From NCBI GenBank assembly GCA_041665405.1, contig JBAYIZ010000006.1, positions 407 to 64,406 on the forward strand: a stretch of DNA of 64,000 bases, read 5' to 3'. Source of the DNA: Candidatus Magasanikiibacteriota bacterium (lineage in GTDB: Bacteria; Patescibacteriota; Patescibacteriia; Magasanikbacterales; GWA2-37-8). Positions within the stretch are counted from its first letter, which is position 1; every line of letters starts with the position of its first letter. The position numbers were made by a program, and so were the translations under genes. This document shows positions 1-64,000 of this stretch, one piece after another. The notes beneath the pieces are model-generated. The model saw only the letters and a list, made by a program, of their open reading frames with translations, ran no database searches and was not told where the DNA came from.

Positions 1-630
1 TTTATAAACCAGCTCTCGTAATGGCACACCATCAGTAGCCTCCCCGTCTTCCCAAGAATATTTAAATAAACCAGAAAGCTCATCGCGACGAGCCACAAAC
101 ATTTCTCCGTGCTTTTTTACATCATGAGTACCATCCGCTACCACACCTTGACCTCCACTACTAATTTCTGCCAGAATTCTTCCTTTTGGGTCTACTATAA
201 TATTTCCACCATATTTTTGTGGGCGCATTTCAACGATTGAAACATCATAATCTCCTACGTTTAATTCGTGCTGATTTATTGTGCTCTTAACAAATTCCAA
301 TATTTCTTCACGTTTCAGAGGTGTCTTTCTATATCTCATACCATCTTTCTTTTTGGGTTCTAAAAGCACAAACCAATCACTATCTCCAACTTCCGGTAAA
401 ATCTCTTCTGGACTGTTTAATAAATGTTCCAAAGAGCAAATTCTAGGCACGTCATTTGGAAGGCCTAATTTTTGGATCCTGTCCCATCCTGAAAATCTCG
501 AAGCCCCCAATGCGTTTGATAATTCTCTGACATTATCAACTCTATTTTTATCTGGTGTATCCACAGACCCCAAAGCTTTACCCCAAGCGTACATATTAGT
601 TTCGAGTTTTTTGCCAGCGTTTTCATCCAT
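1..630 (-). CDS. hypothetical protein, partial (N-terminal 210 aa; continues beyond window start)
   Basis: Own translation of the minus strand from ATG at 628-630 gives an uninterrupted frame to position 1 (MDENAGKKLETNMYAWGKALG...GVPLRELVYK). It is absent from the ORF track because no stop lies in the window. Confidence 0.55.
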   Translation of the reverse strand, partial: MDENAGKKLETNMYAWGKALGSVDTPDKNRVDNVRELSNALGASRFSGWDRIQKLGLPNDVPRICSLEHLLNSPEEILPEVGDSDWFVLLEPKKKDGMRYRKTPLKREEILEFVKSTINQHELNVGDYDVSIVEMRPQKYGGNIIVDPKGRILAEISSGGQGVVADGTHDVKKHGEMFVARRDELSGLFKYSWEDGEATDGVPLRELVYK

Positions 631-713
631 ATATATAATATTAAAACTAATTTTAGTATAAACTTTTTAAACACCCTGGTCAACAAGGTAATTCAAATCA
701 AACATTTAAATAA

Positions 714-740
714 GCAAAAAGTGAGCGTTTAAACTCACTT
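714..740 (-). terminator. intrinsic terminator hairpin (GTGAGCGTTTAAACTCAC) with T-run on minus strand, downstream of tRNA-Ser
   Basis: Perfect 5-bp stem with 8-nt loop; AAAAA precedes it on the plus strand, which is a U-run on the minus strand. Confidence 0.5.
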
Positions 741-752
741 CGTTGCGAACTG

Positions 753-837
753 CGGAAGGGGCGGGATTCGAACTCGCGGTGCCTTTCGACACGACAGTTT
801 TCAAGACTGTTGCCGTAAACCACTTGGCTACCCTTCC
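753..837 (-). tRNA. tRNA-Ser (anticodon UGA), type II with long variable arm; CCA not encoded
   Basis: Reverse complement folds as GGAAGGG acceptor, anticodon stem ACAGT/ACTGT with loop CTTGAAA (anticodon TGA), long variable arm GTGTCGAAAGGCAC, and T-loop TTCGAAT. Confidence 0.78.
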
Positions 838-878
838 ACTGATTACAAGACATAAACTATCACATATATTAATCTAAA

Positions 879-3386
879 TCAACCCCTCTTTATAATTCCT
901 GTCGCCAAACTGGCTACTTTTTTAATTCCCGCCATTAACAACGCCCCACGTGCTTTGGCTACAAAGCCCAACAGTAACGCCGTCAAACCACCAGCTGTAG
1001 TTGTAAAATACATTTTGGATGTTTCGGTTTGTTTATTTTGATCATTCGCTATGCGACTGGCCAGCACTTCATCGCTATAACCAACTACTTTGATATCAGA
1101 CAACGCTCGTGGCAAAATCTGCCAACCGTCTTTACCTTGATTTAATATCCCAATTATTTCCACCTTGTCTCCTTCTTTCAACTCCTGTTTATTAATTTGC
1201 GCTCCTTTTTTGAAATAAACCGCGACCTCGGTCACACCGTCATCTACGTACATCAGCGTGCTTTTTATTTCCGTTATATCACCAGATATTTTTACCAATC
1301 CGCCTAACATTTCCTCTGAGATATCTTCAATTTTCAAATCAATCGGTTCAATAATTTTATTTGTTGATAAAACATTGATTGCATATTTATTTTTTATCCT
1401 GATTCTTTTTACGCCGCCAACGATAGCAGCCTCTCCCCCGACAGAAATGTAATCACCAATTTTTAATTCTGGAAAATCTTTTTTATATTGATAAATTTGA
1501 AAACCGTTTTGATCATCATCGCTAACATAAAAAAATTGTTGACCAAAAGTCTTTGGCTCTACGGTTACTGATCCGCGTACGGACAACCAATTTACTGTCG
1601 TCTTGGCAGAAGTTGTTTTTGTTTCTTTGGTTGCACTTTTTTCTGTTTTTAATACAACTTTATATACTTCTTTATCATTGGGTGATATTAAAATTATTTC
1701 ATCACCATCTTTATCAAAACTAAGATGGTGAACTGCTCTAAAAAATTTTAAAGTTCCTGAAGCCACTATAGTGGTGTTTACTGGTATCTCATATTCCTTG
1801 CCACTTTTATTTTTTATTTTCCAACCAGATATATTTTGTGACTTATCCAAATAATTGGTGAGTTCAATATACTCTTCCATATCTTCTGTACTGGTAGTAT
1901 ACCAACCACTAATTTTCATATTGGCATTAGCCACAGAAAAGTTTGGCCCAACATAAACTTTAAATTCTTTTTTACCAGTTGTACCAGCGCTACTAGAAGC
2001 CGTCACTGAAACCAAATATATTCCTGAAGTGGCAAATGAATGCCCAGATAAATATCCTGTACTACTAAAGTTATCACCAAAATTCCAAAAATAATTTACT
2101 TCGCCACCGCGTGGATCGGCACTACCTTTGACACTAAAGATTCCTATCTCACCCACATCCAAACCATATGGGAAATCATATTTCCAACTAATGTTGACTG
2201 GGTCTTTTGTTTCAACAATATTAGTTTTTGTAGTGGTCGATGTTTTTGTTGTTTTTGTTGTTTTGGTTGATGTGGTTGAAGTAATTATATGTCCGTTGGT
2301 GTTATCATTCGCTGAGCTACCACCACTATTACCGCCAGTATTCAGATTGACGATAGGAACCACTAACTCGTTGGCAGTTCCTAGAGTTATCTTGTTGGTG
2401 ACCGCCCAATCACTATCCGTGCCAGTATCAAAACCGTCTATTTTTCTAATTAACGACTGTCCTTTATCAGTAATAAGTGAGTTGCTTTCACTATAATCAA
2501 TTCTATCCACGACAGCACCATTGTCATCCTTTAATATCACCGAATCACCACCATTATTAAGATAGCCTCCAGTCAACAAATCAACTATTAGCCAGTCATA
2601 ACCACCGATTCTGCCATTTGCTGGTTTACAATTACTATCCGAAGAATCACAAATCAAACCACTAGATAAATCTACTGTACTTGAACTATTATTATATAGC
2701 TCAATCTGTTCGTTTCCCTCAACTGGATCTGATACAATTTCATTTAATTTTATAAAACTCCAATCAAAAATACTGTCAGAAGAGGTAGACATGTCCATAG
2801 TAGAAGACGACTCTGCTGTAGTAGTAGCGGTGGTAGTAGTGAAATTAATATCAACTATTGAATAATTGCTATTTTGTGCACCCACAGTATTGCCAACAGA
2901 ATTTTCCTGCCAATTATCCAAACTATAATTATCTAAAAATGGATTTCTTCTTTCTAATGAAAAATTTGTGGTAGATACATAACTAAACTTTTCTACAAAA
3001 TTATCCATTTCATCCTTTAAACCAATCTCTTCGCTGTTTTCACTCAAACTTGTCCAAGAAGAATCAAATACTGAACCGATAAAATTGGGATGATCTAACA
3101 TAAATATATCGGCGTCCTGACAAATCACCCCATATTCACCAGACAATATCATACTATCAGTTGAAGTCGTCGCCTTGAGATTGTGTTTGGTACTATTTTC
3201 CCAAAATTTCCAATCTTTAATATCAATCGAGTCTGCTCCCCGATTCCAAATCTCAATCCATTCATGAGTGCTCGTTGGATAGGCACCAATCTCATTTATG
3301 ATAATATCCGTATTGGCCGCCAATAATTTTTGCCCAATAAAAAAACTGCCAAATATAAAGACAGCAACCAAAATAAAATATTTCAT
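879..3386 (-). CDS. secreted cell-surface protein with two lamin-tail (LTD) domains and Thr-rich linkers (835 aa)
   Basis: Signal peptide MKYFILVAVFIFGSFFIG. LTD-like motifs IINEIGAYPTSTHEWIEIWN and LNEIVSDPVEGNEQIELYN. Long Thr/Ser tracts and a C-terminal hydrophobic segment. Confidence 0.7.
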   Translation of the reverse strand: MKYFILVAVFIFGSFFIGQKLLAANTDIIINEIGAYPTSTHEWIEIWNRGADSIDIKDWKFWENSTKHNLKATTSTDSMILSGEYGVICQDADIFMLDHPNFIGSVFDSSWTSLSENSEEIGLKDEMDNFVEKFSYVSTTNFSLERRNPFLDNYSLDNWQENSVGNTVGAQNSNYSIVDINFTTTTATTTAESSSTMDMSTSSDSIFDWSFIKLNEIVSDPVEGNEQIELYNNSSSTVDLSSGLICDSSDSNCKPANGRIGGYDWLIVDLLTGGYLNNGGDSVILKDDNGAVVDRIDYSESNSLITDKGQSLIRKIDGFDTGTDSDWAVTNKITLGTANELVVPIVNLNTGGNSGGSSANDNTNGHIITSTTSTKTTKTTKTSTTTKTNIVETKDPVNISWKYDFPYGLDVGEIGIFSVKGSADPRGGEVNYFWNFGDNFSSTGYLSGHSFATSGIYLVSVTASSSAGTTGKKEFKVYVGPNFSVANANMKISGWYTTSTEDMEEYIELTNYLDKSQNISGWKIKNKSGKEYEIPVNTTIVASGTLKFFRAVHHLSFDKDGDEIILISPNDKEVYKVVLKTEKSATKETKTTSAKTTVNWLSVRGSVTVEPKTFGQQFFYVSDDDQNGFQIYQYKKDFPELKIGDYISVGGEAAIVGGVKRIRIKNKYAINVLSTNKIIEPIDLKIEDISEEMLGGLVKISGDITEIKSTLMYVDDGVTEVAVYFKKGAQINKQELKEGDKVEIIGILNQGKDGWQILPRALSDIKVVGYSDEVLASRIANDQNKQTETSKMYFTTTAGGLTALLLGFVAKARGALLMAGIKKVASLATGIIKRG

Positions 3387-3440
3387 ACCCCCAATAAAAA
3401 ATATATTAATGGTTTTAATTATATCAAATTTTAATAAAAA

Positions 3441-3470
3441 AGAAAGCCTCTTATTTAAGAGGCTTTTTCT
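3441..3470. terminator. bidirectional intrinsic terminator (AAAGCCTCTTATTTAAGAGGCTTT, flanked by A-run and T-run)
   Basis: 8-bp GC-containing stem between convergently ending ORFs; A-run upstream and T-run downstream. Confidence 0.6.
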
Positions 3471-3900
3471 TTAATTTTTTTAATATGTCCATCGGTTTTT
3501 CTTTGTGCAAATTTCCCAAATAAACACACTTTATTTTTTTAACAAGCACAGCTGGTAATGTTTTTTTAATATCCAACATGATTTCGGTTGGAGCAAACAA
3601 ATACACCGCACTAAATTTTTGTTCACCAGATATTTGTTTCACAAAGTCTTTAACCAAAACTAGAAAATCGCTATGTTTTGATCTCTTCATTTTTTCTATC
3701 TTTGAGCCAGATTCAAACACCAATGATCCACGTCTGCCAAAGTTTTCACGATCAGAATAATGGCTTTTTAATAAAGTGACCTGCCCCGCTTGCGCAATCT
3801 CTCCTTCGCTGGCGATATAAAAATTTGCCGCTTGAGTACCTGATACTACCAATAAGGCACTTTCATTTATAAACTGATGTAATTGTGCTGAAATTTTCAT
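3451..3900 (-). CDS. hypothetical protein (149 aa)
   Basis: Complete ORF; no confident family assignment from the sequence. Confidence 0.45.
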   Translation of the reverse strand: MKISAQLHQFINESALLVVSGTQAANFYIASEGEIAQAGQVTLLKSHYSDRENFGRRGSLVFESGSKIEKMKRSKHSDFLVLVKDFVKQISGEQKFSAVYLFAPTEIMLDIKKTLPAVLVKKIKCVYLGNLHKEKPMDILKKLKKKPLK

Positions 3901-3921
3901 ATAATCAATTCGAGATATGAA

Positions 3922-4905
3922 TTAATTTAATGGTTCAACTAATGGCATATCAGTATTGGCTGGTTTTGGTTTGTATAATTCCGGATCAATTTTGCGGTTA
4001 AAACAAGTACGTTCTGCTTGATGGCTCCAATTCTGGTTGAAGGAATCAAATGGCTTAGGATAGGCCGGAAGAGTGTTGAAATTATTATCACTCACTGTTA
4101 CAAAGTTAGCACACAACTCAAAATTATATTGATTAATAATGCGATATTCATAATCTAGTTTAGTTTGAGGATCGGTCGGTACCACAAAACCAGAGATGCT
4201 GTCGTTTAGCTGTATTACCTCTCCAGGCAATTCAGACTTTTGAGTCCAATAATTTAAAATCTGATTTTGTATTGTCTGCAAATCCTGTATGCGTTGTTCA
4301 TCAAAGCGGCGATTGCGTTGTTCAAATGGAGTGCCTACAACAAAAAATCCGGCCACTACACTTCCCAGCGCCAAAACCAATAAAATCCCTGCCAAAAGTT
4401 TTGGAACACGAGAAATTAATTCTTTGCGTTTCAAATCCCACATATAATATCCAAAGACTGCTCCCGCTACCAACAACACTATCAAAATCTTTAAAAAGAA
4501 ACGGGTAGTAATCTCACCGCTTAAGAAATTATAAACCAGAATAATCAAATCAACAATTATAGTAACTGCGGAAACAAAAAGTGTAAAATACACTAACCAT
4601 TTTCTTAATTTGAATTCGCGCTTTTCTGGATTAGCATATAAATCTTTGGCCAACAACCAGGCTGTTATCAAATATGCCGGCACCGCAATCAATAAAATAG
4701 ATGACGCCACCCGTACCGACTCGGCAATACCAGTATAATAATAATTCAATGCATCAGGAAATAGCGCATTGATATACTGAAGATACAATGTAATAAAACC
4801 AATAACACTCAAATAAAAAGTCAAAATGTTAAATAGGTGCAAAAACACATCTTTTGGTGTACTGCTCGCTTTTACGACACTCGGTTGCATGTTTGAGTTT
4901 TCCAT
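3922..4905 (-). CDS. integral membrane protein (about 5 TM helices N-terminal, soluble C-terminal domain), hypothetical
   Basis: Multiple hydrophobic helices (FLHLFNILTFYLSVIGFITLYL, ILLIAVPAYLITAWLL, WLVYFTLFVSAVTIIVDLIILVY, etc.). Confidence 0.6.
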   Translation of the reverse strand: MENSNMQPSVVKASSTPKDVFLHLFNILTFYLSVIGFITLYLQYINALFPDALNYYYTGIAESVRVASSILLIAVPAYLITAWLLAKDLYANPEKREFKLRKWLVYFTLFVSAVTIIVDLIILVYNFLSGEITTRFFLKILIVLLVAGAVFGYYMWDLKRKELISRVPKLLAGILLVLALGSVVAGFFVVGTPFEQRNRRFDEQRIQDLQTIQNQILNYWTQKSELPGEVIQLNDSISGFVVPTDPQTKLDYEYRIINQYNFELCANFVTVSDNNFNTLPAYPKPFDSFNQNWSHQAERTCFNRKIDPELYKPKPANTDMPLVEPLN

Positions 4906-5046
4906 AAATTTATTTAATTATATTATAAGTTTATTATACCACAAATATAACTAGCCCACATCATGCTTGTGTGGGATAAATGGCTAACCATTGACAAAAG
5001 ACCGTTTTTATGCTATTATGGCAAGTTAATTTTAATCGTTATAACT

Positions 5047-6873
5047 ATGCGTTTTTCCTCTGTTTTAGTGACAATTTTGCTCTGTTTGGCCATAACATCT
5101 CCAGTAGAAGCAAAAATTGCTCTACCTGTTACACCAACTGGTTTTACCTATCAAGCTGTACCTACAGGCACTCTTTTGAAGTGGAGCAACCAAAAGTCCT
5201 CGATTGGATATTCTTGTCTTGTTTACAGATCAACATCGCCAAAAACCAAAGGAACCATGATAAAAAAACTTTCCTGTAAGAATGGCAACATGCTTGATAT
5301 TAGCGCGAAAAAGAACAAAGTATATTATTATTCAATTCAGGTACAAAATCTAAAATCATTTTCAAAGCTAACCAAAGCGACGAAGTTTGTTCCTAAAAAA
5401 ATATCCACAACAATTTTAAAAAAGGAATTACCAACGCCTAGTGATGTAAAAATATCAGCAACTCCAATTCCAACTACTACTGTTTTAATAAAGACGGCTG
5501 ACATAATCACTCCTCAACCGACAATCAGTGGTGGTGGCGGAGGCGGTGGTGGCGGATCATCTCAACCGGTTGCTACTCCAGAACCAGTTGTGGTTTCGGC
5601 CCCAGTCTCAAAACAGATTCCGCAAACTAATACCACCGTTATATTGGAGGTACCTAGCTCTACAATTGAAACTATAATTCCTTCCTCCACAACATCTACC
5701 ATTGTTGAGACAACATCGACACCTCCAGCACCAATCGTAGATACATCCGAAAAAACAATTTGCTCTTCTGCAAGCCAGAGAGTCGTTTTAATTGTTGATC
5801 CAAATTTAAGCACACAAATTCAATCAAATCTAACACAATTCGAAACTGATTTGTGTAAAGAATATAGTGTAATAGAAAAAACAAAAAAATTTAATAGCCC
5901 TCAGGAGCTGCGTTCCTATTTGAAGGACATTTATGACAAATCTTCTCTTGTTGGAACTATCTTAATTGGTGATTTTCCTCGCGTCTATCAAAATGTTTCA
6001 TTAAGTTTAGATTCACCAGAAGAAGCGCTAAGTCTTCAATATTACGAAGATTTGGATGGAAATTTTAGTACTTCCACAAACTATCAATCTCCAGGAAACC
6101 GTACATATTCTTATGATATTCATGACGGTGATGTTGATTGGGAAATATGGGTTGGTGTTTTGCCGTATTATAATGGTGACATCGATGCGACAGCTGACGC
6201 AATTAATCGCTTCCTTGTAAAAAACCATAATTATCGAACAAACGGGTCTCTCATACCAAGAGCATATGCTGAAATCGACGAACTTTCAGGGGCGAACCCG
6301 AAGGATTTGGCAGAATATGAACAAGCAAGAACATATCTACGTTCTGGCCAATACTCTTGGTCTCCATTCAGTCTCGCTACCACATCCAAAATATATTTTA
6401 ACGGAGATGGTGTCCCTGAGGAATTTTCAATCAGTAACGCCTACAAAGATTTGTCACTAGGTGTGGCTGATTTCACCGAGGTAGGTGCTCATGGTTATTG
6501 GGGTGGGAGCGGAAAAACTGATATCAGCTGGATAAACAATAATCCTATCAAAACAATATTTTATTGGAATGATGCGTGCTCTGTTGGAAATTTAGATTAT
6601 CAAGAAAACTTTTTGTCTTCCGTATTATATAATCAAAACAGCGAGGTTTTGGTAGCCAGAGGTTCGACTAATAGTTCCGGTGGTATGGGTAGTAATACTA
6701 ATGGTTATTTTGGCCACAACATTGCTACATCATTAACAAACGGAGAAAGCATCGGTCAGGCTATAGTCAACCATGTGAATGTTCCTTTGGTATCTCCATA
6801 TAATAAATCAAGAGAATTCCACTTTGCCCTATCTATCATTCTAGGCGACCCAACACTAAAACTAAGACAATAA
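5047..6873 (+). CDS. secreted clan-CD (gingipain/clostripain-like) cysteine peptidase candidate with Gly- and Thr-rich linker
   Basis: Signal peptide MRFSSVLVTILLCLAITSPVEA starts at the internal ATG at 5047. Poly-Gly run GGGGGGGGGSS. Putative catalytic dyad H-G (EVGAHGYWGG) then A-C (YWNDACSVGN) with caspase-fold spacing. Confidence 0.5.
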   Translation: MRFSSVLVTILLCLAITSPVEAKIALPVTPTGFTYQAVPTGTLLKWSNQKSSIGYSCLVYRSTSPKTKGTMIKKLSCKNGNMLDISAKKNKVYYYSIQVQNLKSFSKLTKATKFVPKKISTTILKKELPTPSDVKISATPIPTTTVLIKTADIITPQPTISGGGGGGGGGSSQPVATPEPVVVSAPVSKQIPQTNTTVILEVPSSTIETIIPSSTTSTIVETTSTPPAPIVDTSEKTICSSASQRVVLIVDPNLSTQIQSNLTQFETDLCKEYSVIEKTKKFNSPQELRSYLKDIYDKSSLVGTILIGDFPRVYQNVSLSLDSPEEALSLQYYEDLDGNFSTSTNYQSPGNRTYSYDIHDGDVDWEIWVGVLPYYNGDIDATADAINRFLVKNHNYRTNGSLIPRAYAEIDELSGANPKDLAEYEQARTYLRSGQYSWSPFSLATTSKIYFNGDGVPEEFSISNAYKDLSLGVADFTEVGAHGYWGGSGKTDISWINNNPIKTIFYWNDACSVGNLDYQENFLSSVLYNQNSEVLVARGSTNSSGGMGSNTNGYFGHNIATSLTNGESIGQAIVNHVNVPLVSPYNKSREFHFALSIILGDPTLKLRQ

Positions 6874-6892
6874 ATTCATAAACTGCAGACTT

Positions 6893-6918
6893 AAAAAGCA
6901 CCTTGATGGTGCTTTTTT
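6893..6918. terminator. bidirectional intrinsic terminator (AGCACCTTGATGGTGCT + T-run)
   Basis: 6-bp GC stem between convergent peptidase and trpS genes; A-run upstream and T-run downstream. Confidence 0.6.
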
Positions 6919-6984
6919 GTCCGCTCATGATCTTGATCCACTTTTACAACATGGTGTTGTACCGCTCATCTCCCCAGGAAATAA

Positions 6985-7965
6985 TCACCGAATACCAACC
7001 ATTTTTCGCACTGCTTTCATGTTGGTCATAGCTACCTTTTGAGCTTTTTTAGAACCACCAACTAAAATTTTATCCAATTTTTTAGTATCCTTTAATAGTT
7101 TGGCACGTTTTGTCCTAAACGATTCAAAATGGTCAGCAATCGCTTCACCAAGTACTTTTTTCAGGTCACCATAGCGAATGTTTCCTTGTTTTTCGGCTTG
7201 CAAAAATTGGTCATAAATTTTTTTATCACCAAATTCTTTTAGTAATCCAAGCAGATTGGCAACACCTGGAGTAATAGCTCCACCAACCGTGGCTGTAACT
7301 GCCTTTTTTAACTTGTTTTCTATTTCTTCTGGTGTTTCACAGAGTTGAATTACATGCCCAAACCCCAAACTCTTGCTCATCTTCTTTTCTGGTTCCAACA
7401 AACTCATTACTTTTGGAACATTGGTCAACAAGTGTTTAGTCTCAGGGAAAAATTCACCGTATTTATTATTAAACCAACGAGCAATGTCGCGAGTCAACTC
7501 AACATGTTGAACCTGATCCTGTCCAACCGGCACCATGTCGCCTTTATATATCAAAATGTCGGCGGCTTGCAAAATCGGATAAGTAAACAATCCGGCGGTA
7601 GCCGAAATGTGTTGGGCGGTCTTATCTTTGTACTGCGTCATGCGATCCAATTCACCCATTGGTGTCACACAATTAAATACCCAAGCCAATTCAGCATGTT
7701 CTTGCACATGAGATTGTACAAAAAAGGTGGTTTTCTTTGGGTCTATGCCAGCGGCCAATAGTTCGGCAACTGTAATTCGAGTTTGTTCCCTCAATTGATC
7801 GGCTGTTTGTTTGCCAGTCAAAGAATGTAGGTCCGCAACAAAAATATAAAGTTGATATCTACCATAATTTTGCAATTCCACCCAATTTTTTACCGCTCCT
7901 AGATAATTACCAATATGGAGATTGCCGGTCGGCTGAATACCAGAAACGATTACAGGTTTAGACAT
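6985..7965 (-). CDS. trpS: tryptophanyl-tRNA synthetase
   Basis: Class I aaRS motifs: GIQPTGNLHIGNY (HIGH-type) and KMSKS. Length 326 aa is typical of TrpRS. Confidence 0.9.
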   Translation of the reverse strand: MSKPVIVSGIQPTGNLHIGNYLGAVKNWVELQNYGRYQLYIFVADLHSLTGKQTADQLREQTRITVAELLAAGIDPKKTTFFVQSHVQEHAELAWVFNCVTPMGELDRMTQYKDKTAQHISATAGLFTYPILQAADILIYKGDMVPVGQDQVQHVELTRDIARWFNNKYGEFFPETKHLLTNVPKVMSLLEPEKKMSKSLGFGHVIQLCETPEEIENKLKKAVTATVGGAITPGVANLLGLLKEFGDKKIYDQFLQAEKQGNIRYGDLKKVLGEAIADHFESFRTKRAKLLKDTKKLDKILVGGSKKAQKVAMTNMKAVRKMVGIR

Positions 7966-8033
7966 AAAAAAACAAATATTATTACCTTAGTATTTTAAAC
8001 TACTTTACCTAGACTGTAAATGGCGACAAAAAA

Positions 8034-8513
8034 TTAATAATGATACTGTCGTCCACCAGATATCATAAAGGCTCGGTAAATCTGTTCCCACAAAAACACT
8101 CTCATCATTTGGTGGGTAAAAGTAAAAGCAGAAAAAGATAATTTTAAATTGGCCAATTGCAAAATCGATTGATCTAATCCACGCGGTCCGCCAATAATAA
8201 AAATAATTTCGCTAATCCCTTCATTGGATAGGCCAGATAATTTTTTAGAAAAGTCCACAGACGAAAATTGCTTACCATGCTCGTCCAACACGATAACATA
8301 CGCGCCCTTAGTTTTTTCTAGGGCGTTTTTTATTTTCTCTGCCTCTTTTGTTTTTATAATATCAGACGAGGTTTTTTCATCAAAACTTTCTTCTTTCAAT
8401 TCCAAAATTTCTACTTTTGCAAAAGCCTGTAAGCGTTTTAAATATTCTTCCTCTGCTTCACGCCAAAAACTTTCTTTCAATTTTCCCAAACAAATTAATT
8501 TCAAATGCAACAT
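8034..8513 (-). CDS. rlmH: 23S rRNA (pseudouridine1915-N3)-methyltransferase RlmH (SPOUT)
   Basis: 159 aa. The C-terminal region IIGGPRGLDQSIL...LSFSAFTFTHQMMRVFLWEQIYRAFMI aligns to the E. coli RlmH IGGPEGL...[25 protein letters not shown] motif. Confidence 0.85.
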   Translation of the reverse strand: MLHLKLICLGKLKESFWREAEEEYLKRLQAFAKVEILELKEESFDEKTSSDIIKTKEAEKIKNALEKTKGAYVIVLDEHGKQFSSVDFSKKLSGLSNEGISEIIFIIGGPRGLDQSILQLANLKLSFSAFTFTHQMMRVFLWEQIYRAFMISGGRQYHY

Positions 8514-8514
8514 A

Positions 8515-9525
8515 CTATTTCTTAACCAAGTTATTTATAAAACTCTTGCCAGATTCTTCCCAAGAAAATTGTAATGCTTTTTCGCGGCATTTTTCACGTG
8601 ATAAATTCAAACAAGCCATAGCTGCTGTCTTCAAATCATCGTCAATAAATCCGTCTACACCAGGAGTAATAATGTCGCGCGGCCCCATCACATTGTGAGC
8701 TGCCACTGGCACACCACAGGCCAAAGCTTCCAGTATCACCAAACCAAATGTTTCCGTTAAAGAAGGAAAAACAAAAACATCGCAAATGGATAATAAATTT
8801 ACCAAATCCTCACCTTTTTTATATCCAACAAATTTTACTCTGTCTCCATATTCTTTCTCCAGTTCGTGGCGTTGTGGGCCATCGCCTATAACAAGTTTGG
8901 TGCCTGGTAAATCACATTCCAAAAATTCTTTGATGTTTTTTTCAATCGCTACGCGTCCACAAAAAACAAATACCGGAGATGGATAAGAAGCCGTGTCTGT
9001 AACTAAATTGTCTCTGCGTTTAAAAAATTCTGCATCTACTCCCAAAGGGCATATCGTAATATTTTTGAAGCCACGTAACTCCAATTCGCTTTTTAAGCTT
9101 TGAGTACTCACCATTAATGATTCTGACACACTATGAAACCAACGCAAATAGGCGTAGGTGGTATCAAAAAGAAAGCCCGTTCTAATTTTTAAATATAATG
9201 GTACATTGGTGTGATAAGAAGTTGAAAATTTATATTTTTTATGTAGACAAACCAATCTGGCGGCCAGACCTAGTGTCCCCTCAGAAGTAATATGGATAAA
9301 ATCTGGTTTTTCTTCTTCAAGGATCTTCTCAATCTTTTTTTGCGCAAAAACCGCCAGCTTTACCTCTGGATAAAAAAATACTGGAATGCTATGAAACATG
9401 CCTGGATGTATCAGAACTACCTCAAAACCATTTTTTTTGAGAAGTTCGATAGTTCTTTCTAAGGAAACAATCACCCCACTAACCCATGGATGCCAACCAT
9501 CCGTAAAAATAACTATTTTTTTCAT
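8515..9525 (-). CDS. glycosyltransferase family 4 (GT-B fold)
   Basis: Motifs FVFCGRVAIEKNIKEFLE and FVFPSLTETFGLVILEALACGVPV (EX7E region). Confidence 0.8.
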   Translation of the reverse strand: MKKIVIFTDGWHPWVSGVIVSLERTIELLKKNGFEVVLIHPGMFHSIPVFFYPEVKLAVFAQKKIEKILEEEKPDFIHITSEGTLGLAARLVCLHKKYKFSTSYHTNVPLYLKIRTGFLFDTTYAYLRWFHSVSESLMVSTQSLKSELELRGFKNITICPLGVDAEFFKRRDNLVTDTASYPSPVFVFCGRVAIEKNIKEFLECDLPGTKLVIGDGPQRHELEKEYGDRVKFVGYKKGEDLVNLLSICDVFVFPSLTETFGLVILEALACGVPVAAHNVMGPRDIITPGVDGFIDDDLKTAAMACLNLSREKCREKALQFSWEESGKSFINNLVKK

Positions 9526-9554
9526 ACCAGGTAATTATATATTACTTTGGGGTT

Positions 9555-10769
9555 TTAAAAATTTATAAATTCTTTAAACCTATCTTCAAAAATAGCTTGC
9601 CGTGCCTGACGCATAAGCTCCAACATAAAATGCACATTATGGATGGTAGCCAAACGCAAACCAGTAATTTCTTGTGCTACAAATAAATGGTGTAAATAAG
9701 CGCGAGAATAATTTTTGCAAGTTGAACAAGCGCAGTCTTTACTAATTGGAGAAAAATCTTTGATAAACGCGGAGTTTTTTATATTCAAACGACGTTTCGG
9801 GTCCTCGGCAGTCGTAACAAACAACATACCGTGTCGAGCCAAACGAGTTGGTGCTACACAATCAAACATATCCGCACCACCAGCTACCACTTTGAGCAAA
9901 TCCTCTGGATCCAAACCGACACCCATAGTGTATCGTGGCTTATCTTTTGGTAATAATGGAGTAATCCAATCCAAAATATTTTTGGTAGCTTCCATGTTGT
10001 AGCCAATGCTTTCACCGCCAATTGCGATACCATCAAAATCTAAACTGGCAATATATTTAGCCGATTCTTTGCGCAGATCTTCATGATTGGCACCCTGAAT
10101 AATACCAAATAAAAATTGTTTGTATTCTTTCGGCACTGTCATCCCCGACTTGATCGGGGATCTATCATCACTAGATTCCCGCTTCTGCGGGAATGACAAA
10201 CGCTTATGTTCGTCCACACATCTTTTTGCCCAGCGATGAGTGCGATCCATAGCTTCCTTTGTATATTTATAATCTGCATCATCAGGGGTACATTCATCAA
10301 AAGCCATAATAATATCCGCACCAATCTTGTGTTGGCACAAAGTAGCGGACTCTGGTGTAAAACGATGAGTAGAGCCGTCAATATGAGATTGAAATGTCAC
10401 GCCGTCTTCATCTATTTTTACCAATTTACCTTGATCTTTGGTGTCGCTTTTTTCTTTTTGCAATCCTAATGAAAAAACCTGAAAACCACCAGAATCAGTC
10501 AAAATCGCCCGGTCCCAATTCATAAATTTGTGCAAACCACCAGATTGAGCAACCAAATCTTCACCCGGTCTCAAATGCAAATGATAGTTATTGGCCAAGA
10601 TAATTTTTGGGTCCAAAATAGCTAGGTCGTTTTGATCTAGGGTTTTAACTGTGGCCTGTGTGCCAACTGGCATAAAGACCGGAGTTTCAATATCTCCATG
10701 GTCGGTATGCAAAATACCGGCTCTGGCACCAGTTTTTTTATCTTCGTGGATTAGTTCAAAAAATGACAT
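9555..10769 (-). CDS. tgt: queuine tRNA-ribosyltransferase (tRNA-guanine transglycosylase) carrying an in-frame 57-nt palindromic-element insertion
   Basis: Tgt hallmarks: MSFFELIHEDKKTGARAG, DSGGFQVFSL, and the zinc site CACSTC...H. An extra segment SFPQKRESSDDRSPIKSGM is encoded by the palindromic repeat at 10141-10200. Confidence 0.9.
   Translation of the reverse strand: MSFFELIHEDKKTGARAGILHTDHGDIETPVFMPVGTQATVKTLDQNDLAILDPKIILANNYHLHLRPGEDLVAQSGGLHKFMNWDRAILTDSGGFQVFSLGLQKEKSDTKDQGKLVKIDEDGVTFQSHIDGSTHRFTPESATLCQHKIGADIIMAFDECTPDDADYKYTKEAMDRTHRWAKRCVDEHKRLSFPQKRESSDDRSPIKSGMTVPKEYKQFLFGIIQGANHEDLRKESAKYIASLDFDGIAIGGESIGYNMEATKNILDWITPLLPKDKPRYTMGVGLDPEDLLKVVAGGADMFDCVAPTRLARHGMLFVTTAEDPKRRLNIKNSAFIKDFSPISKDCACSTCKNYSRAYLHHLFVAQEITGLRLATIHNVHFMLELMRQARQAIFEDRFKEFINF
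10141..10200. repeat. palindromic repeat element R1 copy a (two hairpins: ATCCCCGA...TCGGGGAT and ATTCCCGC...GCGGGAATGACA), in-frame inside tgt
   Basis: The GGATTCCCG-loop-CGGGAATGACA family is also at 11917-11945, 39021-39070 and 44707-44733. Local GC is far above the flanking tgt sequence. Confidence 0.7.
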
Positions 10770-11006
10770 ACTAATTATATTTAAGCCAATACTACGCTAT
10801 TTTGCACAAAAAATCAAGACAAACAAAAAACTTCCTATAAGAAGAAGTTTTTTCTATTCTCATGTCGTTAACAACAACAGGAAAATGGATGCCTGCTTTT
10901 TTGTACCGTGAGCGCAGGCGAATCTCACATATTTTCCTTGCGGCGACTAGCCACGCATTAATCACATGCGCAACTTATCAAGCCGAATTGTGTTGGTACG
11001 GCGCGA

Positions 11007-11420
11007 TCAGCGCGCCTTGGGGGCGGCTGCTTCTCGCAGTTCGGCCAGCTTCCTGTCTACCTTTGGGGTGCCGAGGTGTTGCTTGGCCGCGAACACGAGC
11101 TTTGCGCGGGCAGATTGCACCGCCCTGTTCGAAGGACGACGGCCGGGTGGAGTCAAAGCCACCACCGCCTGCAACATTGCCTCCGTCGTCTGCTCGTCAC
11201 CCTGCTTGTACTCCCTGAGCGTGAACAGGACCTTCTCCACCTTCTCGTGGAGATCCCAGGACTCGCGCCAATACGGCCTGTCTTCGCCGGAATGGAACTT
11301 GTCGAGCATGGAGTGAGCCCTCCTCGACCTGAAGTAGCAAAGGACCAACACAAGCATCGACACGATGTTCACCGCAACACTGATACTGTGCCACATAGAA
11401 ATCCCCACTTCCTTCACCAT
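11007..11420 (-). CDS. small GC-rich protein with N-terminal TM helix (137 aa from MVKEV), hypothetical; GC island 1
   Basis: About 60% GC versus about 35% background; high GC3. Start at the internal ATG at 11420. The other overlapping ORFs in this island look like GC artefacts (S/R-rich). Confidence 0.45.
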   Translation of the reverse strand: MVKEVGISMWHSISVAVNIVSMLVLVLCYFRSRRAHSMLDKFHSGEDRPYWRESWDLHEKVEKVLFTLREYKQGDEQTTEAMLQAVVALTPPGRRPSNRAVQSARAKLVFAAKQHLGTPKVDRKLAELREAAAPKAR

Positions 11421-11571
11421 TGCTGACGAAGATGTTAGCTCTCTAGTTGGCGCGGGATGACACATCCACGCCCTTGCGACAAGCAAGCGGCAGCCCAGCT
11501 ACCTCTACTTTTTCCTTACCAAAAGAAAAACTAGCCGTAGCTTGGCCAAAATATATTTCAAAGAACGTGTA

Positions 11572-11600
11572 AATATAGCACAAAACAACAATTTTGTCAA
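11572..11600 (-). promoter_or_regulatory. sigma70-like promoter TTGACA-17-(TGc)TATATT reading into GC island 1 gene
   Basis: Reverse complement reads TTGACAAAATTGTTGTTTTGTGCTATATT: consensus -35, 17-nt spacer, extended -10. Confidence 0.5.
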
Positions 11601-11678
11601 CAATACTGAAATAATGCACCGCAAACATCCAGCGGCTTTTGATTTTCTCTTACAGGCATGTTAAAATGAAAACTCAAT

Positions 11679-13715
11679 ATGATAAATTTTGAACAAGAAC
11701 TCAACCCGCAACAGCTGGACGTCGTGAAAAATGGCGACGGGCCTTGTTTGGTTTTAGCTGGGGCGGGATCGGGGAAAACTCGCACTATTACTTATCGGGT
11801 TGCCTATTTGTTGGAACAAGGTGTTGGCCCAGAAAATATTTTGTTGGTAACTTTTACCAATCGAGCGGCGAATGAAATGATTGAACGGGTAAGAAATTTG
11901 ATGAGTGGGGATTCCCGTTTGCACGGGAATGACATGCCGTGGTCAGGAACATTTCACCACATTGCCAATAAAATTTTACGACACTACGCACCACATTTAG
12001 GATACAAAAATAATTTTACTGTTTTGGATTCCGACGACAGCCAGGCGTTGATAAAATTGTGTATCAAAGAATTTAAAACCACCGAAAAATTTCCTTCGGC
12101 GAAAGTTGTGGGCGCAATTATTAGTTTTGCTCGTAATTCTCAAAAAAGTATTGAAGAAGTAATTGAAGATAAATTTAATAGCTGGTGGCACCTGTCTAGA
12201 ACTATTGGCGATGTCAGCTCACGATACGAACAAAAGAAAAAAGAATCCAACGCAATGGATTTTGATGATCTACTAATTAATTTTGCATTGTTATTAAACA
12301 CCCCAGCAATTCAAGAAAAGTTTTCCAATCAATTCAAATATATTTTGGTAGATGAGTATCAAGACACCAACAAACTACAAGCGAATATTATTGATAAATT
12401 AGCCAAAATACACCGTAATTTGTTGGTAGTTGGTGATGACGCCCAAAGTATTTATTCTTTCCGTGCGGCTGATATAAAAAATATTTTAAATTTTGAAGAA
12501 AAATATTCTGATGCGAAAATTTTTCGTTTGGAAATAAATTATCGTTCTCACCAAGAAATTTTGTCTTTGGCCAATAATGTTATCGCCAACAATCGTCATC
12601 AATATCCAAAAAAATTAAAAGCAGTAAAAGAAAATGGCATAAAACCAAATTTATATCCAAAAAATGATCAATCCGACGAAGCGAGTTTTATTGTAAAAAA
12701 AATAAATGAACTGATTGAACAAGGAACTCCAGAACACAAAATCGCTGTGCTGTTTCGTGCCGCTCATCATTCTCAAATGCTCGAAATGGAATTAGCCAAA
12801 GCAGGAATCGCTTATGATTATCGTGGCGGTTTGCGATTTTTTGAACGCGCTCACATCAAAGATGTTTTGAGTTATCTCAGAATATTAAATAATTTATCTG
12901 ACACCTCTGCGTGGTTGCGTATTCTCCAACACGAAGAAGGAATCGGACCGTCGGCTGCCAATAAAATTATTTCTGCCGTGCAAAAACTAGAAAAAATTGA
13001 TGACATAAAAAATCTTGGGGAAGTTTTAGGTGGAAAAACCCAAACCGGTTTTAATAATTTCTTAAAAATTTTTAATGCTCTCTTGGAATCGTATATTCCA
13101 GAAAGCAGCCCTGGTGATTTAATCCAATCCATTATCAGTTCGAATTATAGCGACTATTTGGAAGCAGAATTCATAGATAGTGATGACCGAAAAAAGGATT
13201 TGGAACAAATGGCCACCTTTGCCACCAAACACAAAAATTTATCTGATTTTTTGGCCGAATCTAGTTTGCAAGAGTCGTTTGCCCACCCGACATCCAACCA
13301 AACACAGACAAACAACCAAAAAAGGTTGGTGCTTTCCACTATTCATCAGGCCAAAGGACTGGAGTGGGAAGCGGTTTTTATAATCAATGTAGCCAACGAC
13401 GCCTTTCCCAACAGTCGTGCTTTGGCCGAAAGTGAAGGTCTGGAAGAAGAACGCCGTTTGTTTTATGTCGCTATTACTCGTGCCAAAAAACACTTAATTT
13501 TGACTTATCCAATGTCAAATGAGGGTTGGGGCTCCTCGCTGGGCGGTCCAAGCTTGTTTTTGTCTGAAATTAGCCAAGATTTGATTGATGACCACTCATT
13601 ATTATCCTATAAAAGCACTGTTTTTGATAAAAATGAAGAAATTCAATATATTAACGAAGATGAACCAATAAATATCCAACCTGGTAGTTTTTTGCGCAGT
13701 ATTGATGACTTATAA
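11679..13715 (+). CDS. UvrD/PcrA-family ATP-dependent DNA helicase carrying an in-frame palindromic-element insertion
   Basis: Walker A LVLAGAGSGKTRTITYR, helicase motifs through TIHQAKGLEWEAVF. The extra SGDSRLHGNDM near GTFHHIANKIL is encoded by repeat R1 at 11917-11945. Confidence 0.9.
   Translation: MINFEQELNPQQLDVVKNGDGPCLVLAGAGSGKTRTITYRVAYLLEQGVGPENILLVTFTNRAANEMIERVRNLMSGDSRLHGNDMPWSGTFHHIANKILRHYAPHLGYKNNFTVLDSDDSQALIKLCIKEFKTTEKFPSAKVVGAIISFARNSQKSIEEVIEDKFNSWWHLSRTIGDVSSRYEQKKKESNAMDFDDLLINFALLLNTPAIQEKFSNQFKYILVDEYQDTNKLQANIIDKLAKIHRNLLVVGDDAQSIYSFRAADIKNILNFEEKYSDAKIFRLEINYRSHQEILSLANNVIANNRHQYPKKLKAVKENGIKPNLYPKNDQSDEASFIVKKINELIEQGTPEHKIAVLFRAAHHSQMLEMELAKAGIAYDYRGGLRFFERAHIKDVLSYLRILNNLSDTSAWLRILQHEEGIGPSAANKIISAVQKLEKIDDIKNLGEVLGGKTQTGFNNFLKIFNALLESYIPESSPGDLIQSIISSNYSDYLEAEFIDSDDRKKDLEQMATFATKHKNLSDFLAESSLQESFAHPTSNQTQTNNQKRLVLSTIHQAKGLEWEAVFIINVANDAFPNSRALAESEGLEEERRLFYVAITRAKKHLILTYPMSNEGWGSSLGGPSLFLSEISQDLIDDHSLLSYKSTVFDKNEEIQYINEDEPINIQPGSFLRSIDDL
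11917..11945. repeat. palindromic repeat element R1 copy b (GGGATTCCCGTTTGCACGGGAATGACA) in-frame inside uvrD/pcrA
   Basis: Same ATTCCCG...CGGGAATGACA inverted-repeat motif as in tgt and two intergenic sites. Confidence 0.7.
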
Positions 13716-13823
13716 AAAAACATAAATACCAACAATAAAACAAAAGGACTTCACTGAGGTCTTTTTTTATTCTAGTTTTCACATTTTTGTGGTATAATAT
13801 ATTCGTAATTAATTTATAATCAT

Positions 13824-14198
13824 GTGGCTGAAATTAAAAAACACATTTTGATTGTGGAGGATGAAAAACCGATGGCCAGAGCGCTCGAATTAAAGCTAAA
13901 TAAGTCCGGATATAATGCTATTGCTGTCTTTGATGGAGAGCAGGCATTGAATGCGCTCAAAAAAGAAAAGTTTGATTTGGTTTTGCTTGATTTAATTATT
14001 CCAAAAATTGACGGGTTCGGTGTTTTAGAAAAATTAAAAGACAATAATAACAAAACACCGGTAATTGTTTCTTCAAATCTTGGTCAGGAGGACGATATTA
14101 CTCGTGCCAAAGGACTTGGCGCCAAAGGATATTATGTAAAATCAAACACTTCTATCGCCGAAGTCATAGTACAAATCAAAAAAATATTAAACGCGTAA
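13824..14198 (+). CDS. stand-alone response regulator receiver (CheY-like REC) protein, GTG start
   Basis: ILIVEDEKPMARAL...LVLLDLIIPKIDGF...K phospho-acceptor architecture; 124 aa with no output domain. Confidence 0.8.
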   Translation: MAEIKKHILIVEDEKPMARALELKLNKSGYNAIAVFDGEQALNALKKEKFDLVLLDLIIPKIDGFGVLEKLKDNNNKTPVIVSSNLGQEDDITRAKGLGAKGYYVKSNTSIAEVIVQIKKILNA

Positions 14199-14210
14199 AC
14201 AACAAAAAAT

Positions 14211-15863
14211 ATGCAACTCGACGACAACAAAATTGAGAAAATTTTGCTTGACGGCAGTTATATTTCGGCGGATGACCTGAAAAAAGCACAACAATACGCC
14301 AAAGAGCATCATGCTACTTCATTGGTTTATTTACAAAACGAAGGGCTTATTAATCGCAATCTTTTGGGACAAGCAATTGCTGAATCACTTAATGTTGATT
14401 ACGCATCACTACCCGCACAACAACCAACCAAAGAACAAGTTTTGAAAATTCCCGAAGATATTGCCAACAAATATCATATTGTTTTATTTAAAGAAACACC
14501 AAAAGAAGTAGTTGTTGCTACCGACGATCCTGCGGCCACAGATTTATCCAAAGCATTAAAACAAATTTTCAAAACTCAAAAAATTTCTCTGGCTTATTCA
14601 TTGCCCGAAGATATTGATACTGCTTTTATTGCTTACCGCAAAACTTTGGAAACTCGTTTTGGTGATATTATAAAAAAACAAGAACACATTGCTCCGGAAA
14701 TTATTGATGAAATTATTGAAGATGCGATTGCCTACCACGCCTCGGATATTCACTTTGAACCACAAAGTAAAGAAGTGGTAATTCGTTTTCGTGTAGACGG
14801 CGTACTCAACGAAGCCGGCCGTATTCCCAAGGAATATTTTGGCAATGTTTTGAATCGTATCAAGGTACAATCACATTTACCGATCGATGAACATTATTCT
14901 GCTCAAGATGGGGCGATGCGTTTTGTCAAAGAAAACATGACGGCTGATTTGCGCGTGTCTATTTTGCCAACCTTGGACGGAGAAAAAGTGGTAATGCGTT
15001 TGTTGTCTCAATATGTGCGTGGTTTCAATTTACCGGATTTAGGATTATCGCCAGAAAATGAAATACTGTTAGAAAAAGCATACAAAAAACCGTTTGGGAT
15101 GATACTCATTACTGGCCCAACTGGCTCTGGAAAGACCACTTCTCTGTATGCACTACTTCGCATTTTGAATACTCCCAATGTAAACATCACCACCATTGAA
15201 GACCCGGTAGAATATCGAGTAGAAGGTATAAACCAAATTCAGGTTAACCCCAAAACCAATCTCACTTTTGCTGGCGGACTGCGTTCGATTGTACGCCAAG
15301 ATCCAGATATTATTTTGGTTGGTGAAATCCGCGACAATGAAACCGCTGAAATTGCCATCAATGCTTCACTCACAGGTCATTTATTATTATCCACTTTCCA
15401 TGCCAATGATTCTGCTACCGCTGTCCCGCGTTTACTCGACATGAAAATTGAACCATTCTTGTTGGCTTCAACTTTAGAATTACTTATCGCCCAGCGTTTG
15501 GTAAGAAAAATTTGTGAACAATGCAAAGTAAGTTCGGTGATAAAACAAATTGATATCAAAAAAACCGTGCCGGAATTAGCGAGAAAATATTTTACCGGCA
15601 AATCATATACTTTTTATAAAGGTAAAGGTTGTAGCGCGTGTGGCAATACTGGTTACAAAGGACGCCAAGCAATTTTTGAATTTATTCCCATCTCTCCGGA
15701 AATGAAAGAATTAATCTTAAAAAATCCTTCCACTCAAGAAATTTGGAAGGTTGCTCGCAAACAAGGATCAAAAACTTTGTTTGAAGATGGTTTAGAAAAA
15801 GTAAAAAACGGCATCACCACATTACAAGAATTATTACGCGTTGCAGAACCACCAAAATTTTAA
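14211..15863 (+). CDS. pilB: type IV pilus assembly ATPase PilB/GspE family
   Basis: N-terminal GSPII_E_N-like domain. Walker A ILITGPTGSGKTTSLYA, Asp box, Walker B, tetracysteine CEQCK...CSACGNTGYKGR. Confidence 0.9.
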   Translation: MQLDDNKIEKILLDGSYISADDLKKAQQYAKEHHATSLVYLQNEGLINRNLLGQAIAESLNVDYASLPAQQPTKEQVLKIPEDIANKYHIVLFKETPKEVVVATDDPAATDLSKALKQIFKTQKISLAYSLPEDIDTAFIAYRKTLETRFGDIIKKQEHIAPEIIDEIIEDAIAYHASDIHFEPQSKEVVIRFRVDGVLNEAGRIPKEYFGNVLNRIKVQSHLPIDEHYSAQDGAMRFVKENMTADLRVSILPTLDGEKVVMRLLSQYVRGFNLPDLGLSPENEILLEKAYKKPFGMILITGPTGSGKTTSLYALLRILNTPNVNITTIEDPVEYRVEGINQIQVNPKTNLTFAGGLRSIVRQDPDIILVGEIRDNETAEIAINASLTGHLLLSTFHANDSATAVPRLLDMKIEPFLLASTLELLIAQRLVRKICEQCKVSSVIKQIDIKKTVPELARKYFTGKSYTFYKGKGCSACGNTGYKGRQAIFEFIPISPEMKELILKNPSTQEIWKVARKQGSKTLFEDGLEKVKNGITTLQELLRVAEPPKF

Positions 15864-15872
15864 AATACGACC

Positions 15873-17336
15873 ATGGCCAAAATAAAGGAGCCAAAAATTA
15901 TCAAGAAAAAAGATAGTCGGGTATCACGATTTGATACTTTTGGTTTGGGTGAAGAAAAAGAATATTTGGTAGAAAATCTTGGTGTGCTTTTGGCCTCGGG
16001 CATGGATATTATCGACGCTTTGGAATCAATAAAAATTGAAATCCGTTCTAAAATCCTAAAAAAAATAATTACCAACATCCAGGATGATATCAATGGTGGG
16101 TCTAGCTTGTGGGAAGCGTTGGAGAAATCATATCTTCTACCAAAGCATATTATTTCGCTGATAAAAATCGGCGAGTCCAGCGGACAACTCCAAGAAAGTT
16201 TGGCCGTCATTGTCGTTCAACAACAAAAAAACCGTTCGTTCCGTTCCAAAATTCGTTCGGCCATGATGTATCCCGTGTTTGTGATGGCGCTAGCACTGAT
16301 TGTCGGAATTGGAATTTCCTGGTTTATTTTACCGCGTCTAGCGACAGTGTTTTCACAATTAAATTTAGAGCTTCCATTGGTCACGCGAATTCTTATCGGC
16401 TTTGGGTCATTTTTATCTGCTGAGGGTGTTTGGGCCGTTCCCTCTTCTATCGCTACATTGCTAGTAATAATATATTTTATTTTTATTTTCAAACCGACAA
16501 AATTTTTAGGCCAAAAAATATTATTTCATTTACCAGGAATTAAAAAATTGATTTTAGAAATTGAGTTGTCGCGCATGGGGTATATTGTTGGGACATTATT
16601 ACAAGCCGGATTGCCAATAGTGGACACCATCGAATCCCTAAGCGACGCTTCGCCGTTGCATAATTATAAAAAACTATACTCGCAATTAGCTTTGTTTTTG
16701 AAAGATGGAAAATCATTTCAAGAATTTTTTGCCGCTAACAAAAAAATTAAAAAGATGATTCCAATTCCAGTACAAGGATTAATTGTGGTGGGTGAACGCT
16801 CTGGCAGATTGTCAGAAATTTTTCTAAATGTTGGAAAAACCTACGAGGAACGAACCGATTTAACTACGAAAAATTTGAGTGTGATTTTGGAACCAATTTT
16901 ATTGATAGTAGTTTGGCTCGGAGTAGTGGCTGTCGCTCTAGCGGTTATCCTTCCTATATATAGCTTGGTTGGAGGGCTAAACAAAAAACCGGCTGCCCGC
17001 CCACCAAGACCGGTGTCTACTATAATAACAGAAACAAACACCTCTACGATTGCCGTTGTGGATTTTTCTACCTCGACCACCAGCACAATCAAATTACCAA
17101 CCACCCCACCAGAAATAATGGCGGTGCCTGGTACACAAATGGTAACAATTTTGGATACTGGCATCGGCTATCTCAATGTCCGTAGCGAACCATCCACCCA
17201 AGCCAAAATTTTACAAAAGGTAAATGTTGGAACATCTTATCCATATTTAGATAAACAAAATGGTTGGTATAACATCATATTACCAGACGGCCAAATCGGT
17301 TGGGTCAGCGAACGCTACACCAAGCTCGTGCCGTAA
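15873..17336 (+). CDS. pilC: type IV pilus platform protein PilC/GspF fused to a C-terminal SH3b-like domain
   Basis: Two T2SF repeats with TM helices. The C-terminal 100 aa are Thr-rich and end in GYLNVRSEPSTQAKILQKVNVGTSYPYLDKQNGWYNIILPDGQIGWVSERY, an SH3b-type motif. Confidence 0.85.
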   Translation: MAKIKEPKIIKKKDSRVSRFDTFGLGEEKEYLVENLGVLLASGMDIIDALESIKIEIRSKILKKIITNIQDDINGGSSLWEALEKSYLLPKHIISLIKIGESSGQLQESLAVIVVQQQKNRSFRSKIRSAMMYPVFVMALALIVGIGISWFILPRLATVFSQLNLELPLVTRILIGFGSFLSAEGVWAVPSSIATLLVIIYFIFIFKPTKFLGQKILFHLPGIKKLILEIELSRMGYIVGTLLQAGLPIVDTIESLSDASPLHNYKKLYSQLALFLKDGKSFQEFFAANKKIKKMIPIPVQGLIVVGERSGRLSEIFLNVGKTYEERTDLTTKNLSVILEPILLIVVWLGVVAVALAVILPIYSLVGGLNKKPAARPPRPVSTIITETNTSTIAVVDFSTSTTSTIKLPTTPPEIMAVPGTQMVTILDTGIGYLNVRSEPSTQAKILQKVNVGTSYPYLDKQNGWYNIILPDGQIGWVSERYTKLVP

Positions 17337-17760
17337 AGGTTTCACTCTGCTTGAAGTGATGCTGGTGCTCGCTTTTTTTGCCTTGCTCACTAGTATGTCG
17401 GTCCCGATTATAAATTCTTTTCAGGCGGAAAATAGTGTGAATTTAACGACAGCAACGATCACCCAGTCTATTCACCGTGCTATTTTACTATCACAAGGAT
17501 TAATGTTCGATTCAGCTTGGGGGGTGAATTTAACCACTGGAAAAATTACTATTTTCAAAGGCACTTCTTTTGCGGCACGCGATATTTCGTTTGATGAATA
17601 TTATGAAACGCCTGCCAATATTACTATCGCCGGATTAACTGAGATTACTTTTGCTCCGCTCACTGGGCAGCCACAAAACATTGGTACCATCACCATTACT
17701 GCTCCAGACAACGATCCAAGAGAAATAAATATCAACGCCCGGGGAATGGTCGACTACTAA
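17260..17760 (+). CDS. type IV pilin-like (pseudopilin) with class III signal KG/FTLLEVM; unusually long leader if ATG 17260 is used
   Basis: Prepilin peptidase motif RKGFTLLEVMLVLAFFALL overlaps the pilC stop. The only in-frame start is ATG 17260, giving a 26-aa leader and a 77-nt overlap with pilC. Confidence 0.55.
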   Translation: MVGITSYYQTAKSVGSANATPSSCRKGFTLLEVMLVLAFFALLTSMSVPIINSFQAENSVNLTTATITQSIHRAILLSQGLMFDSAWGVNLTTGKITIFKGTSFAARDISFDEYYETPANITIAGLTEITFAPLTGQPQNIGTITITAPDNDPREININARGMVDY

Positions 17761-17763
17761 TTT

Positions 17764-18234
17764 ATGCAAATATTAAAACAACAAAATAACCGTGGATTTT
17801 CTTTAATCGAAGTTATTCTAGCTAGCTCGGTTTTTGTTTTGTTGGGATTTATGTTGGTGGGTGGAATTGTATATGGCCAAGAAAGCTCGCTCAAAGGAGC
17901 TTTGCGATCCCGAGCGGCCATGTTGGCTGAGGAAGGGCTCGAGGCAGTGCGCAGTATTCGCAACCAAAATTTTTCTGATTTGAACGTTGGTACATTTGGT
18001 CTTTCTACTTCTACTGGACAATGGTCTCTGGTTGTAGCGGCGGAATATTCAGATAATTTTTTACGTGAAATCACTATCACAGACATAGATGTTCACCAAA
18101 AAAAAATTATTTCCAAAGTAATTTGGCTATCAGAAAATAATCTAGAAAATTCTGTTTCATTAACAACTTTTTTGACCGATTGGTCGTTTGTCACTCCTGA
18201 AAATTTGGATTCTGGTGTTTGTTCTACTTCATAA
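17764..18234 (+). CDS. type IV pilin-like minor pilin
   Basis: NRGFSLIEVILASSVFVLLGFML class III signal peptide. Confidence 0.7.
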   Translation: MQILKQQNNRGFSLIEVILASSVFVLLGFMLVGGIVYGQESSLKGALRSRAAMLAEEGLEAVRSIRNQNFSDLNVGTFGLSTSTGQWSLVVAAEYSDNFLREITITDIDVHQKKIISKVIWLSENNLENSVSLTTFLTDWSFVTPENLDSGVCSTS

Positions 18235-18236
18235 AT

Positions 18237-18731
18237 ATGAAAAATATTTACAATAAAAAATCTGGTTTTACACTTATCGAAGTTCTGCTATATGTGGGCA
18301 TTACTTCGTTTATGTTGTTAACTATAAACATTTTTATTGCCACTGTTTTACAATCACGGATAAAAAACCAAACTGTTTTGGTAGTTGAAAACAGCGGTGT
18401 TGCTATAATGCAAACTATCATACAGACATTGAGAAATGCGACACAAATAAATATTTCAAATCCACAAACAATTTCCGCCACTATGCCAGACGGCCAACAA
18501 ATAGTTTTTGGCCTAGAAAATCAAGTAATAAATTCAACTCAAAGTGGCACCATTTATCCACTAATACCAAGCGATGTTTCCGCCACCTCGCTACAGTTTA
18601 CTAATCTTGCACCCGCCGAAAAACCCGCTTCAATACAAATAATTTTTAATCTTGAGAACCTTAGTCCCGAAGGCAGAAACGAAACTACTTACTCACAAAC
18701 TTTTTATGATACTGCCACATTACGAAAATAA
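18237..18731 (+). CDS. type IV pilin-like minor pilin
   Basis: MKNIYNKKSGFTLIEVLLYVGITSFML; start moved to the second Met so the leader is canonical. Confidence 0.65.
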   Translation: MKNIYNKKSGFTLIEVLLYVGITSFMLLTINIFIATVLQSRIKNQTVLVVENSGVAIMQTIIQTLRNATQINISNPQTISATMPDGQQIVFGLENQVINSTQSGTIYPLIPSDVSATSLQFTNLAPAEKPASIQIIFNLENLSPEGRNETTYSQTFYDTATLRK

Positions 18732-19125
18732 TCCAACCGAAAAAAACGGCTTTGTAATATTACTGAGCGTGCTTATCATGGGCTCGGTTGGTTTGGCTGT
18801 GGCATTGTATTTATTATCTGCCGGCCTTACTTCCTCTCAAAACGGCTCAGTTTTAGAATTATCTAATCAGGCGAAAGCTCTCTCGAATGCATGTGCAGAA
18901 ATTGGTTTAGCAAAAATCGCCAACTGTACATCTACTGTTGGAACTTTTGAGACAATCATCGATGAAAGTAAATGTTCATATTCTATAATCCAAACCGGTG
19001 ACAATGGCCGAACTTTGACCAGCCAAGCGACTCAAAATGATTTAACTAGAAAAATTAAGATTGAAGTTGGACAAGTCAGCCCGATAATAACTATTAATTC
19101 ATGGCAAGAAGTCGCTGGTTTTTAA
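18706..19125 (+). CDS. PilX/GspK-like minor pilin (no Glu5)
   Basis: NGFVILLSVLIMGSVGLAVALYLL hydrophobic N-terminus lacking E at +5. The start is uncertain (18652 or 18706). Confidence 0.45.
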   Translation: MILPHYENNPTEKNGFVILLSVLIMGSVGLAVALYLLSAGLTSSQNGSVLELSNQAKALSNACAEIGLAKIANCTSTVGTFETIIDESKCSYSIIQTGDNGRTLTSQATQNDLTRKIKIEVGQVSPIITINSWQEVAGF

Positions 19126-19175
19126 AATAAATACAAACTCTCCAAATTATGATATAATTTGTATGAGAAAATTTT

Positions 19176-20888
19176 ATGAAAAATAAGTTTGGTTTTACAT
19201 TGTTAGAAATTTTATTGGTTGTAGCTACTATGAGTGTGCTGGCAGGTATTGTGATTGTCGCTGTTAATCCCAGCAGACAGCTTGGAGCCGCCCGCAACGC
19301 TACACGCCAAGCGGATATGGGTTCAATTTTGGGTGCGCTTTATCAATATTCACTTGATCATGATAATTTCTTCCCTACCTCTACTGACAACACTTTGAGA
19401 ATGTTGGGCACGAACACGGCTGGATGCGCGATAGATTGTAGTGGGGCGTCCGACCAGGGAGTAGGAGAAACTCCTGCTGTTACCATCACTGACCAGACTC
19501 AAGCAGATTTTCTTCTTGGACCAAAGGCCTCTACATACTATGATTCAACTGGGGGTTATCTAAAACTATCTGCCAATGCTATTTCTGGCACATACACATC
19601 CAATATAAAAAATTCAAATGAATCTTTGGCGATTTGGAATACTCTAGGATGGACAACCAATCGCCCTATTCAAAAAGAACTACCAAATAATGGCCAAACT
19701 GAAACTGGATATCCATCTGGCAACGCCAACATGTCTGACAATGTTTTATTACTACATTTCAACGAACCAAGCGGTGCGGCTAGCTTCACTGATAGCTCAG
19801 GTAATGGTAACGATGCAAGTTGTGGTGGAGTTTGCCCAAACACTATTAACAATGGACTATTTAATAATTCCATAAATTTTTCTGACACCGCAGATGATTA
19901 TTTAGTTGTTGCCGATAGTGATAGTTTAGATCTTACTAATAAGGCGACAATTGAATTTTGGATAAAACCTAGTAAATTAACAATACCTGTTGTTAATGGT
20001 AATCAGTATGCCATAATACTTTATAAAGGCGCTCTTTATGCAAACAGGTCTCTTAATTTTGATAAAATAGCTTTTTGGTTAACAAGTTTTGGACAACATT
20101 ATCTGCGTATATATGTTGGCAATCCTGCGGGAGGGACAAAAATTTTCGACATTAAATATATATCTCCAACCAAGTGGAATCATGTAGTATTTACTTTTGA
20201 TAATGGTACAGCAAAAGCTTATGTTAATGGCATAAAGGGACCTTCCAATTTGGTCGGCACACCAGTTCCTGAGGAAAATAATTTTGGTTTTCCAGCAATG
20301 CAAGCAAATAACCATAATTTATACATAGCTGGAATAATAAGTGATAGATTAGATGCGGCTCTCGATGATGTTGCGATGTATAAACGAGCATTAACTCAAA
20401 CAGAAATTACGGATCATTATATTCGTGGTGCCGCCAGATTAAAATTCCAAACACGATTCTGCCAAGACGAAATTTGTTCCTCCAACCCTGGTTTTATCGG
20501 CCCAGATGGTACATCCAATAGTTATTTTTCTAATTCGCTTAATCCCGCTACACTTAGCGGAATGAATGGACAATATTTTCAATATAAAGCAACCTTGGAA
20601 AGCGATAAAGCTGGAGTTTCCCCAGAATTAAAGACTGTTTCTGCGTCCTACAAAATAGGCAGTGCTGAACCACAAGTAATAGGCACTTTTAGCTCTTCCT
20701 CCACGGCCGAATCCTGTTTAGATCTTTCGCCAGAATTGGTCAGCGACTATTTAAGCGCCATTCCGTTTGATCCAAAATTTGGTAGTCCAGCCAAAACTTA
20801 TTATGCAGTCCAAAAAGGCGCTGGCGGGAGAATGATGATGCAGGCTTGTGGATCGGAAAACGGAGAGAGTATAATAGTGTCACGCTAA
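19176..20888 (+). CDS. large type IV pilin with C-terminal concanavalin/LamG-like domain (570 aa)
   Basis: MKNKFGFTLLEILLVVATMSVLAGIVIVAVNP class III signal with conserved pilin helix. Central LamG-like block (LVVADSDSLDLTNKATIEFWIKPSK...) followed by a Cys-containing C-terminus. Confidence 0.75.
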   Translation: MKNKFGFTLLEILLVVATMSVLAGIVIVAVNPSRQLGAARNATRQADMGSILGALYQYSLDHDNFFPTSTDNTLRMLGTNTAGCAIDCSGASDQGVGETPAVTITDQTQADFLLGPKASTYYDSTGGYLKLSANAISGTYTSNIKNSNESLAIWNTLGWTTNRPIQKELPNNGQTETGYPSGNANMSDNVLLLHFNEPSGAASFTDSSGNGNDASCGGVCPNTINNGLFNNSINFSDTADDYLVVADSDSLDLTNKATIEFWIKPSKLTIPVVNGNQYAIILYKGALYANRSLNFDKIAFWLTSFGQHYLRIYVGNPAGGTKIFDIKYISPTKWNHVVFTFDNGTAKAYVNGIKGPSNLVGTPVPEENNFGFPAMQANNHNLYIAGIISDRLDAALDDVAMYKRALTQTEITDHYIRGAARLKFQTRFCQDEICSSNPGFIGPDGTSNSYFSNSLNPATLSGMNGQYFQYKATLESDKAGVSPELKTVSASYKIGSAEPQVIGTFSSSSTAESCLDLSPELVSDYLSAIPFDPKFGSPAKTYYAVQKGAGGRMMMQACGSENGESIIVSR

Positions 20889-20920
20889 TAATTCAATTTA
20901 TAAATTAATAATTTTTATAT

Positions 20921-21367
20921 ATGCAAAATCAAAGAGGTTTTACGCTGTTGGAAATTTTGTTGGTGGTAGCGGCGATTGCCATCTTGGCAGGTATCGTCAT
21001 TGTGGCCATCAATCCAGCAAAACAATTGGCAGACACACGCAATGCGCAACGACGAGTGGATGTTAATACTATATTAAACGCCATTTACCAATATGCAATA
21101 GACAATAGAGGAAATATGCCTCCTGACATCACCACTACAAAAACTGAAATTTGTAAAAGTCAAAATGGTAGTGCGTGTGCAGACGCCGCCTTGGTTGATT
21201 TGTCTCCTGTAACTGTCAACGAGGTTTATATTACAGCCATCCCAAGCGATCCTAGCATTGCCACCACAAATGGCACCGGATATTTTATTTCTAAAACTGC
21301 CAATAATCGCATTACTGTTGAAGCAACCGGCGAACCAGCCAGTCAAATTATCTCCGTAACTAGATAA
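20921..21367 (+). CDS. type IV major pilin candidate (148 aa)
   Basis: MQNQRGFTLLEILLVVAAIAILAGIVIVAINPAKQLADTRNAQRRVDVNTILNAIYQYA; C-terminal disulfide pair. Confidence 0.8.
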   Translation: MQNQRGFTLLEILLVVAAIAILAGIVIVAINPAKQLADTRNAQRRVDVNTILNAIYQYAIDNRGNMPPDITTTKTEICKSQNGSACADAALVDLSPVTVNEVYITAIPSDPSIATTNGTGYFISKTANNRITVEATGEPASQIISVTR

Positions 21368-21369
21368 TT

Positions 21370-22734
21370 ATGCCCTCTCCGGCACAAAAAAGAATTGACG
21401 GCGACATCCACATCACCCTATTAATATTAGGGTGGGTGTTTTTGTTAATCAATTTGATGCTGGCCTATTCATTCAAAAATATTTTAGACAGACAATTATC
21501 AATGTTGGTCGGTGGCGCCTTTTTGATGCAGGGACTTTTTCTTTTATTAACTGCCACATACTTTTCTCACACCATAAAAGCGGCCAAAAAAGTTACTGAA
21601 GAATTGGAATTGGCAAAAATAAAAATAGAAACCGAAAAAGCCAAAGATGAGGCACTATTAAACAGCATTGGCGATGGTGTGGTAGCGACTGATAATACTG
21701 GGGCAATTATTTTTATTAACAAAGTCGCCGAAGAAATGTTGTCTTGGACGGGTGCAGTAATAGGAGAAAAATTGGGTGAGATTTCCTTGTTGACTAACGC
21801 CAATGGAGAACATATTTCAATAGAAAAACACCCACTACACCTGAGTTTAGAAACAAAAAAACAAGTAGTTACCAAGGACTATCGATTTGTGCGTGAAGGC
21901 AAAGTGGATCTGGCAGTATACATCAGTGCCACACCAGTAATTCTCAAAGACGAGGTTGTCGGGGCTATCGAAGTTTTCCGTGATATTACCAAAGAAAAAG
22001 AAATAGACCAAGCCAAAAGTGAATTCGTCTCGTTGGCCTCACACCAATTACGCACTCCCCTATCTACTGTAAATTGGTATACAGAAATGTTGTTGGCCGG
22101 TGATGCAGGAAAAATGAATGCTGAACAAAAAAAATATTTGCGCGAAATCTATGATAGTAACAATCGCATGATTGATTTGGTAAACACGTTGCTAAATGTA
22201 TCGCGTATTGAAATGGGGACCTTCAAAGTAAAACCAGAACCAATAAAAATCAGCGAAGTAATAGAATCGCTTTTAAGTGAATTGTCCGTACAAACTTCCC
22301 AACATAAATTAAAAGTGGAAAAAAAGTTTGGCAAGGATGTTCCAACTATCAATGCCGACCCTAGCTTGATTAGAATTATTATACAAAATCTTTTATCCAA
22401 TGCGGTGAAATATACACCCGATGGTGGAAAAATATCCGCCGAAGTGATGCGTCGTCCACACGATGTCATGATTGAAATAAAAGATAGCGGTTATGGTATT
22501 CCAAAAAACCAGCAAGATAAAATTTTTAATAAAATGTTTCGCGCCGAAAATGTGAAGGATAAAATTACGGATGGCAACGGGCTAGGGCTTTATTCCACTA
22601 AAGCAATAGTGGAACAATCCGGTGGAAAAATTTGGTTTGAATCAGAAGAAAACAAAGGCACTTCGTTTTTTGTTACTATTCCGCTAACAGATCCAAAGAA
22701 AAAAATCGGCAAGAAAAATTTATCGGCCTTTTAA
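21370..22734 (+). CDS. membrane sensor histidine kinase with PAS domain
   Basis: Two TM helices, PAS segment, H-box SHQLRTPLSTVNWYTEML, HATPase N/G boxes (LLSNAVKYT, GNGLGLYSTKAIVEQSGGKIW). Confidence 0.85.
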   Translation: MPSPAQKRIDGDIHITLLILGWVFLLINLMLAYSFKNILDRQLSMLVGGAFLMQGLFLLLTATYFSHTIKAAKKVTEELELAKIKIETEKAKDEALLNSIGDGVVATDNTGAIIFINKVAEEMLSWTGAVIGEKLGEISLLTNANGEHISIEKHPLHLSLETKKQVVTKDYRFVREGKVDLAVYISATPVILKDEVVGAIEVFRDITKEKEIDQAKSEFVSLASHQLRTPLSTVNWYTEMLLAGDAGKMNAEQKKYLREIYDSNNRMIDLVNTLLNVSRIEMGTFKVKPEPIKISEVIESLLSELSVQTSQHKLKVEKKFGKDVPTINADPSLIRIIIQNLLSNAVKYTPDGGKISAEVMRRPHDVMIEIKDSGYGIPKNQQDKIFNKMFRAENVKDKITDGNGLGLYSTKAIVEQSGGKIWFESEENKGTSFFVTIPLTDPKKKIGKKNLSAF

Positions 22735-22772
22735 TTTATTAAAAACTCCTACGGAGCTCGACCCTAGAAATT

Positions 22773-23159
22773 ATGAAAAATACCAAAAAAATTTTAATAG
22801 TGGAAGACGAAAAACCAATCGTCGAAGCTCTCACTATTAAACTTACTAAAGAAGGCTACGAGCCACATTTTGCCACAACTGGAGAAGCTGGGTTGGCTTT
22901 GACAAAAGATCTTCACCCAGACTTAATTTTGTTAGATTTCATTCTGCCAGATATGGACGGCTTGTCATTCCTCAAAACCCTGCGGCTGGATAAATGGGGC
23001 AAATCTGCTCAAGTGCTAATATTGACCAACCTCAGTGATGGCAAAATAGCCGACGAAGTGGCTGAATATGGGGTTTTTGACTATCTGATCAAAGCCGACT
23101 GGCGCCTAGACGATGTGGTGAAGAAGGTGAAAGAAAAAGTAGGCAGAGGAAACAAATAA
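22773..23159 (+). CDS. stand-alone response regulator receiver (REC-only)
   Basis: ILIVEDEKPIVEAL...LILLDFILPDMDGL; 128 aa; paralogous to 13824..14198. Confidence 0.8.
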   Translation: MKNTKKILIVEDEKPIVEALTIKLTKEGYEPHFATTGEAGLALTKDLHPDLILLDFILPDMDGLSFLKTLRLDKWGKSAQVLILTNLSDGKIADEVAEYGVFDYLIKADWRLDDVVKKVKEKVGRGNK

Positions 23160-23175
23160 CTCCACAAACAAAAAC

Positions 23176-23215
23176 ATCCCGACTAAATCGAGATGTTTTA
23201 TTTTTAAAGCGTTTA
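23176..23215 (+). terminator. intrinsic terminator after the REC gene (imperfect 8-bp stem + TTTTATTTTT)
   Basis: CATCCCGA-CTAAA-TCGAGATG followed by a T-run. Confidence 0.45.
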
Positions 23216-23348
23216 TATCACTCGCACAATCTGAAAACAAATTTTATTTTCAAATTGCGCGGCGAGTGACATCTACCGCGTCTGCCCCACCGCCCGCTTG
23301 TAGCGAGTGGGGCTACGATGGCTAGTCTCTACAAATTAGCCCTTCCAT

Positions 23349-23822
23349 CTAGAAGGTGCCCGCCCCCAAGGCGAGTTGGACCTCCCATCCGAAGGAGTTC
23401 TTCTCCACGACGTCCTGTTGCCAGCCGACAGGGGCTTTCAGGAAAACGCGGGCACGCCACAGCTTCATACTGACCATCGGACCAGCCCCGTACAACAGCC
23501 CGTCGTTGCCCTTCTGTCCAGAAAGGACCCCGCCGAAGTTGAACGTGAGCCCATCAACGATCACGTCATAGGTGACGCCGTAGGCCATGCCGTAGCCCGA
23601 TACTTGGGTCGGAACCCAGAACTGGGCGAAGTGGGTCGTGTGACCATCCGGCTGGACCAAGTAGAGGCCCATGCCGATGTCGGTGCCGTCCTCAAACCCG
23701 GCGTGTTGCACGAACAGGCCGGCCCCACCAGTCTCCGGACCAGGACCCTCAGCCAGGGCGACTGAAGGAACTGCGAAAAGGACGACGCTCACGATGACGA
23801 AAAACCACGCGATGTGCTTCAT
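23349..23822 (-). CDS. GC-rich secreted beta-barrel outer-membrane-protein-like protein (OmpW/OMP_b-brl-like), GC island 2
   Basis: About 62% GC. Signal peptide MKHIAWFFVIVSVVLFAVPSVALA. Gly/aromatic-rich alternating strands and a C-terminal aromatic ...LALGAGTF. Start taken at the internal ATG at 23822, where the GC content begins. Confidence 0.5.
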   Translation of the reverse strand: MKHIAWFFVIVSVVLFAVPSVALAEGPGPETGGAGLFVQHAGFEDGTDIGMGLYLVQPDGHTTHFAQFWVPTQVSGYGMAYGVTYDVIVDGLTFNFGGVLSGQKGNDGLLYGAGPMVSMKLWRARVFLKAPVGWQQDVVEKNSFGWEVQLALGAGTF

Positions 23823-23994
23823 GGATTTACTCCGAAAACTAGAGTTCATCGGTACCCAGCCGACACACCACGCGACAATCATTGTCGAGAGGTAAGGGTG
23901 ATTATTTATTCCTATATACATTAGAAATACATAATTTCCTTTACCTCTTTGAGACATTATTTATCCATTATAATTTAAAAAGAACTAACTGAAC

Positions 23995-24023
23995 AGTATC
24001 ACACAAAACAATCAAATTGTCAA
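23995..24023 (-). promoter_or_regulatory. promoter TTGACA-17-(TGt)GATACT reading leftward toward the GC island 2 gene
   Basis: Reverse complement TTGACAATTTGATTGTTTTGTGTGATACT. The spacer shares TTGTTTTGTG with the island 1 promoter. Confidence 0.45.
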
Positions 24024-24032
24024 CATCTCTAT

Positions 24033-24061
24033 TGACAAACCCGCCTAAATATTATATTATC
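24033..24061 (+). promoter_or_regulatory. promoter TTGACA-17-TATTAT for the rpsL-rpsG-fusA operon
   Basis: Consensus -35 and near-consensus -10, 150 nt upstream of rpsL. Confidence 0.5.
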
Positions 24062-24207
24062 TACACAGAACTAGTCCTAAACCATCGTATGTATCTGATA
24101 CTTTGGCTAGGGGCGGACCAAAAGAATCGTGGCTGATTATATATGGTCAGTTTTTTTGTTATATTAAATCCGGCAAATCATCTAAGATTAGCCAAATTAA
24201 TTAAATT

Positions 24208-24636
24208 ATGCCTACAGTAAACCAATTGGTTAAAAAGGGTCGCATTAGCAAAGCCCGCAAGACCAAAGTACCGGCATTGCAATTTACCATTGATAACTTG
24301 CACCGCCGAAAAACCGTATTCGCCAAAGGCTGCGCCTTCAAAAGAGGTGTTTGCACTAAGGTATATACAACAACTCCTAAAAAACCTAACTCTGCTTTGC
24401 GTAAAGTCGCCAAAGTTCGTATGAGCAATGGATCAGAAGTTATCGCATATATCCCAGGTGAAGGTCACAATCTACAGGAACACTCTATCGTGCTTTTGCG
24501 CGGTGGTCGTGTAAAAGATCTTCCAGGTGTACGTTACCATATTGTTCGTGGTGTTTATGATGCTCAAGGTATCGAAAAACGCCGCCGCAGTCGCAGTATT
24601 TATGGTACAAAACGTCCAAAAGCAGCAAAGAAATAA
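24208..24636 (+). CDS. rpsL: 30S ribosomal protein S12
   Basis: [12 protein letters not shown]...[11 protein letters not shown]...HNLQEHS; highly conserved. Confidence 0.95.
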
Positions 24637-24669
24637 TTTAGTCACCTAAAAATTTGAATTTATTAAAAT

Positions 24670-25146
24670 ATGAGAGGAAAGCAATCAAAACAACGAGTTA
24701 TTGCTCCGGATCCAAAATATGGAAGCGTATTGGTGGCTAAATTCACCAACTTCTTGATGGAACGAGGCAAGAAATCAGTGGCTCAAGATATTTTTTATTC
24801 TGCTATGGATAAAATCGCTACTGATACAAAGAAAGATCCAATCAAAATTTTTGAAGAGGCAATCAATGTCATCCGCCCACAGGTAGAGGTTCGTTCTCGC
24901 CGTGTTGGTGGTGCCAACTACCAAGTACCACTTCCAGTTCGTGGTGAACGTCAAAATGCTTTGGCTTTCCGCTGGATTATCGGTGCTGCTCGCAACAAAA
25001 AAGGCCAACCAATGTTCCAAAAGCTTGCAACTGTATTAATGGATGCTCAACAAAATACTGGTGATGCCGTAAAGAAACGCGATGACGTACATCGCATGGC
25101 CGAAGCCAACAAGGCTTTTGCGCATTTCGCACGCTTTGCTAAATAA
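24670..25146 (+). CDS. rpsG: 30S ribosomal protein S7
   Basis: C-terminus KKRDDVHRMAEANKAFAHF matches S7 closely. Confidence 0.95.
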   Translation: MRGKQSKQRVIAPDPKYGSVLVAKFTNFLMERGKKSVAQDIFYSAMDKIATDTKKDPIKIFEEAINVIRPQVEVRSRRVGGANYQVPLPVRGERQNALAFRWIIGAARNKKGQPMFQKLATVLMDAQQNTGDAVKKRDDVHRMAEANKAFAHFARFAK

Positions 25147-25155
25147 AAATTCCGC

Positions 25156-25240
25156 AAAGGGTAACTTTTTCGCTTTTTTTGCCCGCGAGGGCAAAAGGAT
25201 GAGCCTCGGCTCATAACCCGCTCAAAAGTAACCCTTTGCT
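25156..25240 (+). ncRNA. structured repeat R2 copy A: conserved 54-nt core (CGCUUUUUUUGCCCGCGAGGGCAAAAGGAUGAGCCUCGGCUCAUAACCCGCUC) closed by a copy-specific outer stem
   Basis: The core recurs at 38665-38718 and 48363-48415 with compensatory changes in two internal hairpins (GNRA loop GCGA; tetraloop CUCG/CGCG). The outer stem here is GGGUAAC.../...GUAACCC. Confidence 0.55.
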
Positions 25241-25266
25241 CCATTTTAAATTAACATAACAAACTT

Positions 25267-27342
25267 ATGCCTCGTGAATATTCACTAGACAAAACACGTA
25301 ACATTGGTATTGCAGCTCACATCGACGCTGGTAAAACAACCACCACAGAACGTGTGCTTTTTTATACCGGTAAAAAACACAAAATTGGTGAGGTGCACGA
25401 AGGTGCCGCTGAAATGGACTGGATGGAACAAGAAAAAGAACGTGGTATTACTATTACTTCTGCCGCCACTACTTGTTTCTGGAAAGATCACCGCATCAAC
25501 ATCATCGACACTCCTGGACACGTAGACTTTACCGTAGAAGTAGAGCGCTCTTTGCGCGTGCTTGACGGTGCTGTCGCTGTGTTTGATGGATCTCAAGGTG
25601 TAGAACCACAGTCTGAAACTGTGTGGCACCAAGCTGACAAATATAATGTACCTCGCGTTCCTTTTATTAATAAAATGGATAAGTTGGGTGCAGATTTTTA
25701 TATGTGCATGGACTCAATCCATGAGCGTTTATCAAAAAACGCCTACGCCATTCAGTTACCACTTGGCGCTGATAGTACTTTTGAAGGTTTGATTGATGTG
25801 ATCGAAAGCAAAGCTTACCATTTCGAAGGAAAAAATGGTGAAATTGTTGTTGAGATTCCAATTCCAGCCGACATGGTAGAAAAAGTAAAAGAATATCGCA
25901 CAAAGTTGGTAGAAAAAGTTTCAGAGGCTAGTGACGAATTGATGGAAAAGTATTTGAATGGTCAAGAACTATCTGTCGACGAAATCAAAAAAGCTATCCG
26001 CACTTTAACTTTGAAAAATTTATTGTACCCAGTTATCTGTGGTTCTGCTTTGGCAAACATCGGCGTCCAATTTATGTTGGATGCAGTTGTAAGTTATTTG
26101 CCAGCCCCAACAGATTTGCCTCCAACCAAAGGTATTAATCCTGACACTGATGCTGAAGAAGTTCGCAATCCATCTGATGACGAGCCTTTCTCCGCTTTGG
26201 CTTTCAAGATCATGACCGATCCTTTTGTTGGTAAGTTGGTTTTCTTCCGCGTATACTCAGGACATGTTTCTGCTGGCAGTTATTTGCACAACGCTACAAC
26301 TGGCGAACGCAGTCGTTTGGGTCGCATTGTTCGTATGCATGCCAATCACCGTGAAGATGTGACTGACGTTTACTCTGGTGAAATTGCAGCTGCCATCGGT
26401 CTCAAGGATGTCACTACTGGCGATACTCTTTGTGACGAAGAACATCCAATCGTCTTAGAAAAAATTATCTTCCCAGAACCAGTTATTTCTGTGGCTATCG
26501 AACCAAAAACAAAACAGGACCAAGAGCGTATTGGTATGGCTATGCAGAAATTGGCTGAAGAAGACCCAACCTTCCGCATCAAGACTGATGAAGAAACTTT
26601 GCAAACCATTATTTCCGGCATGGGCGAGTTGCATTTGGACATTATCGTGGATCGCATGAAACGCGAGTTCAAGGTAGAAGCCAATGTTGGTGCCCCTCAG
26701 GTTGCCTACAAAGAAACTATCCGCACTACTGCCGAAGCTGAAGGAAAATACATCAAACAGTCTGGTGGTAAGGGTCAATTTGGCCATTGTTATCTCACTG
26801 TTGAGCCCCAAGAAGCTGGCAAAGGATTCGAGTTTGTCGATGAAATCAAAGGCGGAACAATTCCTCGTGAATTTATCCCTGCCATTGAAAAAGGTGTTAA
26901 AGAATCCCTAACTCGCGGTATTCAAGCTGGTTACCCGGTAGTAGACATCAAAGTAACTGTTACTGATGGCTCATACCATGAGGTGGATTCCTCTGAAATG
27001 GCTTTCAAAATGGCCGGATCGATGGCTTTCCAGACAGCTTGTAAAAAGGCCAACCCGGTGATTATGGAGCCTATTATGAAAGTCGAGGTAGTTACCCCAG
27101 AACAATATATGGGTGACTGCATCGGCGACTTAAACAGTAAACGTGGCCAAATACAAGAAATGTTTGACCGTGGCCAGATGAAGGTTGTGAAGGCAATGGT
27201 GCCTCTTGCGTCCATGTTTGGCTATGTCACCTCTTTGCGCTCTATGTCACAAGGTCGCGCTAGTTCCTCTATGGAATTCGATCACTATGCAGATGTTCCA
27301 GGTAATGTGGCTCAAAACATTGTCGCTGGAAAACAGAAATAA
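25267..27342 (+). CDS. fusA: elongation factor G
   Basis: G1 [18 protein letters not shown]; 691 aa. Confidence 0.95.
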
Positions 27343-27365
27343 TACACAAATTCAACTAAACAATA

Positions 27366-27392
27366 CCCACTTTCTAGACGAGGTGGGTTTTT
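27366..27392 (+). terminator. intrinsic terminator after fusA (CCCACTTTCTAGACGAGGTGGG + TTTTT)
   Basis: 6-bp GC stem plus U-run, 24 nt after the fusA stop. Confidence 0.65.
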
Positions 27393-27419
27393 GTTTATCA
27401 AACAATGATAATTACTAAA

Positions 27420-27443
27420 TTTGTATACACTAGTCTATACAAA
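27420..27443. repeat. 24-bp near-palindrome TTTGTATACACTAGTCTATACAAA (left inverted repeat)
   Basis: The exact reverse complement recurs at 27544-27567. The two brackets enclose about 100 bp containing two hairpins. Confidence 0.7.
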
Positions 27444-27543
27444 AGTGGATAAGTGTGTGCACAACTCCACTCTTGTGTGTATAACTTTTAACTGTTCGCC
27501 TTCTTAGCCACCCTTTTCTTGGCTAACCACAAAAGAAACTCTG

Positions 27544-27567
27544 TTTGTATAGACTAGTGTATACAAA
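27544..27567. repeat. 24-bp near-palindrome TTTGTATAGACTAGTGTATACAAA (right inverted repeat, exact RC of 27420-27443)
   Basis: Perfect 24/24 match to the reverse complement of the left copy. Confidence 0.7.
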
Positions 27568-27570
27568 TGG

Positions 27571-27599
27571 TTGACAAAACTCCGTTTGTGTGCTATACT
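27571..27599 (+). promoter_or_regulatory. promoter TTGACA-17-(TGc)TATACT
   Basis: TTGACAAAACTCCGTTTGTGTGCTATACT: consensus -35, 17-nt spacer, extended -10, immediately after the right inverted repeat. Confidence 0.55.
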
Positions 27600-27606
27600 T
27601 AAATTG

Positions 27607-27935
27607 TAGTTCTTTACTACAATTTATATGTCCACTTATCAGTGGACCAAACCCATCGAACTGCTAAATAGAGAAGGGGATTCACAACTGCTGTACAAAT
27701 ATATTGAAGCGGTAGTGGCGAATCCAAACTTCTTGTCCGGTAACCTCAATCTTTGCGTCAATCTGACCTTTTGTGTCAGAATTACGCCTGAGGTATTACC
27801 TTCAAGCGGTCGGGGGTATCACTGTCTTGGTCTATGACAGCTCATCTATATGGTGACTGCTCTGATCATGTACAGCGCCTATAAGGGCAAGAGCCTTAAA
27901 ACTATGTTTATCGGGTTACTATGCCCTTATTTTTT
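27607..27935 (+). ncRNA. candidate transcript of unknown function (about 330 nt, promoter to terminator) in place of the expected tuf gene; may be ncRNA or carry a 69-aa ORF (27628..27837)
   Basis: Bounded by the consensus promoter at 27571-27599 and a hairpin + T7 terminator (about 27880-27935). Internal hairpins (AATTGTAG...CTACAATT, GTCCACT...AGTGGAC). GC is about 43%, above background. The ORF has no SD. Confidence 0.3.
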
Positions 27936-27950
27936 TATAAATATTTTTAC

Positions 27951-27978
27951 TTGACTACATCCGCTAATCTGTTATAAT
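27951..27978 (+). promoter_or_regulatory. promoter TTGACT-16-TATAAT upstream of the dksA/traR-like gene
   Basis: Consensus hexamers 27 nt upstream of ATG 28005. Confidence 0.5.
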
Positions 27979-28004
27979 TATCCCATTGAAAATAATTAAT
28001 ATAT

Positions 28005-28391
28005 ATGGCCAAAACGACTTTTAGCAAAGAATTTGTTACAAAAATAAAAACCTTACTACTAAAGGAAAAAGAGACCTTGGAAAAAGAACTAGGTAAATTT
28101 TCTCAAAAAAATAGTCGTGTAGCTGGAGATTATAATAGTAATTTCCCAGAATACGGTGACAAAGACGATGAGAATGCCGCTGAAGTTGCAGAATATGCCA
28201 CTGAACTTCCTTTAGAAGAAAGCTTTGAAAAAACTTTGCGCGATAACATCCAAGCCTTAACGCGCTTGGAAAATGATACTTACGGAATTTGCAAGTATTG
28301 CAAAAAACCAATCGATGAAAAACGATTGCTGGCTCGTCCAACTTCCAACGCTTGTATTACTTGTAAAAAAGCCATCACTCAAGAAATCTAA
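28005..28391 (+). CDS. DksA/TraR-family C4-type zinc-finger protein
   Basis: Coiled-coil N-terminus plus C-terminal CKYCKKPIDEKRLLARPTSNACITCKK (CxxC-x17-CxxC). Confidence 0.75.
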   Translation: MAKTTFSKEFVTKIKTLLLKEKETLEKELGKFSQKNSRVAGDYNSNFPEYGDKDDENAAEVAEYATELPLEESFEKTLRDNIQALTRLENDTYGICKYCKKPIDEKRLLARPTSNACITCKKAITQEI

Positions 28392-28392
28392 T

Positions 28393-28839
28393 ATGCAAAC
28401 AAAAGCCCGTCAGTTAATTATTTTTATTGGCGGCTTTTTTTTATTTTGTTTTGACCAAATATTAAAGTATTTTTCTTTACATACTCTCTCTGATGGTCAT
28501 GTGTTCTTCAACTTTTTTGGTTGGGGACCTTTTCAAAACCACGGGGTGGCTTTTAGTTTGCCGCTACCAAATACCCTTACTATAATATTCACTGCACCTA
28601 TAATTATAATTTTGTTGTGGTTTTTGATTAAATATTATTTTATTCCATCAAAACTAAATTTTTTTACAGGTCTGACATTAATTTTTTGGGGGGCTTTATC
28701 AAACCTAATCGACCGTGTTGTTTATCATGCGACCATTGATTATTTTGTGTTTGGAAGAGGGGTTATTAATTTGGCTGACATTCTAATCATTTTGGGTTTC
28801 CTTTTTTATTTATTACCATATAAATTTTTTAAACAATAA
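28393..28839 (+). CDS. lspA: lipoprotein signal peptidase (signal peptidase II)
   Basis: Four TM helices; motifs GALSNLIDRVVY and INLADILIILG. The start was moved to ATG 28393 immediately after the dksA stop. Confidence 0.8.
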   Translation: MQTKARQLIIFIGGFFLFCFDQILKYFSLHTLSDGHVFFNFFGWGPFQNHGVAFSLPLPNTLTIIFTAPIIIILLWFLIKYYFIPSKLNFFTGLTLIFWGALSNLIDRVVYHATIDYFVFGRGVINLADILIILGFLFYLLPYKFFKQ

Positions 28840-28841
28840 CT

Positions 28842-30350
28842 ATGTTCGTCAAACTTCGGTCGGCGGCTCCAGTGGGGTTGAGCTGTTTGCCGGTGGAGGT
28901 GGAGGTTGACATCAACAAGGGACAAACAAATTTTGGAATAATCGGACTCACAGACACTTCAATCCAAGAGGCAAAAGATAGAATTCATTCGGCTATAAAA
29001 AACTCTGGGTATAAATTCCCTTTTAATTTTCGAATTTTAATTAATCTTGCTCCAGCAAATTTGAACAAAGAGGGGTCGGCTTATGATTTGCCGATGGCCG
29101 TAGGAATTGTGATGGCCAGTATTGGGTCTGAAAAAAATATTTCTGACACACTGATGATTGGTGAACTGGCGCTGGATGGTTCTTTGCGTCCTGTAAATGG
29201 GATTTTACCTATTGCTTTATTTGCCAAAGAAAAAAATATTAAAAACTTAATTGTTCCTTTGGAAAATGCGGATGAGGCTGTGTTGATAGAGGGAGTTTGT
29301 GTTTTGCCAGCAAAAAATTTGAAAGAGGTGGCGCAACATATTTTAGACGAATCTTTGATCGCTCCATATACAAAAACACCGGAAACAGCCAACGAAGAAA
29401 TTTTTAGTCTAGACATGTCACAAGTAAAAGGACAGGAATTCACCAAACGAGCGCTGGAAATAGCGGCCAGTGGGGGACATAATATTTTACTTTCTGGTCC
29501 ACCTGGTTCGGGAAAAACATTGTTAGCTCGCACTCTTCCAACAATTTTGCCCCCTCTTATTGAAAAAGAAATACTAGAAATTACTAAAATATATTCTATC
29601 GCCGGACTGCTTCGTGGTGGATTAATTAAAAAGCGCCCCTTTCGTTCGCCCCATCATTCTATTTCAAACGTGGCTCTGGTGGGTGGCGGAAAATATCCGC
29701 GTCCTGGAGAAATTTCTTTAGCCCATCGTGGGGTTTTGTTTTTGGATGAATTTCCAGAATTTAGCAGAAGTGTTTTGGAGGCCTTGAGACAACCGCTCGA
29801 AGATGGAACTATTTCGATTTCACGTGCACGTGGTAGCCTGCAATTTCCCGCTCAATTTATTTTGGTCGCCAGCCAAAATCCTTGTCCGTGTGGATATGCC
29901 AGCGACCCCGATCAGTTTTGCAATTGTTCTGCATCTACACTTTTAAAATATCAAAAGAAAATTAGCGGACCAATATTGGATCGCATTGATTTACATGTAG
30001 AAGTTCCAAGATTAAAATTTGAAAAACTTTCTTCTAATGAAAGTGGGGAGTTGTCTAGCGACATTCGAAAACGAGTAGAGTCGGCTAGGAAAATTCAGGC
30101 GACTCGTTTTTCAAATTTAAATATTATCACCAACGCAGAAATGGGAAATAATGAAATAAAAAAATTCTGTCAGCTAAATTCTGAATCTATAAATTTATTA
30201 GGTGAAGCGGTAGAAAAAATGCATTTGTCTGCTCGCGCTTATAATAGAATTTTGAAAATCTCGCGAACCATCGCAGACCTAGCAGGTGAACAAAATATTT
30301 CTTTAAACCATCTGGCTGAAGCTCTACAGTTTCGGGTGAAAACTCAATAA
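28842..30350 (+). CDS. comM: YifB/ComM-family Mg-chelatase-like AAA+ ATPase
   Basis: N-terminal Lon-like/ChlI domain, Walker A LLSGPPGSGKTLLA, sensor motifs; 502 aa. Confidence 0.85.
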   Translation: MFVKLRSAAPVGLSCLPVEVEVDINKGQTNFGIIGLTDTSIQEAKDRIHSAIKNSGYKFPFNFRILINLAPANLNKEGSAYDLPMAVGIVMASIGSEKNISDTLMIGELALDGSLRPVNGILPIALFAKEKNIKNLIVPLENADEAVLIEGVCVLPAKNLKEVAQHILDESLIAPYTKTPETANEEIFSLDMSQVKGQEFTKRALEIAASGGHNILLSGPPGSGKTLLARTLPTILPPLIEKEILEITKIYSIAGLLRGGLIKKRPFRSPHHSISNVALVGGGKYPRPGEISLAHRGVLFLDEFPEFSRSVLEALRQPLEDGTISISRARGSLQFPAQFILVASQNPCPCGYASDPDQFCNCSASTLLKYQKKISGPILDRIDLHVEVPRLKFEKLSSNESGELSSDIRKRVESARKIQATRFSNLNIITNAEMGNNEIKKFCQLNSESINLLGEAVEKMHLSARAYNRILKISRTIADLAGEQNISLNHLAEALQFRVKTQ

Positions 30351-30389
30351 CTATTATATTGTTTATTTATAAATACAGAGCGGCCTAAA

Positions 30390-30420
30390 CAAAAAGACAC
30401 TCTCACAAAGGTGTCTTTTT
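30390..30420. terminator. bidirectional intrinsic terminator (AGACAC-loop-GTGTCT flanked by A-run and T-run)
   Basis: Lies between the convergent comM and 3D-domain genes. Confidence 0.55.
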
Positions 30421-30427
30421 AAATTTA

Positions 30428-30949
30428 TTATATACGATCAATCTTGGCCACCTTTATAGACTTTTCCACAAAATATATTTCTACTGGGGCACGTTTTACT
30501 CCAAACTTTTTTACCTGCGCTATCGGGGCATCCATCCAAATATCCATGCGGCCATAACCATAGCGAGGATTCATACGGTCATCTACCGTGAATACTTTAT
30601 CTCCATAAAGAGCCGGGATTTTAATTTTTGTTCCCAACGGCAACCAGTTGGCCGCCACCATACCGTCATAAACATGTTTCCCAGAAGCGGCTATAAACGG
30701 ATCGCTGTCTGTTTGGTCGGGGGTGCTAGAATAAGCAGTTAAAACGGTCATTACAGTTTTACTTGGAAGTTTGACAATTTGGGCTGGTTGAAATAGTTTA
30801 CCTCCTGAGCTTTCTGTGAACAAAAGCTCTGCCCCGCTATTTTTAGCCAAACTATCAGTTTCTGCAGCAATTACTATTACGGGAAAGACGTTTTGTAAAA
30901 GCAAAGAGGCCAAAACAAGTGTAATTTTGATTGTCTGAATTCTTTTCAT
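30428..30949 (-). CDS. secreted 3D-domain (RlpA/MltA-like double-psi beta-barrel) cell-wall protein
   Basis: Signal peptide. 3D motif region TAYSSTPDQTDSDPFIAASGKHVYDGMVAAN...DDRMNPRYGYGRMDIWMD with the three conserved Asp. Confidence 0.7.
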   Translation of the reverse strand: MKRIQTIKITLVLASLLLQNVFPVIVIAAETDSLAKNSGAELLFTESSGGKLFQPAQIVKLPSKTVMTVLTAYSSTPDQTDSDPFIAASGKHVYDGMVAANWLPLGTKIKIPALYGDKVFTVDDRMNPRYGYGRMDIWMDAPIAQVKKFGVKRAPVEIYFVEKSIKVAKIDRI

Positions 30950-31105
30950 CTTGCTTTTTGGCTAACCAAAGCCAGTTTTATGAATAAAAAAAGATACCTT
31001 CGTTGGGTACCCCTCCCTTAATACCGCATTATTGTAGGCCAAAAAGGCAAGTTTGTCAACAACGAAGGGGCGTAGTATAATGTAAGATATAATAATCAAA
31101 AATTC

Positions 31106-33946
31106 ATGCCTATCCAATTCTTAAAAATTAAACACCCATTCAATCGCCGTTTAGACGAAGGCAGAGAACCGGAGAACGGTCGTAAACAAAAACTGGGTGG
31201 CAAAAAACTGTTCTCCTTAATTGGAATAATTGTTCTGGCTAGTTTTATATTAGGGACGATAGCGGTCGTCTGGATTAGCAAAGACCTACCAGACCCAAAC
31301 CGCCTCAGCGACCGCCAGGTTGCTCAAAGCACCAAAATATACGATCGCACTGGCGAACATTTGTTATACGAAGTTTATCAAAACCAAAAAAGAACCTTGG
31401 TTGAACTCGACCAAATGTCTTCGTTTTTGCCAAAGGCGGTGGTATCGGTGGAAGATAAAAAATTTTATGAACACAGTGGTATCCGTGTAGTCAGTATTAT
31501 ACGTGCTGGTTTTAACAATTTGATTGGACGAAAGTCTGGGTCTGGGGGGGCATCCACTCTCACTCAACAGTTGATAAAAATAACTATGGTGGGTGATGAA
31601 CGTTCTATTTTTAGAAAAATCAAAGAAGCGGTTTTGGCTTTGCGTTTAGAAAAAAAATATACCAAAGACGAAATCATCAAAATGTATTTAAACGAAATAC
31701 CTTTTGGGTCAACTAATTATGGTGTTGAATCGGCCAGCCAGAGTTATTTTCATAAAAAAGCAAAAGATATCAGTTTGTCCGAATCGGCCACACTGGCGGC
31801 TCTGATTCAAGCCCCCAGTAGATATTTAAACGACATCAACACTTTGCGCAACCGCCGTGACACTATTTTACGTTTAATGAATGAACAAGGATATATTACA
31901 CTAGAAGAAAAAACCCAAGCCCAAAATGAAGCGTTAAGAATATACCGAAGTGGAGGAATTATGGATGCTCCTCATTTTGTATTATATGTAAAACAACTTT
32001 TGGCCGATCAGTTTGGAGAAAAAATAGTTGATGACGGCGGTTTAAAAGTTATTACCACAATTGATTATGAAAAACAAAAGGCGGCTGAAAAAATAGTAAA
32101 AGAAAATGGAGACAAGTTTGCCAAACAATATAATGCCAACAATGCTGCATTGGTAGCTCTCGATCCTAAAACAGGACAAATTTTGGCCATGGTCGGTTCT
32201 CGTGATTTTGAAAACGAAGAAATCGATGGGCAGTTTAATGTGGCCATACTAGGAAAACGCCAGCCGGGCTCATCCTTTAAACCATTTGTTTATGCCGCCG
32301 CTTTTGAAAAAGGATTTACTCCAGACACAGTTGTCTATGACACGGTGACTAATTTTGATCTTGGTGTCGGTGGTAATTACACACCAAAAAACTATGACGG
32401 CAAAGAACACGGGCTAGTTACTTTCCGAAAATCTCTACAAGGTTCTCTAAACATTCCTGCCGTAAAAGCATTATATTTGGTTGGAACAAATGAAACAATA
32501 GAATTTGCCAAACGGTTTGGTTACACAACCTTTACCGGCAACCCAGGACTAACTTTGGTTTTGGGTGGTGCTGAGGTGAATTTGCTTGAACACACCAATG
32601 CTTATGCCACTTTGGCTGACAATGGAGTCTACCACACTCCTGTAAGTATCCTGAAAGTTACCGATCCAAAAGAAAATGTCCTAGTAGAATGGAAAGAAAA
32701 TTCTGGTTCGGAAGCGATAAAACCAGAGCTCGCTGCCACTGTTTCAAACATACTTTCAGATGATCTGGCTCGTGCCTATATGTTTGGTAGAAATGGTTCG
32801 CTCACTTTGCCTGGCAGACCAGTCGCGGCCAAAACTGGTACTACCAATGATTATAAAGATGCCTGGACACTGGGGTATACTCCTTCGCTTGCCGCGGGTG
32901 TTTGGGTGGGAAATACTACTCCCTCAACAATGAAGGGCGGTGGAAATACTTTGGCTGGCCTTATTTGGAATCAATTTATGCGTGAGTCCACAAAAAATAC
33001 TCCTGTAGAAACTTTTCCAATTCCACCAGCAAACGATGCCACCAAACCAGTTCTACGCGGCGCCGATGGTGGAATTAAATTAAAAATAAATACTGTCAGC
33101 GGACGCATTGCTACCCCTTCTACTCCTTCTGCTTTGATTGTCGAAAAAACATATTTGCCACCGCATGACATTTTATATTATGTAAATAAAGACGATCCTC
33201 GTGGACCCGCGCTTATAAATCCTTTCTCAGACCCTCAATATCAAAACTGGGAAAATTCCTTAGCCGACTGGGTACAAAGAGAAAATAATGCTGGGCGCGA
33301 AGTGTCTTTTGAAGAACCTCCGACTGAATACGACGATGTAAATTATAGCCCTGAACTAATACCCCAAGTACAAATTATTTCACCCACTTCTAATGAAATC
33401 ATAAATGGCCGACAAATTGATATTGAAATAAAAGCCACTGCCCCCCGGGGAATAAAGCAGGTGTTTTACACCATAGACAAAGAACAGATTGGATCTAGTG
33501 AACAATTTCCTTTTAGCTTTTCCTATACACTTACAAAACTTTATTCTGAGCAACATGTTTTAAAGGTGTCCGCCATAGACGACCAGGGTAATGCCGGTCA
33601 AGCACAGGTGGTTTTTTTGACTAACACCCCTTATGACCCAGCTACTTTTAGTTGGACAGAAGAAGCTGGTATCAAGTTGGTAAAAGAAGATTTTCCACGA
33701 ACAATCCAAATCAAGCCGGTTCGTTGGGATGATATTAAAAATATCAAAATTCAACTTATCAACTCCAAAGGGGTGACAAAAAATATTTTTGATTTTAACC
33801 ACAAAGAAGATTCTTTGACCGACACTGGATTGCTCGAGTTTGTCTGGAAAACCTATCCTGGTGTCGGACAATACACACTCAAAGCAACCTTGTTAAACAA
33901 TGGGGGACAGACTGAAGAAAAAAGCATTATGGTTGAAATAAAATAA
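31106..33946 (+). CDS. class A penicillin-binding protein 1A (transglycosylase + transpeptidase) with C-terminal Ig-like extension
   Basis: GT51 motifs VSVEDKKFYEHSGI, GASTLTQQL. Transpeptidase SxxK (SSFKPF), SLN, KTGT. Extra 250 aa beta-rich C-terminus. Confidence 0.9.
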   Translation: MPIQFLKIKHPFNRRLDEGREPENGRKQKLGGKKLFSLIGIIVLASFILGTIAVVWISKDLPDPNRLSDRQVAQSTKIYDRTGEHLLYEVYQNQKRTLVELDQMSSFLPKAVVSVEDKKFYEHSGIRVVSIIRAGFNNLIGRKSGSGGASTLTQQLIKITMVGDERSIFRKIKEAVLALRLEKKYTKDEIIKMYLNEIPFGSTNYGVESASQSYFHKKAKDISLSESATLAALIQAPSRYLNDINTLRNRRDTILRLMNEQGYITLEEKTQAQNEALRIYRSGGIMDAPHFVLYVKQLLADQFGEKIVDDGGLKVITTIDYEKQKAAEKIVKENGDKFAKQYNANNAALVALDPKTGQILAMVGSRDFENEEIDGQFNVAILGKRQPGSSFKPFVYAAAFEKGFTPDTVVYDTVTNFDLGVGGNYTPKNYDGKEHGLVTFRKSLQGSLNIPAVKALYLVGTNETIEFAKRFGYTTFTGNPGLTLVLGGAEVNLLEHTNAYATLADNGVYHTPVSILKVTDPKENVLVEWKENSGSEAIKPELAATVSNILSDDLARAYMFGRNGSLTLPGRPVAAKTGTTNDYKDAWTLGYTPSLAAGVWVGNTTPSTMKGGGNTLAGLIWNQFMRESTKNTPVETFPIPPANDATKPVLRGADGGIKLKINTVSGRIATPSTPSALIVEKTYLPPHDILYYVNKDDPRGPALINPFSDPQYQNWENSLADWVQRENNAGREVSFEEPPTEYDDVNYSPELIPQVQIISPTSNEIINGRQIDIEIKATAPRGIKQVFYTIDKEQIGSSEQFPFSFSYTLTKLYSEQHVLKVSAIDDQGNAGQAQVVFLTNTPYDPATFSWTEEAGIKLVKEDFPRTIQIKPVRWDDIKNIKIQLINSKGVTKNIFDFNHKEDSLTDTGLLEFVWKTYPGVGQYTLKATLLNNGGQTEEKSIMVEIK

Positions 33947-33954
33947 AAATAAAA

Positions 33955-33990
33955 AAAACGCCGCATTTATTCTTGCGGCGTTTTTTTATA
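33955..33990. terminator. bidirectional intrinsic terminator (ACGCCGCATTTATTCTTGCGGCGT flanked by A/T runs)
   Basis: Lies between the convergent PBP1A and ribH genes. Confidence 0.65.
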
Positions 33991-34440
33991 TTATTTTTTT
34001 ATATTATCCAGCACAGTAATCATGGCCAGTGCGGTGTTGGCCGCTTCAACACCACGATTGTCTTTCACTTGAGTAGATCTGTCTATGGCGTCCTGGATAT
34101 CATATACCGCTAATACTTCAAAAATTACAGGAACCTCAAATTCCAAAGACAAATTCATACACGCTCGCGCGCACTCGTTGGCAACTAACTCGAAATGATA
34201 GGTTTTGCCTTTGTGTATAGCCCCAAAGGTGATTATCACATCATAGATGTTTTTCTCGGCCAGCTTTTTTACGGCCAATGGTATTTCAAATGAGCCTGGA
34301 ACTCGAAATATTTCTATTTGGGAAGCTTCCACCCCTTTACGCAACAGGGTTTCAACACAGTGTTTTTCCAAGTTTCCGACAATTTCTTCCCAGAAAGCCC
34401 CACTCACTATTACAATTTTTAGTTCTTTTTCTGCCTTCAT
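33991..34440 (-). CDS. ribH: 6,7-dimethyl-8-ribityllumazine synthase
   Basis: VPGSFEIP motif; 149 aa. Confidence 0.85.
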   Translation of the reverse strand: MKAEKELKIVIVSGAFWEEIVGNLEKHCVETLLRKGVEASQIEIFRVPGSFEIPLAVKKLAEKNIYDVIITFGAIHKGKTYHFELVANECARACMNLSLEFEVPVIFEVLAVYDIQDAIDRSTQVKDNRGVEAANTALAMITVLDNIKK

Positions 34441-34452
34441 AAAAGATAAAAA

Positions 34453-35034
34453 TTATTTTTCTAAAAACTTTTTTAAATATTTACCCAAAATGTCTGTTTC
34501 AATGTTTATTGAATCGCCAATTTTAATATCATGTAACATTGTCTTTTCCCATGTGAAGGGAATAATTCCAACCGTAAAAAACTTTGTATCTACGGAAATT
34601 ACTGTAAAAGAAATCCCGTTGATTGCGACTGATCCTTTTTTTACCACAAACTCTAAAACGTCACCAGGTGCTTTTATTTTTAACAAATGACTGTTGCCAT
34701 CACTTTCGATGGTTTGAACTGTCCCAACCCCATCCACGTGTCCTTGAACCACATGCCCAGACAAAAACGTGTTTACAGTTGCTGGTAGTTCGAAATTTAC
34801 CGTGTCTTTTATTTTTAATTTACCCAACATGGTTTTTTTCTGAGTTTCTGGCATTATTTCAACCAAAAAACTTTTTTTGCTTGGTTTTTTTACTATCGTC
34901 AAACAAACACCATTGATTGAAACGCTAGTTCCTTTTTTTAGTTTGTTACAAAAACTTTGGTCAGCAGAAAAAACAAACGACACGCCGTTCGTTTTTTCCA
35001 ACTTTCCCAAATTTTCTATAATTCCTGTAAACAT
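34453..35034 (-). CDS. ribE: riboflavin synthase alpha chain
   Basis: MFTGIIE N-terminus; duplicated lumazine-binding halves; 193 aa. Confidence 0.85.
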   Translation of the reverse strand: MFTGIIENLGKLEKTNGVSFVFSADQSFCNKLKKGTSVSINGVCLTIVKKPSKKSFLVEIMPETQKKTMLGKLKIKDTVNFELPATVNTFLSGHVVQGHVDGVGTVQTIESDGNSHLLKIKAPGDVLEFVVKKGSVAINGISFTVISVDTKFFTVGIIPFTWEKTMLHDIKIGDSINIETDILGKYLKKFLEK

Positions 35035-35047
35035 AAAGAAAAAAACA

Positions 35048-36172
35048 TTATTGTCTTATCGGCATCACTATATAAACAAAACTGTCGTCGTTGGTTGGTA
35101 CAAAGAGACACGGGCTGTCTGCGTTTATCATTTTCAGCATACTGGTTTCTGATTTAATATTATTTAAACCATCCAAAACATATCGGTGGTTCAACATAAT
35201 AGCATTGTCGTCGCCGTTTGTTTCCGCACTTATTTCAGAACTATATTCACCCGTCTGGGAAGAAGTGGAGGAAAGTTTTACGACGCCTTCTTTACTACTA
35301 ATTATACAAGATATAGCGTTTACACCTATTGTGGTAAACAAACTGGCCATTTTAATTTCTTTACTCATCTTTCCAGTATCAAACATCGCAGATGTTTTGA
35401 ATTCTTTTGGTATAATTTGTGCATAGTCTGGATAATTTCCTTCTACTAAGCGAGAAACTAGTTGAATATTACCGTAGTGCATAGCAATTTGATTCTCTCC
35501 AACTAATATTCTAACGTTTTTTTCTTTTTCTTCATTATCCGCTAACGACAGTATGTGGATTATTTCTTGAGCAGTTCTACCCGGAACAATAATTTTAAAA
35601 TCTCCTTCTCCTTGTTGAATTTTAATTTTCTTTTCAGCCAATCTATAACTATCTGTAGCCGCCAATATTAAACCGGCATAATATGAAGTATTAAATCCAA
35701 AATACATTCCTGATAATTCCGGTCTTATTTCTGATTTAGCCAAAGAGGAAACAGTTTGTCCTAGTCCGCTCTTTAGTTGTTCTGCATCAAACAAAAATCC
35801 ATTTCCATCACTTACAGAAGGAATAACTGGAAATTCGTCAGCTGGTATTCCTTTTATTTTCGTTGATGATTTTCCACAGGTTATAACTAGCTCATTTTCT
35901 TTTAATTCCATTTCAATCTTTTCGTCAGAAAGTAAACTAACAAATTCACTAAGTGTTTTGGAAGGAACTGTAAACGAACCAGATTCATCCACTTTTGATC
36001 TCACGTGAGCAACTATTGCCAATTCTAGATTGGTTGCAATTATTTCTGTTTTTTGATCATCTGCTTTAATCAATATATTTCCCAGTATTGGAAGATTCAC
36101 ATTTTTATTTGCTATCCCTCCTACTATAGAAAGTGCTTTCGATAAATTATCTTTTGTACAAGTTATTTTCAT
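35048..36172 (-). CDS. dnaN: DNA polymerase III beta sliding clamp
   Basis: Three-domain clamp, 374 aa, immediately downstream of dnaA. Confidence 0.9.
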   Translation of the reverse strand: MKITCTKDNLSKALSIVGGIANKNVNLPILGNILIKADDQKTEIIATNLELAIVAHVRSKVDESGSFTVPSKTLSEFVSLLSDEKIEMELKENELVITCGKSSTKIKGIPADEFPVIPSVSDGNGFLFDAEQLKSGLGQTVSSLAKSEIRPELSGMYFGFNTSYYAGLILAATDSYRLAEKKIKIQQGEGDFKIIVPGRTAQEIIHILSLADNEEKEKNVRILVGENQIAMHYGNIQLVSRLVEGNYPDYAQIIPKEFKTSAMFDTGKMSKEIKMASLFTTIGVNAISCIISSKEGVVKLSSTSSQTGEYSSEISAETNGDDNAIMLNHRYVLDGLNNIKSETSMLKMINADSPCLFVPTNDDSFVYIVMPIRQ

Positions 36173-36447
36173 AAAGGATGGTGCGGGTTACATTATTTAA
36201 TTAAGTATATATATAAAATAATAATAGTAATAAGGCTGTGGAAAGGGTTAATAAGTCGTTTTTTGTTTTCAAATTAGCCAAGTTTAAGGTGAATAATTTT
36301 TTAACAGTTTGGTATAAAAGTGTGTGTGAAAAACGATTTATTTAAGTTTATTTATTTTCTGTTGATAAGTGGTTGACTTGTTCTTTTTATATTAACAACT
36401 TATTAACATTCTTTGCACACCATTTAGCGAAGAAAAAAAACCATGTT
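36173..36447. other. dnaA-dnaN intergenic region, probable oriC segment with AT-rich unwinding element
   Basis: Very AT-rich tract TATATATATAAAATAATAATAGTAATAA plus a DnaA-box-like TGTTGATAA. Confidence 0.4.
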
Positions 36448-37842
36448 TTAGATATTATTGATATATAAACGCTGTCTTATTAATTCTAGTTCTTGTTTTA
36501 GTTTTAAATCATTATCTATTTCTTTGGTAATTTTTTCGTTGGCATGCATCGCTGTGGTGTGATCGCGTCCGCCCAGCTCATCGCCAATGGAAGGGAAAGA
36601 CATTTTAAGATCATTACGCAAAATATACATAATAATCTGGCGAGGATAAGAGAGCTTCTTTTCTCGGCTTTTACCACAAACATTTTCGGTGGAAACATTG
36701 AAAAAGGTGCAAACAGTCTCTATGGTCTGTTGTGATGTGACTGAACGTCTAGCCGAAGCAGAATCAAAACTAGAAAGAATTGATTTTACTGATTCGGCTG
36801 TCGGGGCCATATTTTTTAATTGATGATAAGCAATAATTTTATTTAGGGCGCCTTCAAGCTCACGAATGTTGCTCTGAACAATAGTAGCAACTGTATTTAG
36901 GGTTTTGTCGTCCAAAACAAAATTCTTTTCTTGGCACTTTTTGCCCAAAATAGCGACACGTGTTTCAAAATCAGGGGCAGAAACATCCACAATCATTCCC
37001 CACTCGAAGCGAGATTTGAGGCGATCCTCAAGGGCAGGGATGGCTTTTGGTGGGCGGTCAGAAGTTAAAATTACCTGCTTGTTTGCCTGGTGGAGCTCGT
37101 TAAAAGTATGAAAAAACGATTCTTGGCTGGCATCTTTGCCAGCGATGAACTGAATATCATCAATTAACAAAGCGTCGATAGTACGATAGCGGTTTTGGAA
37201 GTCTCTCGCTCCACCACTACGCAAAGAAGTAATAAAATCGTTGGTAAATTTCTCAGCACTAACATACAAGATATTGGTTTGAGGGTTTTTTTTCAACAAT
37301 TCATTGCCAACCGCCTGTAAAAGATGGGTTTTCCCCAAACCTACACCACCGTAGATAAACAGTGGATTGTAGGCCTCACCAGGACGGTCTGCCACTGCCT
37401 TGGCGGCGGTGAAAGCCAATTCGGAGCCTTTGCCAACCACAAAACTATCAAAATTGTATTTTGGGTTAATGGTAAATCCATGAGAAGCGACAGATTGGTG
37501 ACTAGTTTGTTGAGAGTATGAAGGTGTTTTTTCGTTTTCATGAGATACCGACGGGGAAGGAGGGGTGTTTATTGGTTGTTCCACAACATTTTTGATATTT
37601 TCGATCTTGTATTCCATCCTTCTAATAGGAAGGGCGGTGACCCTCTCTAAAGATTGGATGATTTGGTGGTGGTGTTTTTTTTCAATCCACGCCTGATTAA
37701 AGGTGTTTGGGACGCAGACAATAACATGGCCTTCTTGAAAACTAACAATACCAGTATTTTTGAACCAGGTGTTAAAATTCGCTTTGGAAATGGTTAATTC
37801 TAATTCAGATAAAACAGCCTGCCAAATTTCATTATTAGTCAT
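36448..37842 (-). CDS. dnaA: chromosomal replication initiator DnaA
   Basis: Walker A GGVGLGKTHLL and the C-terminal DNA-binding domain. Confidence 0.95.
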   Translation of the reverse strand: MTNNEIWQAVLSELELTISKANFNTWFKNTGIVSFQEGHVIVCVPNTFNQAWIEKKHHHQIIQSLERVTALPIRRMEYKIENIKNVVEQPINTPPSPSVSHENEKTPSYSQQTSHQSVASHGFTINPKYNFDSFVVGKGSELAFTAAKAVADRPGEAYNPLFIYGGVGLGKTHLLQAVGNELLKKNPQTNILYVSAEKFTNDFITSLRSGGARDFQNRYRTIDALLIDDIQFIAGKDASQESFFHTFNELHQANKQVILTSDRPPKAIPALEDRLKSRFEWGMIVDVSAPDFETRVAILGKKCQEKNFVLDDKTLNTVATIVQSNIRELEGALNKIIAYHQLKNMAPTAESVKSILSSFDSASARRSVTSQQTIETVCTFFNVSTENVCGKSREKKLSYPRQIIMYILRNDLKMSFPSIGDELGGRDHTTAMHANEKITKEIDNDLKLKQELELIRQRLYINNI

Positions 37843-38017
37843 AGATTGATAGTTTTATAAAACTTTTATGTTATTTTAGCACAGAAACACATCTATTAAA
37901 ACGTCGGAAATTAGCTAAAAGTGCAAAATATGTGGATAAACTGGGGATACTGTGGATTGTTGACTAAAAGCCGTTTATATGGTAATATATTCAACATAAT
38001 ACATTAAATAAAAAGGT
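37843..38017. promoter_or_regulatory. dnaA upstream region with DnaA boxes (TGTGGATAA at 37931-37939; TGTGGATTG at 37951-37959) and a divergent rpmH promoter TTGACT-17-TAATAT
   Basis: A perfect TTATCCACA (on the opposite strand) plus a 1-mismatch box; classic oriC/dnaA promoter arrangement. Confidence 0.5.
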
Positions 38018-38197
38018 ATGGCAACTAAACGAACTTATCAACCAAGTAAAAAACATCGTGCAAAAGCACACGGATTCATGGAAAGAATGTCCACAAAGAA
38101 TGGACGGACAGTACTTTCTAGACGTCGTGCCAAGGGGCGCAAGAAGCTAACAGTGTCAGATGAAAAATCTGGAAAATTGTTAAGAAAAGCCAAATAA
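38018..38197 (+). CDS. rpmH: 50S ribosomal protein L34
   Basis: Own translation: [46 protein letters not shown]... (59 aa, below the ORF-track cutoff). RBS AAAAGGT. Confidence 0.85.
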
Positions 38198-38202
38198 TCT
38201 TA

Positions 38203-38231
38203 AACCCCCGATTGAATCGGGGTTTTTATTT
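38203..38231 (+). terminator. intrinsic terminator after rpmH (AAACCCCCGATTGAATCGGGGGTTTTT)
   Basis: 8-bp GC stem plus T-run. Confidence 0.7.
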
Positions 38232-38245
38232 GGTATAATATTGTT

Positions 38246-38641
38246 ATGTATAGAAAAGAAAACCATTTGACCAAGGTGCGAGATTTCAATCTCGTTTTAA
38301 AACAAGGATATTGGATAAATGATCTGTTTTTTAGTTTAAAAGTATTAGACTTAGCCAAAAAAGAGGCTTATTTTCCACCCAAAGAAGATAAGGATAAGTT
38401 CAAAAAACAGCTTAAGTTAGCGGTGAATGTTGGGTTAAAGGTGTCTAAAAGTGCTGTTGTGCGCAATCGGGCAAAAAGGCAGGTTGTGGAGGTGTTGAGG
38501 GCGATGATGGCCAAAGATGAAATATTGGAAGGGTATTATTTGTTTTTTGTGGCGAAGCCGAATATCAAGGAGAAAAGTTTTGCTGAGATAAGCGATGAAG
38601 TGAAACTATTATTGCAAAAGGCAAACGTGCTAAAGAGGTAA
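38246..38641 (+). CDS. rnpA: ribonuclease P protein component
   Basis: Basic protein with RNR motif VVRNRAKRQVVEV; conserved rpmH-rnpA synteny. Confidence 0.85.
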   Translation: MYRKENHLTKVRDFNLVLKQGYWINDLFFSLKVLDLAKKEAYFPPKEDKDKFKKQLKLAVNVGLKVSKSAVVRNRAKRQVVEVLRAMMAKDEILEGYYLFFVAKPNIKEKSFAEISDEVKLLLQKANVLKR

Positions 38642-38743
38642 TTTAAAAAACTTTTATTTTATTTCGCTTTTTTTGCCCGCGAGGGCAAAAGGATGAAGCC
38701 GCGGCTTCATAACCCGCTCAATTAAAATAAAAGTTTTTTAAAT
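38640..38743 (+). ncRNA. structured repeat R2 copy B filling the whole rnpA-yidD spacer
   Basis: Same core as 25171-25224, with a compensatory extra A-U pair in hairpin 2 (AUGAAGC-CGCG-GCUUCAU). It sits inside a 22-bp AT-rich outer stem (AATTTAAAAAACTTTTATTTTA.../...TAAAATAAAAGTTTTTTAAATT) that reaches the yidD start. Confidence 0.55.
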
Positions 38744-38744
38744 T

Positions 38745-39020
38745 ATGCCTAAAAACCTTCTTTATTACATTAAACAAGCAACTATATTTTTGGGAATGCC
38801 GATTGTTTTTTTGATTTGGGTTTATCAAAAAACATTTTCGCCGGATCATGGGCCGTTGAAAAGATTTTTTCCTTATGGGTATTGTCGGTTTTATCCTAGT
38901 TGTAGTGAATATGGAAAACAATCTATAAAAAAACACGGCCTGTTTGTTGGAACAATCAAGGCCGGGTGGAGATTGCTAAGATGTAATCCATGGAATAAAG
39001 GGGGGATGGATTTGCCGTGA
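38745..39020 (+). CDS. yidD: membrane protein insertion efficiency factor YidD
   Basis: YQKTFSPDHGPLKRFFPYGYCRFYPSCSEYGKQSIKKHG; conserved Cys pair. Confidence 0.85.
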   Translation: MPKNLLYYIKQATIFLGMPIVFLIWVYQKTFSPDHGPLKRFFPYGYCRFYPSCSEYGKQSIKKHGLFVGTIKAGWRLLRCNPWNKGGMDLP

Positions 39021-39070
39021 TTGTCATTCCCGTGAAAGCTTGTCCCCACGAAAGTGGGGACGGGAATCCG
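39021..39070. repeat. palindromic repeat element R1 copy c (nested hairpins GTCATTCCCG...CGGGAATCC around GTCCCCAC-GAAA-GTGGGGAC)
   Basis: Fills the convergent yidD/yggU spacer; same ATTCCCG/CGGGAAT arms as the other copies. Confidence 0.65.
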
Positions 39071-39073
39071 TTC

Positions 39074-39301
39074 CTAATTTTCAATCTCAATCATTTTATT
39101 TTTGCTCGTGTTGCCGGACACGATTTTTATTTTGCTTTTTGAAATATTAAAATAATCGGCGAGTAATTTTATTAAGGCGTCGTTCGCTTTTCCATCGACG
39201 GGTGGAGCGGTGAGTTTTATTTTTAAAGTGCCATCGGACATTTTTCCGATGACTTCATTTTTTGAAGAGCGGGGGAGGACGCGGATTTTTAATTTTGGCA
39301 T
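39074..39301 (-). CDS. YggU/DUF167-family protein
   Basis: 75 aa, with VDGKAN and KIVSGNTSKNK motifs typical of UPF0235. Confidence 0.65.
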   Translation of the reverse strand: MPKLKIRVLPRSSKNEVIGKMSDGTLKIKLTAPPVDGKANDALIKLLADYFNISKSKIKIVSGNTSKNKMIEIEN

Positions 39302-39431
39302 ATGTTTTACGCTTTTGTAATATGAATTTTCTTGCGCTCAGACTTGCACCGAATTTATATTACTACAGACAGCCTAGTTTGGTTCTCGGTGCTTCAGACA
39401 ATTCGCGCGGCGAAAATTAATATTAAAAAAG

Positions 39432-40280
39432 CTATTTGTTATTCCTGATGTCTTTTAAAATTTGCAAATCTTCGCGGACTTTGTCGTGTTCGGTTTCTAA
39501 GTAGTAATTTATTTTTTGAAGTCGTTTGTTTGTCAACAGAGCCTCAAAACCCGTCTTGCCAATTAGGCCTTCGCCTAAATGTTCATGACGATCTTTGTGT
39601 CCGCCTAGCTCTATTTTGCTGTCGTTGCAGTGAGACATTTTTAGCTTGTCTATACCGATTAGTTGATCAAATTTTTTGAATGTTTCTTCAACTGCTTTTG
39701 GGGTGCGAATGTCATATCCTGAGGCAAAACCATGTTGGGTATCATAGCAGACACCGATATCATATTTTTTTAATTTTTTATGATTTATAATTTCGGCAAT
39801 TTCTTCAAAAGTGTCACCAATAATTGCGCCGGCACCAGCAGAAATTTCTATTAAAAATTGGGCGCTGCCTTTGTAGCCATTTAGCATTTTTTCTAAACCG
39901 TCTACGAGCTGTGTCAGTCCTTCTTTTTCGCCAAGGTCTTTGTAACTACCTAGATGAGCCATAACATACGCCGCGCCAAGTAGAGAAGCGCGTTCGAGCT
40001 CTTCACGAACAACAGTGATTGACCCATGTTTGATTCGTGGGTTGGCACTGGCGAAGTTTATAAAATATGGGGCGTGAACCACCCATTCTTTTTGGTTATA
40101 TTCCTTGCACAAACCTCTGAATTCGTCGGCAAGTTTCTTGTTTAACGGTGCGACAAAACCACCCTGTGGAGAACGGGTAAATATTTGAAAAACTTCACAG
40201 CCAAGAGCGGCCGAGTTTTTTGGGGCGTTGGTTAGTCCGCCAGCGATAGAGACGTGGGCGCCAAAATACATAGACAACAA
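39432..40280 (-). CDS. nfo: endonuclease IV (AP endonuclease family 2)
   Basis: MLSMYFGAHVSIAGG, HAPYFINFAS, and the TIM-barrel metal ligands. Confidence 0.85.
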   Translation of the reverse strand: MLSMYFGAHVSIAGGLTNAPKNSAALGCEVFQIFTRSPQGGFVAPLNKKLADEFRGLCKEYNQKEWVVHAPYFINFASANPRIKHGSITVVREELERASLLGAAYVMAHLGSYKDLGEKEGLTQLVDGLEKMLNGYKGSAQFLIEISAGAGAIIGDTFEEIAEIINHKKLKKYDIGVCYDTQHGFASGYDIRTPKAVEETFKKFDQLIGIDKLKMSHCNDSKIELGGHKDRHEHLGEGLIGKTGFEALLTNKRLQKINYYLETEHDKVREDLQILKDIRNNK

Positions 40281-40394
40281 GTTAAAACAGTGTTAAAATT
40301 AATCTACTTGTTTGTGAAACATGAAGTCAAACAGATATTGATATAATAACACAATATTCGAAATAATAAAAAATTAATTATTAATAATGAACAT

Positions 40395-40841
40395 ATGGAA
40401 GACACCTGCAAAGTGTGTGGTGGAAGGCATAAAACCGGCGAGTGTACCGAAAAATCGTCCAAAAAAGAAGGAAACAAAAAACGCGAACTATTTAAAGACG
40501 CCATCTGCAAAAAAATAGAAGAAAAGCTTGCCAAAATAAACTTTGGAAGTTATGATGCCGCCGAAAATTATGGTGGTGGTGATAGCGTAGACCTGTACGA
40601 TGAAGCCGACAACATAGAAGAGGTGTTAGACGAAGCAGAAGAGACTATTGATTTAGCATACAAAGAAGACTGGTCAACAGACAAGCTAATAGCAGAATTA
40701 AACAAAATAATAGTAAAGATAGACACCGAGCCCCAGGAAAAACACCTTAGCTTTGTTTCATATGGTATGGAAGAAAAACCGCTTTCGTATTATGTAGACA
40801 TAAGTGAAGAAGTGGAAAGTCACTACGGGAAACGCGGCTAG
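40395..40841 (+). CDS. small acidic protein with N-terminal CCHC-type zinc-knuckle-like motif, hypothetical
   Basis: CKVCGGRHKTGEC (C-x2-C-x3-H-x4-C) followed by a highly acidic low-complexity body. Confidence 0.45.
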   Translation: MEDTCKVCGGRHKTGECTEKSSKKEGNKKRELFKDAICKKIEEKLAKINFGSYDAAENYGGGDSVDLYDEADNIEEVLDEAEETIDLAYKEDWSTDKLIAELNKIIVKIDTEPQEKHLSFVSYGMEEKPLSYYVDISEEVESHYGKRG

Positions 40842-40845
40842 TTTT

Positions 40846-42840
40846 ATGAATCTTTTTTCAGGAATTAAAATTTTAGATCTCACGCGCGTTTTTAGCGGGC
40901 CTTTTGCGACCAGGCATTTTTCTGATTTTGGGGCAGAGGTGATCAAGATAGAGCCATCACAAGGAGATGACAGCCGAAAATTTCCGCCACACATTGGCAA
41001 TTGGAGCGGATATTTTGAGATTTTAAATAGGAACAAAAAATCTATTATATTGGATTTAAAAAACGACAAAGACTTGGAGAAGTTTTATAAGCTTTGCAAA
41101 AACTGCGATGTAGTGGTTGAAAATTTTTCGCCCGATGTTGCCAAAAGATTGAAAATCGATTATCAAACAATCGCAAAAATAAACTCGAACGTTATTTACG
41201 CCTCTATTTCTGGTGTCAGCGAAAATATTGTAAAAAAATATTATGATGTTATCGCGCAGGCTGAGTCTGGGTTGATATCGCTCAACGGAGAATGTGAGGA
41301 CATGAAAAATGCAACATCAGTCGTAGATGCATTTTCTGGCATGAAGTTGGCCTTTGCCATTTCATCGGCCTTGTATGGTAGAGAAAAAACAAAAAGAGGC
41401 TGTAAAATTAATGTTTCTATGAAAGGGACGGCTTTTGATCTGCTCGAACAAAACCTCATCAACACTTCAGTAACAAATATAAATCCAAAAAAAGTAGGAA
41501 ATATGGATAGTGCCATTGCACCATTTGGCGTGTTCAAAACAAAGAACGGGGCGGTAGTGGTTGCGATCGGGAACAATGATCAATGGGAAAGATTTGAAGC
41601 ATTTTTGTTAAAGCACGGACCCAAAAGAATTTTTAAACACTTTGCAACAAATATTCTTAGACTTAAAAATATTCAAAATTTAAAAACAGAAATAGAGCAG
41701 GTATTTTCTCTATATTTATCAAAAAATATAATAAAAATACTTGAAGAAAAAAATATACCATGCGGACAAGTAAAAACCATGCGCGACGTAATTAATGATG
41801 AGGAAAACTACGAGGAAAATTTGTTGGAAAAAATAAAGCACCCTATAGTGGGAGATATTGTGGTTCCAACTGGAGGTATATTTTTCTCAAAATTTAAAAA
41901 AGAAAAATATCGAATAGCCCCAGCTCTAAACATGGAATATAAGGAATATAAACAGGAACACACGAGCCAAGTGGTTGAATTACTTAACAAGTGTTTTCCT
42001 AATAAAAAAGTTACTGAAAAATCTTTCTTGTGGAAACACTTTGATAAATTTTTTAATAATAAATCAGTCGGCATAGTCGCACTCGAAGAGGGTGTGGTAT
42101 GTGCGTTTGTGTGTTTTACTCCAATTGCTATTGTAAATGGAGAAAATATTTATAATCATTTTTATTCTTGCGCGATTCAAGCCACTCACCCAGATTTCAG
42201 GCGCCAGGGGATTGTTTCCAAACTTACATTGATGGTTGAAGACAAACTTGGCCCCGCCGTTGAATATATAGGATTTTCCAATAGCGAAGGGGTTAAAATC
42301 GATAAATTTTCAAAAAAAATTAACTACGAAATTTTAGGACAAATGGCCACTAAATATGTTGTTTCGTTGCCATATTTTTCAAATTTTCATATAAAACAAA
42401 TAGACGAAATTAATTTCCAACCGAAATCTCAACACAACACAAGTGGGTTTCTTATATTGAAGAATAATGAATACTTAAAATGGAGATACAAAAATAACCC
42501 CAAAAATATATACGAATATTTTGAAATATCTAAAGAAGACGTTGTCGCCGGTTATATTATTTGTAAAAACAGCAAGTTGAAATACGAAGTTAACGAAGTG
42601 GCATTGTTTGAAAACAAAGAAAAGACATACAAAGAGGCTATTAAAGCATTTTCAAAATTTTCAATTAACAGGGGAAAGTTTTTTGTTTCTTATTCATATT
42701 TACAAAATAAATTTTGGAAGCAATGTTTTCCATTACTATCGTTTACAAAAAAAATCAACATTTATTTCACTATAAAGACCGCGGACACCAACCTAGAAGA
42801 TGTTGATAAGTGGAGAATTCAAGGCGGAGATGTCCAATAA
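40846..42840 (+). CDS. family III CoA-transferase (CaiB/BaiF-like) fused to a C-terminal GNAT-like acyltransferase domain
   Basis: N-terminus IKILDLTRVFSGPFATRHFSDFGAEVIKIEP is the canonical family III start. The C-terminal 300 aa carry a GNAT-like core (...SCAIQATHPDFRRQGIVSKL...). The start was moved to ATG 40846. Confidence 0.7.
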   Translation: MNLFSGIKILDLTRVFSGPFATRHFSDFGAEVIKIEPSQGDDSRKFPPHIGNWSGYFEILNRNKKSIILDLKNDKDLEKFYKLCKNCDVVVENFSPDVAKRLKIDYQTIAKINSNVIYASISGVSENIVKKYYDVIAQAESGLISLNGECEDMKNATSVVDAFSGMKLAFAISSALYGREKTKRGCKINVSMKGTAFDLLEQNLINTSVTNINPKKVGNMDSAIAPFGVFKTKNGAVVVAIGNNDQWERFEAFLLKHGPKRIFKHFATNILRLKNIQNLKTEIEQVFSLYLSKNIIKILEEKNIPCGQVKTMRDVINDEENYEENLLEKIKHPIVGDIVVPTGGIFFSKFKKEKYRIAPALNMEYKEYKQEHTSQVVELLNKCFPNKKVTEKSFLWKHFDKFFNNKSVGIVALEEGVVCAFVCFTPIAIVNGENIYNHFYSCAIQATHPDFRRQGIVSKLTLMVEDKLGPAVEYIGFSNSEGVKIDKFSKKINYEILGQMATKYVVSLPYFSNFHIKQIDEINFQPKSQHNTSGFLILKNNEYLKWRYKNNPKNIYEYFEISKEDVVAGYIICKNSKLKYEVNEVALFENKEKTYKEAIKAFSKFSINRGKFFVSYSYLQNKFWKQCFPLLSFTKKINIYFTIKTADTNLEDVDKWRIQGGDVQ

Positions 42841-42841
42841 A

Positions 42842-42870
42842 AAAACCACCGACTAAGCGGTGGTTTTTTG
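42842..42870. terminator. bidirectional intrinsic terminator (AAAAAACCACCGACTAAGCGGTGGTTTTTT)
   Basis: Perfect 7-bp stem with A-run and T-run, between convergent genes. Confidence 0.65.
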
Positions 42871-42876
42871 ATATTA

Positions 42877-44157
42877 TTATTTCAATATTTTTTCTTTCAG
42901 CCAGGCGACCACTTTTTTGTTTTGAATAGTGGCGGCTAGAGTGTCTAGGACTTCTTGGCGCTTGAGAGCCTCTTCTACTTTTGGATCGTTCTTGTATGTT
43001 ACTTTGATAAGTTCGATTTCTTTGTTGAGTTCTTCTTTTTCTACTTTGATATTGTTTTCTTTGGCGATCTGACGAGAAATAATGGCGGCCTTCACGCGAG
43101 TGAGAGCACGCTCGGCAAAATCATTGGCAATTTCTTCCTCAGTCTTTTTTACATCCTTCAAATATTTTTCAAATTCTATTCCTTGTTCCTGCAAACTGTT
43201 TTTTAATTCATAAAACATTTTTTGTTTTTCTGAAGTTATCAAAACATCTGGCACCTCACTAAACTCACTGGCCAAAATTACTTTTTCCAAAAGTTCCGCT
43301 TCGATGCGTTGGTCTTCTTTGCTCTCCGCTTCTTGTTTTAGGTTGGTCATCAAAATGTCTTTCAAAGCCTCAACGCTTTTTTGTCCAAGCTTGGCGGCAA
43401 GCTCGTCGTTGATTTCTGGGTATTCGATTGAATATACTTCGTTTACCTTGATATTGAAATCAACATTTTTTCCAGCCAAATGTTTTTGGTAATGTTCGTC
43501 TGGAAATTTTAGAGAAAATTCTTTAACTTCATCTTTTTTCAAACCAACCAATTGTTCAGCAAATCCTGGAATATAGTGTGGTTCGTTCAAATATACTTGA
43601 TGTTTTGGAGCTTGACCACCCTCAACACCCACTTTGTCGATAGACATGTTCATCGCTACTTCTACCTTATCTTCTTTGGTAGCGGAGCCTTCCTTGATCA
43701 CTTCTATCGCTTGCATTTTGCGCAAGTTGTCCAACACGTCATTAATTTCTTTGTCTCCAACCACCACTTCTTTTTTCTTGGCATTAATTTTTGTTAAGTC
43801 AGCCAATTTTACAGAAGGCAAAAGTGCGGCCACAGCTTTGAAAACAAAATCATTGTTTGGAGCCATTTTTTCAATAGTAATTTCTGGCATACCAACAGTT
43901 TCTAACTTTTCTGCCTTTACTGCTTCAAAAAAATTCTTTTCAACAATGGACTGTAACGCTTCTTCCAAAATTTTAATCTCACCAAGAGATTGTTTCACAA
44001 TATCATAAGGAGCTTTGCCTGGACGGAAACCGTGAATGGCGGCGCGCTGGGAAAGACGACCGGCGGCATCCTCCATGTTTTTTTGGTAATCGGTAGGAGT
44101 GACAGTGATCACCAGTTCTACTTGTGATTTTGGTAGTTGTTTTAAAACGTGAGCCAT
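42877..44157 (-). CDS. tig: trigger factor
   Basis: N-terminal ribosome-binding region GFRPGKAP, FKBP-like middle, C-terminal arm. The start was moved to the internal Met (MAHVLKQL). Confidence 0.85.
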   Translation of the reverse strand: MAHVLKQLPKSQVELVITVTPTDYQKNMEDAAGRLSQRAAIHGFRPGKAPYDIVKQSLGEIKILEEALQSIVEKNFFEAVKAEKLETVGMPEITIEKMAPNNDFVFKAVAALLPSVKLADLTKINAKKKEVVVGDKEINDVLDNLRKMQAIEVIKEGSATKEDKVEVAMNMSIDKVGVEGGQAPKHQVYLNEPHYIPGFAEQLVGLKKDEVKEFSLKFPDEHYQKHLAGKNVDFNIKVNEVYSIEYPEINDELAAKLGQKSVEALKDILMTNLKQEAESKEDQRIEAELLEKVILASEFSEVPDVLITSEKQKMFYELKNSLQEQGIEFEKYLKDVKKTEEEIANDFAERALTRVKAAIISRQIAKENNIKVEKEELNKEIELIKVTYKNDPKVEEALKRQEVLDTLAATIQNKKVVAWLKEKILK

Positions 44158-44330
44158 ATATGTATGATTAAAAATACTTCGCAATATTATCTTAAAACAC
44201 AAAAAAAGTCAATTTTATGGCTGTGGTATTGCTTTTTTGAGGATGTTGGTGTATATTTTTTAAATCCACCCGTGGCCAGGTCGTGTTATATAGACACAGC
44301 CTCGGCGACTATAGCGAAAGAGGGGAAACC

Positions 44331-44529
44331 ATGGCGCGAGCCAAACCGGCAACGGACACGTGTTGAGGTACATGTTCGATTCCAGTTCAACCTCAGGCCG
44401 CAACAACGGGCTGAGGAGGCCACGCAGAAGGCCAAGAAGTGGCAGAGGGACAACCCGGGCTGGGGCTGTGATCCCAACCCCACGACGATCGGCAACGGCT
44501 ACGCTACCTTCAGGGCTCGTCGCACCTGA
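44331..44529 (+). pseudogene. GC island 3: small GC-rich ORF apparently frameshifted (SD+ATG at 44331 gives 11 aa; the high-GC3 frame continues to TGA 44527-44529)
   Basis: Good RBS AGAGGGG-6-ATG. The long ORF with GC3 bias (EVHVRFQFNLRPQQRAEEATQKAKKWQRDNPGWGCDPNPTTIGNGYATF...) is in the +1 frame relative to that ATG and has no start codon of its own. Confidence 0.25.
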
Positions 44530-44667
44530 CGACGATCAACCTCTTCGACGCACACCCCCAGTCGAGCACAAGTTGCTCCTGGGGGCGGGGCTTAGATGAA
44601 ATTATCCTTCCTGTCCTAAGTAGAAAAAATATTTTCTTTTTAGGACAAGGATAATTTCTTAAAATAA

Positions 44668-44700
44668 AAAATCTCGACGTTATGGTCGAGATTTTTTTGT
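44668..44700. terminator. bidirectional intrinsic terminator (AAAAAATCTCGACGTTATGGTCGAGATTTTTTT)
   Basis: 8-bp stem flanked by A7 and T7; serves hppA on the minus strand. Confidence 0.6.
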
Positions 44701-44706
44701 GTTTGA

Positions 44707-44733
44707 GGATTCCCGCTTTCGCGGGAATGACAA
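44707..44733. repeat. palindromic repeat element R1 copy d (GGATTCCCGCTTTCGCGGGAATGACAA)
   Basis: Lies between the hppA stop and its terminator. It is translated in a spurious ORF as IPAFAGMTT. Confidence 0.65.
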
Positions 44734-44752
44734 CACACGAAGAATGGTGTTT

Positions 44753-46747
44753 TTATTTTAGTAATAACCCTACAATTAACAGTGCTACGATATTAGCCAC
44801 CTTTATCATCGGATTGATAGATGGACCAGCAGTGTCTTTATATGGATCACCAACAGTGTCACCAGTGACAGCGGCTTGATGTGCAAAAGAACCCTTGCCA
44901 CCATAATTTCCAAGTTCAATATATTTTTTTGCATTATCCCAAGCGGCACCACCAGTAGTCATAGAAATAGCTACGAAAATACCAGTGACAATTGTTCCTA
45001 CCAACAAACCACCCAACGCTTCGATACCCAAGAAGTAACCAACCAAAATTGGCACGACCACAGGAATCAAAGATGGCACAATCATTTGTCCGATAGCTCC
45101 TTTGGTAACAATATCTACAGCTTTGCCGTAGTCTGGTTTTCCAGTGCCCTCCATAATTCCAGCGATTTCACGGAACTGACGACGAACTTCTTCAACTACT
45201 TGTCCGGCAACTTTACCAACAGATTCCATCAACATAGCACCAAACAAATATGGCAACAAACCACCAATAAATAATCCAACTAAAACTTTTGGATCATTAA
45301 TTAAAAATTGATATGAATCAGGAAGCTTGTGAGTGAAGTCAGCAAACAAAACTAGTGAAGCCAAACCAGCAGAGGCAATCGCATATCCTTTGGTCACAGC
45401 TTTGGTAGTATTACCAACTGCGTCTAGAGGATCAGTAACATTGCGTACGTCTTGAGACAGCTCAGCCATCTCTGCGATACCACCAGCATTATCAGTGATA
45501 GGTCCAAAAGCATCAATAGTAACGATAATACCAGCCAAAGACAACATACTAACTGCGGCCACAGCCACGCCGTACAAACCAGCTAAATAGTGAGAACCCA
45601 TCATGGCGGCCATAATCAAAAGTACTGGCAAAGCAGTGGACTTCATGGAAACAGCCAAACCAGCAATCACATTGGTACCATGACCAGTAGTACTAGCTTT
45701 GGCAATATGTTGAACTGGAGAATATTTTGTTGAAGTATAATAATCTGTCAAAGCTACCATCAAAGCAGTGAGTACCAAACCGATAATAGCACAATAAAAA
45801 ATGTTCATTACACTATATCCAACCAAACCACTCATCAACCATTTTGTAGCTGGATAAAAACCAATCAAAGCAATTACGCCAGCGGCAATTAATCCCTTGT
45901 ACAATGCTTTCATTACATTTTTGTCTTCACCTAATCGGATGAAGAATGTTCCTAATATAGAAGCGACGATAGAAATACCACCAAGCACAATTGGATAAAC
46001 TGCAACTTTATCATTGCTTGGGAAAAGTAATCCGCCCAAAATCATTGCGGCGATAGTAGTGATAGCATAAGTTTCAAAAAGATCGGCGGCCATACCAGCA
46101 CAGTCACCAACATTGTCCCCGACGTTGTCGGCAATCACAGCTGGATTGCGTGGATCATCTTCTGGAATTCCTTTTTCTACTTTGCCAACCAAGTCTGCAC
46201 CCACATCAGCGGCTTTGGTAAAGATACCACCACCGATACGAGCAAAAATTGAAATTAAACTTCCGCCAAAACCTAAACCAATCAAAGCGGACAAATCATG
46301 TGTTAAATAATAAAAACCAGAAACACCGAGTAGCCCCAAACCAGAAACTAACAAGCCAGTAACCGAACCACCTTTTACAGCCACATCAAGCGCTGGTTTG
46401 AAACCTTTTTTTGCGGCCTCAGCAGTACGCACGTTGGCTTTGACCGAAACCAACATACCAATAGTACCTGCCAAGCCAGAAAATACTGCACCCACTACGA
46501 AACCAAAAGCAGTAATCCAATCGATAGATAGTCCTAATAAAATAAAAACGATTACAGCGACATAAGCGATTGTCTTGTATTGTCGAGAAAGATAAGCTTT
46601 GGCACCATCTTGGATGGCACGAGCGATTGCCTGCATGCGATCATCGCCAGCTGGCTGTTTGAGAACCCAACGAATAAGCACACCGCCGTAAATGATGGCG
46701 ATAAGTGCTGGTAAAATTCCGCCTAACACTATAATCATAAGTGTCAA
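44753..46747 (-). CDS. hppA: membrane-bound proton/sodium-translocating pyrophosphatase
   Basis: [19 protein letters not shown] and [21 protein letters not shown] signatures; 16 TM helices; 664 aa. Confidence 0.9.
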
Positions 46748-46843
46748 AGTTAAGATTTAAAAATTAAATTAAGAAGCAACGATGATTGGCTACAAGGTTG
46801 CCTCAGCCGATATCTTATGATAAAATAGCCCAATCGTCAAGGT

Positions 46844-48190
46844 ATGAAATATAACCTTTTATTAAAAATTTTGCGCTTTTTAGTGCATATTAAGCGATTC
46901 TCCTGGTGGATAGGTTCCGGCCTGTTTTTTGTGTCATCCGAGTTTATTGGGAAAACTTACCGGTTTTTTGCTTATTTTGGATTTAAAATCAATTTCTATT
47001 TAAAAAAAATAGGAATCGGTGGTGAGGCGGGATTGATAGCTCGCGACATTATTCAGCCCATAATTTTTATTTTATTGTTTATAGTAGCTATCCCACAAAC
47101 CAAACTTTTTACCCAAAAGAACGTTTTTTTGCCAGGCCAAAAAACACTAGCATTTAATTTGTTTGGTGGAACAGAAGAATATGAATTCGAGGAAGTGTCT
47201 GCCGAAGCCCCCCAGAGCAACATTACCCCTACTTACAATTGGAGAGCAGGTATAATTAGTGCAGATAATATTTCGAACCAATCCGAGCCAATAATTTTTG
47301 ATCAGGATTTGGCGGGGACATATGCTGGCGGTATGGCAATAAACAAACCACATATCATGACCGGAAGTATCACAACTGGTGGTTCTGGTAGAAAACAGAC
47401 GGTGGATTATGTGGTAGTGGCCGGCGATTCTCTCAGTGGTATTGCTAGTCGGTTTGGAGTGAACGTTGCCACTATTTTATGGGAAAATGGTCTGACATCA
47501 AAGGCTACATTAAAATTGGGACAAAAAATTAGTATTCCTCCTGCTAGTGGCGTGATGCATGTGGTGAAAAAGGGAGATACGCTTTTGAGAATTGCGAAAG
47601 TATACGGTGCCAAAGTTGAAGACATTGTTCAATTTAATAATTTGGATGAAGGCGGAAAAGATTTGCGTATTGGAGAAAAAATAATGGTGCCAGGTGGTGT
47701 GAAGGCAGAAGCAAAAGTGGCAGTGACGACGGTGAAGAATGGGAAAACTTATGTGACCGAACAAACAAGTTATAGTGCGGTGATTCGTCCGCCGGCTTCT
47801 TCACGTTCGGCTAGTGCGTCTGGTTTTGTGTGGCCGTCTGGAGTGAAAACTATTACTCAGTATTTTGGTTGGAAACACAATGGCCTAGATATTGCCGGTC
47901 CTTTTGAAACACCAAACTATGCCGCCAAAGCGGGCACGGTAGAATTTGCACAGTGTGGATGGAATCGCGGCTATGGTTGTTATGTGCAGATTAATCATGG
48001 CAATGGCGTGAAGACTTTGTATGGACACCACTCTCGTTTGTTAGTGTCGGCAGGTGAATATGTTGAGGCTGGACAGGTGATTGGTTTGATGGGCAATACT
48101 GGAAATGTACGCGGACGCACGGGTATTCATTTGCATTTTGAGGTGCAGGTGAATGGTGTGAGAGTGAATCCACTGGGGTATGTGAGATAG
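46844..48190 (+). CDS. cell-wall hydrolase with two LysM domains and C-terminal M23 (LytM) metallopeptidase
   Basis: LysM repeats (VVVAGDSLSGIASRFGV, VVKKGDTLLRIAKVYGA). M23 HxxxD/HxH region GLDIAG...HLHFEV. Confidence 0.8.
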   Translation: MKYNLLLKILRFLVHIKRFSWWIGSGLFFVSSEFIGKTYRFFAYFGFKINFYLKKIGIGGEAGLIARDIIQPIIFILLFIVAIPQTKLFTQKNVFLPGQKTLAFNLFGGTEEYEFEEVSAEAPQSNITPTYNWRAGIISADNISNQSEPIIFDQDLAGTYAGGMAINKPHIMTGSITTGGSGRKQTVDYVVVAGDSLSGIASRFGVNVATILWENGLTSKATLKLGQKISIPPASGVMHVVKKGDTLLRIAKVYGAKVEDIVQFNNLDEGGKDLRIGEKIMVPGGVKAEAKVAVTTVKNGKTYVTEQTSYSAVIRPPASSRSASASGFVWPSGVKTITQYFGWKHNGLDIAGPFETPNYAAKAGTVEFAQCGWNRGYGCYVQINHGNGVKTLYGHHSRLLVSAGEYVEAGQVIGLMGNTGNVRGRTGIHLHFEVQVNGVRVNPLGYVR

Positions 48191-48198
48191 TAAAAACT

Positions 48199-48226
48199 TT
48201 GACTTTTTATTTAAAAGTGGTATTAT
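48199..48226 (+). promoter_or_regulatory. promoter TTGACT-16-(TGg)TATTAT for tRNA-Cys
   Basis: Consensus-like hexamers 16 nt upstream of the tRNA 5' end. Confidence 0.5.
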
Positions 48227-48241
48227 TTGAATACAAAATTT

Positions 48242-48313
48242 GGTACCGTTGCCAAGCAGTAAGGCAGAGCTCTGCAAAAGCTCTATGCGTGGGTGCAATT
48301 CCCACCGGTACCT
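48242..48313 (+). tRNA. tRNA-Cys (anticodon GCA), discriminator U73, atypical T-loop (UGCAAUU); CCA not encoded
   Basis: Acceptor GGTACCG/CGGTACC, anticodon stem GAGCT/AGCTC with loop CTGCAAA, T-stem GTGGG/CCCAC. U73 is the Cys identity element. Confidence 0.65.
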
Positions 48314-48341
48314 CGAAATAGCAGTAGTGCTGTAGAACAAA

Positions 48342-48443
48342 CATCCCAGACAATGACTTTTTCGCTTTTTTCGACCGCGAGGTCGAAAGGATGAGCCTCG
48401 GCTCATAACCCGCTCAAAAGTAATTGTCTGGGATGTTTTTTTG
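48342..48443 (+). ncRNA. structured repeat R2 copy C immediately 3' of tRNA-Cys; outer stem + T7 acts as an intrinsic terminator
   Basis: Core 48363-48415 has compensatory hairpin-1 changes (CGACC-GCGA-GGUCG versus GCCC-GCGA-GGGC). It lies inside a 16-bp stem CATCCCAGACAATGAC/GTAATTGTCTGGGATG followed by TTTTTTT. Confidence 0.55.
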
Positions 48444-48453
48444 TACCATAAAA

Positions 48454-48482
48454 TTGACTTTGTGTTTTTTATCAAGTAAAAT
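48454..48482 (+). promoter_or_regulatory. promoter TTGACT-17-TAAAAT reading into GC island 4
   Basis: AT-rich host-type promoter; the GC-rich leader begins directly after the -10. Confidence 0.45.
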
Positions 48483-48576
48483 ATTTTTGTGTCCCAAACG
48501 ACCGACGGTTCGCCGTTCGGTCACAACGACCACTTGCACCGCTCATCGGTGGTGGTCTCGAAAAGGAGAGAGAGCC

Positions 48577-48798
48577 ATGCGTGTGCTTCCCTCGATCCTG
48601 AACCAGAGCCGGAGACGGAGCGACAATTCCGCCGATTGCGGGCAGGTCGCGAGCTCCGAGGCCGACTTCATCCACAGGCAACTGCTCGAGCATGGCTTCT
48701 GCTCGGACATGAAGGAGGGCGCCGTCGGCACCGCCAACATGGTCGGCATCGTCTGTTCGACCGCGGCCGGCCGCGGAGCAGTAGTCCTCCTGGTGTAG
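48577..48798 (+). CDS. small GC-rich protein (73 aa), hypothetical; GC island 4
   Basis: Strong SD AAAGGAGAGAG-5-ATG. About 65% GC with high GC3. Sequence MRVLPSILNQSRRRSDNSADCGQVASSEADFIHRQLLEHGFCSDMKEGAVGTANMVGIVCSTAAGRGAVVLLV. The longer overlapping track ORFs are GC artefacts. Confidence 0.5.
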   Translation: MRVLPSILNQSRRRSDNSADCGQVASSEADFIHRQLLEHGFCSDMKEGAVGTANMVGIVCSTAAGRGAVVLLV

Positions 48799-48827
48799 GG
48801 CTCAGCTTCGTACGAGACAACCAGTGC

Positions 48828-48881
48828 GGCCGGACCGGGAGCTCCTTCGGGGGTTTCTGGTCCGGCCGTCGTTTCCTTTTT
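48828..48881 (+). terminator. GC-rich intrinsic terminator of island 4 (GGCCGGACC...GGTCCGGCC + T-run)
   Basis: 9-bp GC stem enclosing a second hairpin, followed by TTTCCTTTTTATT. Confidence 0.6.
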
Positions 48882-48962
48882 ATTATATTTAATACTCAAA
48901 GCGGGTATTTTTTTATTGCTCAAAAAAGGGTTTGCGTGTAAAATAAGAACGAATAATATTTT

Positions 48963-51638
48963 ATGTCAAAATTTGTAATTATTGATGGGAACGCTATTGT
49001 GCATCGTGCTTATCACGCTTTGCCTCCGATGAACACCAAAGACGGGGTGATGGTGAATGCGGTGTATGGATTTACTTCCATGTTGCTCAAGGTTTGGAAA
49101 GATTTGAGGCCCACGCATTTGTGTGTGAGTTTTGATGTGGCCGGTGGGACTTTTCGTCATGAGAAATTTGAGCAATACAAAGGTACGCGCGTGAAGGCGG
49201 ATCAGGAATTGTATGATCAGATGCCTTTGGTGCATGAAGTGGTGGAGGCGTTTAGTATTCCGATTTATGAAATGAAAGGGTATGAGGCGGATGATGTGAT
49301 TGGAACTGTGGTGCGTAGGATTGAAAACGAAGTGGACGAGGTGTATATTGTGACGGGTGATATGGACACCCTGCAATTGGTGGATGAAAAAATAAAAGTT
49401 TATACTTTGCGCAAAGGCATGAGCGATATTGTGATATATAATCCAGAAGAAGTAAAAAAGCGTTTTGGTTTTGGACCGGAATTGGTAATAGATTACAAAG
49501 CTTTGCGCGGAGATCCTTCGGATAATATTCCGGGGGTGCCTGGAATTGGTGAAAAAACAGCGACGGATTTGATTTTGAAATTTGGTGATTTGAAAGAAAT
49601 ATATAAAGTGGTAAACGCAGAAAAAGATAAAAAGAAAAGTGATTTATTTAGTTCGTCGGTTTTGAATAAATTATCGCAGGGTGAAAAAAGTGCACAGATG
49701 AGTTATGAATTGGCGACGATAGATTGTGCCGTACCGGGTTTGAATTTTAGTTTGGAAAATTGTGCGATGAGTGAATTTGATCATGATAAAATTTTGAAAT
49801 TATTTCAGAAATTTGAGTTTGTGTCTTTGATGAAACGGATTCCTGGGTTTGATAAGTATGATGTGGTGGAACCAGAAAAAACTACGACAGTAAAAAGCAA
49901 GAAAATGGCTGAATTAAATTTTAAAGAACTAGGGAATAAAAGCGAGGCAAAAGAATTGGTGGAGAAAATAAAAAAGAACGGGCAGTTTGCCTGTCGGGCG
50001 GCGATGAGTGGGAAAGATGTTTTGACCAGTGACTTTTTTGGGTTGGTGGTGATTGTGGAAAGTGAAGGGTATTTTGTTAAAAATAATTTGGTGGAAGAAT
50101 TTTTGCCGATTTTTGACGATGAAAAAATTGAATTGGTGGGGCATGATTTGAAACAATTGGTGAAGGTTTTATTATTGCAAAAACAGGAAATAAAAAACTC
50201 TTTGTTTGATGTAATGGTGGGGTCGTATCTGCTCAACCCAGGCAGTCGTGCTCATGATAGTGCCAGTGTGGTGTTGAAAATATTGGATAAAGAATTAAAG
50301 GTGGGTAGTGGGCAAGAAAGTTTATTCGGGGTAGATGCAAAAGCGTTGGCGGCGGAGTTATATTTAATATTACAAACTGTTGAAAAAATTAAAACTGAAT
50401 TGAACAAGACAGATAATTTGGGTTTGTTACAAAAAATAGAAATGCCGTTACTTTTGGTGTTGGCACAGATGGAATTAAATGGGATTGCGGTGGATTTGGA
50501 GATGCTCCAAAAATTATCGGTAGAAGTAAATGATAGTATTAAAAAAGTTTCCAAAAAGATTTTTGATTTAGCCGGAATGGAATTTAATATTTCTTCACCG
50601 TTGCAATTGAGGGAAGTATTATTTGAAAAACTGGATATTCCTGTCGAGGGAATAAAAAAAGGCAAGACCGGTTTATCTACTTCGGCTGAACAATTGGAAA
50701 AAATGCACGGGCTACATCCGATTATTAAAGAAATTGAAATTTATCGTGAGTTGGCTAAATTGCAAAATACTTATGTGGACGTATTACCGACTTTGATTAA
50801 TAAAAAAACAGGACGAATTCACACCACCTTTAATCAGGCGGTGACGGCCACCGGCAGGCTGTCTAGTTCTGAACCGAATTTACAGAACATTCCAATTCGT
50901 ACCGAGATCGGTCGTGAAGTGCGCAAGGCGTTTGTGTCTGAAAAGGGTAACGTGTTGATTAGTGCAGATTACTCACAGATTGAATTGCGAATTGTGGCTT
51001 CGATGGCGCAAGACAAACGGATGATGGAAATTTTTGAAAAAGATTTAGATATTCATAGAGCCACAGCGGCGGCGATCAATGGAGTTCCGCTAGAAGAAGT
51101 CACCAAAGAAATGCGTCGCGCGGCCAAAGAAATTAATTTTGGTGTGTTGTATGGTATGGGAACATACGGTCTAAGTTGGCGCGCGGAAATTTCTCATGCT
51201 CAGGCGAAAGAATTTATCCAAAAATATTTTGAACAATTTAGCGGGGTAAAGCAGTATATAGATCAGACATTGGAATTCACTAAGACAGAAGGATATTGTG
51301 AAACGCTATTTGGGCGCCGAAGATATTTGCCAGAATTGAGATCACAAAATTTTCAGATGCGCAGTGCGGCCGAACGCATGGCGATTAACCACCCTATCCA
51401 AGGCACAGCTGCCGATCTGATCAAGATGGCGATGATTGAAGTGGGAAAAAAATTGAAAGAATATCCAGAGGTAAGAATGCTTTTGCAAGTACACGACGAA
51501 TTGGTGTTAGAAGTGAAAAAAGGTGAAGAAGAAAAGATCGGCAAGATTCTCAAAGAGACGATGGAAAATGTGGTGAAGCTGAGGGTGCCGGTAAAGGTAG
51601 AGGTGAACATCGGACATAGTTGGGGGGAGATGAAATAA
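48963..51638 (+). CDS. polA: DNA polymerase I
   Basis: N-terminal 5'-3' exonuclease (FEN) domain. Pol A motifs DYSQIELR, RRAAKEINFGVLYG, HDELV. Confidence 0.9.
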   Translation: MSKFVIIDGNAIVHRAYHALPPMNTKDGVMVNAVYGFTSMLLKVWKDLRPTHLCVSFDVAGGTFRHEKFEQYKGTRVKADQELYDQMPLVHEVVEAFSIPIYEMKGYEADDVIGTVVRRIENEVDEVYIVTGDMDTLQLVDEKIKVYTLRKGMSDIVIYNPEEVKKRFGFGPELVIDYKALRGDPSDNIPGVPGIGEKTATDLILKFGDLKEIYKVVNAEKDKKKSDLFSSSVLNKLSQGEKSAQMSYELATIDCAVPGLNFSLENCAMSEFDHDKILKLFQKFEFVSLMKRIPGFDKYDVVEPEKTTTVKSKKMAELNFKELGNKSEAKELVEKIKKNGQFACRAAMSGKDVLTSDFFGLVVIVESEGYFVKNNLVEEFLPIFDDEKIELVGHDLKQLVKVLLLQKQEIKNSLFDVMVGSYLLNPGSRAHDSASVVLKILDKELKVGSGQESLFGVDAKALAAELYLILQTVEKIKTELNKTDNLGLLQKIEMPLLLVLAQMELNGIAVDLEMLQKLSVEVNDSIKKVSKKIFDLAGMEFNISSPLQLREVLFEKLDIPVEGIKKGKTGLSTSAEQLEKMHGLHPIIKEIEIYRELAKLQNTYVDVLPTLINKKTGRIHTTFNQAVTATGRLSSSEPNLQNIPIRTEIGREVRKAFVSEKGNVLISADYSQIELRIVASMAQDKRMMEIFEKDLDIHRATAAAINGVPLEEVTKEMRRAAKEINFGVLYGMGTYGLSWRAEISHAQAKEFIQKYFEQFSGVKQYIDQTLEFTKTEGYCETLFGRRRYLPELRSQNFQMRSAAERMAINHPIQGTAADLIKMAMIEVGKKLKEYPEVRMLLQVHDELVLEVKKGEEEKIGKILKETMENVVKLRVPVKVEVNIGHSWGEMK

Positions 51639-51683
51639 AATTAAAAAAATCGACCACACAAAGTAGTCGGTTTTTTTGTTTGT

Positions 51684-53282
51684 TTATTTTTTTATACTTC
51701 TCAACATTATTCTTTTAAAATCTTGCGCAATTTCATAACGCAAGCCTTTTCTATTTAAGTTAACCTTGTTTCTAAGAGTTTCTAAGTATGTTTTATGTTC
51801 TGAACTTGTTAAGTATTCTCGCATGATTTCATCCCTTAATTTTGCCCAATCCTCAGAGTTTTTAAGCCATTGTTTTTCTAGAGGGACACCTAATGTTTTG
51901 TACATTTTTGCTGGATCCATTACGCTATGCATAGTATCATGTTTTCTAAAAAGTTTTGGATTCTCTCGGGCGTTTTTTTCTTTTTCAAACATGTTACTAT
52001 ACATACCAAAATCGATAGTTCCAACGATAGGTGTCCAAATATTTATACGGTAGTTGGTTTGAGGATTTTTTTTCATAAATGTAAGCATGGTCTTCTTTAT
52101 TTCATCTTTTGTATATCGAAAATGTTCGGGTAACCCTAAGATTAGCAAGGTTCTCACCATGAGAAATTTTTTTGCAGAATTAATAAACTCTGTAGCCACT
52201 TCAAGACTATCGCCTTTTGCTAAATCTTTTCTATTGCCGATAACATCTTCTACACCAACGGCAATTTCAATACAGCCAGCTTCAGCCATTTCTTTAAATT
52301 TTCTTAAACCCTCAAACTGCTTGACGCTCATAAAAGCAACCCACCCCATCTTATTTTTATGTTGCTGATTGAAGTGTTTCATAAAATTTATAAAATCTTC
52401 AAAGTGTTTCGGGTTGGCATTTAGTAAGGCATCACGTACAAAAACAAAATCCTTACCTTGTTTATAAAGTTTTTTTATTTCATTTTTGGCTGTGTCAAGA
52501 CAAGACACATATCCACCATAAAAAGAATCACTAGTGCAGAAAGTGCATTTATGAATACATCCGGCGCTAGTAGCTGTCGAACCGGCATTTTTGAAGTGTT
52601 TGTCTAATTCTAAAAAAGGCATTTTATTTATTTGAGAGCCATCGGTAGAAGCCGCTACAGGTATCAATATCTCAAGAGCATTGTTTTCTGTTAGCCGAGG
52701 AAAATTTTTACCAGTTTTTTTAGTGTTTTCAACAATACATAAATTTGTGTTTGTATCCTTTGTTGTATACGCAATTGAGCCTATTTTTTTCAAAGGAACC
52801 CCTAACGATAGAGCCAACATTGGCAATTCTCCTTGTCCGGTACAACAAATATCTATCCCAGTAATTTCTGGGTGTTGTAAAATCCATTTATAATCAAGCG
52901 CAAAATGTTCAGCCCCTCCGATTACTGTTTTTTGAGGATACTTGTTTTTTATTTTACGACACAACTCAAAGGATTCATTTATACTAGTAGACTGACTACT
53001 AATGCCAATAATTTCGGATTGTTGAATAAGATTTTCCATTGCGGACGTTTTTTGGTCTTGAAGATATGCTATGTCCACCGATATGCCAAATTTTTTTAAG
53101 TATCCAGCTATTCTTTTGATGCCGAGATTTTCTAATCTTAAATGATATTCGTCGGCTTCATATTTGGATTCGGTTATGTTGCCGTCAATAAGTAGAACCC
53201 TTTTTCTGGGTAGTTTTTTGTTGAAAGCCATTTTTTGCAGAGCATTCAATGAAATAATTTGTGTTGTTGTCGAAGTTTCCAT
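51684..53282 (-). CDS. B12-binding-domain radical SAM protein
   Basis: N-terminal Rossmann-like B12-binding-type region. Radical SAM cluster motif CIHKCTFC (Cx3Cx2C); 532 aa. Confidence 0.7.
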   Translation of the reverse strand: METSTTTQIISLNALQKMAFNKKLPRKRVLLIDGNITESKYEADEYHLRLENLGIKRIAGYLKKFGISVDIAYLQDQKTSAMENLIQQSEIIGISSQSTSINESFELCRKIKNKYPQKTVIGGAEHFALDYKWILQHPEITGIDICCTGQGELPMLALSLGVPLKKIGSIAYTTKDTNTNLCIVENTKKTGKNFPRLTENNALEILIPVAASTDGSQINKMPFLELDKHFKNAGSTATSAGCIHKCTFCTSDSFYGGYVSCLDTAKNEIKKLYKQGKDFVFVRDALLNANPKHFEDFINFMKHFNQQHKNKMGWVAFMSVKQFEGLRKFKEMAEAGCIEIAVGVEDVIGNRKDLAKGDSLEVATEFINSAKKFLMVRTLLILGLPEHFRYTKDEIKKTMLTFMKKNPQTNYRINIWTPIVGTIDFGMYSNMFEKEKNARENPKLFRKHDTMHSVMDPAKMYKTLGVPLEKQWLKNSEDWAKLRDEIMREYLTSSEHKTYLETLRNKVNLNRKGLRYEIAQDFKRIMLRSIKK

Positions 53283-53288
53283 AGTATT

Positions 53289-53978
53289 TTATTTTTTACA
53301 CACAATCAAAGCGGTGTTGGTGCGCAAGAATTTGAGTTCGACTTTGAATCCGACATTCTTTAACCATTTAATCTGATCTTCAATTGGAGCAAGATCGTTT
53401 AAGAACATGTGGTGGTATGCCCACTCGGTCAAAGTTTTTTTGTCTGTCGCATTTTCCACCAAGTGATGAAAGTGCAAAGCGTTATTAAGCGCGGCGGTAT
53501 GTTTGTCTTGGTAAGTCACCAAATCTCCAAAAATAAATACGCCGCCTGATTTAAGCAAAGAATATATTTTTTTGAATAATTTCTTTTTACCGGCTGTGTT
53601 TTGGTGATGAATGCCGATTACTGAAACTATTAAATCATATTTAATATCAAATTTAATTTTGGAGTAATCACCATAAACATATTTTACATTTTTGCCAAGT
53701 TTTTTCTTGGCACTGTTTATCATTTGTCTGGAGAAATCCACCACCGTTAGTTTGCTATTTGGTAGAACATCTTTTATTAATTTGCTAGTAAGACCAGTAC
53801 CAACTCCAAGATCCAACATTTTAATATTTTTGTTCACAAAAGCTTTTTTTGCGTAATTCAAAATATTATAATGAATTTCTAAGTGGTGCGGAATGGAATT
53901 TACAATATCTCGGTCATATTTGTTTAATGAATAATGGTCGTAATTCAACTGAGACGGTTTTACATTGGTTGTTTTCAT
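53289..53978 (-). CDS. class I SAM-dependent methyltransferase
   Basis: Motif I LDLGVGTGLTS; post-I acidic residue; 229 aa. Confidence 0.8.
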   Translation of the reverse strand: MKTTNVKPSQLNYDHYSLNKYDRDIVNSIPHHLEIHYNILNYAKKAFVNKNIKMLDLGVGTGLTSKLIKDVLPNSKLTVVDFSRQMINSAKKKLGKNVKYVYGDYSKIKFDIKYDLIVSVIGIHHQNTAGKKKLFKKIYSLLKSGGVFIFGDLVTYQDKHTAALNNALHFHHLVENATDKKTLTEWAYHHMFLNDLAPIEDQIKWLKNVGFKVELKFLRTNTALIVCKK

Positions 53979-53980
53979 AT

Positions 53981-55336
53981 TTATGAGGTTATTTTATTTA
54001 TAGCGACGATCAACCGTTCGATATCATTGTTTGTATTGCATAGAGCGATAGAGGCGCGAATTAGGGCTGGAATGGTTTTGACGTTGCCATGTTTAACTGA
54101 ATCGACAATGGCATTATCGTTCTTTATTCCTAAAAGTTTTCGTATTACGTGATAGGTACAGAAACTTCCCGCTCTTACACCGATTCCGTATTCGCTATTA
54201 AGTCTTTCGGCCACTTCGTTGGAATCCATATTTTTTATACGAAACGGTATAACGGTTCCTAATTTTTCTTTTTTAACAAACATTTCTACGTTGGGGTTTT
54301 TCTTTAGTGCATCAAACAGTTTGTTTGTTAAAGTTGATTCATACTGACAAATTTTATCTATGCCAATTTTTTTGAGTTGCTCAAGTGCAATAGCCATGGT
54401 AACCGCACCGATAGCATTAGGCGTGCCTGGATCGTGTGCGAGTTGATTTCTGTATCGCAAGAACTCGCCAGTTTTTGTTATGTAAGGAAGATTACCGCCA
54501 CCAATTTGATAAGGTAAAAAAGAATCAAGAAAGTTTTTTGGTCCGATTAAGAAACCTCCGCCATATGGGGCGTAAAACTTATGACCAGAAGCGGCCAAAA
54601 AATCTATTCCCATTTCTTTCATATCCAATTTGTGATGTTGTAAAAATTGGCAGGCGTCAACCAGAAAATATGCGCCATATCGGTGAGCAAGCATTCCAAT
54701 TTTTTTAATATCAGGACAATATCCCGTAACATTTGAAGAAGCAGTAAGAACTAATACTTTGATATGATTTTTTTTGAGTAAATTTTCTATTATGTCTAAA
54801 TCAAATTCAAAATTTTCATTAACATCATATTGTAATACTTGGCGACGTCCTAAGTATTGAATTTGTTCGTTGACGCTATCCATTTCTCCAAAAGTATTTT
54901 GTTGTCCACCCAAAGCTTTGATACCTTCAGATTTTATCCAAGGCAACCAAGATGAACTATGCTCAATAGACGACACAGCGATTTTTCCTTTTAGGAAAGA
55001 AAAAAAGTGGGCGGCTGTATTGATTGCCCCAGTAGTATTATTGGTAAACAAAACATATGAATCAGACGGAGCATTAACAAAGGATTTGATTATCTCGCGA
55101 CTGTTTTCATATACATCGGTGGAGATTTTTGATTTTTTCCCCGCGCCACGATGTACCGATCCGTAGCTAGTTATGTATTTTGATAGTCCGCGTTCGACTG
55201 TTTTAAGGGGAGGAGTGGTGGCAGCATTGTCCAAGTTCACATAATCAACTTTTCCTAAAATTGAGGTTGTGACTGCGTATTTTAGGATTTTGGTTGAAAA
55301 CAGTTTGGTAGGGTCAATTTGGCTTGGTTTGTTCAT
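53981..55336 (-). CDS. class V aminotransferase / cysteine desulfurase-family PLP enzyme
   Basis: YVNLDNAATTPP N-terminus, NTTGAINTAA, PLP-lysine motif ASGHKFYAPYGGG. Confidence 0.8.
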   Translation of the reverse strand: MNKPSQIDPTKLFSTKILKYAVTTSILGKVDYVNLDNAATTPPLKTVERGLSKYITSYGSVHRGAGKKSKISTDVYENSREIIKSFVNAPSDSYVLFTNNTTGAINTAAHFFSFLKGKIAVSSIEHSSSWLPWIKSEGIKALGGQQNTFGEMDSVNEQIQYLGRRQVLQYDVNENFEFDLDIIENLLKKNHIKVLVLTASSNVTGYCPDIKKIGMLAHRYGAYFLVDACQFLQHHKLDMKEMGIDFLAASGHKFYAPYGGGFLIGPKNFLDSFLPYQIGGGNLPYITKTGEFLRYRNQLAHDPGTPNAIGAVTMAIALEQLKKIGIDKICQYESTLTNKLFDALKKNPNVEMFVKKEKLGTVIPFRIKNMDSNEVAERLNSEYGIGVRAGSFCTYHVIRKLLGIKNDNAIVDSVKHGNVKTIPALIRASIALCNTNNDIERLIVAINKITS

Positions 55337-55485
55337 ATATGCTATTTGTTATTAAATAACGCGTTATAATAGCATTTTTTACACATTCCGTCAATCATTT
55401 GGGACACACAAACTTGACAAAAGATAGTAAATAAGCTAAAATACAGAATATATTATTCCGTGTCGTAAATTATTGACAACTAAAT

Positions 55486-56220
55486 ATGGAAAATTTGAAT
55501 ATTCTAAAAGAACTCGGTTTAGACGACCAAGAAGCGAGTGTATATATGGCTTTATTAAAATTGGGTGGATCTCAAGCCAGTGTTGTAGCCAAAGATGTTG
55601 GCATTAAACGGACAACAGTTTACCCTGTTTTGCAGGCGTTGGCGGCCAAAGGGATGGTAAATGTTTATTTTCGAAAAAACCGCCATTTCTATTATGCTCA
55701 AAAACCAAATAGAGTGGTGGGTATTTTCAAAAAGAAAATAGAATCATTTGAAAGTATTATTCCAATGTTGGAACTAGTTGAAAAAAAACAAGTGATGGCC
55801 ACGGGTTTGCGCTTTATTGAAACAGTTGAAGAATTAAAACAATTTTATAACGGAATTTTAGATGAGTATAAAGGGAAGCAATATCTGGCAATTGGAAATA
55901 CGGCGGCATGGGAGGGATTGGAACCAGAATTTTTTGTAAACTTTCGTAGACAAAGAGCAGAAAATAAAATTAAAACGAAATTACTATTAACATTTAATTC
56001 TGTCGAAATAAATCCAATAGAAACCTCGCTATTAAGAGAGTGGAAATATCTTCCTGAAAAATATAAATTTCAAAGTACGATAGATATTTTTAATGATAAA
56101 ATTTTGATTGTGAGTCCGGAGCTAAGTTCGTTGGCGGTGGTGATCGCGGTGCCGGCGATGACGGATATTTTTAAATCTGTTTTTGAGATGTTGTGGCAGA
56201 TGTTGCCGGAGGTGAAATAA
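55486..56220 (+). CDS. TrmB-like winged-helix transcriptional regulator (short paralog, 244 aa)
   Basis: N-terminal LKELGLDDQEASVYMALLKLGGSQASVVAKDVGIKRTTVYPVLQALAAKGMV matches the TrmB wHTH. Divergent from the aminotransferase operon. Confidence 0.7.
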   Translation: MENLNILKELGLDDQEASVYMALLKLGGSQASVVAKDVGIKRTTVYPVLQALAAKGMVNVYFRKNRHFYYAQKPNRVVGIFKKKIESFESIIPMLELVEKKQVMATGLRFIETVEELKQFYNGILDEYKGKQYLAIGNTAAWEGLEPEFFVNFRRQRAENKIKTKLLLTFNSVEINPIETSLLREWKYLPEKYKFQSTIDIFNDKILIVSPELSSLAVVIAVPAMTDIFKSVFEMLWQMLPEVK

Positions 56221-56226
56221 TTAAAA

Positions 56227-56260
56227 CAAAAAACCGATTGCAATATGCAGTCGGTTTTTT
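56227..56260 (+). terminator. conserved intrinsic terminator AAAAAACCGATTGCAATATGCAGTCGGTTTTTTT (family shared by TrmB paralogs)
   Basis: 8-bp stem with a G-U pair plus T-run. Near-identical copies at 61128-61162 and 63041-63076. Confidence 0.65.
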
Positions 56261-56269
56261 TAGTTTATT

Positions 56270-57910
56270 TTACTCAATAAAAAGATTTTCCGTAGAATAA
56301 TTATTTTTTATTAATTTATCATTTATTAAAACTTTTATAATTTCATCAACCACTGAATTAAAATCATCTGGAATTGTATCAAAGAATTCTATCTTTTTTA
56401 ATGATTCGGTTAATTCGCGCTCAGGTATCCCAACATGAGATGAGGCAATATTTATTACCTCTTTTTCTTGTTTTTTCCATATCGCGACGGATTGATTCCA
56501 CACCTTCTTAATTTTTTCAATCTCTTTGGTTTTTTGTTGTAGTAATTTATTGTTTACAATCAATACATCATATAGGATAGGATAATCGTTTGTGGTTTTT
56601 AAAATATTTATATTTGAAAGTTCAAGCGCTTTTTCAAGCCATGGCTCCCAAATAATTCCAGCTTCAATATTACCCGCGATAATTCCAGCTCCAATTTCAG
56701 AGCATTGCATATCTTTAATTTTTACATCTTTAGAGGTCATCCCTTCTTTTTGGAGAATATATGAGAGAAAAAATTCCGCCACCGATCCTTTTTCGAGTCC
56801 TATGGTTTTACCTTTTAATTCAATTACGGATTTTATATTTGACTGTGCAACTAACGCATCGCCACCGACGGAGCGATTCAATACCTTTACTATTCTAAGA
56901 TCTGTTATTTTTGAGTGTAATTCGATGGCTTTATCTAGGGTAACATTTATTGCGTCTAGCTTTCCTTGCTCCCACAGCTCAACTTTTTTCTTGTTATCTT
57001 CAAAATTGATTTGTTCCACATCAAGCGACTCGTCGATAAACAGACCGCTATCTTTTGCATAGTAAAGGGGGGTGTTTCCAGACCAAATATATAATCCCAT
57101 TTTGAAAACATCAGTATCAGTAACAATCCCTTCTTCCAAGCTCGCCTTGATTGATTCTGAACGAATAATGTAACTGATGAACTTTTTTAGTTTTATAAAA
57201 TCTTCATGGAATCTGATTTCAGGTTTTCGTGGTCGTTTGATATTTACTTTTACTACCTGTTTGACAGTTCCTGGATTTAGTCCTAAGACAATAATTCTAT
57301 CCGCTAAGTATATTGCTTCATCAATGTCATGGGTGACTAAAATCATTGTTTTTTGTTCTTCTTCCCATAGTCTTGCTAAAAATTCTTGCATTTGAGATCT
57401 CGTTTGTACATCAAGAGCGCCAAAAGGTTCGTCAAATGCAATTAGGTCAGTCTGTTGTGCTATTGCTCTGGCAATAGCGATTCTTTGTTGCATGCCTCCT
57501 GAAAGCTTGTTGGGGAAATAATCTTTGACCTTGTAAAGGCCAACTCGTTTAAGTAATTTGTTAGTTTCAGTACGTACTTCAGTCTCAGACATATTTTTAC
57601 CGTAAAATCCAATGGCAATATTTTCGAAAACATTCAACCAAGGAAAATTAGAGTATTGCTGAGAAACTAATGCAATTCTATTATTTTCTAAATATTTGGA
57701 GCTGTCTAAACCATTGATTTTTATATTTCCTTCGAATACAGTGTCCAAACCTGTTACGCATTTTAAAATAGTGCTTTTACCTGAGCCGCTTGGGCCAACT
57801 ATACACACTATCTCCCCCTTTTTTATATCAAAAGAGATATCATTTATTGCGATAAAAGATTTATTTTCGCGATCATAATAATGTTTAGTTAGTTTGTGGA
57901 CTTCAATCAT
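56270..57910 (-). CDS. ABC transporter ATPase (NitT/TauT family) fused to a C-terminal NMT1/THI5-like domain
   Basis: Walker A GPSGSGKST, signature LSGGMQQR, Walker B IAFDEP. An extra 300-aa C-terminal periplasmic-binding-like domain. Start set to ATG 57910, 5 nt after the permease stop. Confidence 0.8.
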   Translation of the reverse strand: MIEVHKLTKHYYDRENKSFIAINDISFDIKKGEIVCIVGPSGSGKSTILKCVTGLDTVFEGNIKINGLDSSKYLENNRIALVSQQYSNFPWLNVFENIAIGFYGKNMSETEVRTETNKLLKRVGLYKVKDYFPNKLSGGMQQRIAIARAIAQQTDLIAFDEPFGALDVQTRSQMQEFLARLWEEEQKTMILVTHDIDEAIYLADRIIVLGLNPGTVKQVVKVNIKRPRKPEIRFHEDFIKLKKFISYIIRSESIKASLEEGIVTDTDVFKMGLYIWSGNTPLYYAKDSGLFIDESLDVEQINFEDNKKKVELWEQGKLDAINVTLDKAIELHSKITDLRIVKVLNRSVGGDALVAQSNIKSVIELKGKTIGLEKGSVAEFFLSYILQKEGMTSKDVKIKDMQCSEIGAGIIAGNIEAGIIWEPWLEKALELSNINILKTTNDYPILYDVLIVNNKLLQQKTKEIEKIKKVWNQSVAIWKKQEKEVINIASSHVGIPERELTESLKKIEFFDTIPDDFNSVVDEIIKVLINDKLIKNNYSTENLFIE

Positions 57911-57914
57911 AATT

Positions 57915-58664
57915 TTAAATTTTGTATTTGAAGATGTGTGGGTATAGTTTTTTGAAAATATAATCTGAGAAAAAACCAATTATTCCAATGACAACGATTC
58001 CGACATATAAATCCGGTATATTAGAAAACCTTTGTGCTTCCTTGATCATGTGACCAATACCAGAATTTGCGGCAACCAACTCTGCAATTACGAGATAAGT
58101 CCAACACCACCCCAATGTTATTCGGGAATTATTAAATAATTGCGGAGCGATACTCGATAGTTTTATCTTTAGCACTTTATATTTACTAAAATTTAAGGTA
58201 TGAGATAAATCTAGATATTCTTTAGGAACATTATTTAAATCATCTATTACTAATAAGATAAGTTGAAAAAAAGTGCCAATGAATAAAAGTGATATTTTAG
58301 CACCTTCTCCTATACCAAAAAATAAAATTGTTAATGGGATTAAGGCTGGCACGGGTAAATATCTAATAAAGTCTATATATGGCGAAAGTAAATCGTGTAG
58401 TTTTTTCCACGAACTCATCAATAGCGCGAGCGAAAGAGCAATAACAAAAGCTAACAAGAACGCTACTAAAACTCGAAAAATAGAAATACCAATATCTAAC
58501 ACAAAGGATTTTTCTAAAAACAATTTTTGTGTCGCTGTTAAAAAATCCTGTATTGTCGGAAAGAATATGGGGTTTATAAGTTTAATCCATGAACCCAAAA
58601 TCCACAGTGATAATAAAATCACTATGGAAATTGGGAAGATATAATTTCCTCTAAACAGTTTCAT
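57915..58664 (-). CDS. ABC transporter permease (BPD inner-membrane component)
   Basis: Six TM helices, EAA-like loop; 249 aa. Confidence 0.8.
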   Translation of the reverse strand: MKLFRGNYIFPISIVILLSLWILGSWIKLINPIFFPTIQDFLTATQKLFLEKSFVLDIGISIFRVLVAFLLAFVIALSLALLMSSWKKLHDLLSPYIDFIRYLPVPALIPLTILFFGIGEGAKISLLFIGTFFQLILLVIDDLNNVPKEYLDLSHTLNFSKYKVLKIKLSSIAPQLFNNSRITLGWCWTYLVIAELVAANSGIGHMIKEAQRFSNIPDLYVGIVVIGIIGFFSDYIFKKLYPHIFKYKI

Positions 58665-58676
58665 GGAGATATTAAT

Positions 58677-59678
58677 TTACTTATAACTTGTAATTGTCTT
58701 GTCTGATAATTTATCGCTTGATTTTACCCTTACTCCTGCCGAGTTGTTGCTTTCTAAAATATTACCCACAAGATCAAAAGTTAAATAAGCATTGTTGACT
58801 TGTTTCTTGTCAAACAATTTTTGATTATCTTCTAGCGTCAGCCAACTAACTCCTGATTTGATATCATTCATTTCAGCCTTATCTACACCAAAGGCGTCAG
58901 CCATAATTTGCATTGATTCATCTGGATTCTTTTGCCAATAATCGACAGCTGAAAACCAACCATCCGAAATCTTTTTAAGAACTTCTTGGTCGTTTTTAAC
59001 TAAATTTTCTGAGGCAAATAATAAATCGACAATTAAACCTGGTGTATCTGCACTTGAAACCAATATCTTTGCTCCGGCTCTTTTATCTGCGCTAATAGAT
59101 AAATAAGGTTCATAAGTAGCAGCAACATCTACCTGGCTCGCAACAAATGCATTTCCTGCGTCTGCTGAAGGAAGGTCTTTGAAGCTTACATCTGCCAAGC
59201 TTAATCCTTCTTTATTTAACAAATATTGTAAGATGAAATAAGGAGGAAAACCAGGTTCAGCGGCGACTGTTTTACCTTTTAAGTCTTTCAGTTCTGAAAT
59301 GTTACTAGAAACAACCACGCCATCGCCACCATGTGATTCGTCTATAGCAAGGAATCCAACCCCTGGAGGTTCATTACCTTCTACAGCTTGAAAAATATCA
59401 TACGTTGCAGCGTACATGTCGATCTGTCCGCTGTTCATAGCGGCCCTAAGATCACCGATTGATTCAATTCGAACCAAATTTACATCTACATCATTAAAAA
59501 AATTTTTTTCTTTTGCTAAGTATAGCGGTGCATATCCAGGAAATGTAACCATCCCGATAGTAACTGATTTTTTAGATTGTAGATTTTTTGTGTCATTCTT
59601 GTTACTTTGTGTAAAAACAATTACTAACACAACCACGACGAATAGGGCAACGATTGTCCTGATGATTTTCTTATTCAT
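58677..59678 (-). CDS. ABC transporter substrate-binding protein, NMT1/THI5/SsuA-like
   Basis: Signal/TM anchor MNKKIIRTIVALFVVVVLVIVF followed by a type II PBP fold (GYAPLYLAKEKNFF). Confidence 0.75.
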   Translation of the reverse strand: MNKKIIRTIVALFVVVVLVIVFTQSNKNDTKNLQSKKSVTIGMVTFPGYAPLYLAKEKNFFNDVDVNLVRIESIGDLRAAMNSGQIDMYAATYDIFQAVEGNEPPGVGFLAIDESHGGDGVVVSSNISELKDLKGKTVAAEPGFPPYFILQYLLNKEGLSLADVSFKDLPSADAGNAFVASQVDVAATYEPYLSISADKRAGAKILVSSADTPGLIVDLLFASENLVKNDQEVLKKISDGWFSAVDYWQKNPDESMQIMADAFGVDKAEMNDIKSGVSWLTLEDNQKLFDKKQVNNAYLTFDLVGNILESNNSAGVRVKSSDKLSDKTITSYK

Positions 59679-59789
59679 ACTTTTTATGTTAATTAAGGAA
59701 TTATTTGATTATGTGTTTATTGTAGCATTTTTTTTGGCAGTTGAAAAACAGCGGTAGACGTTAACATTGTTAACAGAACATAATATCAC

Positions 59790-59930
59790 AAAACTAAGGT
59801 TTTGTCAATGGTGTCACTTGACTTATGGTGACACTTATGATATGATAGTATTGCCTCTGTAAAGAGCAAAAACAACACAGTGTGTCACTGGTATGGTGAC
59901 AAATGTGACAAAAACCATGTTATTCTATAA
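59790..59930. promoter_or_regulatory. divergent control region with operator-like inverted repeats GTGTCAC-N10-GTGACAC and GTGTCAC-N7-GTGACA-N3-GTGACA
   Basis: The palindromes lie between the minus-strand ABC operon and the plus-strand TrmB-like gene at 59949. Confidence 0.4.
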
Positions 59931-59948
59931 TTTTTATCCACACCATTT

Positions 59949-61118
59949 ATGCTGATAAAAGACCTCCAATCTATCGGTTTTACCAAGAATCTATCTGAGG
60001 TTTATTTGTCTTTAGCCCAATTGGGAGGCCAGGCCAAAGCTGGGGAAATCATCAAAAAGACAGGTTTACACCGAAATATCGTTTATATTTGTTTAGACAA
60101 ACTAATAGAAAAGCAATTATTAACTAAAACCGAAGAACGCGGTGTTACTATTTATAAAACACTAGATCCAGCCCGACTAATGAATGAAATTCGAGAAAAA
60201 GAACAATTAACAACAAATATTATTGAAGAAATTGAAGCATTAAAAAAGCATCCAGACACTCAAGAAATAATTGTCCACGAAGGTTTGGAAGGTTTTAGAA
60301 ATTTCAATCTCTATACTTTGAAAAAAATCGAAGAAGGTGGCACATTGCAAGTGCTTGGTTCCATTGGAGATAAATGGTTTGAATACATGGGTGAAGAAAA
60401 GTACAAAGAATATATAAAAATACAAAACAAGAAAAAAATTAAGTGGGAGATGATTACTTATTTTGATTCAAAACGCGACAAACAATTTATTAATGACTAT
60501 CCAGAATTATGCGAGGTAAAATTATTACCGCAGACATATGATAATCCGGCCAGCATTTATATTTTTGGAGATACAATTTCAATAAATATTTTTACCGAAC
60601 CATTTTCGGTGATTGAAATAAAAAATCGCGCGGTGGCGGATGTATATAGAAATTATTTTAGTTTGTTGTGGAACCAAGAAGTGTTTACCTATCGCGGTTG
60701 GGATGCGATTGATAAAATTTTGTGTGCGAATTTGGAAGATGGATTTACTTATGATGTTTTTGGGGCAACATATGGTGTGGGTACAAAAGAGGAACAAGAT
60801 CGCGTGTTGGAATTTTTTATGGAGAACCACAGAAAGACCGCACACTTTAAACCAAATAGACGATTGATATTTTTTGAACAAGATCGTGAGCAGGCGGCTA
60901 AAGAAGTTTCTCCGTTGGATGCAGACACTCGTAAAAATGTTCGTTTGCGTTTTCTGTCAGACAAATATTTTTCGCCGATGGAGACACATTTGTTTAAAGA
61001 TAAAGTAATTTTAATTTTTTCTTTTGGCGAACCAATCGCGACAGTTTATACCAATCCAAAAATAATTGAAGTTTACAAAAAACAATTTGAGTTGTGGTGG
61101 GGGATGTCGGTGGAATAA
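59949..61118 (+). CDS. TrmB-like regulator, long paralog (389 aa)
   Basis: N-terminal wHTH IGFTKNLSEVYLSLAQLGGQAKAGEIIKKTGLHRNIVYICLDKLIEKQLL plus a C-terminal effector-like domain. Paralogous to 61919 and 63976. Confidence 0.7.
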   Translation: MLIKDLQSIGFTKNLSEVYLSLAQLGGQAKAGEIIKKTGLHRNIVYICLDKLIEKQLLTKTEERGVTIYKTLDPARLMNEIREKEQLTTNIIEEIEALKKHPDTQEIIVHEGLEGFRNFNLYTLKKIEEGGTLQVLGSIGDKWFEYMGEEKYKEYIKIQNKKKIKWEMITYFDSKRDKQFINDYPELCEVKLLPQTYDNPASIYIFGDTISINIFTEPFSVIEIKNRAVADVYRNYFSLLWNQEVFTYRGWDAIDKILCANLEDGFTYDVFGATYGVGTKEEQDRVLEFFMENHRKTAHFKPNRRLIFFEQDREQAAKEVSPLDADTRKNVRLRFLSDKYFSPMETHLFKDKVILIFSFGEPIATVYTNPKIIEVYKKQFELWWGMSVE

Positions 61119-61127
61119 AATTTAAAA

Positions 61128-61162
61128 ACAAAAAACCGATTGCAGATTGCAGTCGGTTTTTT
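61128..61162 (+). terminator. conserved TrmB-paralog terminator AAAAAACCGATTGCAGATTGCAGTCGGTTTTTT
   Basis: Same family as 56227 and 63041. Confidence 0.65.
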
Positions 61163-61308
61163 GATAACTTCTTGAGCTCAACAAGATGTTGGAGTGAATG
61201 AGCGGTCACTACCAGCCGCGTGACTTTTTGTTTTACCGGTAGTCACAAACCGGATGATCCCAGACCCCTCATCAGCGGACCATTGAATTGTCCTGAAACT
61301 TTGCACCT

Positions 61309-61707
61309 CTACGCCTGTTCGCGACAGGGCAGGCATTCGTAGCCCACCCAAAGGCCGTTGGCAAAGGTGAAGTCGAAGTCCCAGCGGTTGTCACCACCGT
61401 ACCAGCAGAGGCTGGCAGTGTATTTGAATCCATTGGGGGCGAGAAGAGTGGTGCCAGTGAGCACGATCTTCTTCTTACGCATTTTCATCGGAATCTGGTC
61501 TTGGTGGTCAAGCAGTTGCTGGCCGTCACGCACTCCAAGGACGCCATTCCGACGACGTGCGCGTTCGCGCAATTCGGAGCCCTTGATGCATTCCTCGCCA
61601 CGCTTGAGGCACGACTCGATCCGGAGCTTGTTGATGTGAAGATCTGCAATTGGATCACAGTCTTCCACAACCTTAAACTCCACCCTGTTCCAAACGAATG
61701 TATTCAC
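61309..61707 (-). CDS. GC-rich Cys-rich small protein (132 aa, GTG start), hypothetical; GC island 5
   Basis: SD AAGGAGGTGA-4-GTG. About 58% GC. Contains CxxC-like pairs (ESCLKRGEEC, ECLPCRE). Divergent from the TrmB paralog at 61919. Confidence 0.45.
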   Translation of the reverse strand: MNTFVWNRVEFKVVEDCDPIADLHINKLRIESCLKRGEECIKGSELRERARRRNGVLGVRDGQQLLDHQDQIPMKMRKKKIVLTGTTLLAPNGFKYTASLCWYGGDNRWDFDFTFANGLWVGYECLPCREQA

Positions 61708-61918
61708 CTTTCACCTCCTTGCGGTTCTGACAGGTTGGTTGCTCTGAAGAGAGCAATTGTTGTTAACAACTCAATAAAATATCATATTTCACTTTATTGG
61801 TCAATCATTTTATCCCTAAAATTAGCAAAAAAATCAGATAAAAGCTGACAAAATTATGTTGGGGGTTGACTTTTTGGCTAAATTCATATAAAATAATCAT
61901 CATAAATAATATGACAAT

Positions 61919-63031
61919 ATGTTAGAACAAAAACTAGAAAAACTTGGTTTTGGAAAAAACGAAGTGAAAGTATATCTAGCTCTTTTTGATTTGGGTAAAT
62001 GTAAAGCCAAACAAATCATTGATAACACAGGTCTTCATCGTAATCTTGTCTACACGGCACTTGATGATTTGATTGGAAAGAAATTAATTTCAAAAGTCGA
62101 GAGTAATGGAATTTTTTTATTTTGGGTTAATAGCCCTGAACTTTTGAACGAAATAATAGAAGAAAAAGCTATAACGGCAAAAGAAGTGATTGAACAATTA
62201 AAAAAGAAAAGCGCCAGTCAACCTCGTGAGATATTAATTTATGAAGGTGAAGAGGGTGTGAAGAAAAGTCGCACCAAAGTTTTAACATATGGAAAAGGAG
62301 ATACATTTTATATGTTAGGAACAAAAGCGAGTTTCTCGCCTTCGATGGAAAAATTTTCAAAGGAGTTTGATTCGCTAAGAATTAAAAAGGGAATTTATTC
62401 AAAAATTTTAGTCGAACATGATGTGAATAAAGATGAACTTAAACATCTTAATAAAATGCCACTTAGTGAAGCCAAGCACCTTCCTCTTGATTTGGAAATG
62501 CCTATTTGGTTTTCAGTTATTCAAGATTATTTGGAAATTGGCATCCCAGGCGTTGATCCACTGATTTTTTCGATAAAAAATAAAGCGGTGGCTGGGGCAA
62601 TAAAAAAATTTATAGATTTTTTCTGGAATCAAGAATCCGAAGTTGTTACAGGCGCAAAGGCTTTACAAGAGATTATGTTGGAATCCATTGATTATGGTGA
62701 GTTGAAAGGTATCGGCGCAAAAGGCAATTTTTTTGAAAATTATCCGGGATTTTTTAATGATATAAAAAAGCGAGCAGTAATGAAACAAGGACTGGTCTGG
62801 AGAAACATTGTTGATCCAAGTATGAAAGGGCATGAGATTACAAAATTTTTGTGGACTAAAACAAAATATAATTTATCCGATACAAAAAATCCCAATGTTG
62901 TTTGGTTGTATGGCCCGAAAGCTGTGATTATAAATTGGGCGGATAAAGAACCTGTGATGTTTGTTTCTACAAATAAGGCGCTAGTGCAAAGTTATAATGA
63001 TTATTTTGAGGAGATGTGGGGTAAAGATTAA
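61919..63031 (+). CDS. TrmB-like regulator, long paralog (370 aa)
   Basis: LGFGKNEVKVYLALFDLGKCKAKQIIDNTGLHRNLVYTALDDLIGKKLI wHTH. Its 5' leader and terminator are duplicated with the next unit. Confidence 0.7.
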   Translation: MLEQKLEKLGFGKNEVKVYLALFDLGKCKAKQIIDNTGLHRNLVYTALDDLIGKKLISKVESNGIFLFWVNSPELLNEIIEEKAITAKEVIEQLKKKSASQPREILIYEGEEGVKKSRTKVLTYGKGDTFYMLGTKASFSPSMEKFSKEFDSLRIKKGIYSKILVEHDVNKDELKHLNKMPLSEAKHLPLDLEMPIWFSVIQDYLEIGIPGVDPLIFSIKNKAVAGAIKKFIDFFWNQESEVVTGAKALQEIMLESIDYGELKGIGAKGNFFENYPGFFNDIKKRAVMKQGLVWRNIVDPSMKGHEITKFLWTKTKYNLSDTKNPNVVWLYGPKAVIINWADKEPVMFVSTNKALVQSYNDYFEEMWGKD

Positions 63032-63040
63032 CACTAAGAA

Positions 63041-63076
63041 CAAAAAACCGATTGCGATATGCAGTCGGTTTTTTAA
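63041..63076 (+). terminator. conserved TrmB-paralog terminator AAAAAACCGATTGCGATATGCAGTCGGTTTTTT
   Basis: Same family as 56227 and 61128. Confidence 0.65.
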
Positions 63077-63168
63077 TTACTTCTTGAACCAAAATGATTT
63101 AGTTCGAAAAGTAGCTGCGCGTCTTTTTGACCGGGACGCGCAACCGGGTGAGAGGGTGGAACCGGACG

Positions 63169-63660
63169 TCACAGGAATGCGATTCCCAGTGACGGCTGGA
63201 ACAGCAACGAGTAATCGCCGCCATCCAGGGTCTTCGCCAGTCCAAATGCCATGGACAGCGACAGACCGTTTCCGATTCCGTAGGCCAGGCCGGTGCCCAG
63301 ACCAACCAAGTCGGAAGACGGCTTGCCGCCGTAACCGACATTGCGCTGGTAGAGCACGCTGGCCTGGGTGGACCAACGATCAGTCAGTCCCAGCGACACA
63401 CCTGCAGAGAGGCGTGGGCTGGGCTTGCAACTGTCGTTGGGGGTGGCCAGCCCGATTCCGCCCGCGATGGACACCTTGTTGGAGACCTTCTCCGACAGCG
63501 AGATGTCGTAGCGGGTGGAGGCCGAGGCGGGGGTGAGCCCGTCCTTCAGGAGGACGACGTAGCCCTCCCGGATGTTGAAGACCGGGGTCAGGGCGCTGGC
63601 CGAAGCCGAGACACCGCTCAGAACCACGGCCACCAGGACGATCAGGGTGGAGATCTTCAT
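63169..63660 (-). CDS. GC-rich secreted beta-barrel OMP-like protein (163 aa); GC island 6
   Basis: Signal peptide MKISTLIVLVAVVLSGVSASASA, Gly-rich amphipathic strands, C-terminal ...LGIAFL aromatic terminus; SD GAGGTG. About 62% GC. Confidence 0.5.
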   Translation of the reverse strand: MKISTLIVLVAVVLSGVSASASALTPVFNIREGYVVLLKDGLTPASASTRYDISLSEKVSNKVSIAGGIGLATPNDSCKPSPRLSAGVSLGLTDRWSTQASVLYQRNVGYGGKPSSDLVGLGTGLAYGIGNGLSLSMAFGLAKTLDGGDYSLLFQPSLGIAFL

Positions 63661-63728
63661 GGGACACCTCTGCAGACCAGAAGGCCTGCCATCTGCATTA
63701 GTCAGTCAGGTTGCATTTGCGAACCCAT

Positions 63729-63776
63729 ACTGCTTTTGCCAGACGAAATAGTTCACAATAGATCTTATGGACTATT
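63729..63776 (-). promoter_or_regulatory. long perfect 16-bp inverted repeat (TGCCAGACGAAATAGT...ACTATTTCGTCTGGCA) in the 5' leader of the island 6 gene
   Basis: It sits between the minus-strand promoter at 63829-63857 and the ATG at 63660. Confidence 0.5.
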
Positions 63777-63828
63777 TCGTCTGGCAGTTGTAAAGAACAG
63801 TGTTACGGGTTATTGATCGTAACAAGCC

Positions 63829-63857
63829 AGTATATCATATATTTGTATACTTGTCAA
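63829..63857 (-). promoter_or_regulatory. promoter TTGACA-17-TATACT (perfect consensus) driving the island 6 gene
   Basis: Reverse complement TTGACAAGTATACAAATATATGATATACT. The homologous position in the preceding unit (61770-61798) reads TTGACC-17-TATTTT. Confidence 0.5.
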
Positions 63858-63920
63858 GGGTTTTTTGGCTAAAACTAGCTAAAAACAAGCATAAATAAGG
63901 ATGACAAAAAAATCATAAAC

Positions 63921-63949
63921 TTGACAAATTTGGCTAATCATAGTATAAT
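63921..63949 (+). promoter_or_regulatory. promoter TTGACA-17-TATAAT for the fourth TrmB-like paralog
   Basis: Homologous to TTGACT...TAAAAT upstream of 61919. Confidence 0.5.
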
Positions 63950-63975
63950 AATATTGTCATAAATAATATGATAAT

Positions 63976-64000
63976 ATGTTAGAAAACGAGCTTTTAAAAC
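63976..64000 (+). CDS. TrmB-like regulator paralog, 5' end only (runs off window)
   Basis: ATGTTAGAAAACGAGCTTTTAAAAC (MLENELLK) with the same conserved leader TCATAAATAATATGAYAAT-ATGTTAGAA as 61919. Confidence 0.45.

Follow-up and report, generated by a model that had tools for sequence, protein, structure and literature searches.

A GC-rich gene family of a monoderm-regarded CPR lineage encodes a predicted eight-stranded barrel of the outer-membrane type

Two small genes that stand out by their GC content on the AT-rich chromosome of a Candidatus Magasanikbacteria bacterium appear to encode exported, beta-rich proteins, one of which (island 6) is predicted to fold into a closed barrel of the outer-membrane type. 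What seems to be new here is a barrel of a known fold class whose sequence lies outside OMP_b-brl, OmpW and the PHROGs and fails the strict beta-signal. Our best overall explanation combines genuine exported genes, a barrel encoded by island 6, membrane insertion without BAM and a GC-richness that is stable over time, and we give this combination, taken as a whole, a slightly better than even chance of being right.

Results

Two GC-rich islands of a CPR core chromosome carry genes for predicted exported proteins

The window, i.e., the whole 64-kb stretch of DNA that was analysed, has a GC content of 38% and contains six sharp GC-rich islands, all of which are intergenic (10861-11520, 23221-23920, 44241-44640, 48461-48940, 61181-61740, and 63061-63780). 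Only the genes of islands 2 and 6 are under study here. The other four islands, which hold unrelated ORFans, have the same GC-rich composition. The window represents core chromosome, with dnaA, dnaN, rnpA, rpsL-rpsG-fusA, polA, trigger factor, and H+-PPase genes, and further carries genes for PBP1 and LspA, a type IV pilus operon, and four TrmB-like genes. Genes for Bam, Lol, LPS, Tol, or secretin components were absent from the 64 kb, even beside the type IV pilus operon. Together with the lineage annotation of the island 6 protein (Candidatus Magasanikbacteria, Patescibacteria/Parcubacteria group), this gene content bears out the CPR background assumed in an earlier note on this DNA. The same note had placed one ORF with a signal peptide in each of the two islands, and both are indeed found there, on the minus strand. 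The islands cannot stem from an error in a single assembly, because the two proteins recur, identical and with the same neighbours, in independent ones (JGI 3300037810 and Logan SRR6484324).

The island 2 gene (23349..23822, minus strand) is an ORF of 157 aa including the signal peptide, counted from the signal-peptide Met, with a mature part of 133 aa. Its signal peptide (23751..23822, minus strand; residues 1-24, as read from the sequence), MKHIAWFFVIVSVVLFAVPSVALA followed by EGPG, consists of the n-region MKH, a hydrophobic core, and an A-x-A site, with predicted cleavage after A-L-A and without a lipobox. Upstream, a promoter-like site of the form TTGACA-17-tgGATACT (23995..24023, minus strand) is embedded in DNA with a GC content of 0.33, back-to-back with the promoter-like site of rpsL (24032-24060, plus strand). 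A terminator-like hairpin downstream of the gene (23171..23199, minus strand), with a 13-bp stem followed by a T-run, is common to island 2 and a convergent response-regulator gene. The GC-rich core, defined as the maximum-scoring GC segment, spans positions 23257..23760 with a GC content of 0.625.

The island 6 gene (63169..63660, minus strand) is an ORF of 163 aa for a signal peptide and a predicted eight-stranded, lipid-facing beta-barrel. Its signal peptide (63592..63660, minus strand; residues 1-23), MKISTLIVLVAVVLSGVSASASA followed by LTPV, likewise has no lipobox, and cleavage is predicted after A-S-A from the sequence. The gene is preceded by a structured 5' leader (63661..63822, minus strand) with a 16-bp perfect hairpin and a second, small one directly ahead of the RBS (AGAGG). 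The RNA fold of this leader has a z-score of -6.05, with none of 200 shuffles folding as well, and is partly conserved in locus L004. Its promoter-like site, TTGACA-17-tgTATACT (63829..63857, minus strand), lies inside a block conserved in the family. Here the GC-rich core (63131..63690; GC 0.641) essentially matches the coding region to within 30-40 nt. The gene is flanked on both sides by TrmB-like genes. A divergent long TrmB-like gene, which comprises 650 aa in L002, starts at 63976..64000 on the plus strand, and its own promoter-like site (63921-63949, plus strand) shows 12/12 consensus matches. On the other side, a TrmB-like gene of 370 aa (61919..63031, plus strand; 31% identity to the TrmB-domain protein of L004) is convergent with island 6 and divergent from the ORF of island 5. 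It is separated from island 6 by a bidirectional terminator-like hairpin (63042..63074, plus strand) of repeat family D1. A TrmB Pfam match was obtained on the partner genes.

The RBS, promoter-like sites, and terminator hairpins of both genes lie in native AT-rich DNA. A purine-rich RBS precedes each gene, and each minus-strand promoter-like site, a strong one, is located about 165 nt upstream of the ATG, back-to-back with that of the divergent neighbour (rpsL for island 2, the TrmB-like gene for island 6). By sequence inspection, both proteins carry lipobox-free Sec/SPase I signal peptides, and the structural models show an N-terminal helix. Neither inspection by eye nor a repeat search detected shared island ends, target-site duplications, or attC-like sites, but only ordinary hairpins. 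We regard islands 2 and 6, as judged from these features, as genuine, independently transcribed CPR chromosomal genes with putatively Sec-exported, SPase I-cleaved products. The two proteins share no sequence relationship (BLASTP E = 0.30; no link by hhalign), in agreement with the previous view that they are not close paralogs.

Island 6 evolves under purifying selection

To assess selection, island 6 was compared by NG86 with P0003 (locus L004), which is 78% identical. The differences at the three codon positions amount to 27/17/54, all indels comprise whole codons, and the codon changes include 41 synonymous and 35 non-synonymous ones. The resulting dN/dS was 0.23 for the gene overall; it fell to 0.16 in the mature part and rose to about 1.1 in the signal peptide. 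Synonymous divergence was 0.60 for island 6 and 0.88 for the flanking TrmB-like gene, the latter with a dN/dS of 0.035. These values indicate that island 6 is a functional gene under purifying selection and, since its dS is comparable to that of the flank, that it has been in the lineage approximately as long as its neighbours. Its protein evolves about four times faster than those of the neighbours. The suggestion that such genes might be non-functional passengers does not hold for island 6, because purifying selection (dN/dS 0.23) is not expected of a dead passenger; in addition, the family is restricted to CPR and the promoter is conserved in 4/5 members.

The island 6 protein is predicted to form an inside-out barrel

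The AF2 model of the island 6 protein, which was computed from a two-sequence alignment and is of moderate confidence (pLDDT 63), contains, besides an N-terminal helix, eight strands, each 10-13 residues long. In a Foldseek comparison with the PDB, the top matches were without exception eight-stranded OMP barrels, namely Ail, NspA, OmpA, OmpX, and OprF-N, with a probability of 1.0 and TM values of 0.53-0.62, and comparison with a viral library retrieved phage-encoded OMP barrels with TM values of up to 0.67. At the sequence level, nothing in the PDB matched, whether searched with phmmer or with a profile.

We also used three lines of evidence that are independent of the model coordinates: face segregation, column conservation in relatives, and indel placement. 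In the strands of island 6, 33 large hydrophobic residues fall on one face and 30 small plus 13 polar residues on the other, a segregation with z = 5.4 that none of 20000 shuffles reached. The same columns in the four other family members, three of which have an identity of only 20-27%, contain 140/13/31 large hydrophobic, small, and polar residues on one face versus 25/107/62 on the other. In the family alignment, the small/polar face has R83, G87, S101, Q105, N107, G120, and G140 as invariant positions, and indels are found in loop L1 (8 columns), in loop L4 (5 columns), or as single residues in turns, leaving the strands essentially free. A period-2 hydrophobic-moment test yielded weak values (z = 1.5-1.7). 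As an OmpX control scored only 1.1, this test was considered too weak and was replaced by the strand-face and alternating-9-mer permutation tests. The prediction that island 6 encodes an eight-stranded closed meander barrel of the OmpX/Ail/NspA/OmpA-TM fold class is well supported. Based on the model and packing logic, its hydrophobic face would point outward and its small/polar core inward. Soluble barrels of the lipocalin or avidin type have the opposite arrangement, and a large hydrophobic surface around a small/polar core suggests an inside-out, lipid-embedded barrel rather than a soluble one.

The strongest competing interpretation is that the proteins are exported non-barrels, i.e., beta-rich surface proteins, either soluble or attached to the wall, of an adhesin, amyloid-like, or lectin-like kind, and that their likeness to OMPs is an artefact of modelling alternating, Gly-rich sequences. 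The moderate confidence of the island 6 model and the poor one of the island 2 model are compatible with this, as are the lack of any Pfam family reaching its cut-off, the absent strict beta-signal, and the fact that CPR have no known membrane for such a barrel. Against it, island 6 has a hydrophobic face of about 33 large aliphatic or aromatic residues opposite one of Gly, Ala, Ser, and polar residues, the reverse of what is expected for a small soluble barrel, and this pattern is kept at 25% identity. Moreover, 49 of the top 50 PDB matches of island 6 are membrane barrels, the single soluble barrel appearing at rank 44. We therefore consider the non-barrel interpretation doubtful, though the best of the alternatives, and retain the lipid-embedded barrel as the preferred reading for island 6.

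Island 2 is most likely an orphan of the same class

The mature island 2 protein is beta-rich as well as rich in Gly (18.8%) and aromatic residues (13.5%) and ends in ...LGAGTF. By eye, eight strand-length segments can be distinguished, split by turn-like DG or GNDG and followed by the Phe end. In a count made on the sequence alone, 18 alternating 9-mers were found versus 5.3 +/- 3.8 expected, a number reached by 38/5000 shuffles. The AF2 model from the single sequence (pLDDT 49) consists of all-beta hairpins, has no fold match in Foldseek, and shows a strand-face segregation of z = 1.7, which is not significant. Thus, the layout of a barrel, which the earlier note had assigned to both proteins, stands for island 6 with its eight strands, fold matches, and z = 5.4, but is not reproduced by these three measures for island 2.

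Neither k-mer searches nor an exhaustive HMMER search over 1.84 billion representatives revealed a real homologue of island 2. Two weak HMMER matches were rejected, as these are repeat proteins with MAM or other domains. Searches against PDB sequences, Pfam, NCBIfam, PHROGs, and viral contigs gave no match, and hhalign provided no link to either of two CPR families, the island 6 family and family A (see below). A scan of contigs with the neighbouring histidine kinase recovered distant relatives only (<=50% identity), among which there was neither an empty site nor an orthologous island. Comparison of L001 with the window is uninformative on island 2, since all SNPs are clustered in rpsL at the contig end. 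Most likely, island 2 adds a third representative, an orphan, to the barrel class.

A small CPR family is paired with TrmB-like genes

Relatives were found through a metagenome search with another TrmB-like gene of the window (59949-61118), which led to the AT-rich contigs L030-L034. On these contigs, GC-rich islands adjoin TrmB-like genes and encode beta-rich proteins with signal peptides, most of which end in Phe. L031, L033, and, later, L041 contain distant homologues of island 6, with which they share the motifs P-[NH]-x-x-x-[KQR]-P-x-P-R-[LF]-[ST]-x-G and Q-x-N-x-x-Y. Identity is about 20-29% among the distant members and 78% for P0003. A profile search of 5.8 billion clusters showed the island 6 family to comprise five members only, which have neither names nor Pfam domains and are all from CPR, on contigs syntenic with the window. 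A second set, family A (L030, L032, and three genes in L034), is unrelated to island 6 and absent from the window.

In the window, L004, L031, L034, and L041, a barrel-like gene is divergent from a long TrmB-like gene, often within tandem arrays. These arrays vary by strain: the order in L004 is TrmB-A, the island-6-like gene, and a TrmB-like gene that resembles TrmB-C of the window at its start, and relative to L004 the window array has an extra unit of island 5 and TrmB-B. The block CTTGACAAGTAyAA-N7-TGtGATAtAnT is conserved in four of the five family genes (window, L004, L041, and L031). Judging from this gene context, the divergent TrmB-like transcription factor probably controls the family genes.

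GC-richness is a lasting property of the genes

The GC contents at the three codon positions are 0.64/0.42/0.78 for island 2 and 0.58/0.50/0.82 for island 6. Native GC3 in 49 window genes is 0.333 +/- 0.045 with a maximum of 0.43, which places island 2 at z = 9.9 and island 6 at z = 10.8. All members of the island 6 family have a GC3 of 0.65-0.87 on contigs with a GC content of 0.34-0.41, and when family A is included these ranges become 0.57-0.87 and 0.31-0.41, respectively. The TrmB-like gene adjoining the L041 member has a GC3 of 0.24. For island 6, the GC excess is approximately confined to the coding region, with values of 0.45 for the leader and 0.25 for the promoter region.

Composition outliers are usually taken as recent transfers, and the islands could accordingly be recent horizontal imports from GC-rich diderms, i.e., small OmpX/OmpA-type genes that persist as passengers, neutral or in decay, and do nothing for the CPR cell. 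Consistent with this, the GC3 values of 0.78 and 0.82 contrast with 0.33 in native genes, the island boundaries are sharp and gene-sized, and island 2 was found in a single strain only. Furthermore, differences from G/C in the window to A/T in L004 outnumber the reverse (54 vs 25), which might reflect amelioration in L004, the direction being unpolarised. However, no donor-like homologue, and none from any GC-rich genome, was present among 5.8 billion clusters or 1.84 billion representatives, and the five island 6 family members all reside in AT-rich CPR contexts. At 20-29% identity their synonymous sites are saturated, so that the high GC3 represents a gene-specific steady state rather than the trace of a recent import. 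The promoter in AT-rich upstream DNA is conserved along with the gene, and neither the dN/dS of island 6 nor a dS comparable to that of the flank fits a neutral newcomer. Overall, we consider an import improbable, and for island 6 it is already largely refuted. The recent diderm origin implied earlier finds no support, in view of the lack of a donor homologue and the persistence of GC-richness across the family.

We thus favour GC-richness as a stable property of these genes, as their composition indicates. It is hard to believe that an unsampled donor supplied such genes over and over to the same promoter context. The bias might stem from selection acting on mRNA or on codon usage, or from biased gene conversion within an array that rearranges or at a recombination hot spot; the GC-rich vls locus of the AT-rich Borrelia is a possible analogue.

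The proteins do not carry the strict BAM signal

Barrels of the outer-membrane type, assembled by Omp85/BamA, are regarded as a hallmark of two-membrane cells and organelles. No route is known that puts a beta-barrel into the membrane of a monoderm cell. The C-terminal BAM beta-signal, Gly-X-X-Ar-X-Ar, ends in an aromatic residue (PMC7383365). In its strict form it is absent from all 11 CPR proteins, eight of which have a terminal aromatic residue. Among these is island 2 (F), as had been claimed for both proteins; island 6 instead ends in ...GIAFL, with a terminal Leu and a penultimate Phe, and its close relative ends in F-P. As spontaneous folding of small OMPs into bilayers is possible in vitro (PMC7383365), insertion without BAM is conceivable.

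CPR are viewed as monoderm, without an outer membrane, in surveys (10.1101/2021.05.31.446380; 10.1101/2025.01.22.634366), although their envelopes have been directly characterised in few members only (PMC8871954). Together with an evidence base of 64 kb, the latter would leave room for an organism with an unrecognised outer membrane or BAM-like machinery, in which the two products were ordinary outer-membrane proteins. Given the surveys, the window without Bam, Lol, LPS, Tol, or secretin genes, and the strict beta-signal missing throughout the 11 proteins, we regard this as very unlikely. Finally, that the islands are structured RNAs or GC-rich non-coding DNA with long ORFs arising by chance is scarcely credible and for island 6 already refuted: overlapping ORFs do occur in several frames on both strands of the GC-rich DNA and islands 3 and 4 have no clear ORF, but island 6 shows the contrast of synonymous and non-synonymous changes and in-frame indels, GC3 > GC1 > GC2 holds in the signal-peptide frame, the signal peptides are canonical, and scanning both islands against Rfam with permissive thresholds yielded chance-level matches only, with no family at or near gathering.

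Discussion

In the mechanism that we favour, both proteins would be exported via Sec and then cleaved by SPase I. The island 6 product would adopt an eight-stranded antiparallel barrel of the outer-membrane type, with a hydrophobic belt on one face, a small/polar core containing the conserved R83, Q105, N107, and glycines on the other, and longer loops alternating with short turns. It belongs to a very small, fast-evolving, CPR-restricted family that is kept by selection and is presumably under TrmB-like control. As the lineage that carries the genes is thought to be without an outer membrane and the strict BAM motif is missing, the barrel may insert without BAM into a lipid layer outside the cytoplasm, most plausibly where symbiont and host are in contact. 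Since the protein evolves fast, the arrays turn over from strain to strain, and a regulator seems to be dedicated to the genes, a role at the surface or host interface would be the most economical one.

A more specific version of this idea is that a CPR clade keeps its own BAM-independent barrels and delivers them to a lipid layer not its own, such as a Gram-negative host's outer membrane at the point of attachment, where they might act as adhesin or pore, with a TrmB-like switch for their expression and a force that holds the genes at a GC-rich equilibrium. Insertion into a host membrane, raised as a possibility in the earlier note, is speculative, and in this full form, target and role included, the proposal is tentative and rather unlikely to hold.

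A selected barrel family in a lineage regarded as monoderm allows three readings. If the barrels are tools used on the host membrane, they would provide a molecular handle on how ultra-small episymbionts attach to or tap their hosts. Alternatively, they could be a relic or a re-invention, which would be relevant to the debate on outer-membrane loss, or the envelopes of some CPR may differ from the current view. Apart from the envelope, a GC3 that lies 10 standard deviations above the genome across saturated divergence challenges the assumption that a compositional outlier is a recent transfer. Since the promoters are AT-rich and conserved, the genes may provide a clean system in which to test for compositional forces that act on single bacterial genes.

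Among known systems, the island 6 protein is most readily compared with OmpX/Ail/Lom, NspA/Opa, and the TM domain of OmpA, with which it shares its size (about 135-140 mature residues) and a Sec signal peptide. Like OmpX, Ail, NspA, and OmpA, it is predicted to have eight long antiparallel strands with a hydrophobic outer face and a small/polar core, and longer loops that alternate with short turns. In contrast to them, it has no sequence similarity, no strict C-terminal beta-signal, and very short loops, and it is a GC-rich gene paired with a TrmB-like gene in the AT-rich genome of an organism regarded as monoderm.

The membership in OmpW/OMP_b-brl proposed in the earlier note was not confirmed. 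Three otherwise unrelated members of the class have sub-threshold matches to Pfam OMP_b-brl (PF13505), with 19.4 (island 6), 15.6, and 12.7 bits against a gathering score of 28.7 and E-values of 0.0013 (island 6), 0.019, and 0.15, and island 2 has no match to this family at E <= 1. OmpW (PF03922) is also an eight-stranded barrel and among the fold matches of island 6, but its structure (2f1t) appears only at rank 29 with a TM of 0.44, behind Ail, NspA, OmpA, and OmpX, and there is no Pfam OmpW match.

Small OMP barrels encoded by phages (lambda Lom and metagenomic OMP_b-brl/Opacity-like proteins) are 'moron'-type genes and can block phage adsorption (10.1101/2025.02.28.640651). Island 6 resembles them in fold, as a single-gene unit with its own promoter and terminator, and in its atypical composition. 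Unlike these, it has no PHROG match, no relatives in viral contigs, and housekeeping neighbours without phage genes nearby. Moreover, the known phage barrels act in the outer membrane of diderm hosts.

TrmB-like array and the island 6 promoter region

Island 6 encodes a predicted 8-stranded beta-barrel, and the 5' leader of its gene (63661-63822, minus strand) folds much better than its shuffled counterparts (z = -6.05). The leader contains a perfect hairpin of 16 bp, part of which is conserved in L004, a related locus carrying a relative of this gene. It may function as regulatory RNA or, alternatively, as a palindromic operator. A promoter block, CTTGACAAGTAyAA-N7-TGtGATAtAnT, is conserved 5' of four genes of the island 6 family (63829-63865 in the window, and the upstream regions of L004 and of the distant members in L041 and L031), and the proteins encoded behind it are only about 25% identical. 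Conservation of the spacer suggests that the promoter block overlaps an operator.

Paralogous TrmB-like genes, putative regulators, form a tandem array in the window (55486-56220, 59949-61118, 61919-63031 and 63976-64000+), whose unit content varies among strains. L004 lacks the unit composed of island 5 and its accompanying paralogue TrmB-B, and its island-6-like gene adjoins the orthologue of 59949-61118, which is 94% identical. A family of terminator-like hairpins with nearly identical sequences (AAAAAACCGAyTGC...GCAGTCGGTTTTTT) is found at 51637-51689, 56221-56273, 61123-61175 and 63035-63087, two of these copies directly adjoining islands 5 and 6.

Other GC-rich islands and a second protein family

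Islands 1 (10861-11520), 3 (44241-44640), 4 (48461-48940) and 5 (61181-61740) are likewise GC-rich (0.53-0.56, compared with 38% for the window); all four are intergenic, and none has a match in Pfam or PHROG. Island 1 harbors an ORF (11007-11486, minus strand; GC3 0.72) with a possible transmembrane helix in its product, and the ORF of island 5 (61309-61707, minus strand; GC3 0.67) encodes a Cys-rich product devoid of a signal peptide and is oriented divergently from a TrmB-like gene. No clear ORF was found in islands 3 and 4.

A second GC-rich family, family A, comprises beta-rich proteins of ~200 aa with signal peptides, most of them ending in Phe. Its genes lie on the minus strand of the related CPR contigs L030 (5140-5754), L032 (5094-5756) and L034 (716-1333, 3690-4355 and 4534-5139), each adjoining a TrmB-like gene. 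The window has no members of family A, which is not related in sequence to either island 2 or island 6. A weak match to the outer-membrane barrel domain OMP_b-brl is seen for one member.

Probable replication origin, assembly differences and repeats

The window probably includes the chromosomal replication origin: the minus-strand genes dnaA and dnaN (35048-37842 and about 35-37 kb) are located where the cumulative GC skew reaches its minimum, with rnpA close by. At the rpsL 5' end, window positions 24237-24255 differ from 127-145 of L001, a short contig from another assembly, by five mismatches, all clustered within 19 nt close to the end of that contig. The cluster is probably either an artefact of the assembly end or a patch of strain variation.

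A 68-nt repeat containing two small GC hairpins occurs in three copies (69-94% identical), after rpsG (25164-25231), rnpA (38658-38725) and tRNA-Cys (48356-48423). It has no Rfam match at the gathering threshold; 26-nt inverted repeats flank the second and third copies, and the repeat could represent either a small RNA or an element of the MITE type.

Follow-up and report, generated by a model that had tools for sequence, protein, structure and literature searches.

The window analysed here, a stretch of 64,000 nucleotides from Candidatus Magasanikiibacteriota (JBAYIZ010000006.1), contains three members of a previously undescribed family of folded repeats of about 56 bases, which stand atop long, locus-specific hairpins in Magasanikbacteria, mostly transcription terminators. 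In behaviour, this family is closer to a tiny mobile cassette than to an ordinary RNA gene. We found that the outer arms of each hairpin belong to the locus and are vertically inherited, whereas the cassette between them has come and gone, changed orientation and been swapped for that of another subfamily independently of the arms, and has been homogenised within genomes. The two hairpins of the cassette are strictly Watson-Crick, and the single-stranded bases at their junction are invariant.

All three copies in the window lie on the plus strand. Copy A is located in the rpsG–fusA spacer, where the 5' arm of its outer stem (GCAAAGGGTAACTTT, 25154..25168) pairs with the 3' arm (AAAGTAACCCTTTGC, 25225..25239), which has no directly adjoining T-tract; the single A.A mismatch in this stem falls at position 6, the conserved mismatch position of the family. 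The arms enclose a core (25169..25224) consisting of TTCGC and a T-run, hairpin 1 (25178-25196, with its GCGA loop at 25185-25188), GG, hairpin 2 (25199-25214, with a CTCG loop) and AACCCGCTCA. Copy B lies between rnpA (Pfam Ribonuclease_P) and yidD. Its 5' arm (38639..38662) is followed by a core (38663..38720) in which hairpin 2 has 7 bp (ATGAAGC CGCG GCTTCAT), and its 3' arm (38721..38745) carries a bulged T after 2 bp and is followed by a T6 tract. Copy C comprises a 5' arm (48339..48360), a core (48361..48416) with the CGACC/GGTCG variant of hairpin 1, and a 3' arm with its T7 tract (48417..48442; arm 48417-48438, T7 48436-48442). The outer stem of copy C together with T7 looks like the intrinsic terminator of tRNA-Cys. 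The outer stems of 15 bp (A), 24/25 nt (B) and 22 bp (C) are essentially perfect and mutually unrelated, and in all three copies the predicted fold is a long outer stem closing a three-way junction of hairpins 1 and 2, with GCGA as the loop of hairpin 1 and CTCG or CGCG as that of hairpin 2. The folding energy z-scores of the copies range from -6.4 to -9.0.

Pattern and covariance-model searches recovered these copies and no others. A direct-repeat finder aligned A with C at 94% identity over 68 nt, and the pattern GGATGA-N6-14-TCATAACCCGC, which spans hairpin 2 and the 3' tail, had three exact matches in the window and none in 100 shuffles. A covariance model built from 102 aligned family members found exactly three copies, at 84-101 bits (E 1e-22 to 1e-27): A at 100.8 bits over 25157-25236, B at 84.1 bits and C at 99.9 bits. 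The reverse strand scored 17 bits, and a search of the window with the model's filters off returned no degenerate copies. A sequence-only reading of the window had placed three plus-strand copies at these sites, directly 3' of rpsG, rnpA and tRNA-Cys, in copy-specific outer stems; each of these points is borne out (the first two genes by Pfam S7 and Ribonuclease_P), with stems of 15-25 bp, as is its terminator claim for copy C, in which T7 adjoins the 22-bp outer stem. It was right that a conserved core exists, but its size of roughly 54 nt needs revision: the core measures 56-58 nt (TTCGC...GCTCA), and about nine semi-conserved outer-stem pairs were missing from that description. The compensatory changes it reported are real, with UGCCC/GGGCA in hairpin 1 of A and B and CGACC/GGUCG in C, and with AUGAGC/GCUCAU in hairpin 2 of A and C and AUGAAGC/GCUUCAU in B. 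The window also holds dnaA and dnaN, and its cumulative GC-skew minimum, near 36 kb, separates A from B and C. The copies all lie on the same strand, 3' of their genes, and the shared orientation on both sides of dnaA/dnaN argues weakly, at n=3, against a replication-strand bias.

To define the family, we scanned 185,579 species-representative genomes with a pattern that fixed the unpaired segments only, which matched at least 109 loci. Among the matches listed, at least 93 are true copies, distributed over 13 MAGs, and the remainder are chance matches in unrelated phyla. The stems of these further copies covary, as the sequence-only reading had proposed to check. The host MAGs are labelled Candidatus Magasanikbacteria, Patescibacteria or, wrongly, 'uncultured Gammaproteobacteria', and the number of copies per genome reaches at least 20 among the matches listed. 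For an unbiased estimate of density, we combined the window with three fusA loci that had not been chosen for the element (126.6 kb in all); the covariance model detected six full copies and one long form, or about one per 18-21 kb, and none in L111. The long form, found at two independent loci, carries a 72-nt nested insertion after CTCATAA. A second subfamily (variant 2) has the form TTCGCTTTCCTC...TCAGGGATGA....

The family resembled no catalogued element that we searched for. Against Rfam 15, whose families include the hammerhead, twister, twister-sister, pistol, hatchet, HDV-like and hairpin ribozymes, only two tRNAs in the whole window reached a gathering threshold. With E values up to 10 over 25100-25300, the best hit was CRISPR-DR57, whose 20.5 bits fell short of its gathering score (39); it lay on the minus strand and covered a single hairpin only. 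Phage and plasmid collections and viral contigs contained no member of the family; the sole viral match (L001) was a chance match to a loose pattern. Literature on CPR repeats, on MITEs inserted in terminators and on REPs in CPR yielded nothing relevant. Because the tiny genomes of CPR/Patescibacteria are considered poor in repeats and mobile DNA, a repeat present at about 50 copies per megabase across many species is a notable feature of their genome biology. The element also marks terminators and operon boundaries in uncultivated hosts, and the 102-sequence alignment and covariance model could serve as the starting point for an entry in Rfam or in a mobile-element catalogue.

Alignment of the 102 copies separated invariant from variable positions. 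The core has the layout TTCGC-U6/7, hairpin 1 (GCGA), GG, hairpin 2 (with a CUYG-type loop) and AACCCGCUCA, and the near-invariant segments are TTCGC with the T-run, the CC-GCGA-GG tip of hairpin 1, AAAGG-ATGA, and TCAT-AACCCGCTCA. Three pairs of hairpin 1 vary while remaining paired (CG 51, UA 32 and GC 12 at one; GC 77 and AU 24 at another; CG 59, GC 23, AU 15 and UA 4 at the third), as do two pairs of hairpin 2 and all twelve scored pairs of the outer stem. Paired cells made up 90.3% of the alignment compared with 73.8% in shuffles, and cells in which both sides had changed numbered 543 compared with 171; none of 500 shuffles reached any of five covariation measures, and controls in which the register was slid were 38-56% paired. 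Hairpin 1 occurs in at least 18 fully compensated variants, throughout which the junction bases are invariant.

The sequence-only reading took such covariation as a sign of a functional RNA rather than of a DNA-level repeat. The covariation is overwhelming across about 100 aligned relatives, but the conclusion drawn from it does not follow: the observation does not discriminate RNA from DNA, and the case illustrates that abundant compensatory change alone is no proof of RNA function. The element may have an RNA role, but the pattern does not point to one. G-U was absent from all 306 cells of the three variable hairpin 1 pairs, despite many CG to UA transitions, and single mismatches in the inner hairpins, counted by eye from copy listings, showed no strand preference, with G.U-type mismatches numbering about 8 on the plus strand versus 7 on the minus strand. 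In the outer arms, mismatches read on the strand of the core were A.C-type in 31 cases and G.T-type in 8, an asymmetry that points, if anything, to the opposite strand. Moreover, 22 of 60 copies between co-directional genes are antisense, and orthologous copies flip orientation. The loops on the plus strand are GNRA (GCGA) and UUCG/CUUG/CUCG; GNRA and UUCG/CUUG-like loops are classic stable RNA tetraloops. Such loops, along with a mild sense bias (38 versus 22), count against a mobile reading. In the second subfamily, C-G takes the place of the invariant U.G pairs at the foot of hairpin 1.

The outer stem has a different character from the core. Position-specific bias is confined to its first 9 pairs (left RRTNAYYTT, right AARRNAAYY), with a conserved A at positions 6-7 of the 3' side; 75 of 76 copies have a Watson-Crick pair at position 1, and only 34 of 76 have one at position 6. 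Past position 9 the stem carries no sequence information, and pairing stays at about 90% up to position 18 or so. Arms have a median length of 22 nt and a maximum of 37 nt, and 27 of 103 family members have a bulged T on the 3' side, after the second pair. Immediately left of the core, T occupies position -1 in 67 and position -2 in 68 of 76 copies, and positions -3 and -4 are pyrimidines; CAC, GAC, TTG, CTC and TAT are seen there as well. The two ends of the core (TTCGC and GCTCA) do not form an inverted repeat. About 8 nt separate the left end from hairpin 1, and the foot of hairpin 2 lies 10 nt from the right end. A search for a direct-repeat duplication around the unit found none, the flanks adjoining the core being inverted complements. 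A TC...TC pair outside the arms in 24 of 93 copies is explained, at least in part, by neighbouring stop codons and A/T tracts.

Placing the copies relative to genes, a check that the sequence-only reading had suggested, revealed enrichment at gene 3' ends, with 26 copies between convergent genes compared with 8 between divergent genes. Between co-directional genes, 38 copies are sense and 22 (37%) antisense, the latter including those inside the rpsG–fusA and lspA–comM operons of L112. Among sense copies, 22 of 38 have a T-tract of at least 5 after the 3' arm; the corresponding counts are 20 of 26 for convergent and 8 of 22 for antisense copies. In the window, C (T7) and B (T6) pass as intrinsic terminators and A does not. 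As terminators these structures are odd in their apex, which is branched and 56 nt long where a loop of 3-8 nt would be usual. In these genomes, native terminators already combine stems of 9-15 pairs with A and T tracts that are complementary to each other, so the outer arm resembles a native terminator lengthened by the inner stem. The order of orientations is +,-,+ within each of three JBAYGI contigs; such mixed orientation in single contigs, like the shared orientation on both sides of dnaA in the window, is unlike usual IS200/IS605 elements and is a point against a mobile reading. We also considered a promoter split by the hairpin (TTTACG...TATAAT flanks; L021, L091, L095 and L106), for which the spacing does not work.

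Comparison of paralogous and orthologous copies showed that arms and core have separate histories. In 38 within-genome pairs whose cores are at least 98% identical, the outer arms are no more alike than background, and among six identical cores in JBAYGI even outer-stem pairs 1-5 differ. By contrast, orthologues share arm sequence at 7.6 of 12 positions, versus 5.7 of 12 for paralogues. Orthologous copies occur between rnpA and yidD in at least 6 species (the window and at least 5 others) and at tRNA-Cys in at least 5, and close relatives carry compensated arm changes (T-A to A-T between L020 and L035; two pairs between L050 and L110). At one orthologous locus the arms (..CGACCGGTAACTTT / AAAGTAACCGGTCG..) have been kept, whereas the core is a reverse variant-2 copy in L053 and a forward main-type copy in L067 and L055, and the A.A mismatch at position 6 flips along with it; the core of L049 is flipped with respect to both L053 and L055. 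Two paralogues have identical cores in 5.8% of pairs, compared with 2.4% for orthologues and 1.0% for unrelated copies. Consistent with homogenisation, 14 typed copies in JBAYGI have only 2 hairpin 1 types, whereas orthologous loci elsewhere carry other types. Inversion between the arms could produce the flips without transposition, and gene conversion of the core could likewise produce the swaps and the homogenisation; both count against a mobile reading.

Orthologous spacers also differ in whether the unit is there at all. The rpsG–fusA spacer is 120 nt long and filled in the forward direction in the window; it is 141 nt long and filled in reverse, with different arms, in L112, L080 and L096; and it is empty and lacks a hairpin in L111 (38 nt) and L114 (20 nt). 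Similarly, the lspA–comM spacer measures 98 nt in L112 and 2-6 nt in three relatives, and several further filled/empty pairs occur among relatives. In most of these pairs the empty site lacks the arms too, a finding that also fits movement of the whole hairpin or deletion of the palindrome and in this respect speaks against a mobile cassette. The tRNA-Cys locus is more informative: the empty allele of L126 reads CCCGCGTCAA followed directly by ATCGTCGCGGG, and the filled allele of L127 reads CCCGCGTCAA-TAATGACCTT-core-AAGGTAATT-ATTGACGCGGG, so that L127 differs by the core and its 9-nt inner arms, placed within a terminator stem that is orthologous in the two. Further empty alleles of tRNA-Cys have small ordinary terminators, such as ATCCCTT-TCA-AAGGGAT followed by a T-tract. 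The terminator of the empty L069 allele (CCTT-TCA-AAGG) was likened to the inner arms of L042, but four base pairs are too short to interpret. Searching for empty sites by joining outer-arm sequences returned generic terminators only, and an exact RpsG protein look-up for near-identical strains returned only the same filled allele. Because the filled/empty comparisons come from diverged orthologues, we infer both the boundaries of the unit and the mechanism of its movement.

The explanation that we favour, with confidence slightly better than even, is that the core is a non-autonomous cassette that is recognised in folded, single-stranded form and occupies the tips of hairpins and terminators. 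This corresponds to one of the options in the sequence-only reading, a mini mobile element targeting hairpin loops or terminators, and it is the option favoured by the evidence that the core is gained and lost, flips and swaps on kept arms and is enriched at gene 3' ends. The cassette sits on top of a long DNA palindrome that is specific to the locus and is usually the intrinsic terminator downstream of a gene or tRNA. Under this model, the element would be non-autonomous, and either mobile or copy-driven; a trans-acting enzyme would recognise the folded single strand, most likely of DNA, as in IS200/IS605 or REP/RAYT systems. Its probable target would be the single-stranded tip of an extruded hairpin with the apical pairs YYTT/AARR, and since this sequence is present on both strands of a palindrome, insertion in either orientation would be possible. 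Once inserted, the inner stem of the cassette may stack on the resident stem and leave the terminator working, and we propose that this is why insertions are tolerated at terminators. The moving unit may be the core alone or the core with its 9-nt inner arms. A search for a transposase as a multi-copy ORF found none in about 0.9 Mb of sampled loci; we likewise found no full-length element with a gene between two hairpins, and looking for half-elements bracketing a gene (a left or right end alone) yielded only variant full copies and random T-rich matches. The unpaired bases are invariant at orthologous loci whose flanking genes are 75-85% identical, which could reflect selection at the level of the host and is a point against purely selfish mobility. 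The architecture suggests that hairpin tips are being read and rewritten; an enzyme, if one drives this, would be structure-guided and tip-specific. It is possible but doubtful that the family represents something new in kind, that is, a mobility mechanism in which a non-coding 56-nt unit, in the form of a three-way junction of single-stranded nucleic acid, is inserted, excised and inverted specifically at hairpin tips, terminators among them, by a CPR enzyme, or a class of terminator-embedded catalytic or protein-recruiting RNA.

One alternative, which we hold to be unlikely though deserving of serious attention, is that the core is a functional RNA module at terminator tips, its three-way junction forming the 3'-terminal structure of mRNAs and tRNA precursors. 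The invariant junction bases would then bind a protein or RNA and the long variable outer stem would serve as P1, with 3'-end protection or processing, release of a small RNA by RNase III or a new self-cleaving ribozyme as example roles. Covarying stems around invariant junction bases, the stable loops on the plus strand, the excess of sense over antisense copies, the enrichment at gene 3' ends, the T-tract after most sense and convergent outer stems and the long retention at rnpA–yidD and tRNA-Cys would all suit such a module, as would the U.G to C-G change at the base of hairpin 1, which fits the plus strand only, and the much higher covariance-model score of that strand. Yet the strongly covarying pairs lack G-U intermediates, inner-hairpin mismatches on the plus strand are A.C about as often as G.U, and arm mismatches favour the opposite strand. 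An RNA module would also have to accommodate the antisense copies, some of them inside the rpsG–fusA and lspA–comM operons, and the orthologues that differ in orientation, and no Rfam family or ribozyme class matched at E values up to 10.

Vertical inheritance of the arms invites a further explanation, which we regard as improbable: an ancient, immobile, REP-like DNA structural element whose old loci are kept for a host function at the DNA level, for example as a site for a nucleoid or topology protein or as a cruciform. Strict Watson-Crick pairing and an apparently free orientation accord with this proposal; inverted repeats are known substrates for inversion, so that the flips could arise by recombination between the inverted arms, and core identity within genomes could arise by gene conversion. 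However, in close relatives the unit is missing from many orthologous spacers, some of them measuring just 2-38 nt, which means that new loci do arise. A swap from the main type to variant 2 would need conversion across about 40 nt of heterology with some 15-23 nt of flanking homology, and the element is confined to one lineage. The filled/empty pairs raise yet another scheme, very improbable in our judgement, in which the whole hairpin moves and insertion itself generates the arms, for instance if one flank were copied by snap-back from a short inner stem to give a perfect inverted duplication of target sequence; we know of no precedent for such a mechanism of making arms. Besides the absence of both arms at the empty site in most pairs, it would explain why arms are perfect up to 25-37 bp and paired right up to the core, why an arm in L112 overlaps the last lspA codons, and why the A-tract at filled tRNA-Cys loci, a mirror of the native T-tract, has no counterpart in empty loci. 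But L126 and L127 share outer-stem sequence on both sides, native terminators already have complementary A and T tracts, and the C terminus of L112 LspA is not conserved with its relatives, so the arm that overlaps lspA is not native sequence.

We rate the family as a further variant among the small, structured, interspersed repeats of bacteria (the REP/MITE/PATE kind), although it falls outside every group tested: comparisons with Rfam families, the hammerhead, MITEs and REPs each fail on a defining feature. Like hammerhead and twister-sister ribozymes, it is a multi-copy three-way junction with variable stems and invariant junction bases. Unlike small self-cleaving ribozymes, its orientation is not tied to transcription, and no Rfam ribozyme matched with E up to 10. 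The sequence-only reading had excluded a hammerhead, correctly: neither the plus-strand junctions (UUCGCUUU / GG / AACCCGCUCA) nor those of the minus strand (UGAGCGGGUU / CC / AAAGCGAA) contain CUGAUGA and GAAA. Correia/NEMIS, ERIC, RUP and BOX MITEs are likewise interspersed intergenic repeats of about 100 nt that form long hairpins when transcribed, and they can add terminator or RNase III sites. These MITEs, however, end in inverted repeats that are conserved, and they directly duplicate their target, for instance TA, whereas the arms of the cassette are unique to each locus, are unrelated between identical cores and have no flanking direct repeat; the nearest thing to a MITE terminal repeat is the weakly conserved 9-nt inner stem (RRTNAYYTT / AARRNAAYY).

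The cassette has most in common with the miniature elements of IS200/IS605 and with elements that target the centres of palindromes. Among the latter, IS1397 and ISKpn1 insert into REP/PU centres, and IS1111-type elements into attC or REP. As with these elements, the target of the cassette appears to be the centre of a hairpin-forming palindrome and not a plain sequence; those, however, are full-length elements with their own transposase and one target repeat family, whereas the cassette is 56-75 nt long, non-coding and located in many unrelated hairpins. PATEs are miniature derivatives of IS200/IS605 that are moved as single-stranded DNA by a Y1 HUH transposase. The cassette is similarly small, has a hairpin near each end and lacks terminal inverted repeats and target duplication, and it may also share their structure-based recognition, which would explain its strict Watson-Crick covariation. 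The closest mechanistic analogue is probably the single-strand transposition carried out by the TnpA of IS200/IS605. IS608 transposes as single-stranded DNA by means of subterminal hairpins, without inverted repeats or duplication; it inserts 3' of a short target, and a distance of 10 nt is reported between the foot of the hairpin and the right end (PMC3201880). The right end of the cassette is likewise 10 nt past the foot of its right hairpin, and a short preferred sequence adjoins its left end on the 5' side (YYTT, compared with TTAC for IS608). By contrast, the cassette hairpins are perfect and lack the extrahelical base of IS608, and the distance between the left end and the left hairpin is about 8 nt rather than 19 nt. 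The cassette also departs from IS200/IS605 in that its flank preference is loose, its target would be the dyad of a palindrome and its orientation relative to replication looks mixed.

REP/BIME elements and REPINs are comparable in being short, extragenic, palindromic repeats that number tens per genome, lie at the 3' ends of genes and are passed on vertically over long times. They can act as terminators or mRNA stabilisers. Unlike REPs, the cassette has no GTAG-type 5' tetranucleotide, and the distribution of constraint is reversed: in REPs the arms are conserved and the loop is variable, whereas here the centre is invariant and the arms are locus-specific. An invariant Watson-Crick centre of two hairpins set on unique arms is thus the inverse of the architecture of REPs and MITEs.

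We found that a spacer occupied by an R2 unit, the folded repeat of about 56–58 nt carried at the apex of long locus-specific hairpins, can be filled by a different element. The very spacer that carries R2 in the orthologous locus L021 is filled by a small hairpin repeat, GATTCCCGC-NNNN-GCGGGAATGACAA, in L094, a locus from another genome (near 466–528). This substitution suggests that the hairpin is a second small mobile element, one that would have insertion hot spots in common with R2. The same repeat lies downstream of the R2 copy in L015 and occurs four times in the window, at 10174–10199, 11910–11935, 15683–15708 and 44708–44733.

The R2 core itself has received a 72-nt insertion, GCACGAGTCATGAGACAAGTATTAATTTATTAATACTTGCGAGTGACGAAGTGGTTATCTGTGAAACTAGAT, at two loci with different arms and hairpin-1 types (L102:243–314 and L112:19999–20068). 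In both, the insertion point is identical, after CTCATAA, with ATAA repeats at its bounds; the sampled DNA showed no further occurrence beyond these two loci. Another tip-resident element may be present in L026, in which a terminator-like hairpin, AAAACCGCCTG...CAGGCGGTTTTT (2941–3010 and about 3630–3700), holds in its loop a nested hairpin, GTCTAAAAGTTCAAATGTTTGAACGCTTAGAC, unlike R2. Among the mismatches in the outer arms of R2, counted on the core strand in about 100 family members from all loci, 31 were of the A.C type and 8 of the G.T type. This excess was independent of gene orientation and fits none of the explanations that we considered.

About 450 nt of GC-rich sequence (48445–48900) lie between R2 copy C, located 3′ of tRNA-Cys, and the polA promoter. 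GC content reaches 53% over 48440–48965, compared with a window mean of about 38%; the segment is preceded by a promoter-like site, TTGACT-17-TAAAAT (48454–48482), and contains a GC-rich hairpin of 20 bp (48826–48869). The orthologous tRNA-Cys–polA spacers of L042, L069 and L027 lack the segment, and it had no match in Rfam. The segment may have been inserted from a foreign source or may represent an RNA or small gene so far unrecognised.

The window probably includes the replication origin: dnaN and dnaA, both on the minus strand, are followed by rnpA–yidD on the plus strand (35048–38641), and the cumulative GC skew has its minimum near 36 kb. The rpsL–rpsG–fusA block (24–27 kb) is oriented towards this putative origin. 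Just 3′ of the fusA terminator lies a stretch of 100 nt bracketed by a perfect inverted repeat of 25 nt, ATTTGTATACACTAGTCTATACAAA / TTTGTATAGACTAGTGTATACAAAT (27419–27568 in all); together with a related palindrome, TTTGTATACAATAGTGTATACAAAT, near position 4100 of L034, this inverted repeat looks like a further repeat family.

Four near-identical bidirectional terminators in the window (51637–51689, 56221–56273, 61123–61175 and 63035–63087) have the common stem sequence AAAAAACCGATTGCA-nnn-TGCAGTCGGTTTTTT, which recurs in another genome (L042, near 665). These terminators are a multi-copy family in which the arms are kept and the loop is variable, the opposite of R2.

Follow-up and report, generated by a model that had tools for sequence, protein, structure and literature searches.

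A predicted structured RNA gene and an adjoining palindrome and DnaA-box module upstream of a dksA-like gene in Candidatus Magasanikbacteria

Gene organization downstream of fusA

The window (the whole 64-kb stretch of DNA that was analyzed) derives from a contig of Candidatus Magasanikbacteria (CPR) and carries rpsL, rpsG and fusA in the canonical order. The original prediction that these genes form an operon ending at a terminator was confirmed by the gene coordinates and by a terminator-like hairpin with a T run 3′ of fusA (Table 1). The spacer of 660 bp that follows fusA consists of three conserved parts, namely module M, an RNA promoter and an RNA gene, and leads into a dksA-like gene that is trailed by lspA and comM. 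Homologues of the dksA-like gene were named from Candidatus Magasanikbacteria. Of 80 related genomes, ~70 have the module and RNA in the same place upstream of dksA-lspA-comM, as do 19 metagenome contigs. The upstream neighbor is fusA in the closest relatives only, and the element travels with dksA rather than with fusA.

Table 1. Coordinates of the genes and predicted features at the locus.
Feature	Position	Strand	Remarks
rpsL	24208-24636		start of rpsL-rpsG-fusA, canonical order
rpsG	24670-25146		between rpsL and fusA
fusA	25267-27342		last gene of rpsL-rpsG-fusA
Intrinsic terminator of rpsL-rpsG-fusA operon	27365..27393	+	9-bp stem, loop of 6, T run; hairpin 27365-27388
Module M	27420-27567		two 24-bp palindromes bracketing three phased predicted DnaA boxes
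Palindromic box P1 (TTTGTATACACTAGTCTATACAAA)	27420..27443	.	self-palindrome 12+12, 92%
DnaA box 1, predicted (AGTGGATAA, reverse complement of TTATCCACT)	27444..27452	-	abuts P1
DnaA-box-like 9-mer 2 (TGTGCACAA)	27456..27464	-	12 bp after box 1; +12/13 conserved across loci
DnaA box 3, predicted (TGTGTATAA, reverse complement of TTATACACA)	27476..27484	-	32 bp after box 1; +32/33 conserved
Inverted motif TTAGCCA-N9-TGGCTAA	27504..27526	.	before P2
Palindromic box P2 (TTTGTATAGACTAGTGTATACAAA)	27544..27567	.	starts 124 bp after P1 start
RNA-gene promoter, predicted	27571..27599	+	TTGACA, 17-nt spacer, TGcTATACT; 11/12 positions match, extended -10
Structured non-coding RNA gene, predicted, ~330 nt	27606..27936	+	start inferred from -10 position; 3′ end also inferred
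RNA core domain, three-way junction	27648..27820	+	covariance model R1
Variable 3′ domain	27822..27880	+	closing helix CUGU/ACAG, inner tetraloop hairpin
Terminator hairpin (AAGGGCA...UGCCCUU)	27883..27936	+	AU-rich apical loop, then U7; conserved
dksA-like operon promoter, predicted	27951..27978	+	TTGACT, 16-nt spacer, TGtTATAAT; 11/12 positions match
DksA/TraR-family zinc-finger gene	28005..28391	+	PF01258; then lspA, comM; conserved downstream neighbor

The observation that no tuf gene follows fusA was borne out by a tblastn search with E. coli EF-Tu, which found none in the window. The same query detected no EF-Tu gene across 80 related loci, and none was present in the extension (L083), which covers the 97.6-kb source contig up to position 77,450. 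Elongation-factor domains also were absent from the Pfam hits of called genes in both contig extensions. The search for tuf elsewhere that had been recommended thus found no copy on the contig in the 23 kb that precede fusA or in the 50 kb that follow it. In a related locus in which the str operon is inverted (L010), fusA again has no tuf behind it, which marks the tuf-less end of fusA as a lineage trait rather than a local scar. The absence of tuf probably represents the operon organization of the Magasanikbacteria lineage. The arrangement shares its first three genes and their order with the canonical str operon, rpsL-rpsG-fusA-tuf, and has a terminator after fusA, but tuf is missing near fusA both on this contig and in the related loci. 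As tuf is located elsewhere in several bacterial lineages, such as together with secE-nusG, its absence at this site is unremarkable. For annotators, a "missing tuf" accompanied by perfect inverted repeats at this locus should not be equated with mobile-element damage.

Palindromes and predicted DnaA boxes of module M

The exact inverted repeat that was noted originally was verified, with arms at 27419-27443 and 27544-27568 that are 25 nt long, 100% complementary and 100 nt apart. The first reading requires correction in that each arm is itself a 12+12 near-palindrome of the form TTTGTATA-N8-TATACAAA, so that P1 and P2 are direct and inverted repeats alike. The recommended search for further copies of the 24-mer was run in the window and returned the two arms only, with none expected by chance, and no copies of the palindrome or element were found in viral contigs. 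The palindromic box was present in 69 of the 80 related loci, and the positions GT.TA-N8-TA.AC were invariant across 146 boxes. When 66 box pairs were compared, the inverted match was better in 19, the direct match was better in 28 and the two were equal in 19. The box sequence itself is conserved, and no selection for mutual pairing is seen between the two copies. The start-to-start spacing of the pairs is quantised across loci (101-104, 112-114, 122-126, 133-138 and 145-148 bp) in steps of ~11 bp, and the 124-bp spacing in the window falls inside one of these classes. Since the sequence is conserved, pairing is not selected and the spacing changes by ~11-bp steps, the palindromes resemble protein-binding sites and not the ends of a MITE. 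Pfam searches revealed no candidate palindrome-binding protein among the neighboring genes. The contig encodes many paralogues of the TrmB family, which are candidate binders of the box.

The three predicted DnaA boxes between the palindromes share one orientation and start 0, 12 and 32 bp past the first palindrome, positions which are conserved. The position of box 1 reads TGTGGATAA in most relatives. A DnaA box with no more than one mismatch was located at an offset of -1 to +1 after 58 of the 146 palindromes, mostly after the upstream member of a pair. Computed over the 29 loci in which the RNA promoter could be located, the density of DnaA boxes was 10 per kb in the module versus 0.39 per kb elsewhere. 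Two hairpins had been proposed between the repeat arms. The second corresponds to the inverted motif that precedes P2; relatives retain a GGCTAA/TTAGCC motif immediately before their second palindrome, frequently in the form TTGGCTAAT..ATTAGCCAA. The first "hairpin" instead is the array of DnaA boxes and its pairing is not conserved in relatives. The TTGGCTAA motif is over-represented in the window, with 14 occurrences against 3.95 expected, and is common to the module and to the dnaN-dnaA spacer.

Skew analysis places the putative chromosomal origin elsewhere. On the plus strand, almost every gene between 879 and 36172 had a negative GC3 skew, apart from five small exceptions, and the skew of most genes was positive from dnaA (36448) onwards. 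The sign change therefore is located between dnaN and dnaA at 36.2-36.4 kb, which is 9 kb from the module, and the cumulative GC-skew minimum is at 35-37 kb. In relatives, the dnaA-dnaN spacer is the richest in DnaA boxes. The predicted oriC lies between dnaN and dnaA, near to the module but separate from it. The module spacer is 36% GC in the window, although it is AT-rich in some relatives, and displays no obvious 13-mer or DnaA-trio array. Both the GC3 skew and the fact that the dnaA-dnaN spacer has the richer cluster of DnaA boxes argue against an oriC at the module. Module M comprises three helically phased predicted DnaA boxes with flanking palindromes, positioned away from the predicted initiation site.

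The predicted RNA gene

The extended -10 promoter that was called originally was validated as a strong promoter of the sigma-70 type, TTGACA-17-TATACT, with a TG extension that matches at 11 of 12 positions, and its form, TTGACAAAA...TGTGCTATA(A/C)T, is conserved in close and distant relatives. The accompanying claim of a unit of ~330 nt that ends in a hairpin and seven T residues likewise held, with the hairpin at 27883-27928 and the T run at 27930-27936. The terminator stem covaries (GC, CG, AU), and the loop UUAAAA(U/C)UAU.UUUAU is conserved. The GC content of the unit, given as ~43%, was determined to be 42% with 45% in the core, compared to 38.4% for the window. In most loci, a promoter of the type TTGAC-N16/17-TATAAT separates the RNA terminator from dksA. 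With a conserved promoter, a conserved terminator and a separate dksA promoter behind it, the RNA gene is predicted to be a transcription unit in its own right. Among relatives, the second palindrome lies anywhere from ~3 bp to ~100 bp away from the -35 hexamer, and one locus (L034) retains the RNA promoter with no palindromes in the 120 nt available upstream. Module M therefore may not be a simple operator of the RNA promoter.

Type 1 RNA, the form in the window, was recovered from 54 of the 80 loci by profile search and from 55 by covariance model, invariably on the plus strand. A longer "type 2" RNA fills the same slot in 15 further loci of more distant relatives, and one locus (L052) that was matched by both searches links the two forms. 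The RNA also was confirmed in 19 metagenome contigs, in all of which the module and RNA gene occur together, as they do in nearly all genomes.

The RNA has a minimum free energy of -118 kcal/mol, with a folding z-score of -8.76 on the plus strand versus -5.29 on the minus strand. The core is predicted to form a three-way junction whose junction nucleotides are conserved. It is bounded by a closing helix (CCC..ACUGC / GCGGU..GGG) and includes a long hairpin (AGAAG-GGAUUCAC...GUGGCGAAUCC-ACUUCUU) and a helix (GGUAACCUC...GAGGUAUUACC) that encloses a variable hairpin. In the core alignment of 56 type 1 sequences, 85.7% of cells were paired compared to 37-45% when the partner was slid. Compensatory changes were evident in 40 of 48 core pairs, with controls that leave some phylogenetic signal, and none of 500 shuffles reached the observed values on any covariation measure. 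The closing helix of the variable 3′ domain also covaries (UA to CG and GC to AU, in either direction), and its inner hairpin bears GNRA or UUCG loops in relatives. The 5′ end of the RNA is occupied by hairpins and the 3′ end by the terminator hairpin, and the two ends are not paired with each other. Mutual information on the full-length MAFFT alignment, which is loose, revealed no convincing pseudoknots.

The original prediction had discerned no signature of RNase P, tmRNA, SRP or 6S RNA, and scans of the window with Rfam 15, at gathering scores and at permissive thresholds, indeed gave no credible hit in the RNA region. With permissive cmscan settings (E up to 10), the RNA alone produced only a 16.6-bit chance hit, and a type 2 homologue yielded nothing credible and no RNase P, 6S, tmRNA or SRP match. 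The literature surveyed on non-coding RNAs, DnaA boxes, 6S RNA and RNase P in CPR, Patescibacteria and Magasanikbacteria does not describe this RNA. Three interpretations of the unit had been offered. That of a novel non-coding RNA is supported by conservation, covariation, the promoter and terminator boundaries and the lack of a matching Rfam family; a small-protein cassette and a remnant of tuf displacement by a mobile insertion were not upheld, as described below. The comparative data identify the predicted RNA as a new structured non-coding RNA family that is conserved across Candidatus Magasanikbacteria.

Interpretation of the locus

One explanation is that tuf was displaced by a MITE-like insertion whose ends are 24-bp terminal inverted repeats; another takes the unit to be a cassette for a 69-aa small protein. 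In favor of this pair is the perfect 25-nt inverted repeat in the window. In addition, an extra palindrome copy flanks a GC-rich insert of ~470 nt with a small ORF in two relatives (L006 and L015), so insertions beside palindromic boxes do occur. However, the element is shared at the orthologous site by most of the 80 genomes and by the 19 metagenome contigs, its arms are conserved in sequence but not selected for complementarity in the 66 box pairs, and its interior consists of conserved predicted DnaA boxes. Furthermore, the flanks (...TTACTAAA and GGTTGAC...) contain no direct repeat that would constitute a target-site duplication, no other copies of the element exist in the window or in viral contigs, and tuf is missing after fusA in other gene arrangements too. 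The ORF at 27628-27837 has no Shine-Dalgarno sequence upstream, as was pointed out originally. Stops and frameshifts interrupt it in each of the 19 relatives that were aligned, its start position reads TATG, ATTG, TCTG or AACG in these sequences, and no Pfam match was found; coding potential was therefore rejected. Taken together, this pair of explanations is exceedingly improbable, and the MITE and tuf-displacement reading is for practical purposes refuted by the comparative data. A further proposal is that the RNA is a cis-acting leader, either riboswitch-like or an attenuator, that controls dksA-lspA-comM by regulated termination. The RNA is situated upstream of dksA in nearly all loci, folds into a complex three-way junction whose junction nucleotides are conserved, and finishes in a terminator. 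Moreover, when alignment A4 was inspected by eye, a CUCGCC/GGCGAG pairing that overlaps the terminator stem could compete with it in many sequences. This terminator/antiterminator switch was dropped because it is not universal, the pairing being missing in the whole of the L023 and L043 groups. A leader also is at odds with the conserved, near-consensus promoter between the terminator and dksA, with the other genes or 1-5 kb that separate the RNA from dksA in three loci (L034, L101 and L105), among which L034 has 5.5 kb of unrelated genes at this point, and with the lack of any Rfam riboswitch match. Antisense pairing of the RNA with the dksA translation start gave no signal in 16 loci (z-scores around 0). 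A leader function is very unlikely, and the RNA is predicted neither to be a leader of the dksA-like gene nor to be translated.

The size of the RNA (330-480 nt), the strong promoter and the class-wide conservation would suit a housekeeping RNA, and rnpA is nearby, being directly upstream of the module in one locus (L018). Conceivably, therefore, the gene might specify an RNase P, 6S, tmRNA or SRP RNA whose extreme divergence in CPR bacteria hides it from the Rfam models. Counterparts of the conserved RNase P RNA motifs GAGGAAAGUCC and ACAGAA..GGCUUA were not seen by eye in the RNA sequence and alignments, and a search of the window for GAGGAAAGTCC with up to two mismatches gave no match within 27606-27936. 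RNase P RNA was rejected as a candidate when comparison by eye disclosed no match to its conserved regions or to its P1/P4 architecture; no RNase P signature was evident elsewhere in the 64-kb window either. Permissive cmscan of both the window RNA and the type 2 RNA produced no RNase P, 6S, tmRNA or SRP hits, ARAGORN detected no tmRNA, and the RNA ends are unpaired with each other. Magasanikbacteria belong to class ABY1. RNase P RNAs of CPR bacteria are diverged, and default thresholds gave no hit in 10 of 35 closed genomes, but RF00010 was recovered from all 35, including five of class ABY1, when thresholds were lowered (PMC8172020). The chance that the RNA is a disguised member of one of these families is slim. 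A more serious alternative views the module as a chromosome-replication element, either part of an origin or a locus that titrates or recharges DnaA in the manner of E. coli datA/DARS or the B. subtilis DnaA-box clusters, and not as a promoter regulator; the RNA gene would be merely adjacent, or its transcription would serve the module. The locus is no more than 10 kb from dnaA/dnaN wherever both lie in the retrieved DNA and adjoins them in two loci (L018 and L039). Seven DnaA boxes in both orientations are present in L062 and L068, palindromes together with predicted DnaA boxes recur without this RNA at second sites in L078 and L067, and both the variable palindrome-to-promoter distance and the TTGGCTAA motif shared with the dnaN-dnaA spacer accord with this explanation. 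Against an origin at the module, the GC3 skew flips at the dnaN-dnaA junction and not at 27.4 kb, relatives have more boxes in the dnaA-dnaN spacer, and the module spacer is not notably AT-rich in the window. The co-occurrence of the module and RNA gene in the 19 metagenome contigs and in nearly all genomes also counts against a replication element, which we regard as possible but unlikely.

Overall, it is rather probable that the locus specifies a new family of stable non-coding RNA whose transcription probably is controlled by DnaA and a palindrome-binding factor. The palindromes would be bound by a dimeric DNA-binding protein that, with DnaA, may assemble into a phased and possibly looped nucleoprotein complex. 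This complex would set the output of the RNA promoter, such that, close to oriC, the level of the RNA might track DnaA and the state of replication. The RNA would be a stable, trans-acting molecule with a housekeeping or regulatory function, and most likely would serve to scaffold an RNA-protein complex. RNAs of such size and conservation usually have proved to be ribozymes or the cores of RNA-protein machines. Here, an RNA of 330-480 nt, whose complex fold is backed by covariation, is conserved throughout a class-level lineage, and its promoter ranks among the best in the region. CPR/Patescibacteria account for a large share of bacterial diversity. Their genomes are tiny, and very few regulators or non-coding RNAs are known from them. 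The RNA is a concrete new family for RNA biologists, with a covariance model for annotation.

The OLE, raiA motif and GOLLD/ROOL RNAs are orphan large structured bacterial non-coding RNAs known from the Breaker/Weinberg motif literature. Like the predicted RNA, they span hundreds of nucleotides with multiple helices, conserved junction nucleotides and strong covariation, have their own promoter and terminator, are restricted to particular lineages and have functions that are not deducible from sequence. All of these are in Rfam, whereas the RNA described here matches none of them, is from a CPR host, and has a constant link to a DnaA-box/palindrome module and dksA. The 6S RNA and mycobacterial Ms1 RNA, which is ~300 nt, are abundant stable RNAs with strong promoters, and the predicted RNA resembles them in its strong promoter and length of ~330 nt. 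Unlike 6S RNA, it does not adopt a rod-like hairpin with a central bubble, its ends are unpaired and it gave no Rfam 6S hit. A transcription-related role is conceivable because the conserved neighbor is a DksA-family factor that binds RNA polymerase, although a connection with RNA polymerase can only be guessed at from the order of the genes. Distinctly doubtful is the bolder proposition that the RNA and module are one replication-coupled device specific to this CPR lineage, in which a large structured RNA, its synthesis gated by DnaA and a palindrome-binding partner, would act on the transcription or replication machinery, for example by binding RNA polymerase or DnaA and working together with the adjacent DksA-like factor, or as a ribozyme. 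If true, ultra-small bacteria would possess a new class of functional RNA that is linked to their cell cycle.

DnaA-box systems that are well known include datA and DARS1/2 in E. coli, the DnaA-box clusters of B. subtilis, and the dnaA, nrdAB and sda promoters. Module M is similar to these in its three or more boxes with phasing of approximately one helical turn, in the putative flanking sites for a second protein, and in its position near to the predicted oriC and beside a promoter. The combination of phased DnaA boxes and a strictly conserved 24-bp palindrome with helical-repeat spacing may provide a handle for a new DnaA partner protein, and for replication and transcription control in organisms that are not culturable alone. 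In the known clusters, the accessory sites are those of IHF or Fis, whereas here a pair of 24-bp palindromes with quantised spacing brackets the boxes and the adjacent gene is that of a predicted structured RNA.

Spacer between fusA and dksA

The sequence features described after fusA in the original prediction (no tuf, a terminator, an inverted repeat, a promoter, and a hairpin followed by T7) were borne out on re-inspection, with the identity of rpsL, rpsG and fusA supported by Pfam. No EF-Tu gene was present in the window, in any related locus, or in L083, an extension of the source contig that reaches position 77,450 of its 97.6 kb, and elongation-factor domains were absent from the gene lists of both contig extensions. 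The str operon in this lineage simply ends at fusA, and the tuf question has no bearing on the RNA. The spacer is not a scar of tuf displacement, as had been proposed, because the operon ends at fusA and the spacer element is conserved upstream of dksA; it is a real finding of more interest than such a scar.

Features of the RNA locus and of the dnaA region in the window
Feature	Position	Strand	Remark
rpsL, rpsG, fusA	24208-27342	+	
Terminator-like hairpin	27365-27388		after fusA
Perfect inverted repeat, 25 nt	27419-27443 and 27544-27568		two arms
DnaA-box-like 9-mers	27444-27452, 27456-27464, 27476-27484		
RNA promoter	27571-27599		TTGACA-17-TGcTATACT, 11/12 positions match
RNA core	27648-27820	+	covered by covariance model R1
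End of RNA unit	27883-27936		long hairpin and T7
Second near-consensus promoter	27951-27978		precedes DksA/TraR-family gene
DksA/TraR-family gene	28005-28391	+	downstream of second promoter
dnaN	35048-36172	-	
dnaN-dnaA spacer	36173-36447		most likely oriC
dnaA	36448-37842	-	

Homologues of the DksA-like protein number in the hundreds and carry the names Candidatus Magasanikbacteria and Patescibacteria; their alignment was used to retrieve a comparison set of 80 loci of species-representative genomes. Searches with the whole spacer (nhmmer) revealed conservation of the repeat-flanked element and of the unit downstream of it, both located upstream of dksA, in most of the 80 loci. The gene order dksA-lspA-comM-(hypothetical)-pbp is conserved downstream; fusA is the upstream neighbor only in ~11 close relatives, is inverted in L010, and is replaced by different neighbors in the other loci. 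A sigma-70-type promoter separates the RNA terminator from dksA in most loci, and in locus L034 the RNA promoter is kept and 5.5 kb of unrelated genes precede dksA. Because the upstream neighbors vary, a dksA promoter intervenes, and L034 parts the RNA from dksA, the RNA is viewed as its own transcription unit. Pairing of the RNA with the dksA start site found no support.

Ten loci (L043, L082, L081, L049, L054, L040, L026, L028, L070 and L075) harbor a small extra unit between the RNA and dksA, ~60-150 nt upstream of the latter, in which a promoter-like TTGACA...TA..T precedes a conserved hairpin, AACAGTC-N4-8-GACTGCTTTnTTTTTT. It might represent a very short RNA or act as an attenuator. The mechanically called lspA ORF (28273-28839) shares 119 nt with dksA; on identical contigs the gene is called from the equivalent of 28393, giving 148 aa. 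On the other side of the str operon, ~1 kb of 44-45% GC (23160-24207) lies between a response-regulator gene and rpsL and contains a 202-aa minus-strand ORF (23349-23957) without a Pfam match; the corresponding stretch measures just ~165 nt in L003 and ~600 nt in L006.

A structured RNA family

The plus strand of the RNA unit folds at -118 kcal/mol (z = -8.76; minus strand, z = -5.29), and its GC content is 42% (core, 45%; window, 38.4%). In a first alignment of 20 sequences, compensatory changes were evident in 25 of 45 predicted pairs. The covariance model R1 (176 positions, 48 pairs) gave RNA hits in 55 of the 80 genomes, in every case on the strand of dksA. Standard pairs filled 85.7% of cells in the 56-sequence R1 alignment compared to 37-45% with slid partners, 40 of the 48 pairs had changes on both sides, and none of 500 shuffles reached any measure. 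The core is a three-way junction. Its nearly invariant closing helix, ACUGC/GCGGU, includes an invariant U-G pair and G-C to A-U covariation, AGAAG/CUUCU closes the base of a long hairpin, and the helix GGUAAC-CUC/GAG-N3-UACC surrounds a variable hairpin. The 3' domain contains a covarying CUGU/ACAG helix with inner hairpin loops that are GNRA or UUCG depending on the species, and in the terminator hairpin the stem covaries and the AU-rich apical loop is conserved. Viewed by eye, this loop, UUAAAACUAU (27897-27905), shares nine bases in the same sense with the stretch before the dnaA start (UAUAAAACUAUCAAUCU-AUG; 37843-37862, reverse complement), a resemblance that may be fortuitous or may mark a protein-binding motif common to both.

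In all aligned relatives, stops or frameshifts disrupt the 69-aa ORF that had suggested a small-protein cassette. Its ATG also lacks conservation, and the coding interpretation was rejected on these grounds. The original prediction had also offered a novel non-coding RNA, which is upheld by a conserved, covariation-supported fold that is bounded by promoter and terminator and has no Rfam match. The comparisons demonstrate a conserved, structured, predicted non-coding RNA gene with its own putative promoter and terminator.

Rfam 15 yielded no match to the RNA at gathering thresholds and nothing credible for the RNA alone or a type-2 homologue at E up to 10. No tmRNA was detected by ARAGORN. RNase P RNAs are characterized by the motifs GAGGAAAGUCC and ACAGAA..GGCUUA. 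As the RNase P RNAs of CPR bacteria are diverged (PMC8172020), the RNA was compared by eye with these motifs and with RNase P architecture. No counterpart of either motif was seen in the RNA sequence or alignments, a window-wide search for GAGGAAAGTCC gave no match inside the RNA, its ends do not pair with each other, and it has an additional 120-nt domain after its long-range helix. All closed CPR genomes analyzed in PMC8172020, five of them from class ABY1, yielded an RF00010 match once thresholds were lowered. No description of the RNA was found in the literature on CPR/Patescibacteria RNAs.

Fifteen more distant loci possess a longer RNA (type 2; ~400-480 nt) in the same slot upstream of dksA: L027 (5359-5755), L042, L030, L068, L062, L032, L053, L073, L031, L018, L056, L052, L057, L039 and L066. 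The type-2 RNAs have a TTGACA...TGTGCTATA(A/C)T promoter and a 3' hairpin of the same kind as the type-1 form in the window, and share an A-rich loop that is conserved (AAAACAAAAACAAAAG), the motif GGUGGUAGAAAGG and a putative long-range helix formed by UUUCGAGCU and AGCUCGAAA. Locus L052 was matched both by R1 (E ~1e-7), which aligns its core elements, and by the type-2 search, and the two types therefore constitute one family that occupies ~70 of the 80 loci. When metagenomes were scanned with a core-specific pattern, 22 contigs emerged, 19 of which were confirmed by R1. Each of the 19 carries palindromes upstream of the RNA, and dksA follows downstream on those contigs that extend far enough.

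Paired palindromes and DnaA boxes

Alignments and a census of all loci revealed a conserved 24-mer, TTTGTATA[C/G]ACTAGT[C/G]TATACAAA, in which the GT.TA-N8-TA.AC positions are invariant among 146 copies. Each repeat arm is a 12+12 near-palindrome in its own right. Among 66 copy pairs, the inverted match was better in 19, the direct match in 28, and 19 were ties; perfect inverted repeats account for six pairs and perfect direct repeats for nine. Complementarity between the two copies does not exceed their identity, and the perfect inverted repeat of the window represents one of several equivalent ways in which two palindromic sites can be arranged. The repeat occurs nowhere else in the window (chance expectation, 0). 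The earlier view of the arms as MITE-like was discarded: they are conserved palindromic sites at the same location across relatives, with no selection for arm-to-arm pairing, no target-site duplication in the window and no copies in viral contigs.

Across loci, TGTGGATAA, which is the DnaA-box consensus TTATCCACA in reverse complement, comes after the upstream palindrome at offset 0 or 1, with further DnaA-box-like 9-mers at +12/13 and +32/33, and a GGCTAA/TTAGCC motif is located before the second palindrome. Box density in the 29 loci with a locatable RNA promoter was 10 per kb in the module versus 0.39 per kb elsewhere. The start-to-start spacing of the palindromes falls into classes of 101-104, 112-114, 122-126, 133-138 and 145-148 bp with none in between. 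Steps of ~11 bp would be expected if proteins at both palindromes must occupy the same helix face, or alternatively if box-sized units are gained or lost. The alignments reveal a conserved upstream module of putative, phased DnaA boxes between palindromic boxes, whose spacing appears helically quantized.

An extra palindrome directly follows the fusA terminator in L006 (4919-5418), L015 (431-965) and L041 (389-412); in L006 and L015 a ~470-nt GC-rich insert and then the regular module ensue, indicating that insertions next to palindrome boxes do occur. These inserts carry small basic minus-strand ORFs of 75 and 85 aa with 27% mutual identity. Copies distant from the RNA locus were noted in L078 (~1400-1545), L067 (~150-235), L073 (1516; between two tRNA-Ala genes) and L066 (1170), and those of L078 and L067 again have several flanking DnaA boxes.

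Origin proximity and possible roles

The spacer thus combines a member of a new structured RNA family, class-wide among these CPR bacteria, with a new composite DnaA-box/palindrome module. In the proposed mechanism, DnaA and a dimeric palindrome-binding protein would assemble on the module, the complex would modulate the RNA promoter, and the RNA would act in trans as a stable species, probably inside an RNA-protein complex. The palindrome-to-promoter distance is variable among loci, which is a weak point for promoter control. The main alternative would make the module a datA/DARS-type replication-control locus or an origin component, with the RNA gene only adjoining it. The genes dnaN, dnaA and rnpA are located 8-10 kb downstream of the module, and the distance to dnaA/dnaN is <10 kb wherever these genes fall within fetched DNA; the module adjoins rnpA in L018 and is ~0.6 kb past dnaN in L039. 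Plus-strand GC3 skew is negative for nearly all genes in 879-36172 (five small exceptions) and turns positive for most of the genes that start with dnaA, cumulative GC skew is minimal at 35-37 kb, and the dnaA-dnaN spacer has the densest DnaA-box cluster in relatives with dnaA inside the locus. For these reasons oriC is most likely the dnaN-dnaA spacer, and the module is a second, origin-proximal cluster near but not at oriC.

With oriC at this position, the plus-strand 22-kb block at 11.7-34 kb (genes 11679-33946) is transcribed head-on to replication. Among its genes are pilin-like genes, a histidine kinase, a response regulator, rpsL-rpsG-fusA and dksA...pbp; this orientation is unusual for ribosomal-protein genes. 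Gene orientation diverges at 10770-11678, a 900-bp intergenic region of ~45% GC between tgt (-) and a UvrD-like helicase gene (+), in which spurious ORFs overlap on the two strands and even a permissive Rfam threshold gave no match. In the window, the octamer TTGGCTAA/TTAGCCAA is over-represented (14 versus 3.95 expected; none of 100 shuffles reached 14), at 24188, 27519, 30958, 36274, 61874, 63865, 63930 and elsewhere. Its locations include the module, the dnaN-dnaA spacer and a position 13 nt before the rpsL start codon, and it may be another regulatory site.

No palindrome-binding protein was identified among Pfam-annotated neighbors. Candidate binders are the TrmB paralogues of window 55486-63031 and L083 (contig 56-77 kb), an unusually TrmB-rich stretch with at least seven helix-turn-helix proteins of this family that also holds a DUF3800 gene with its DUF3800-II RNA.
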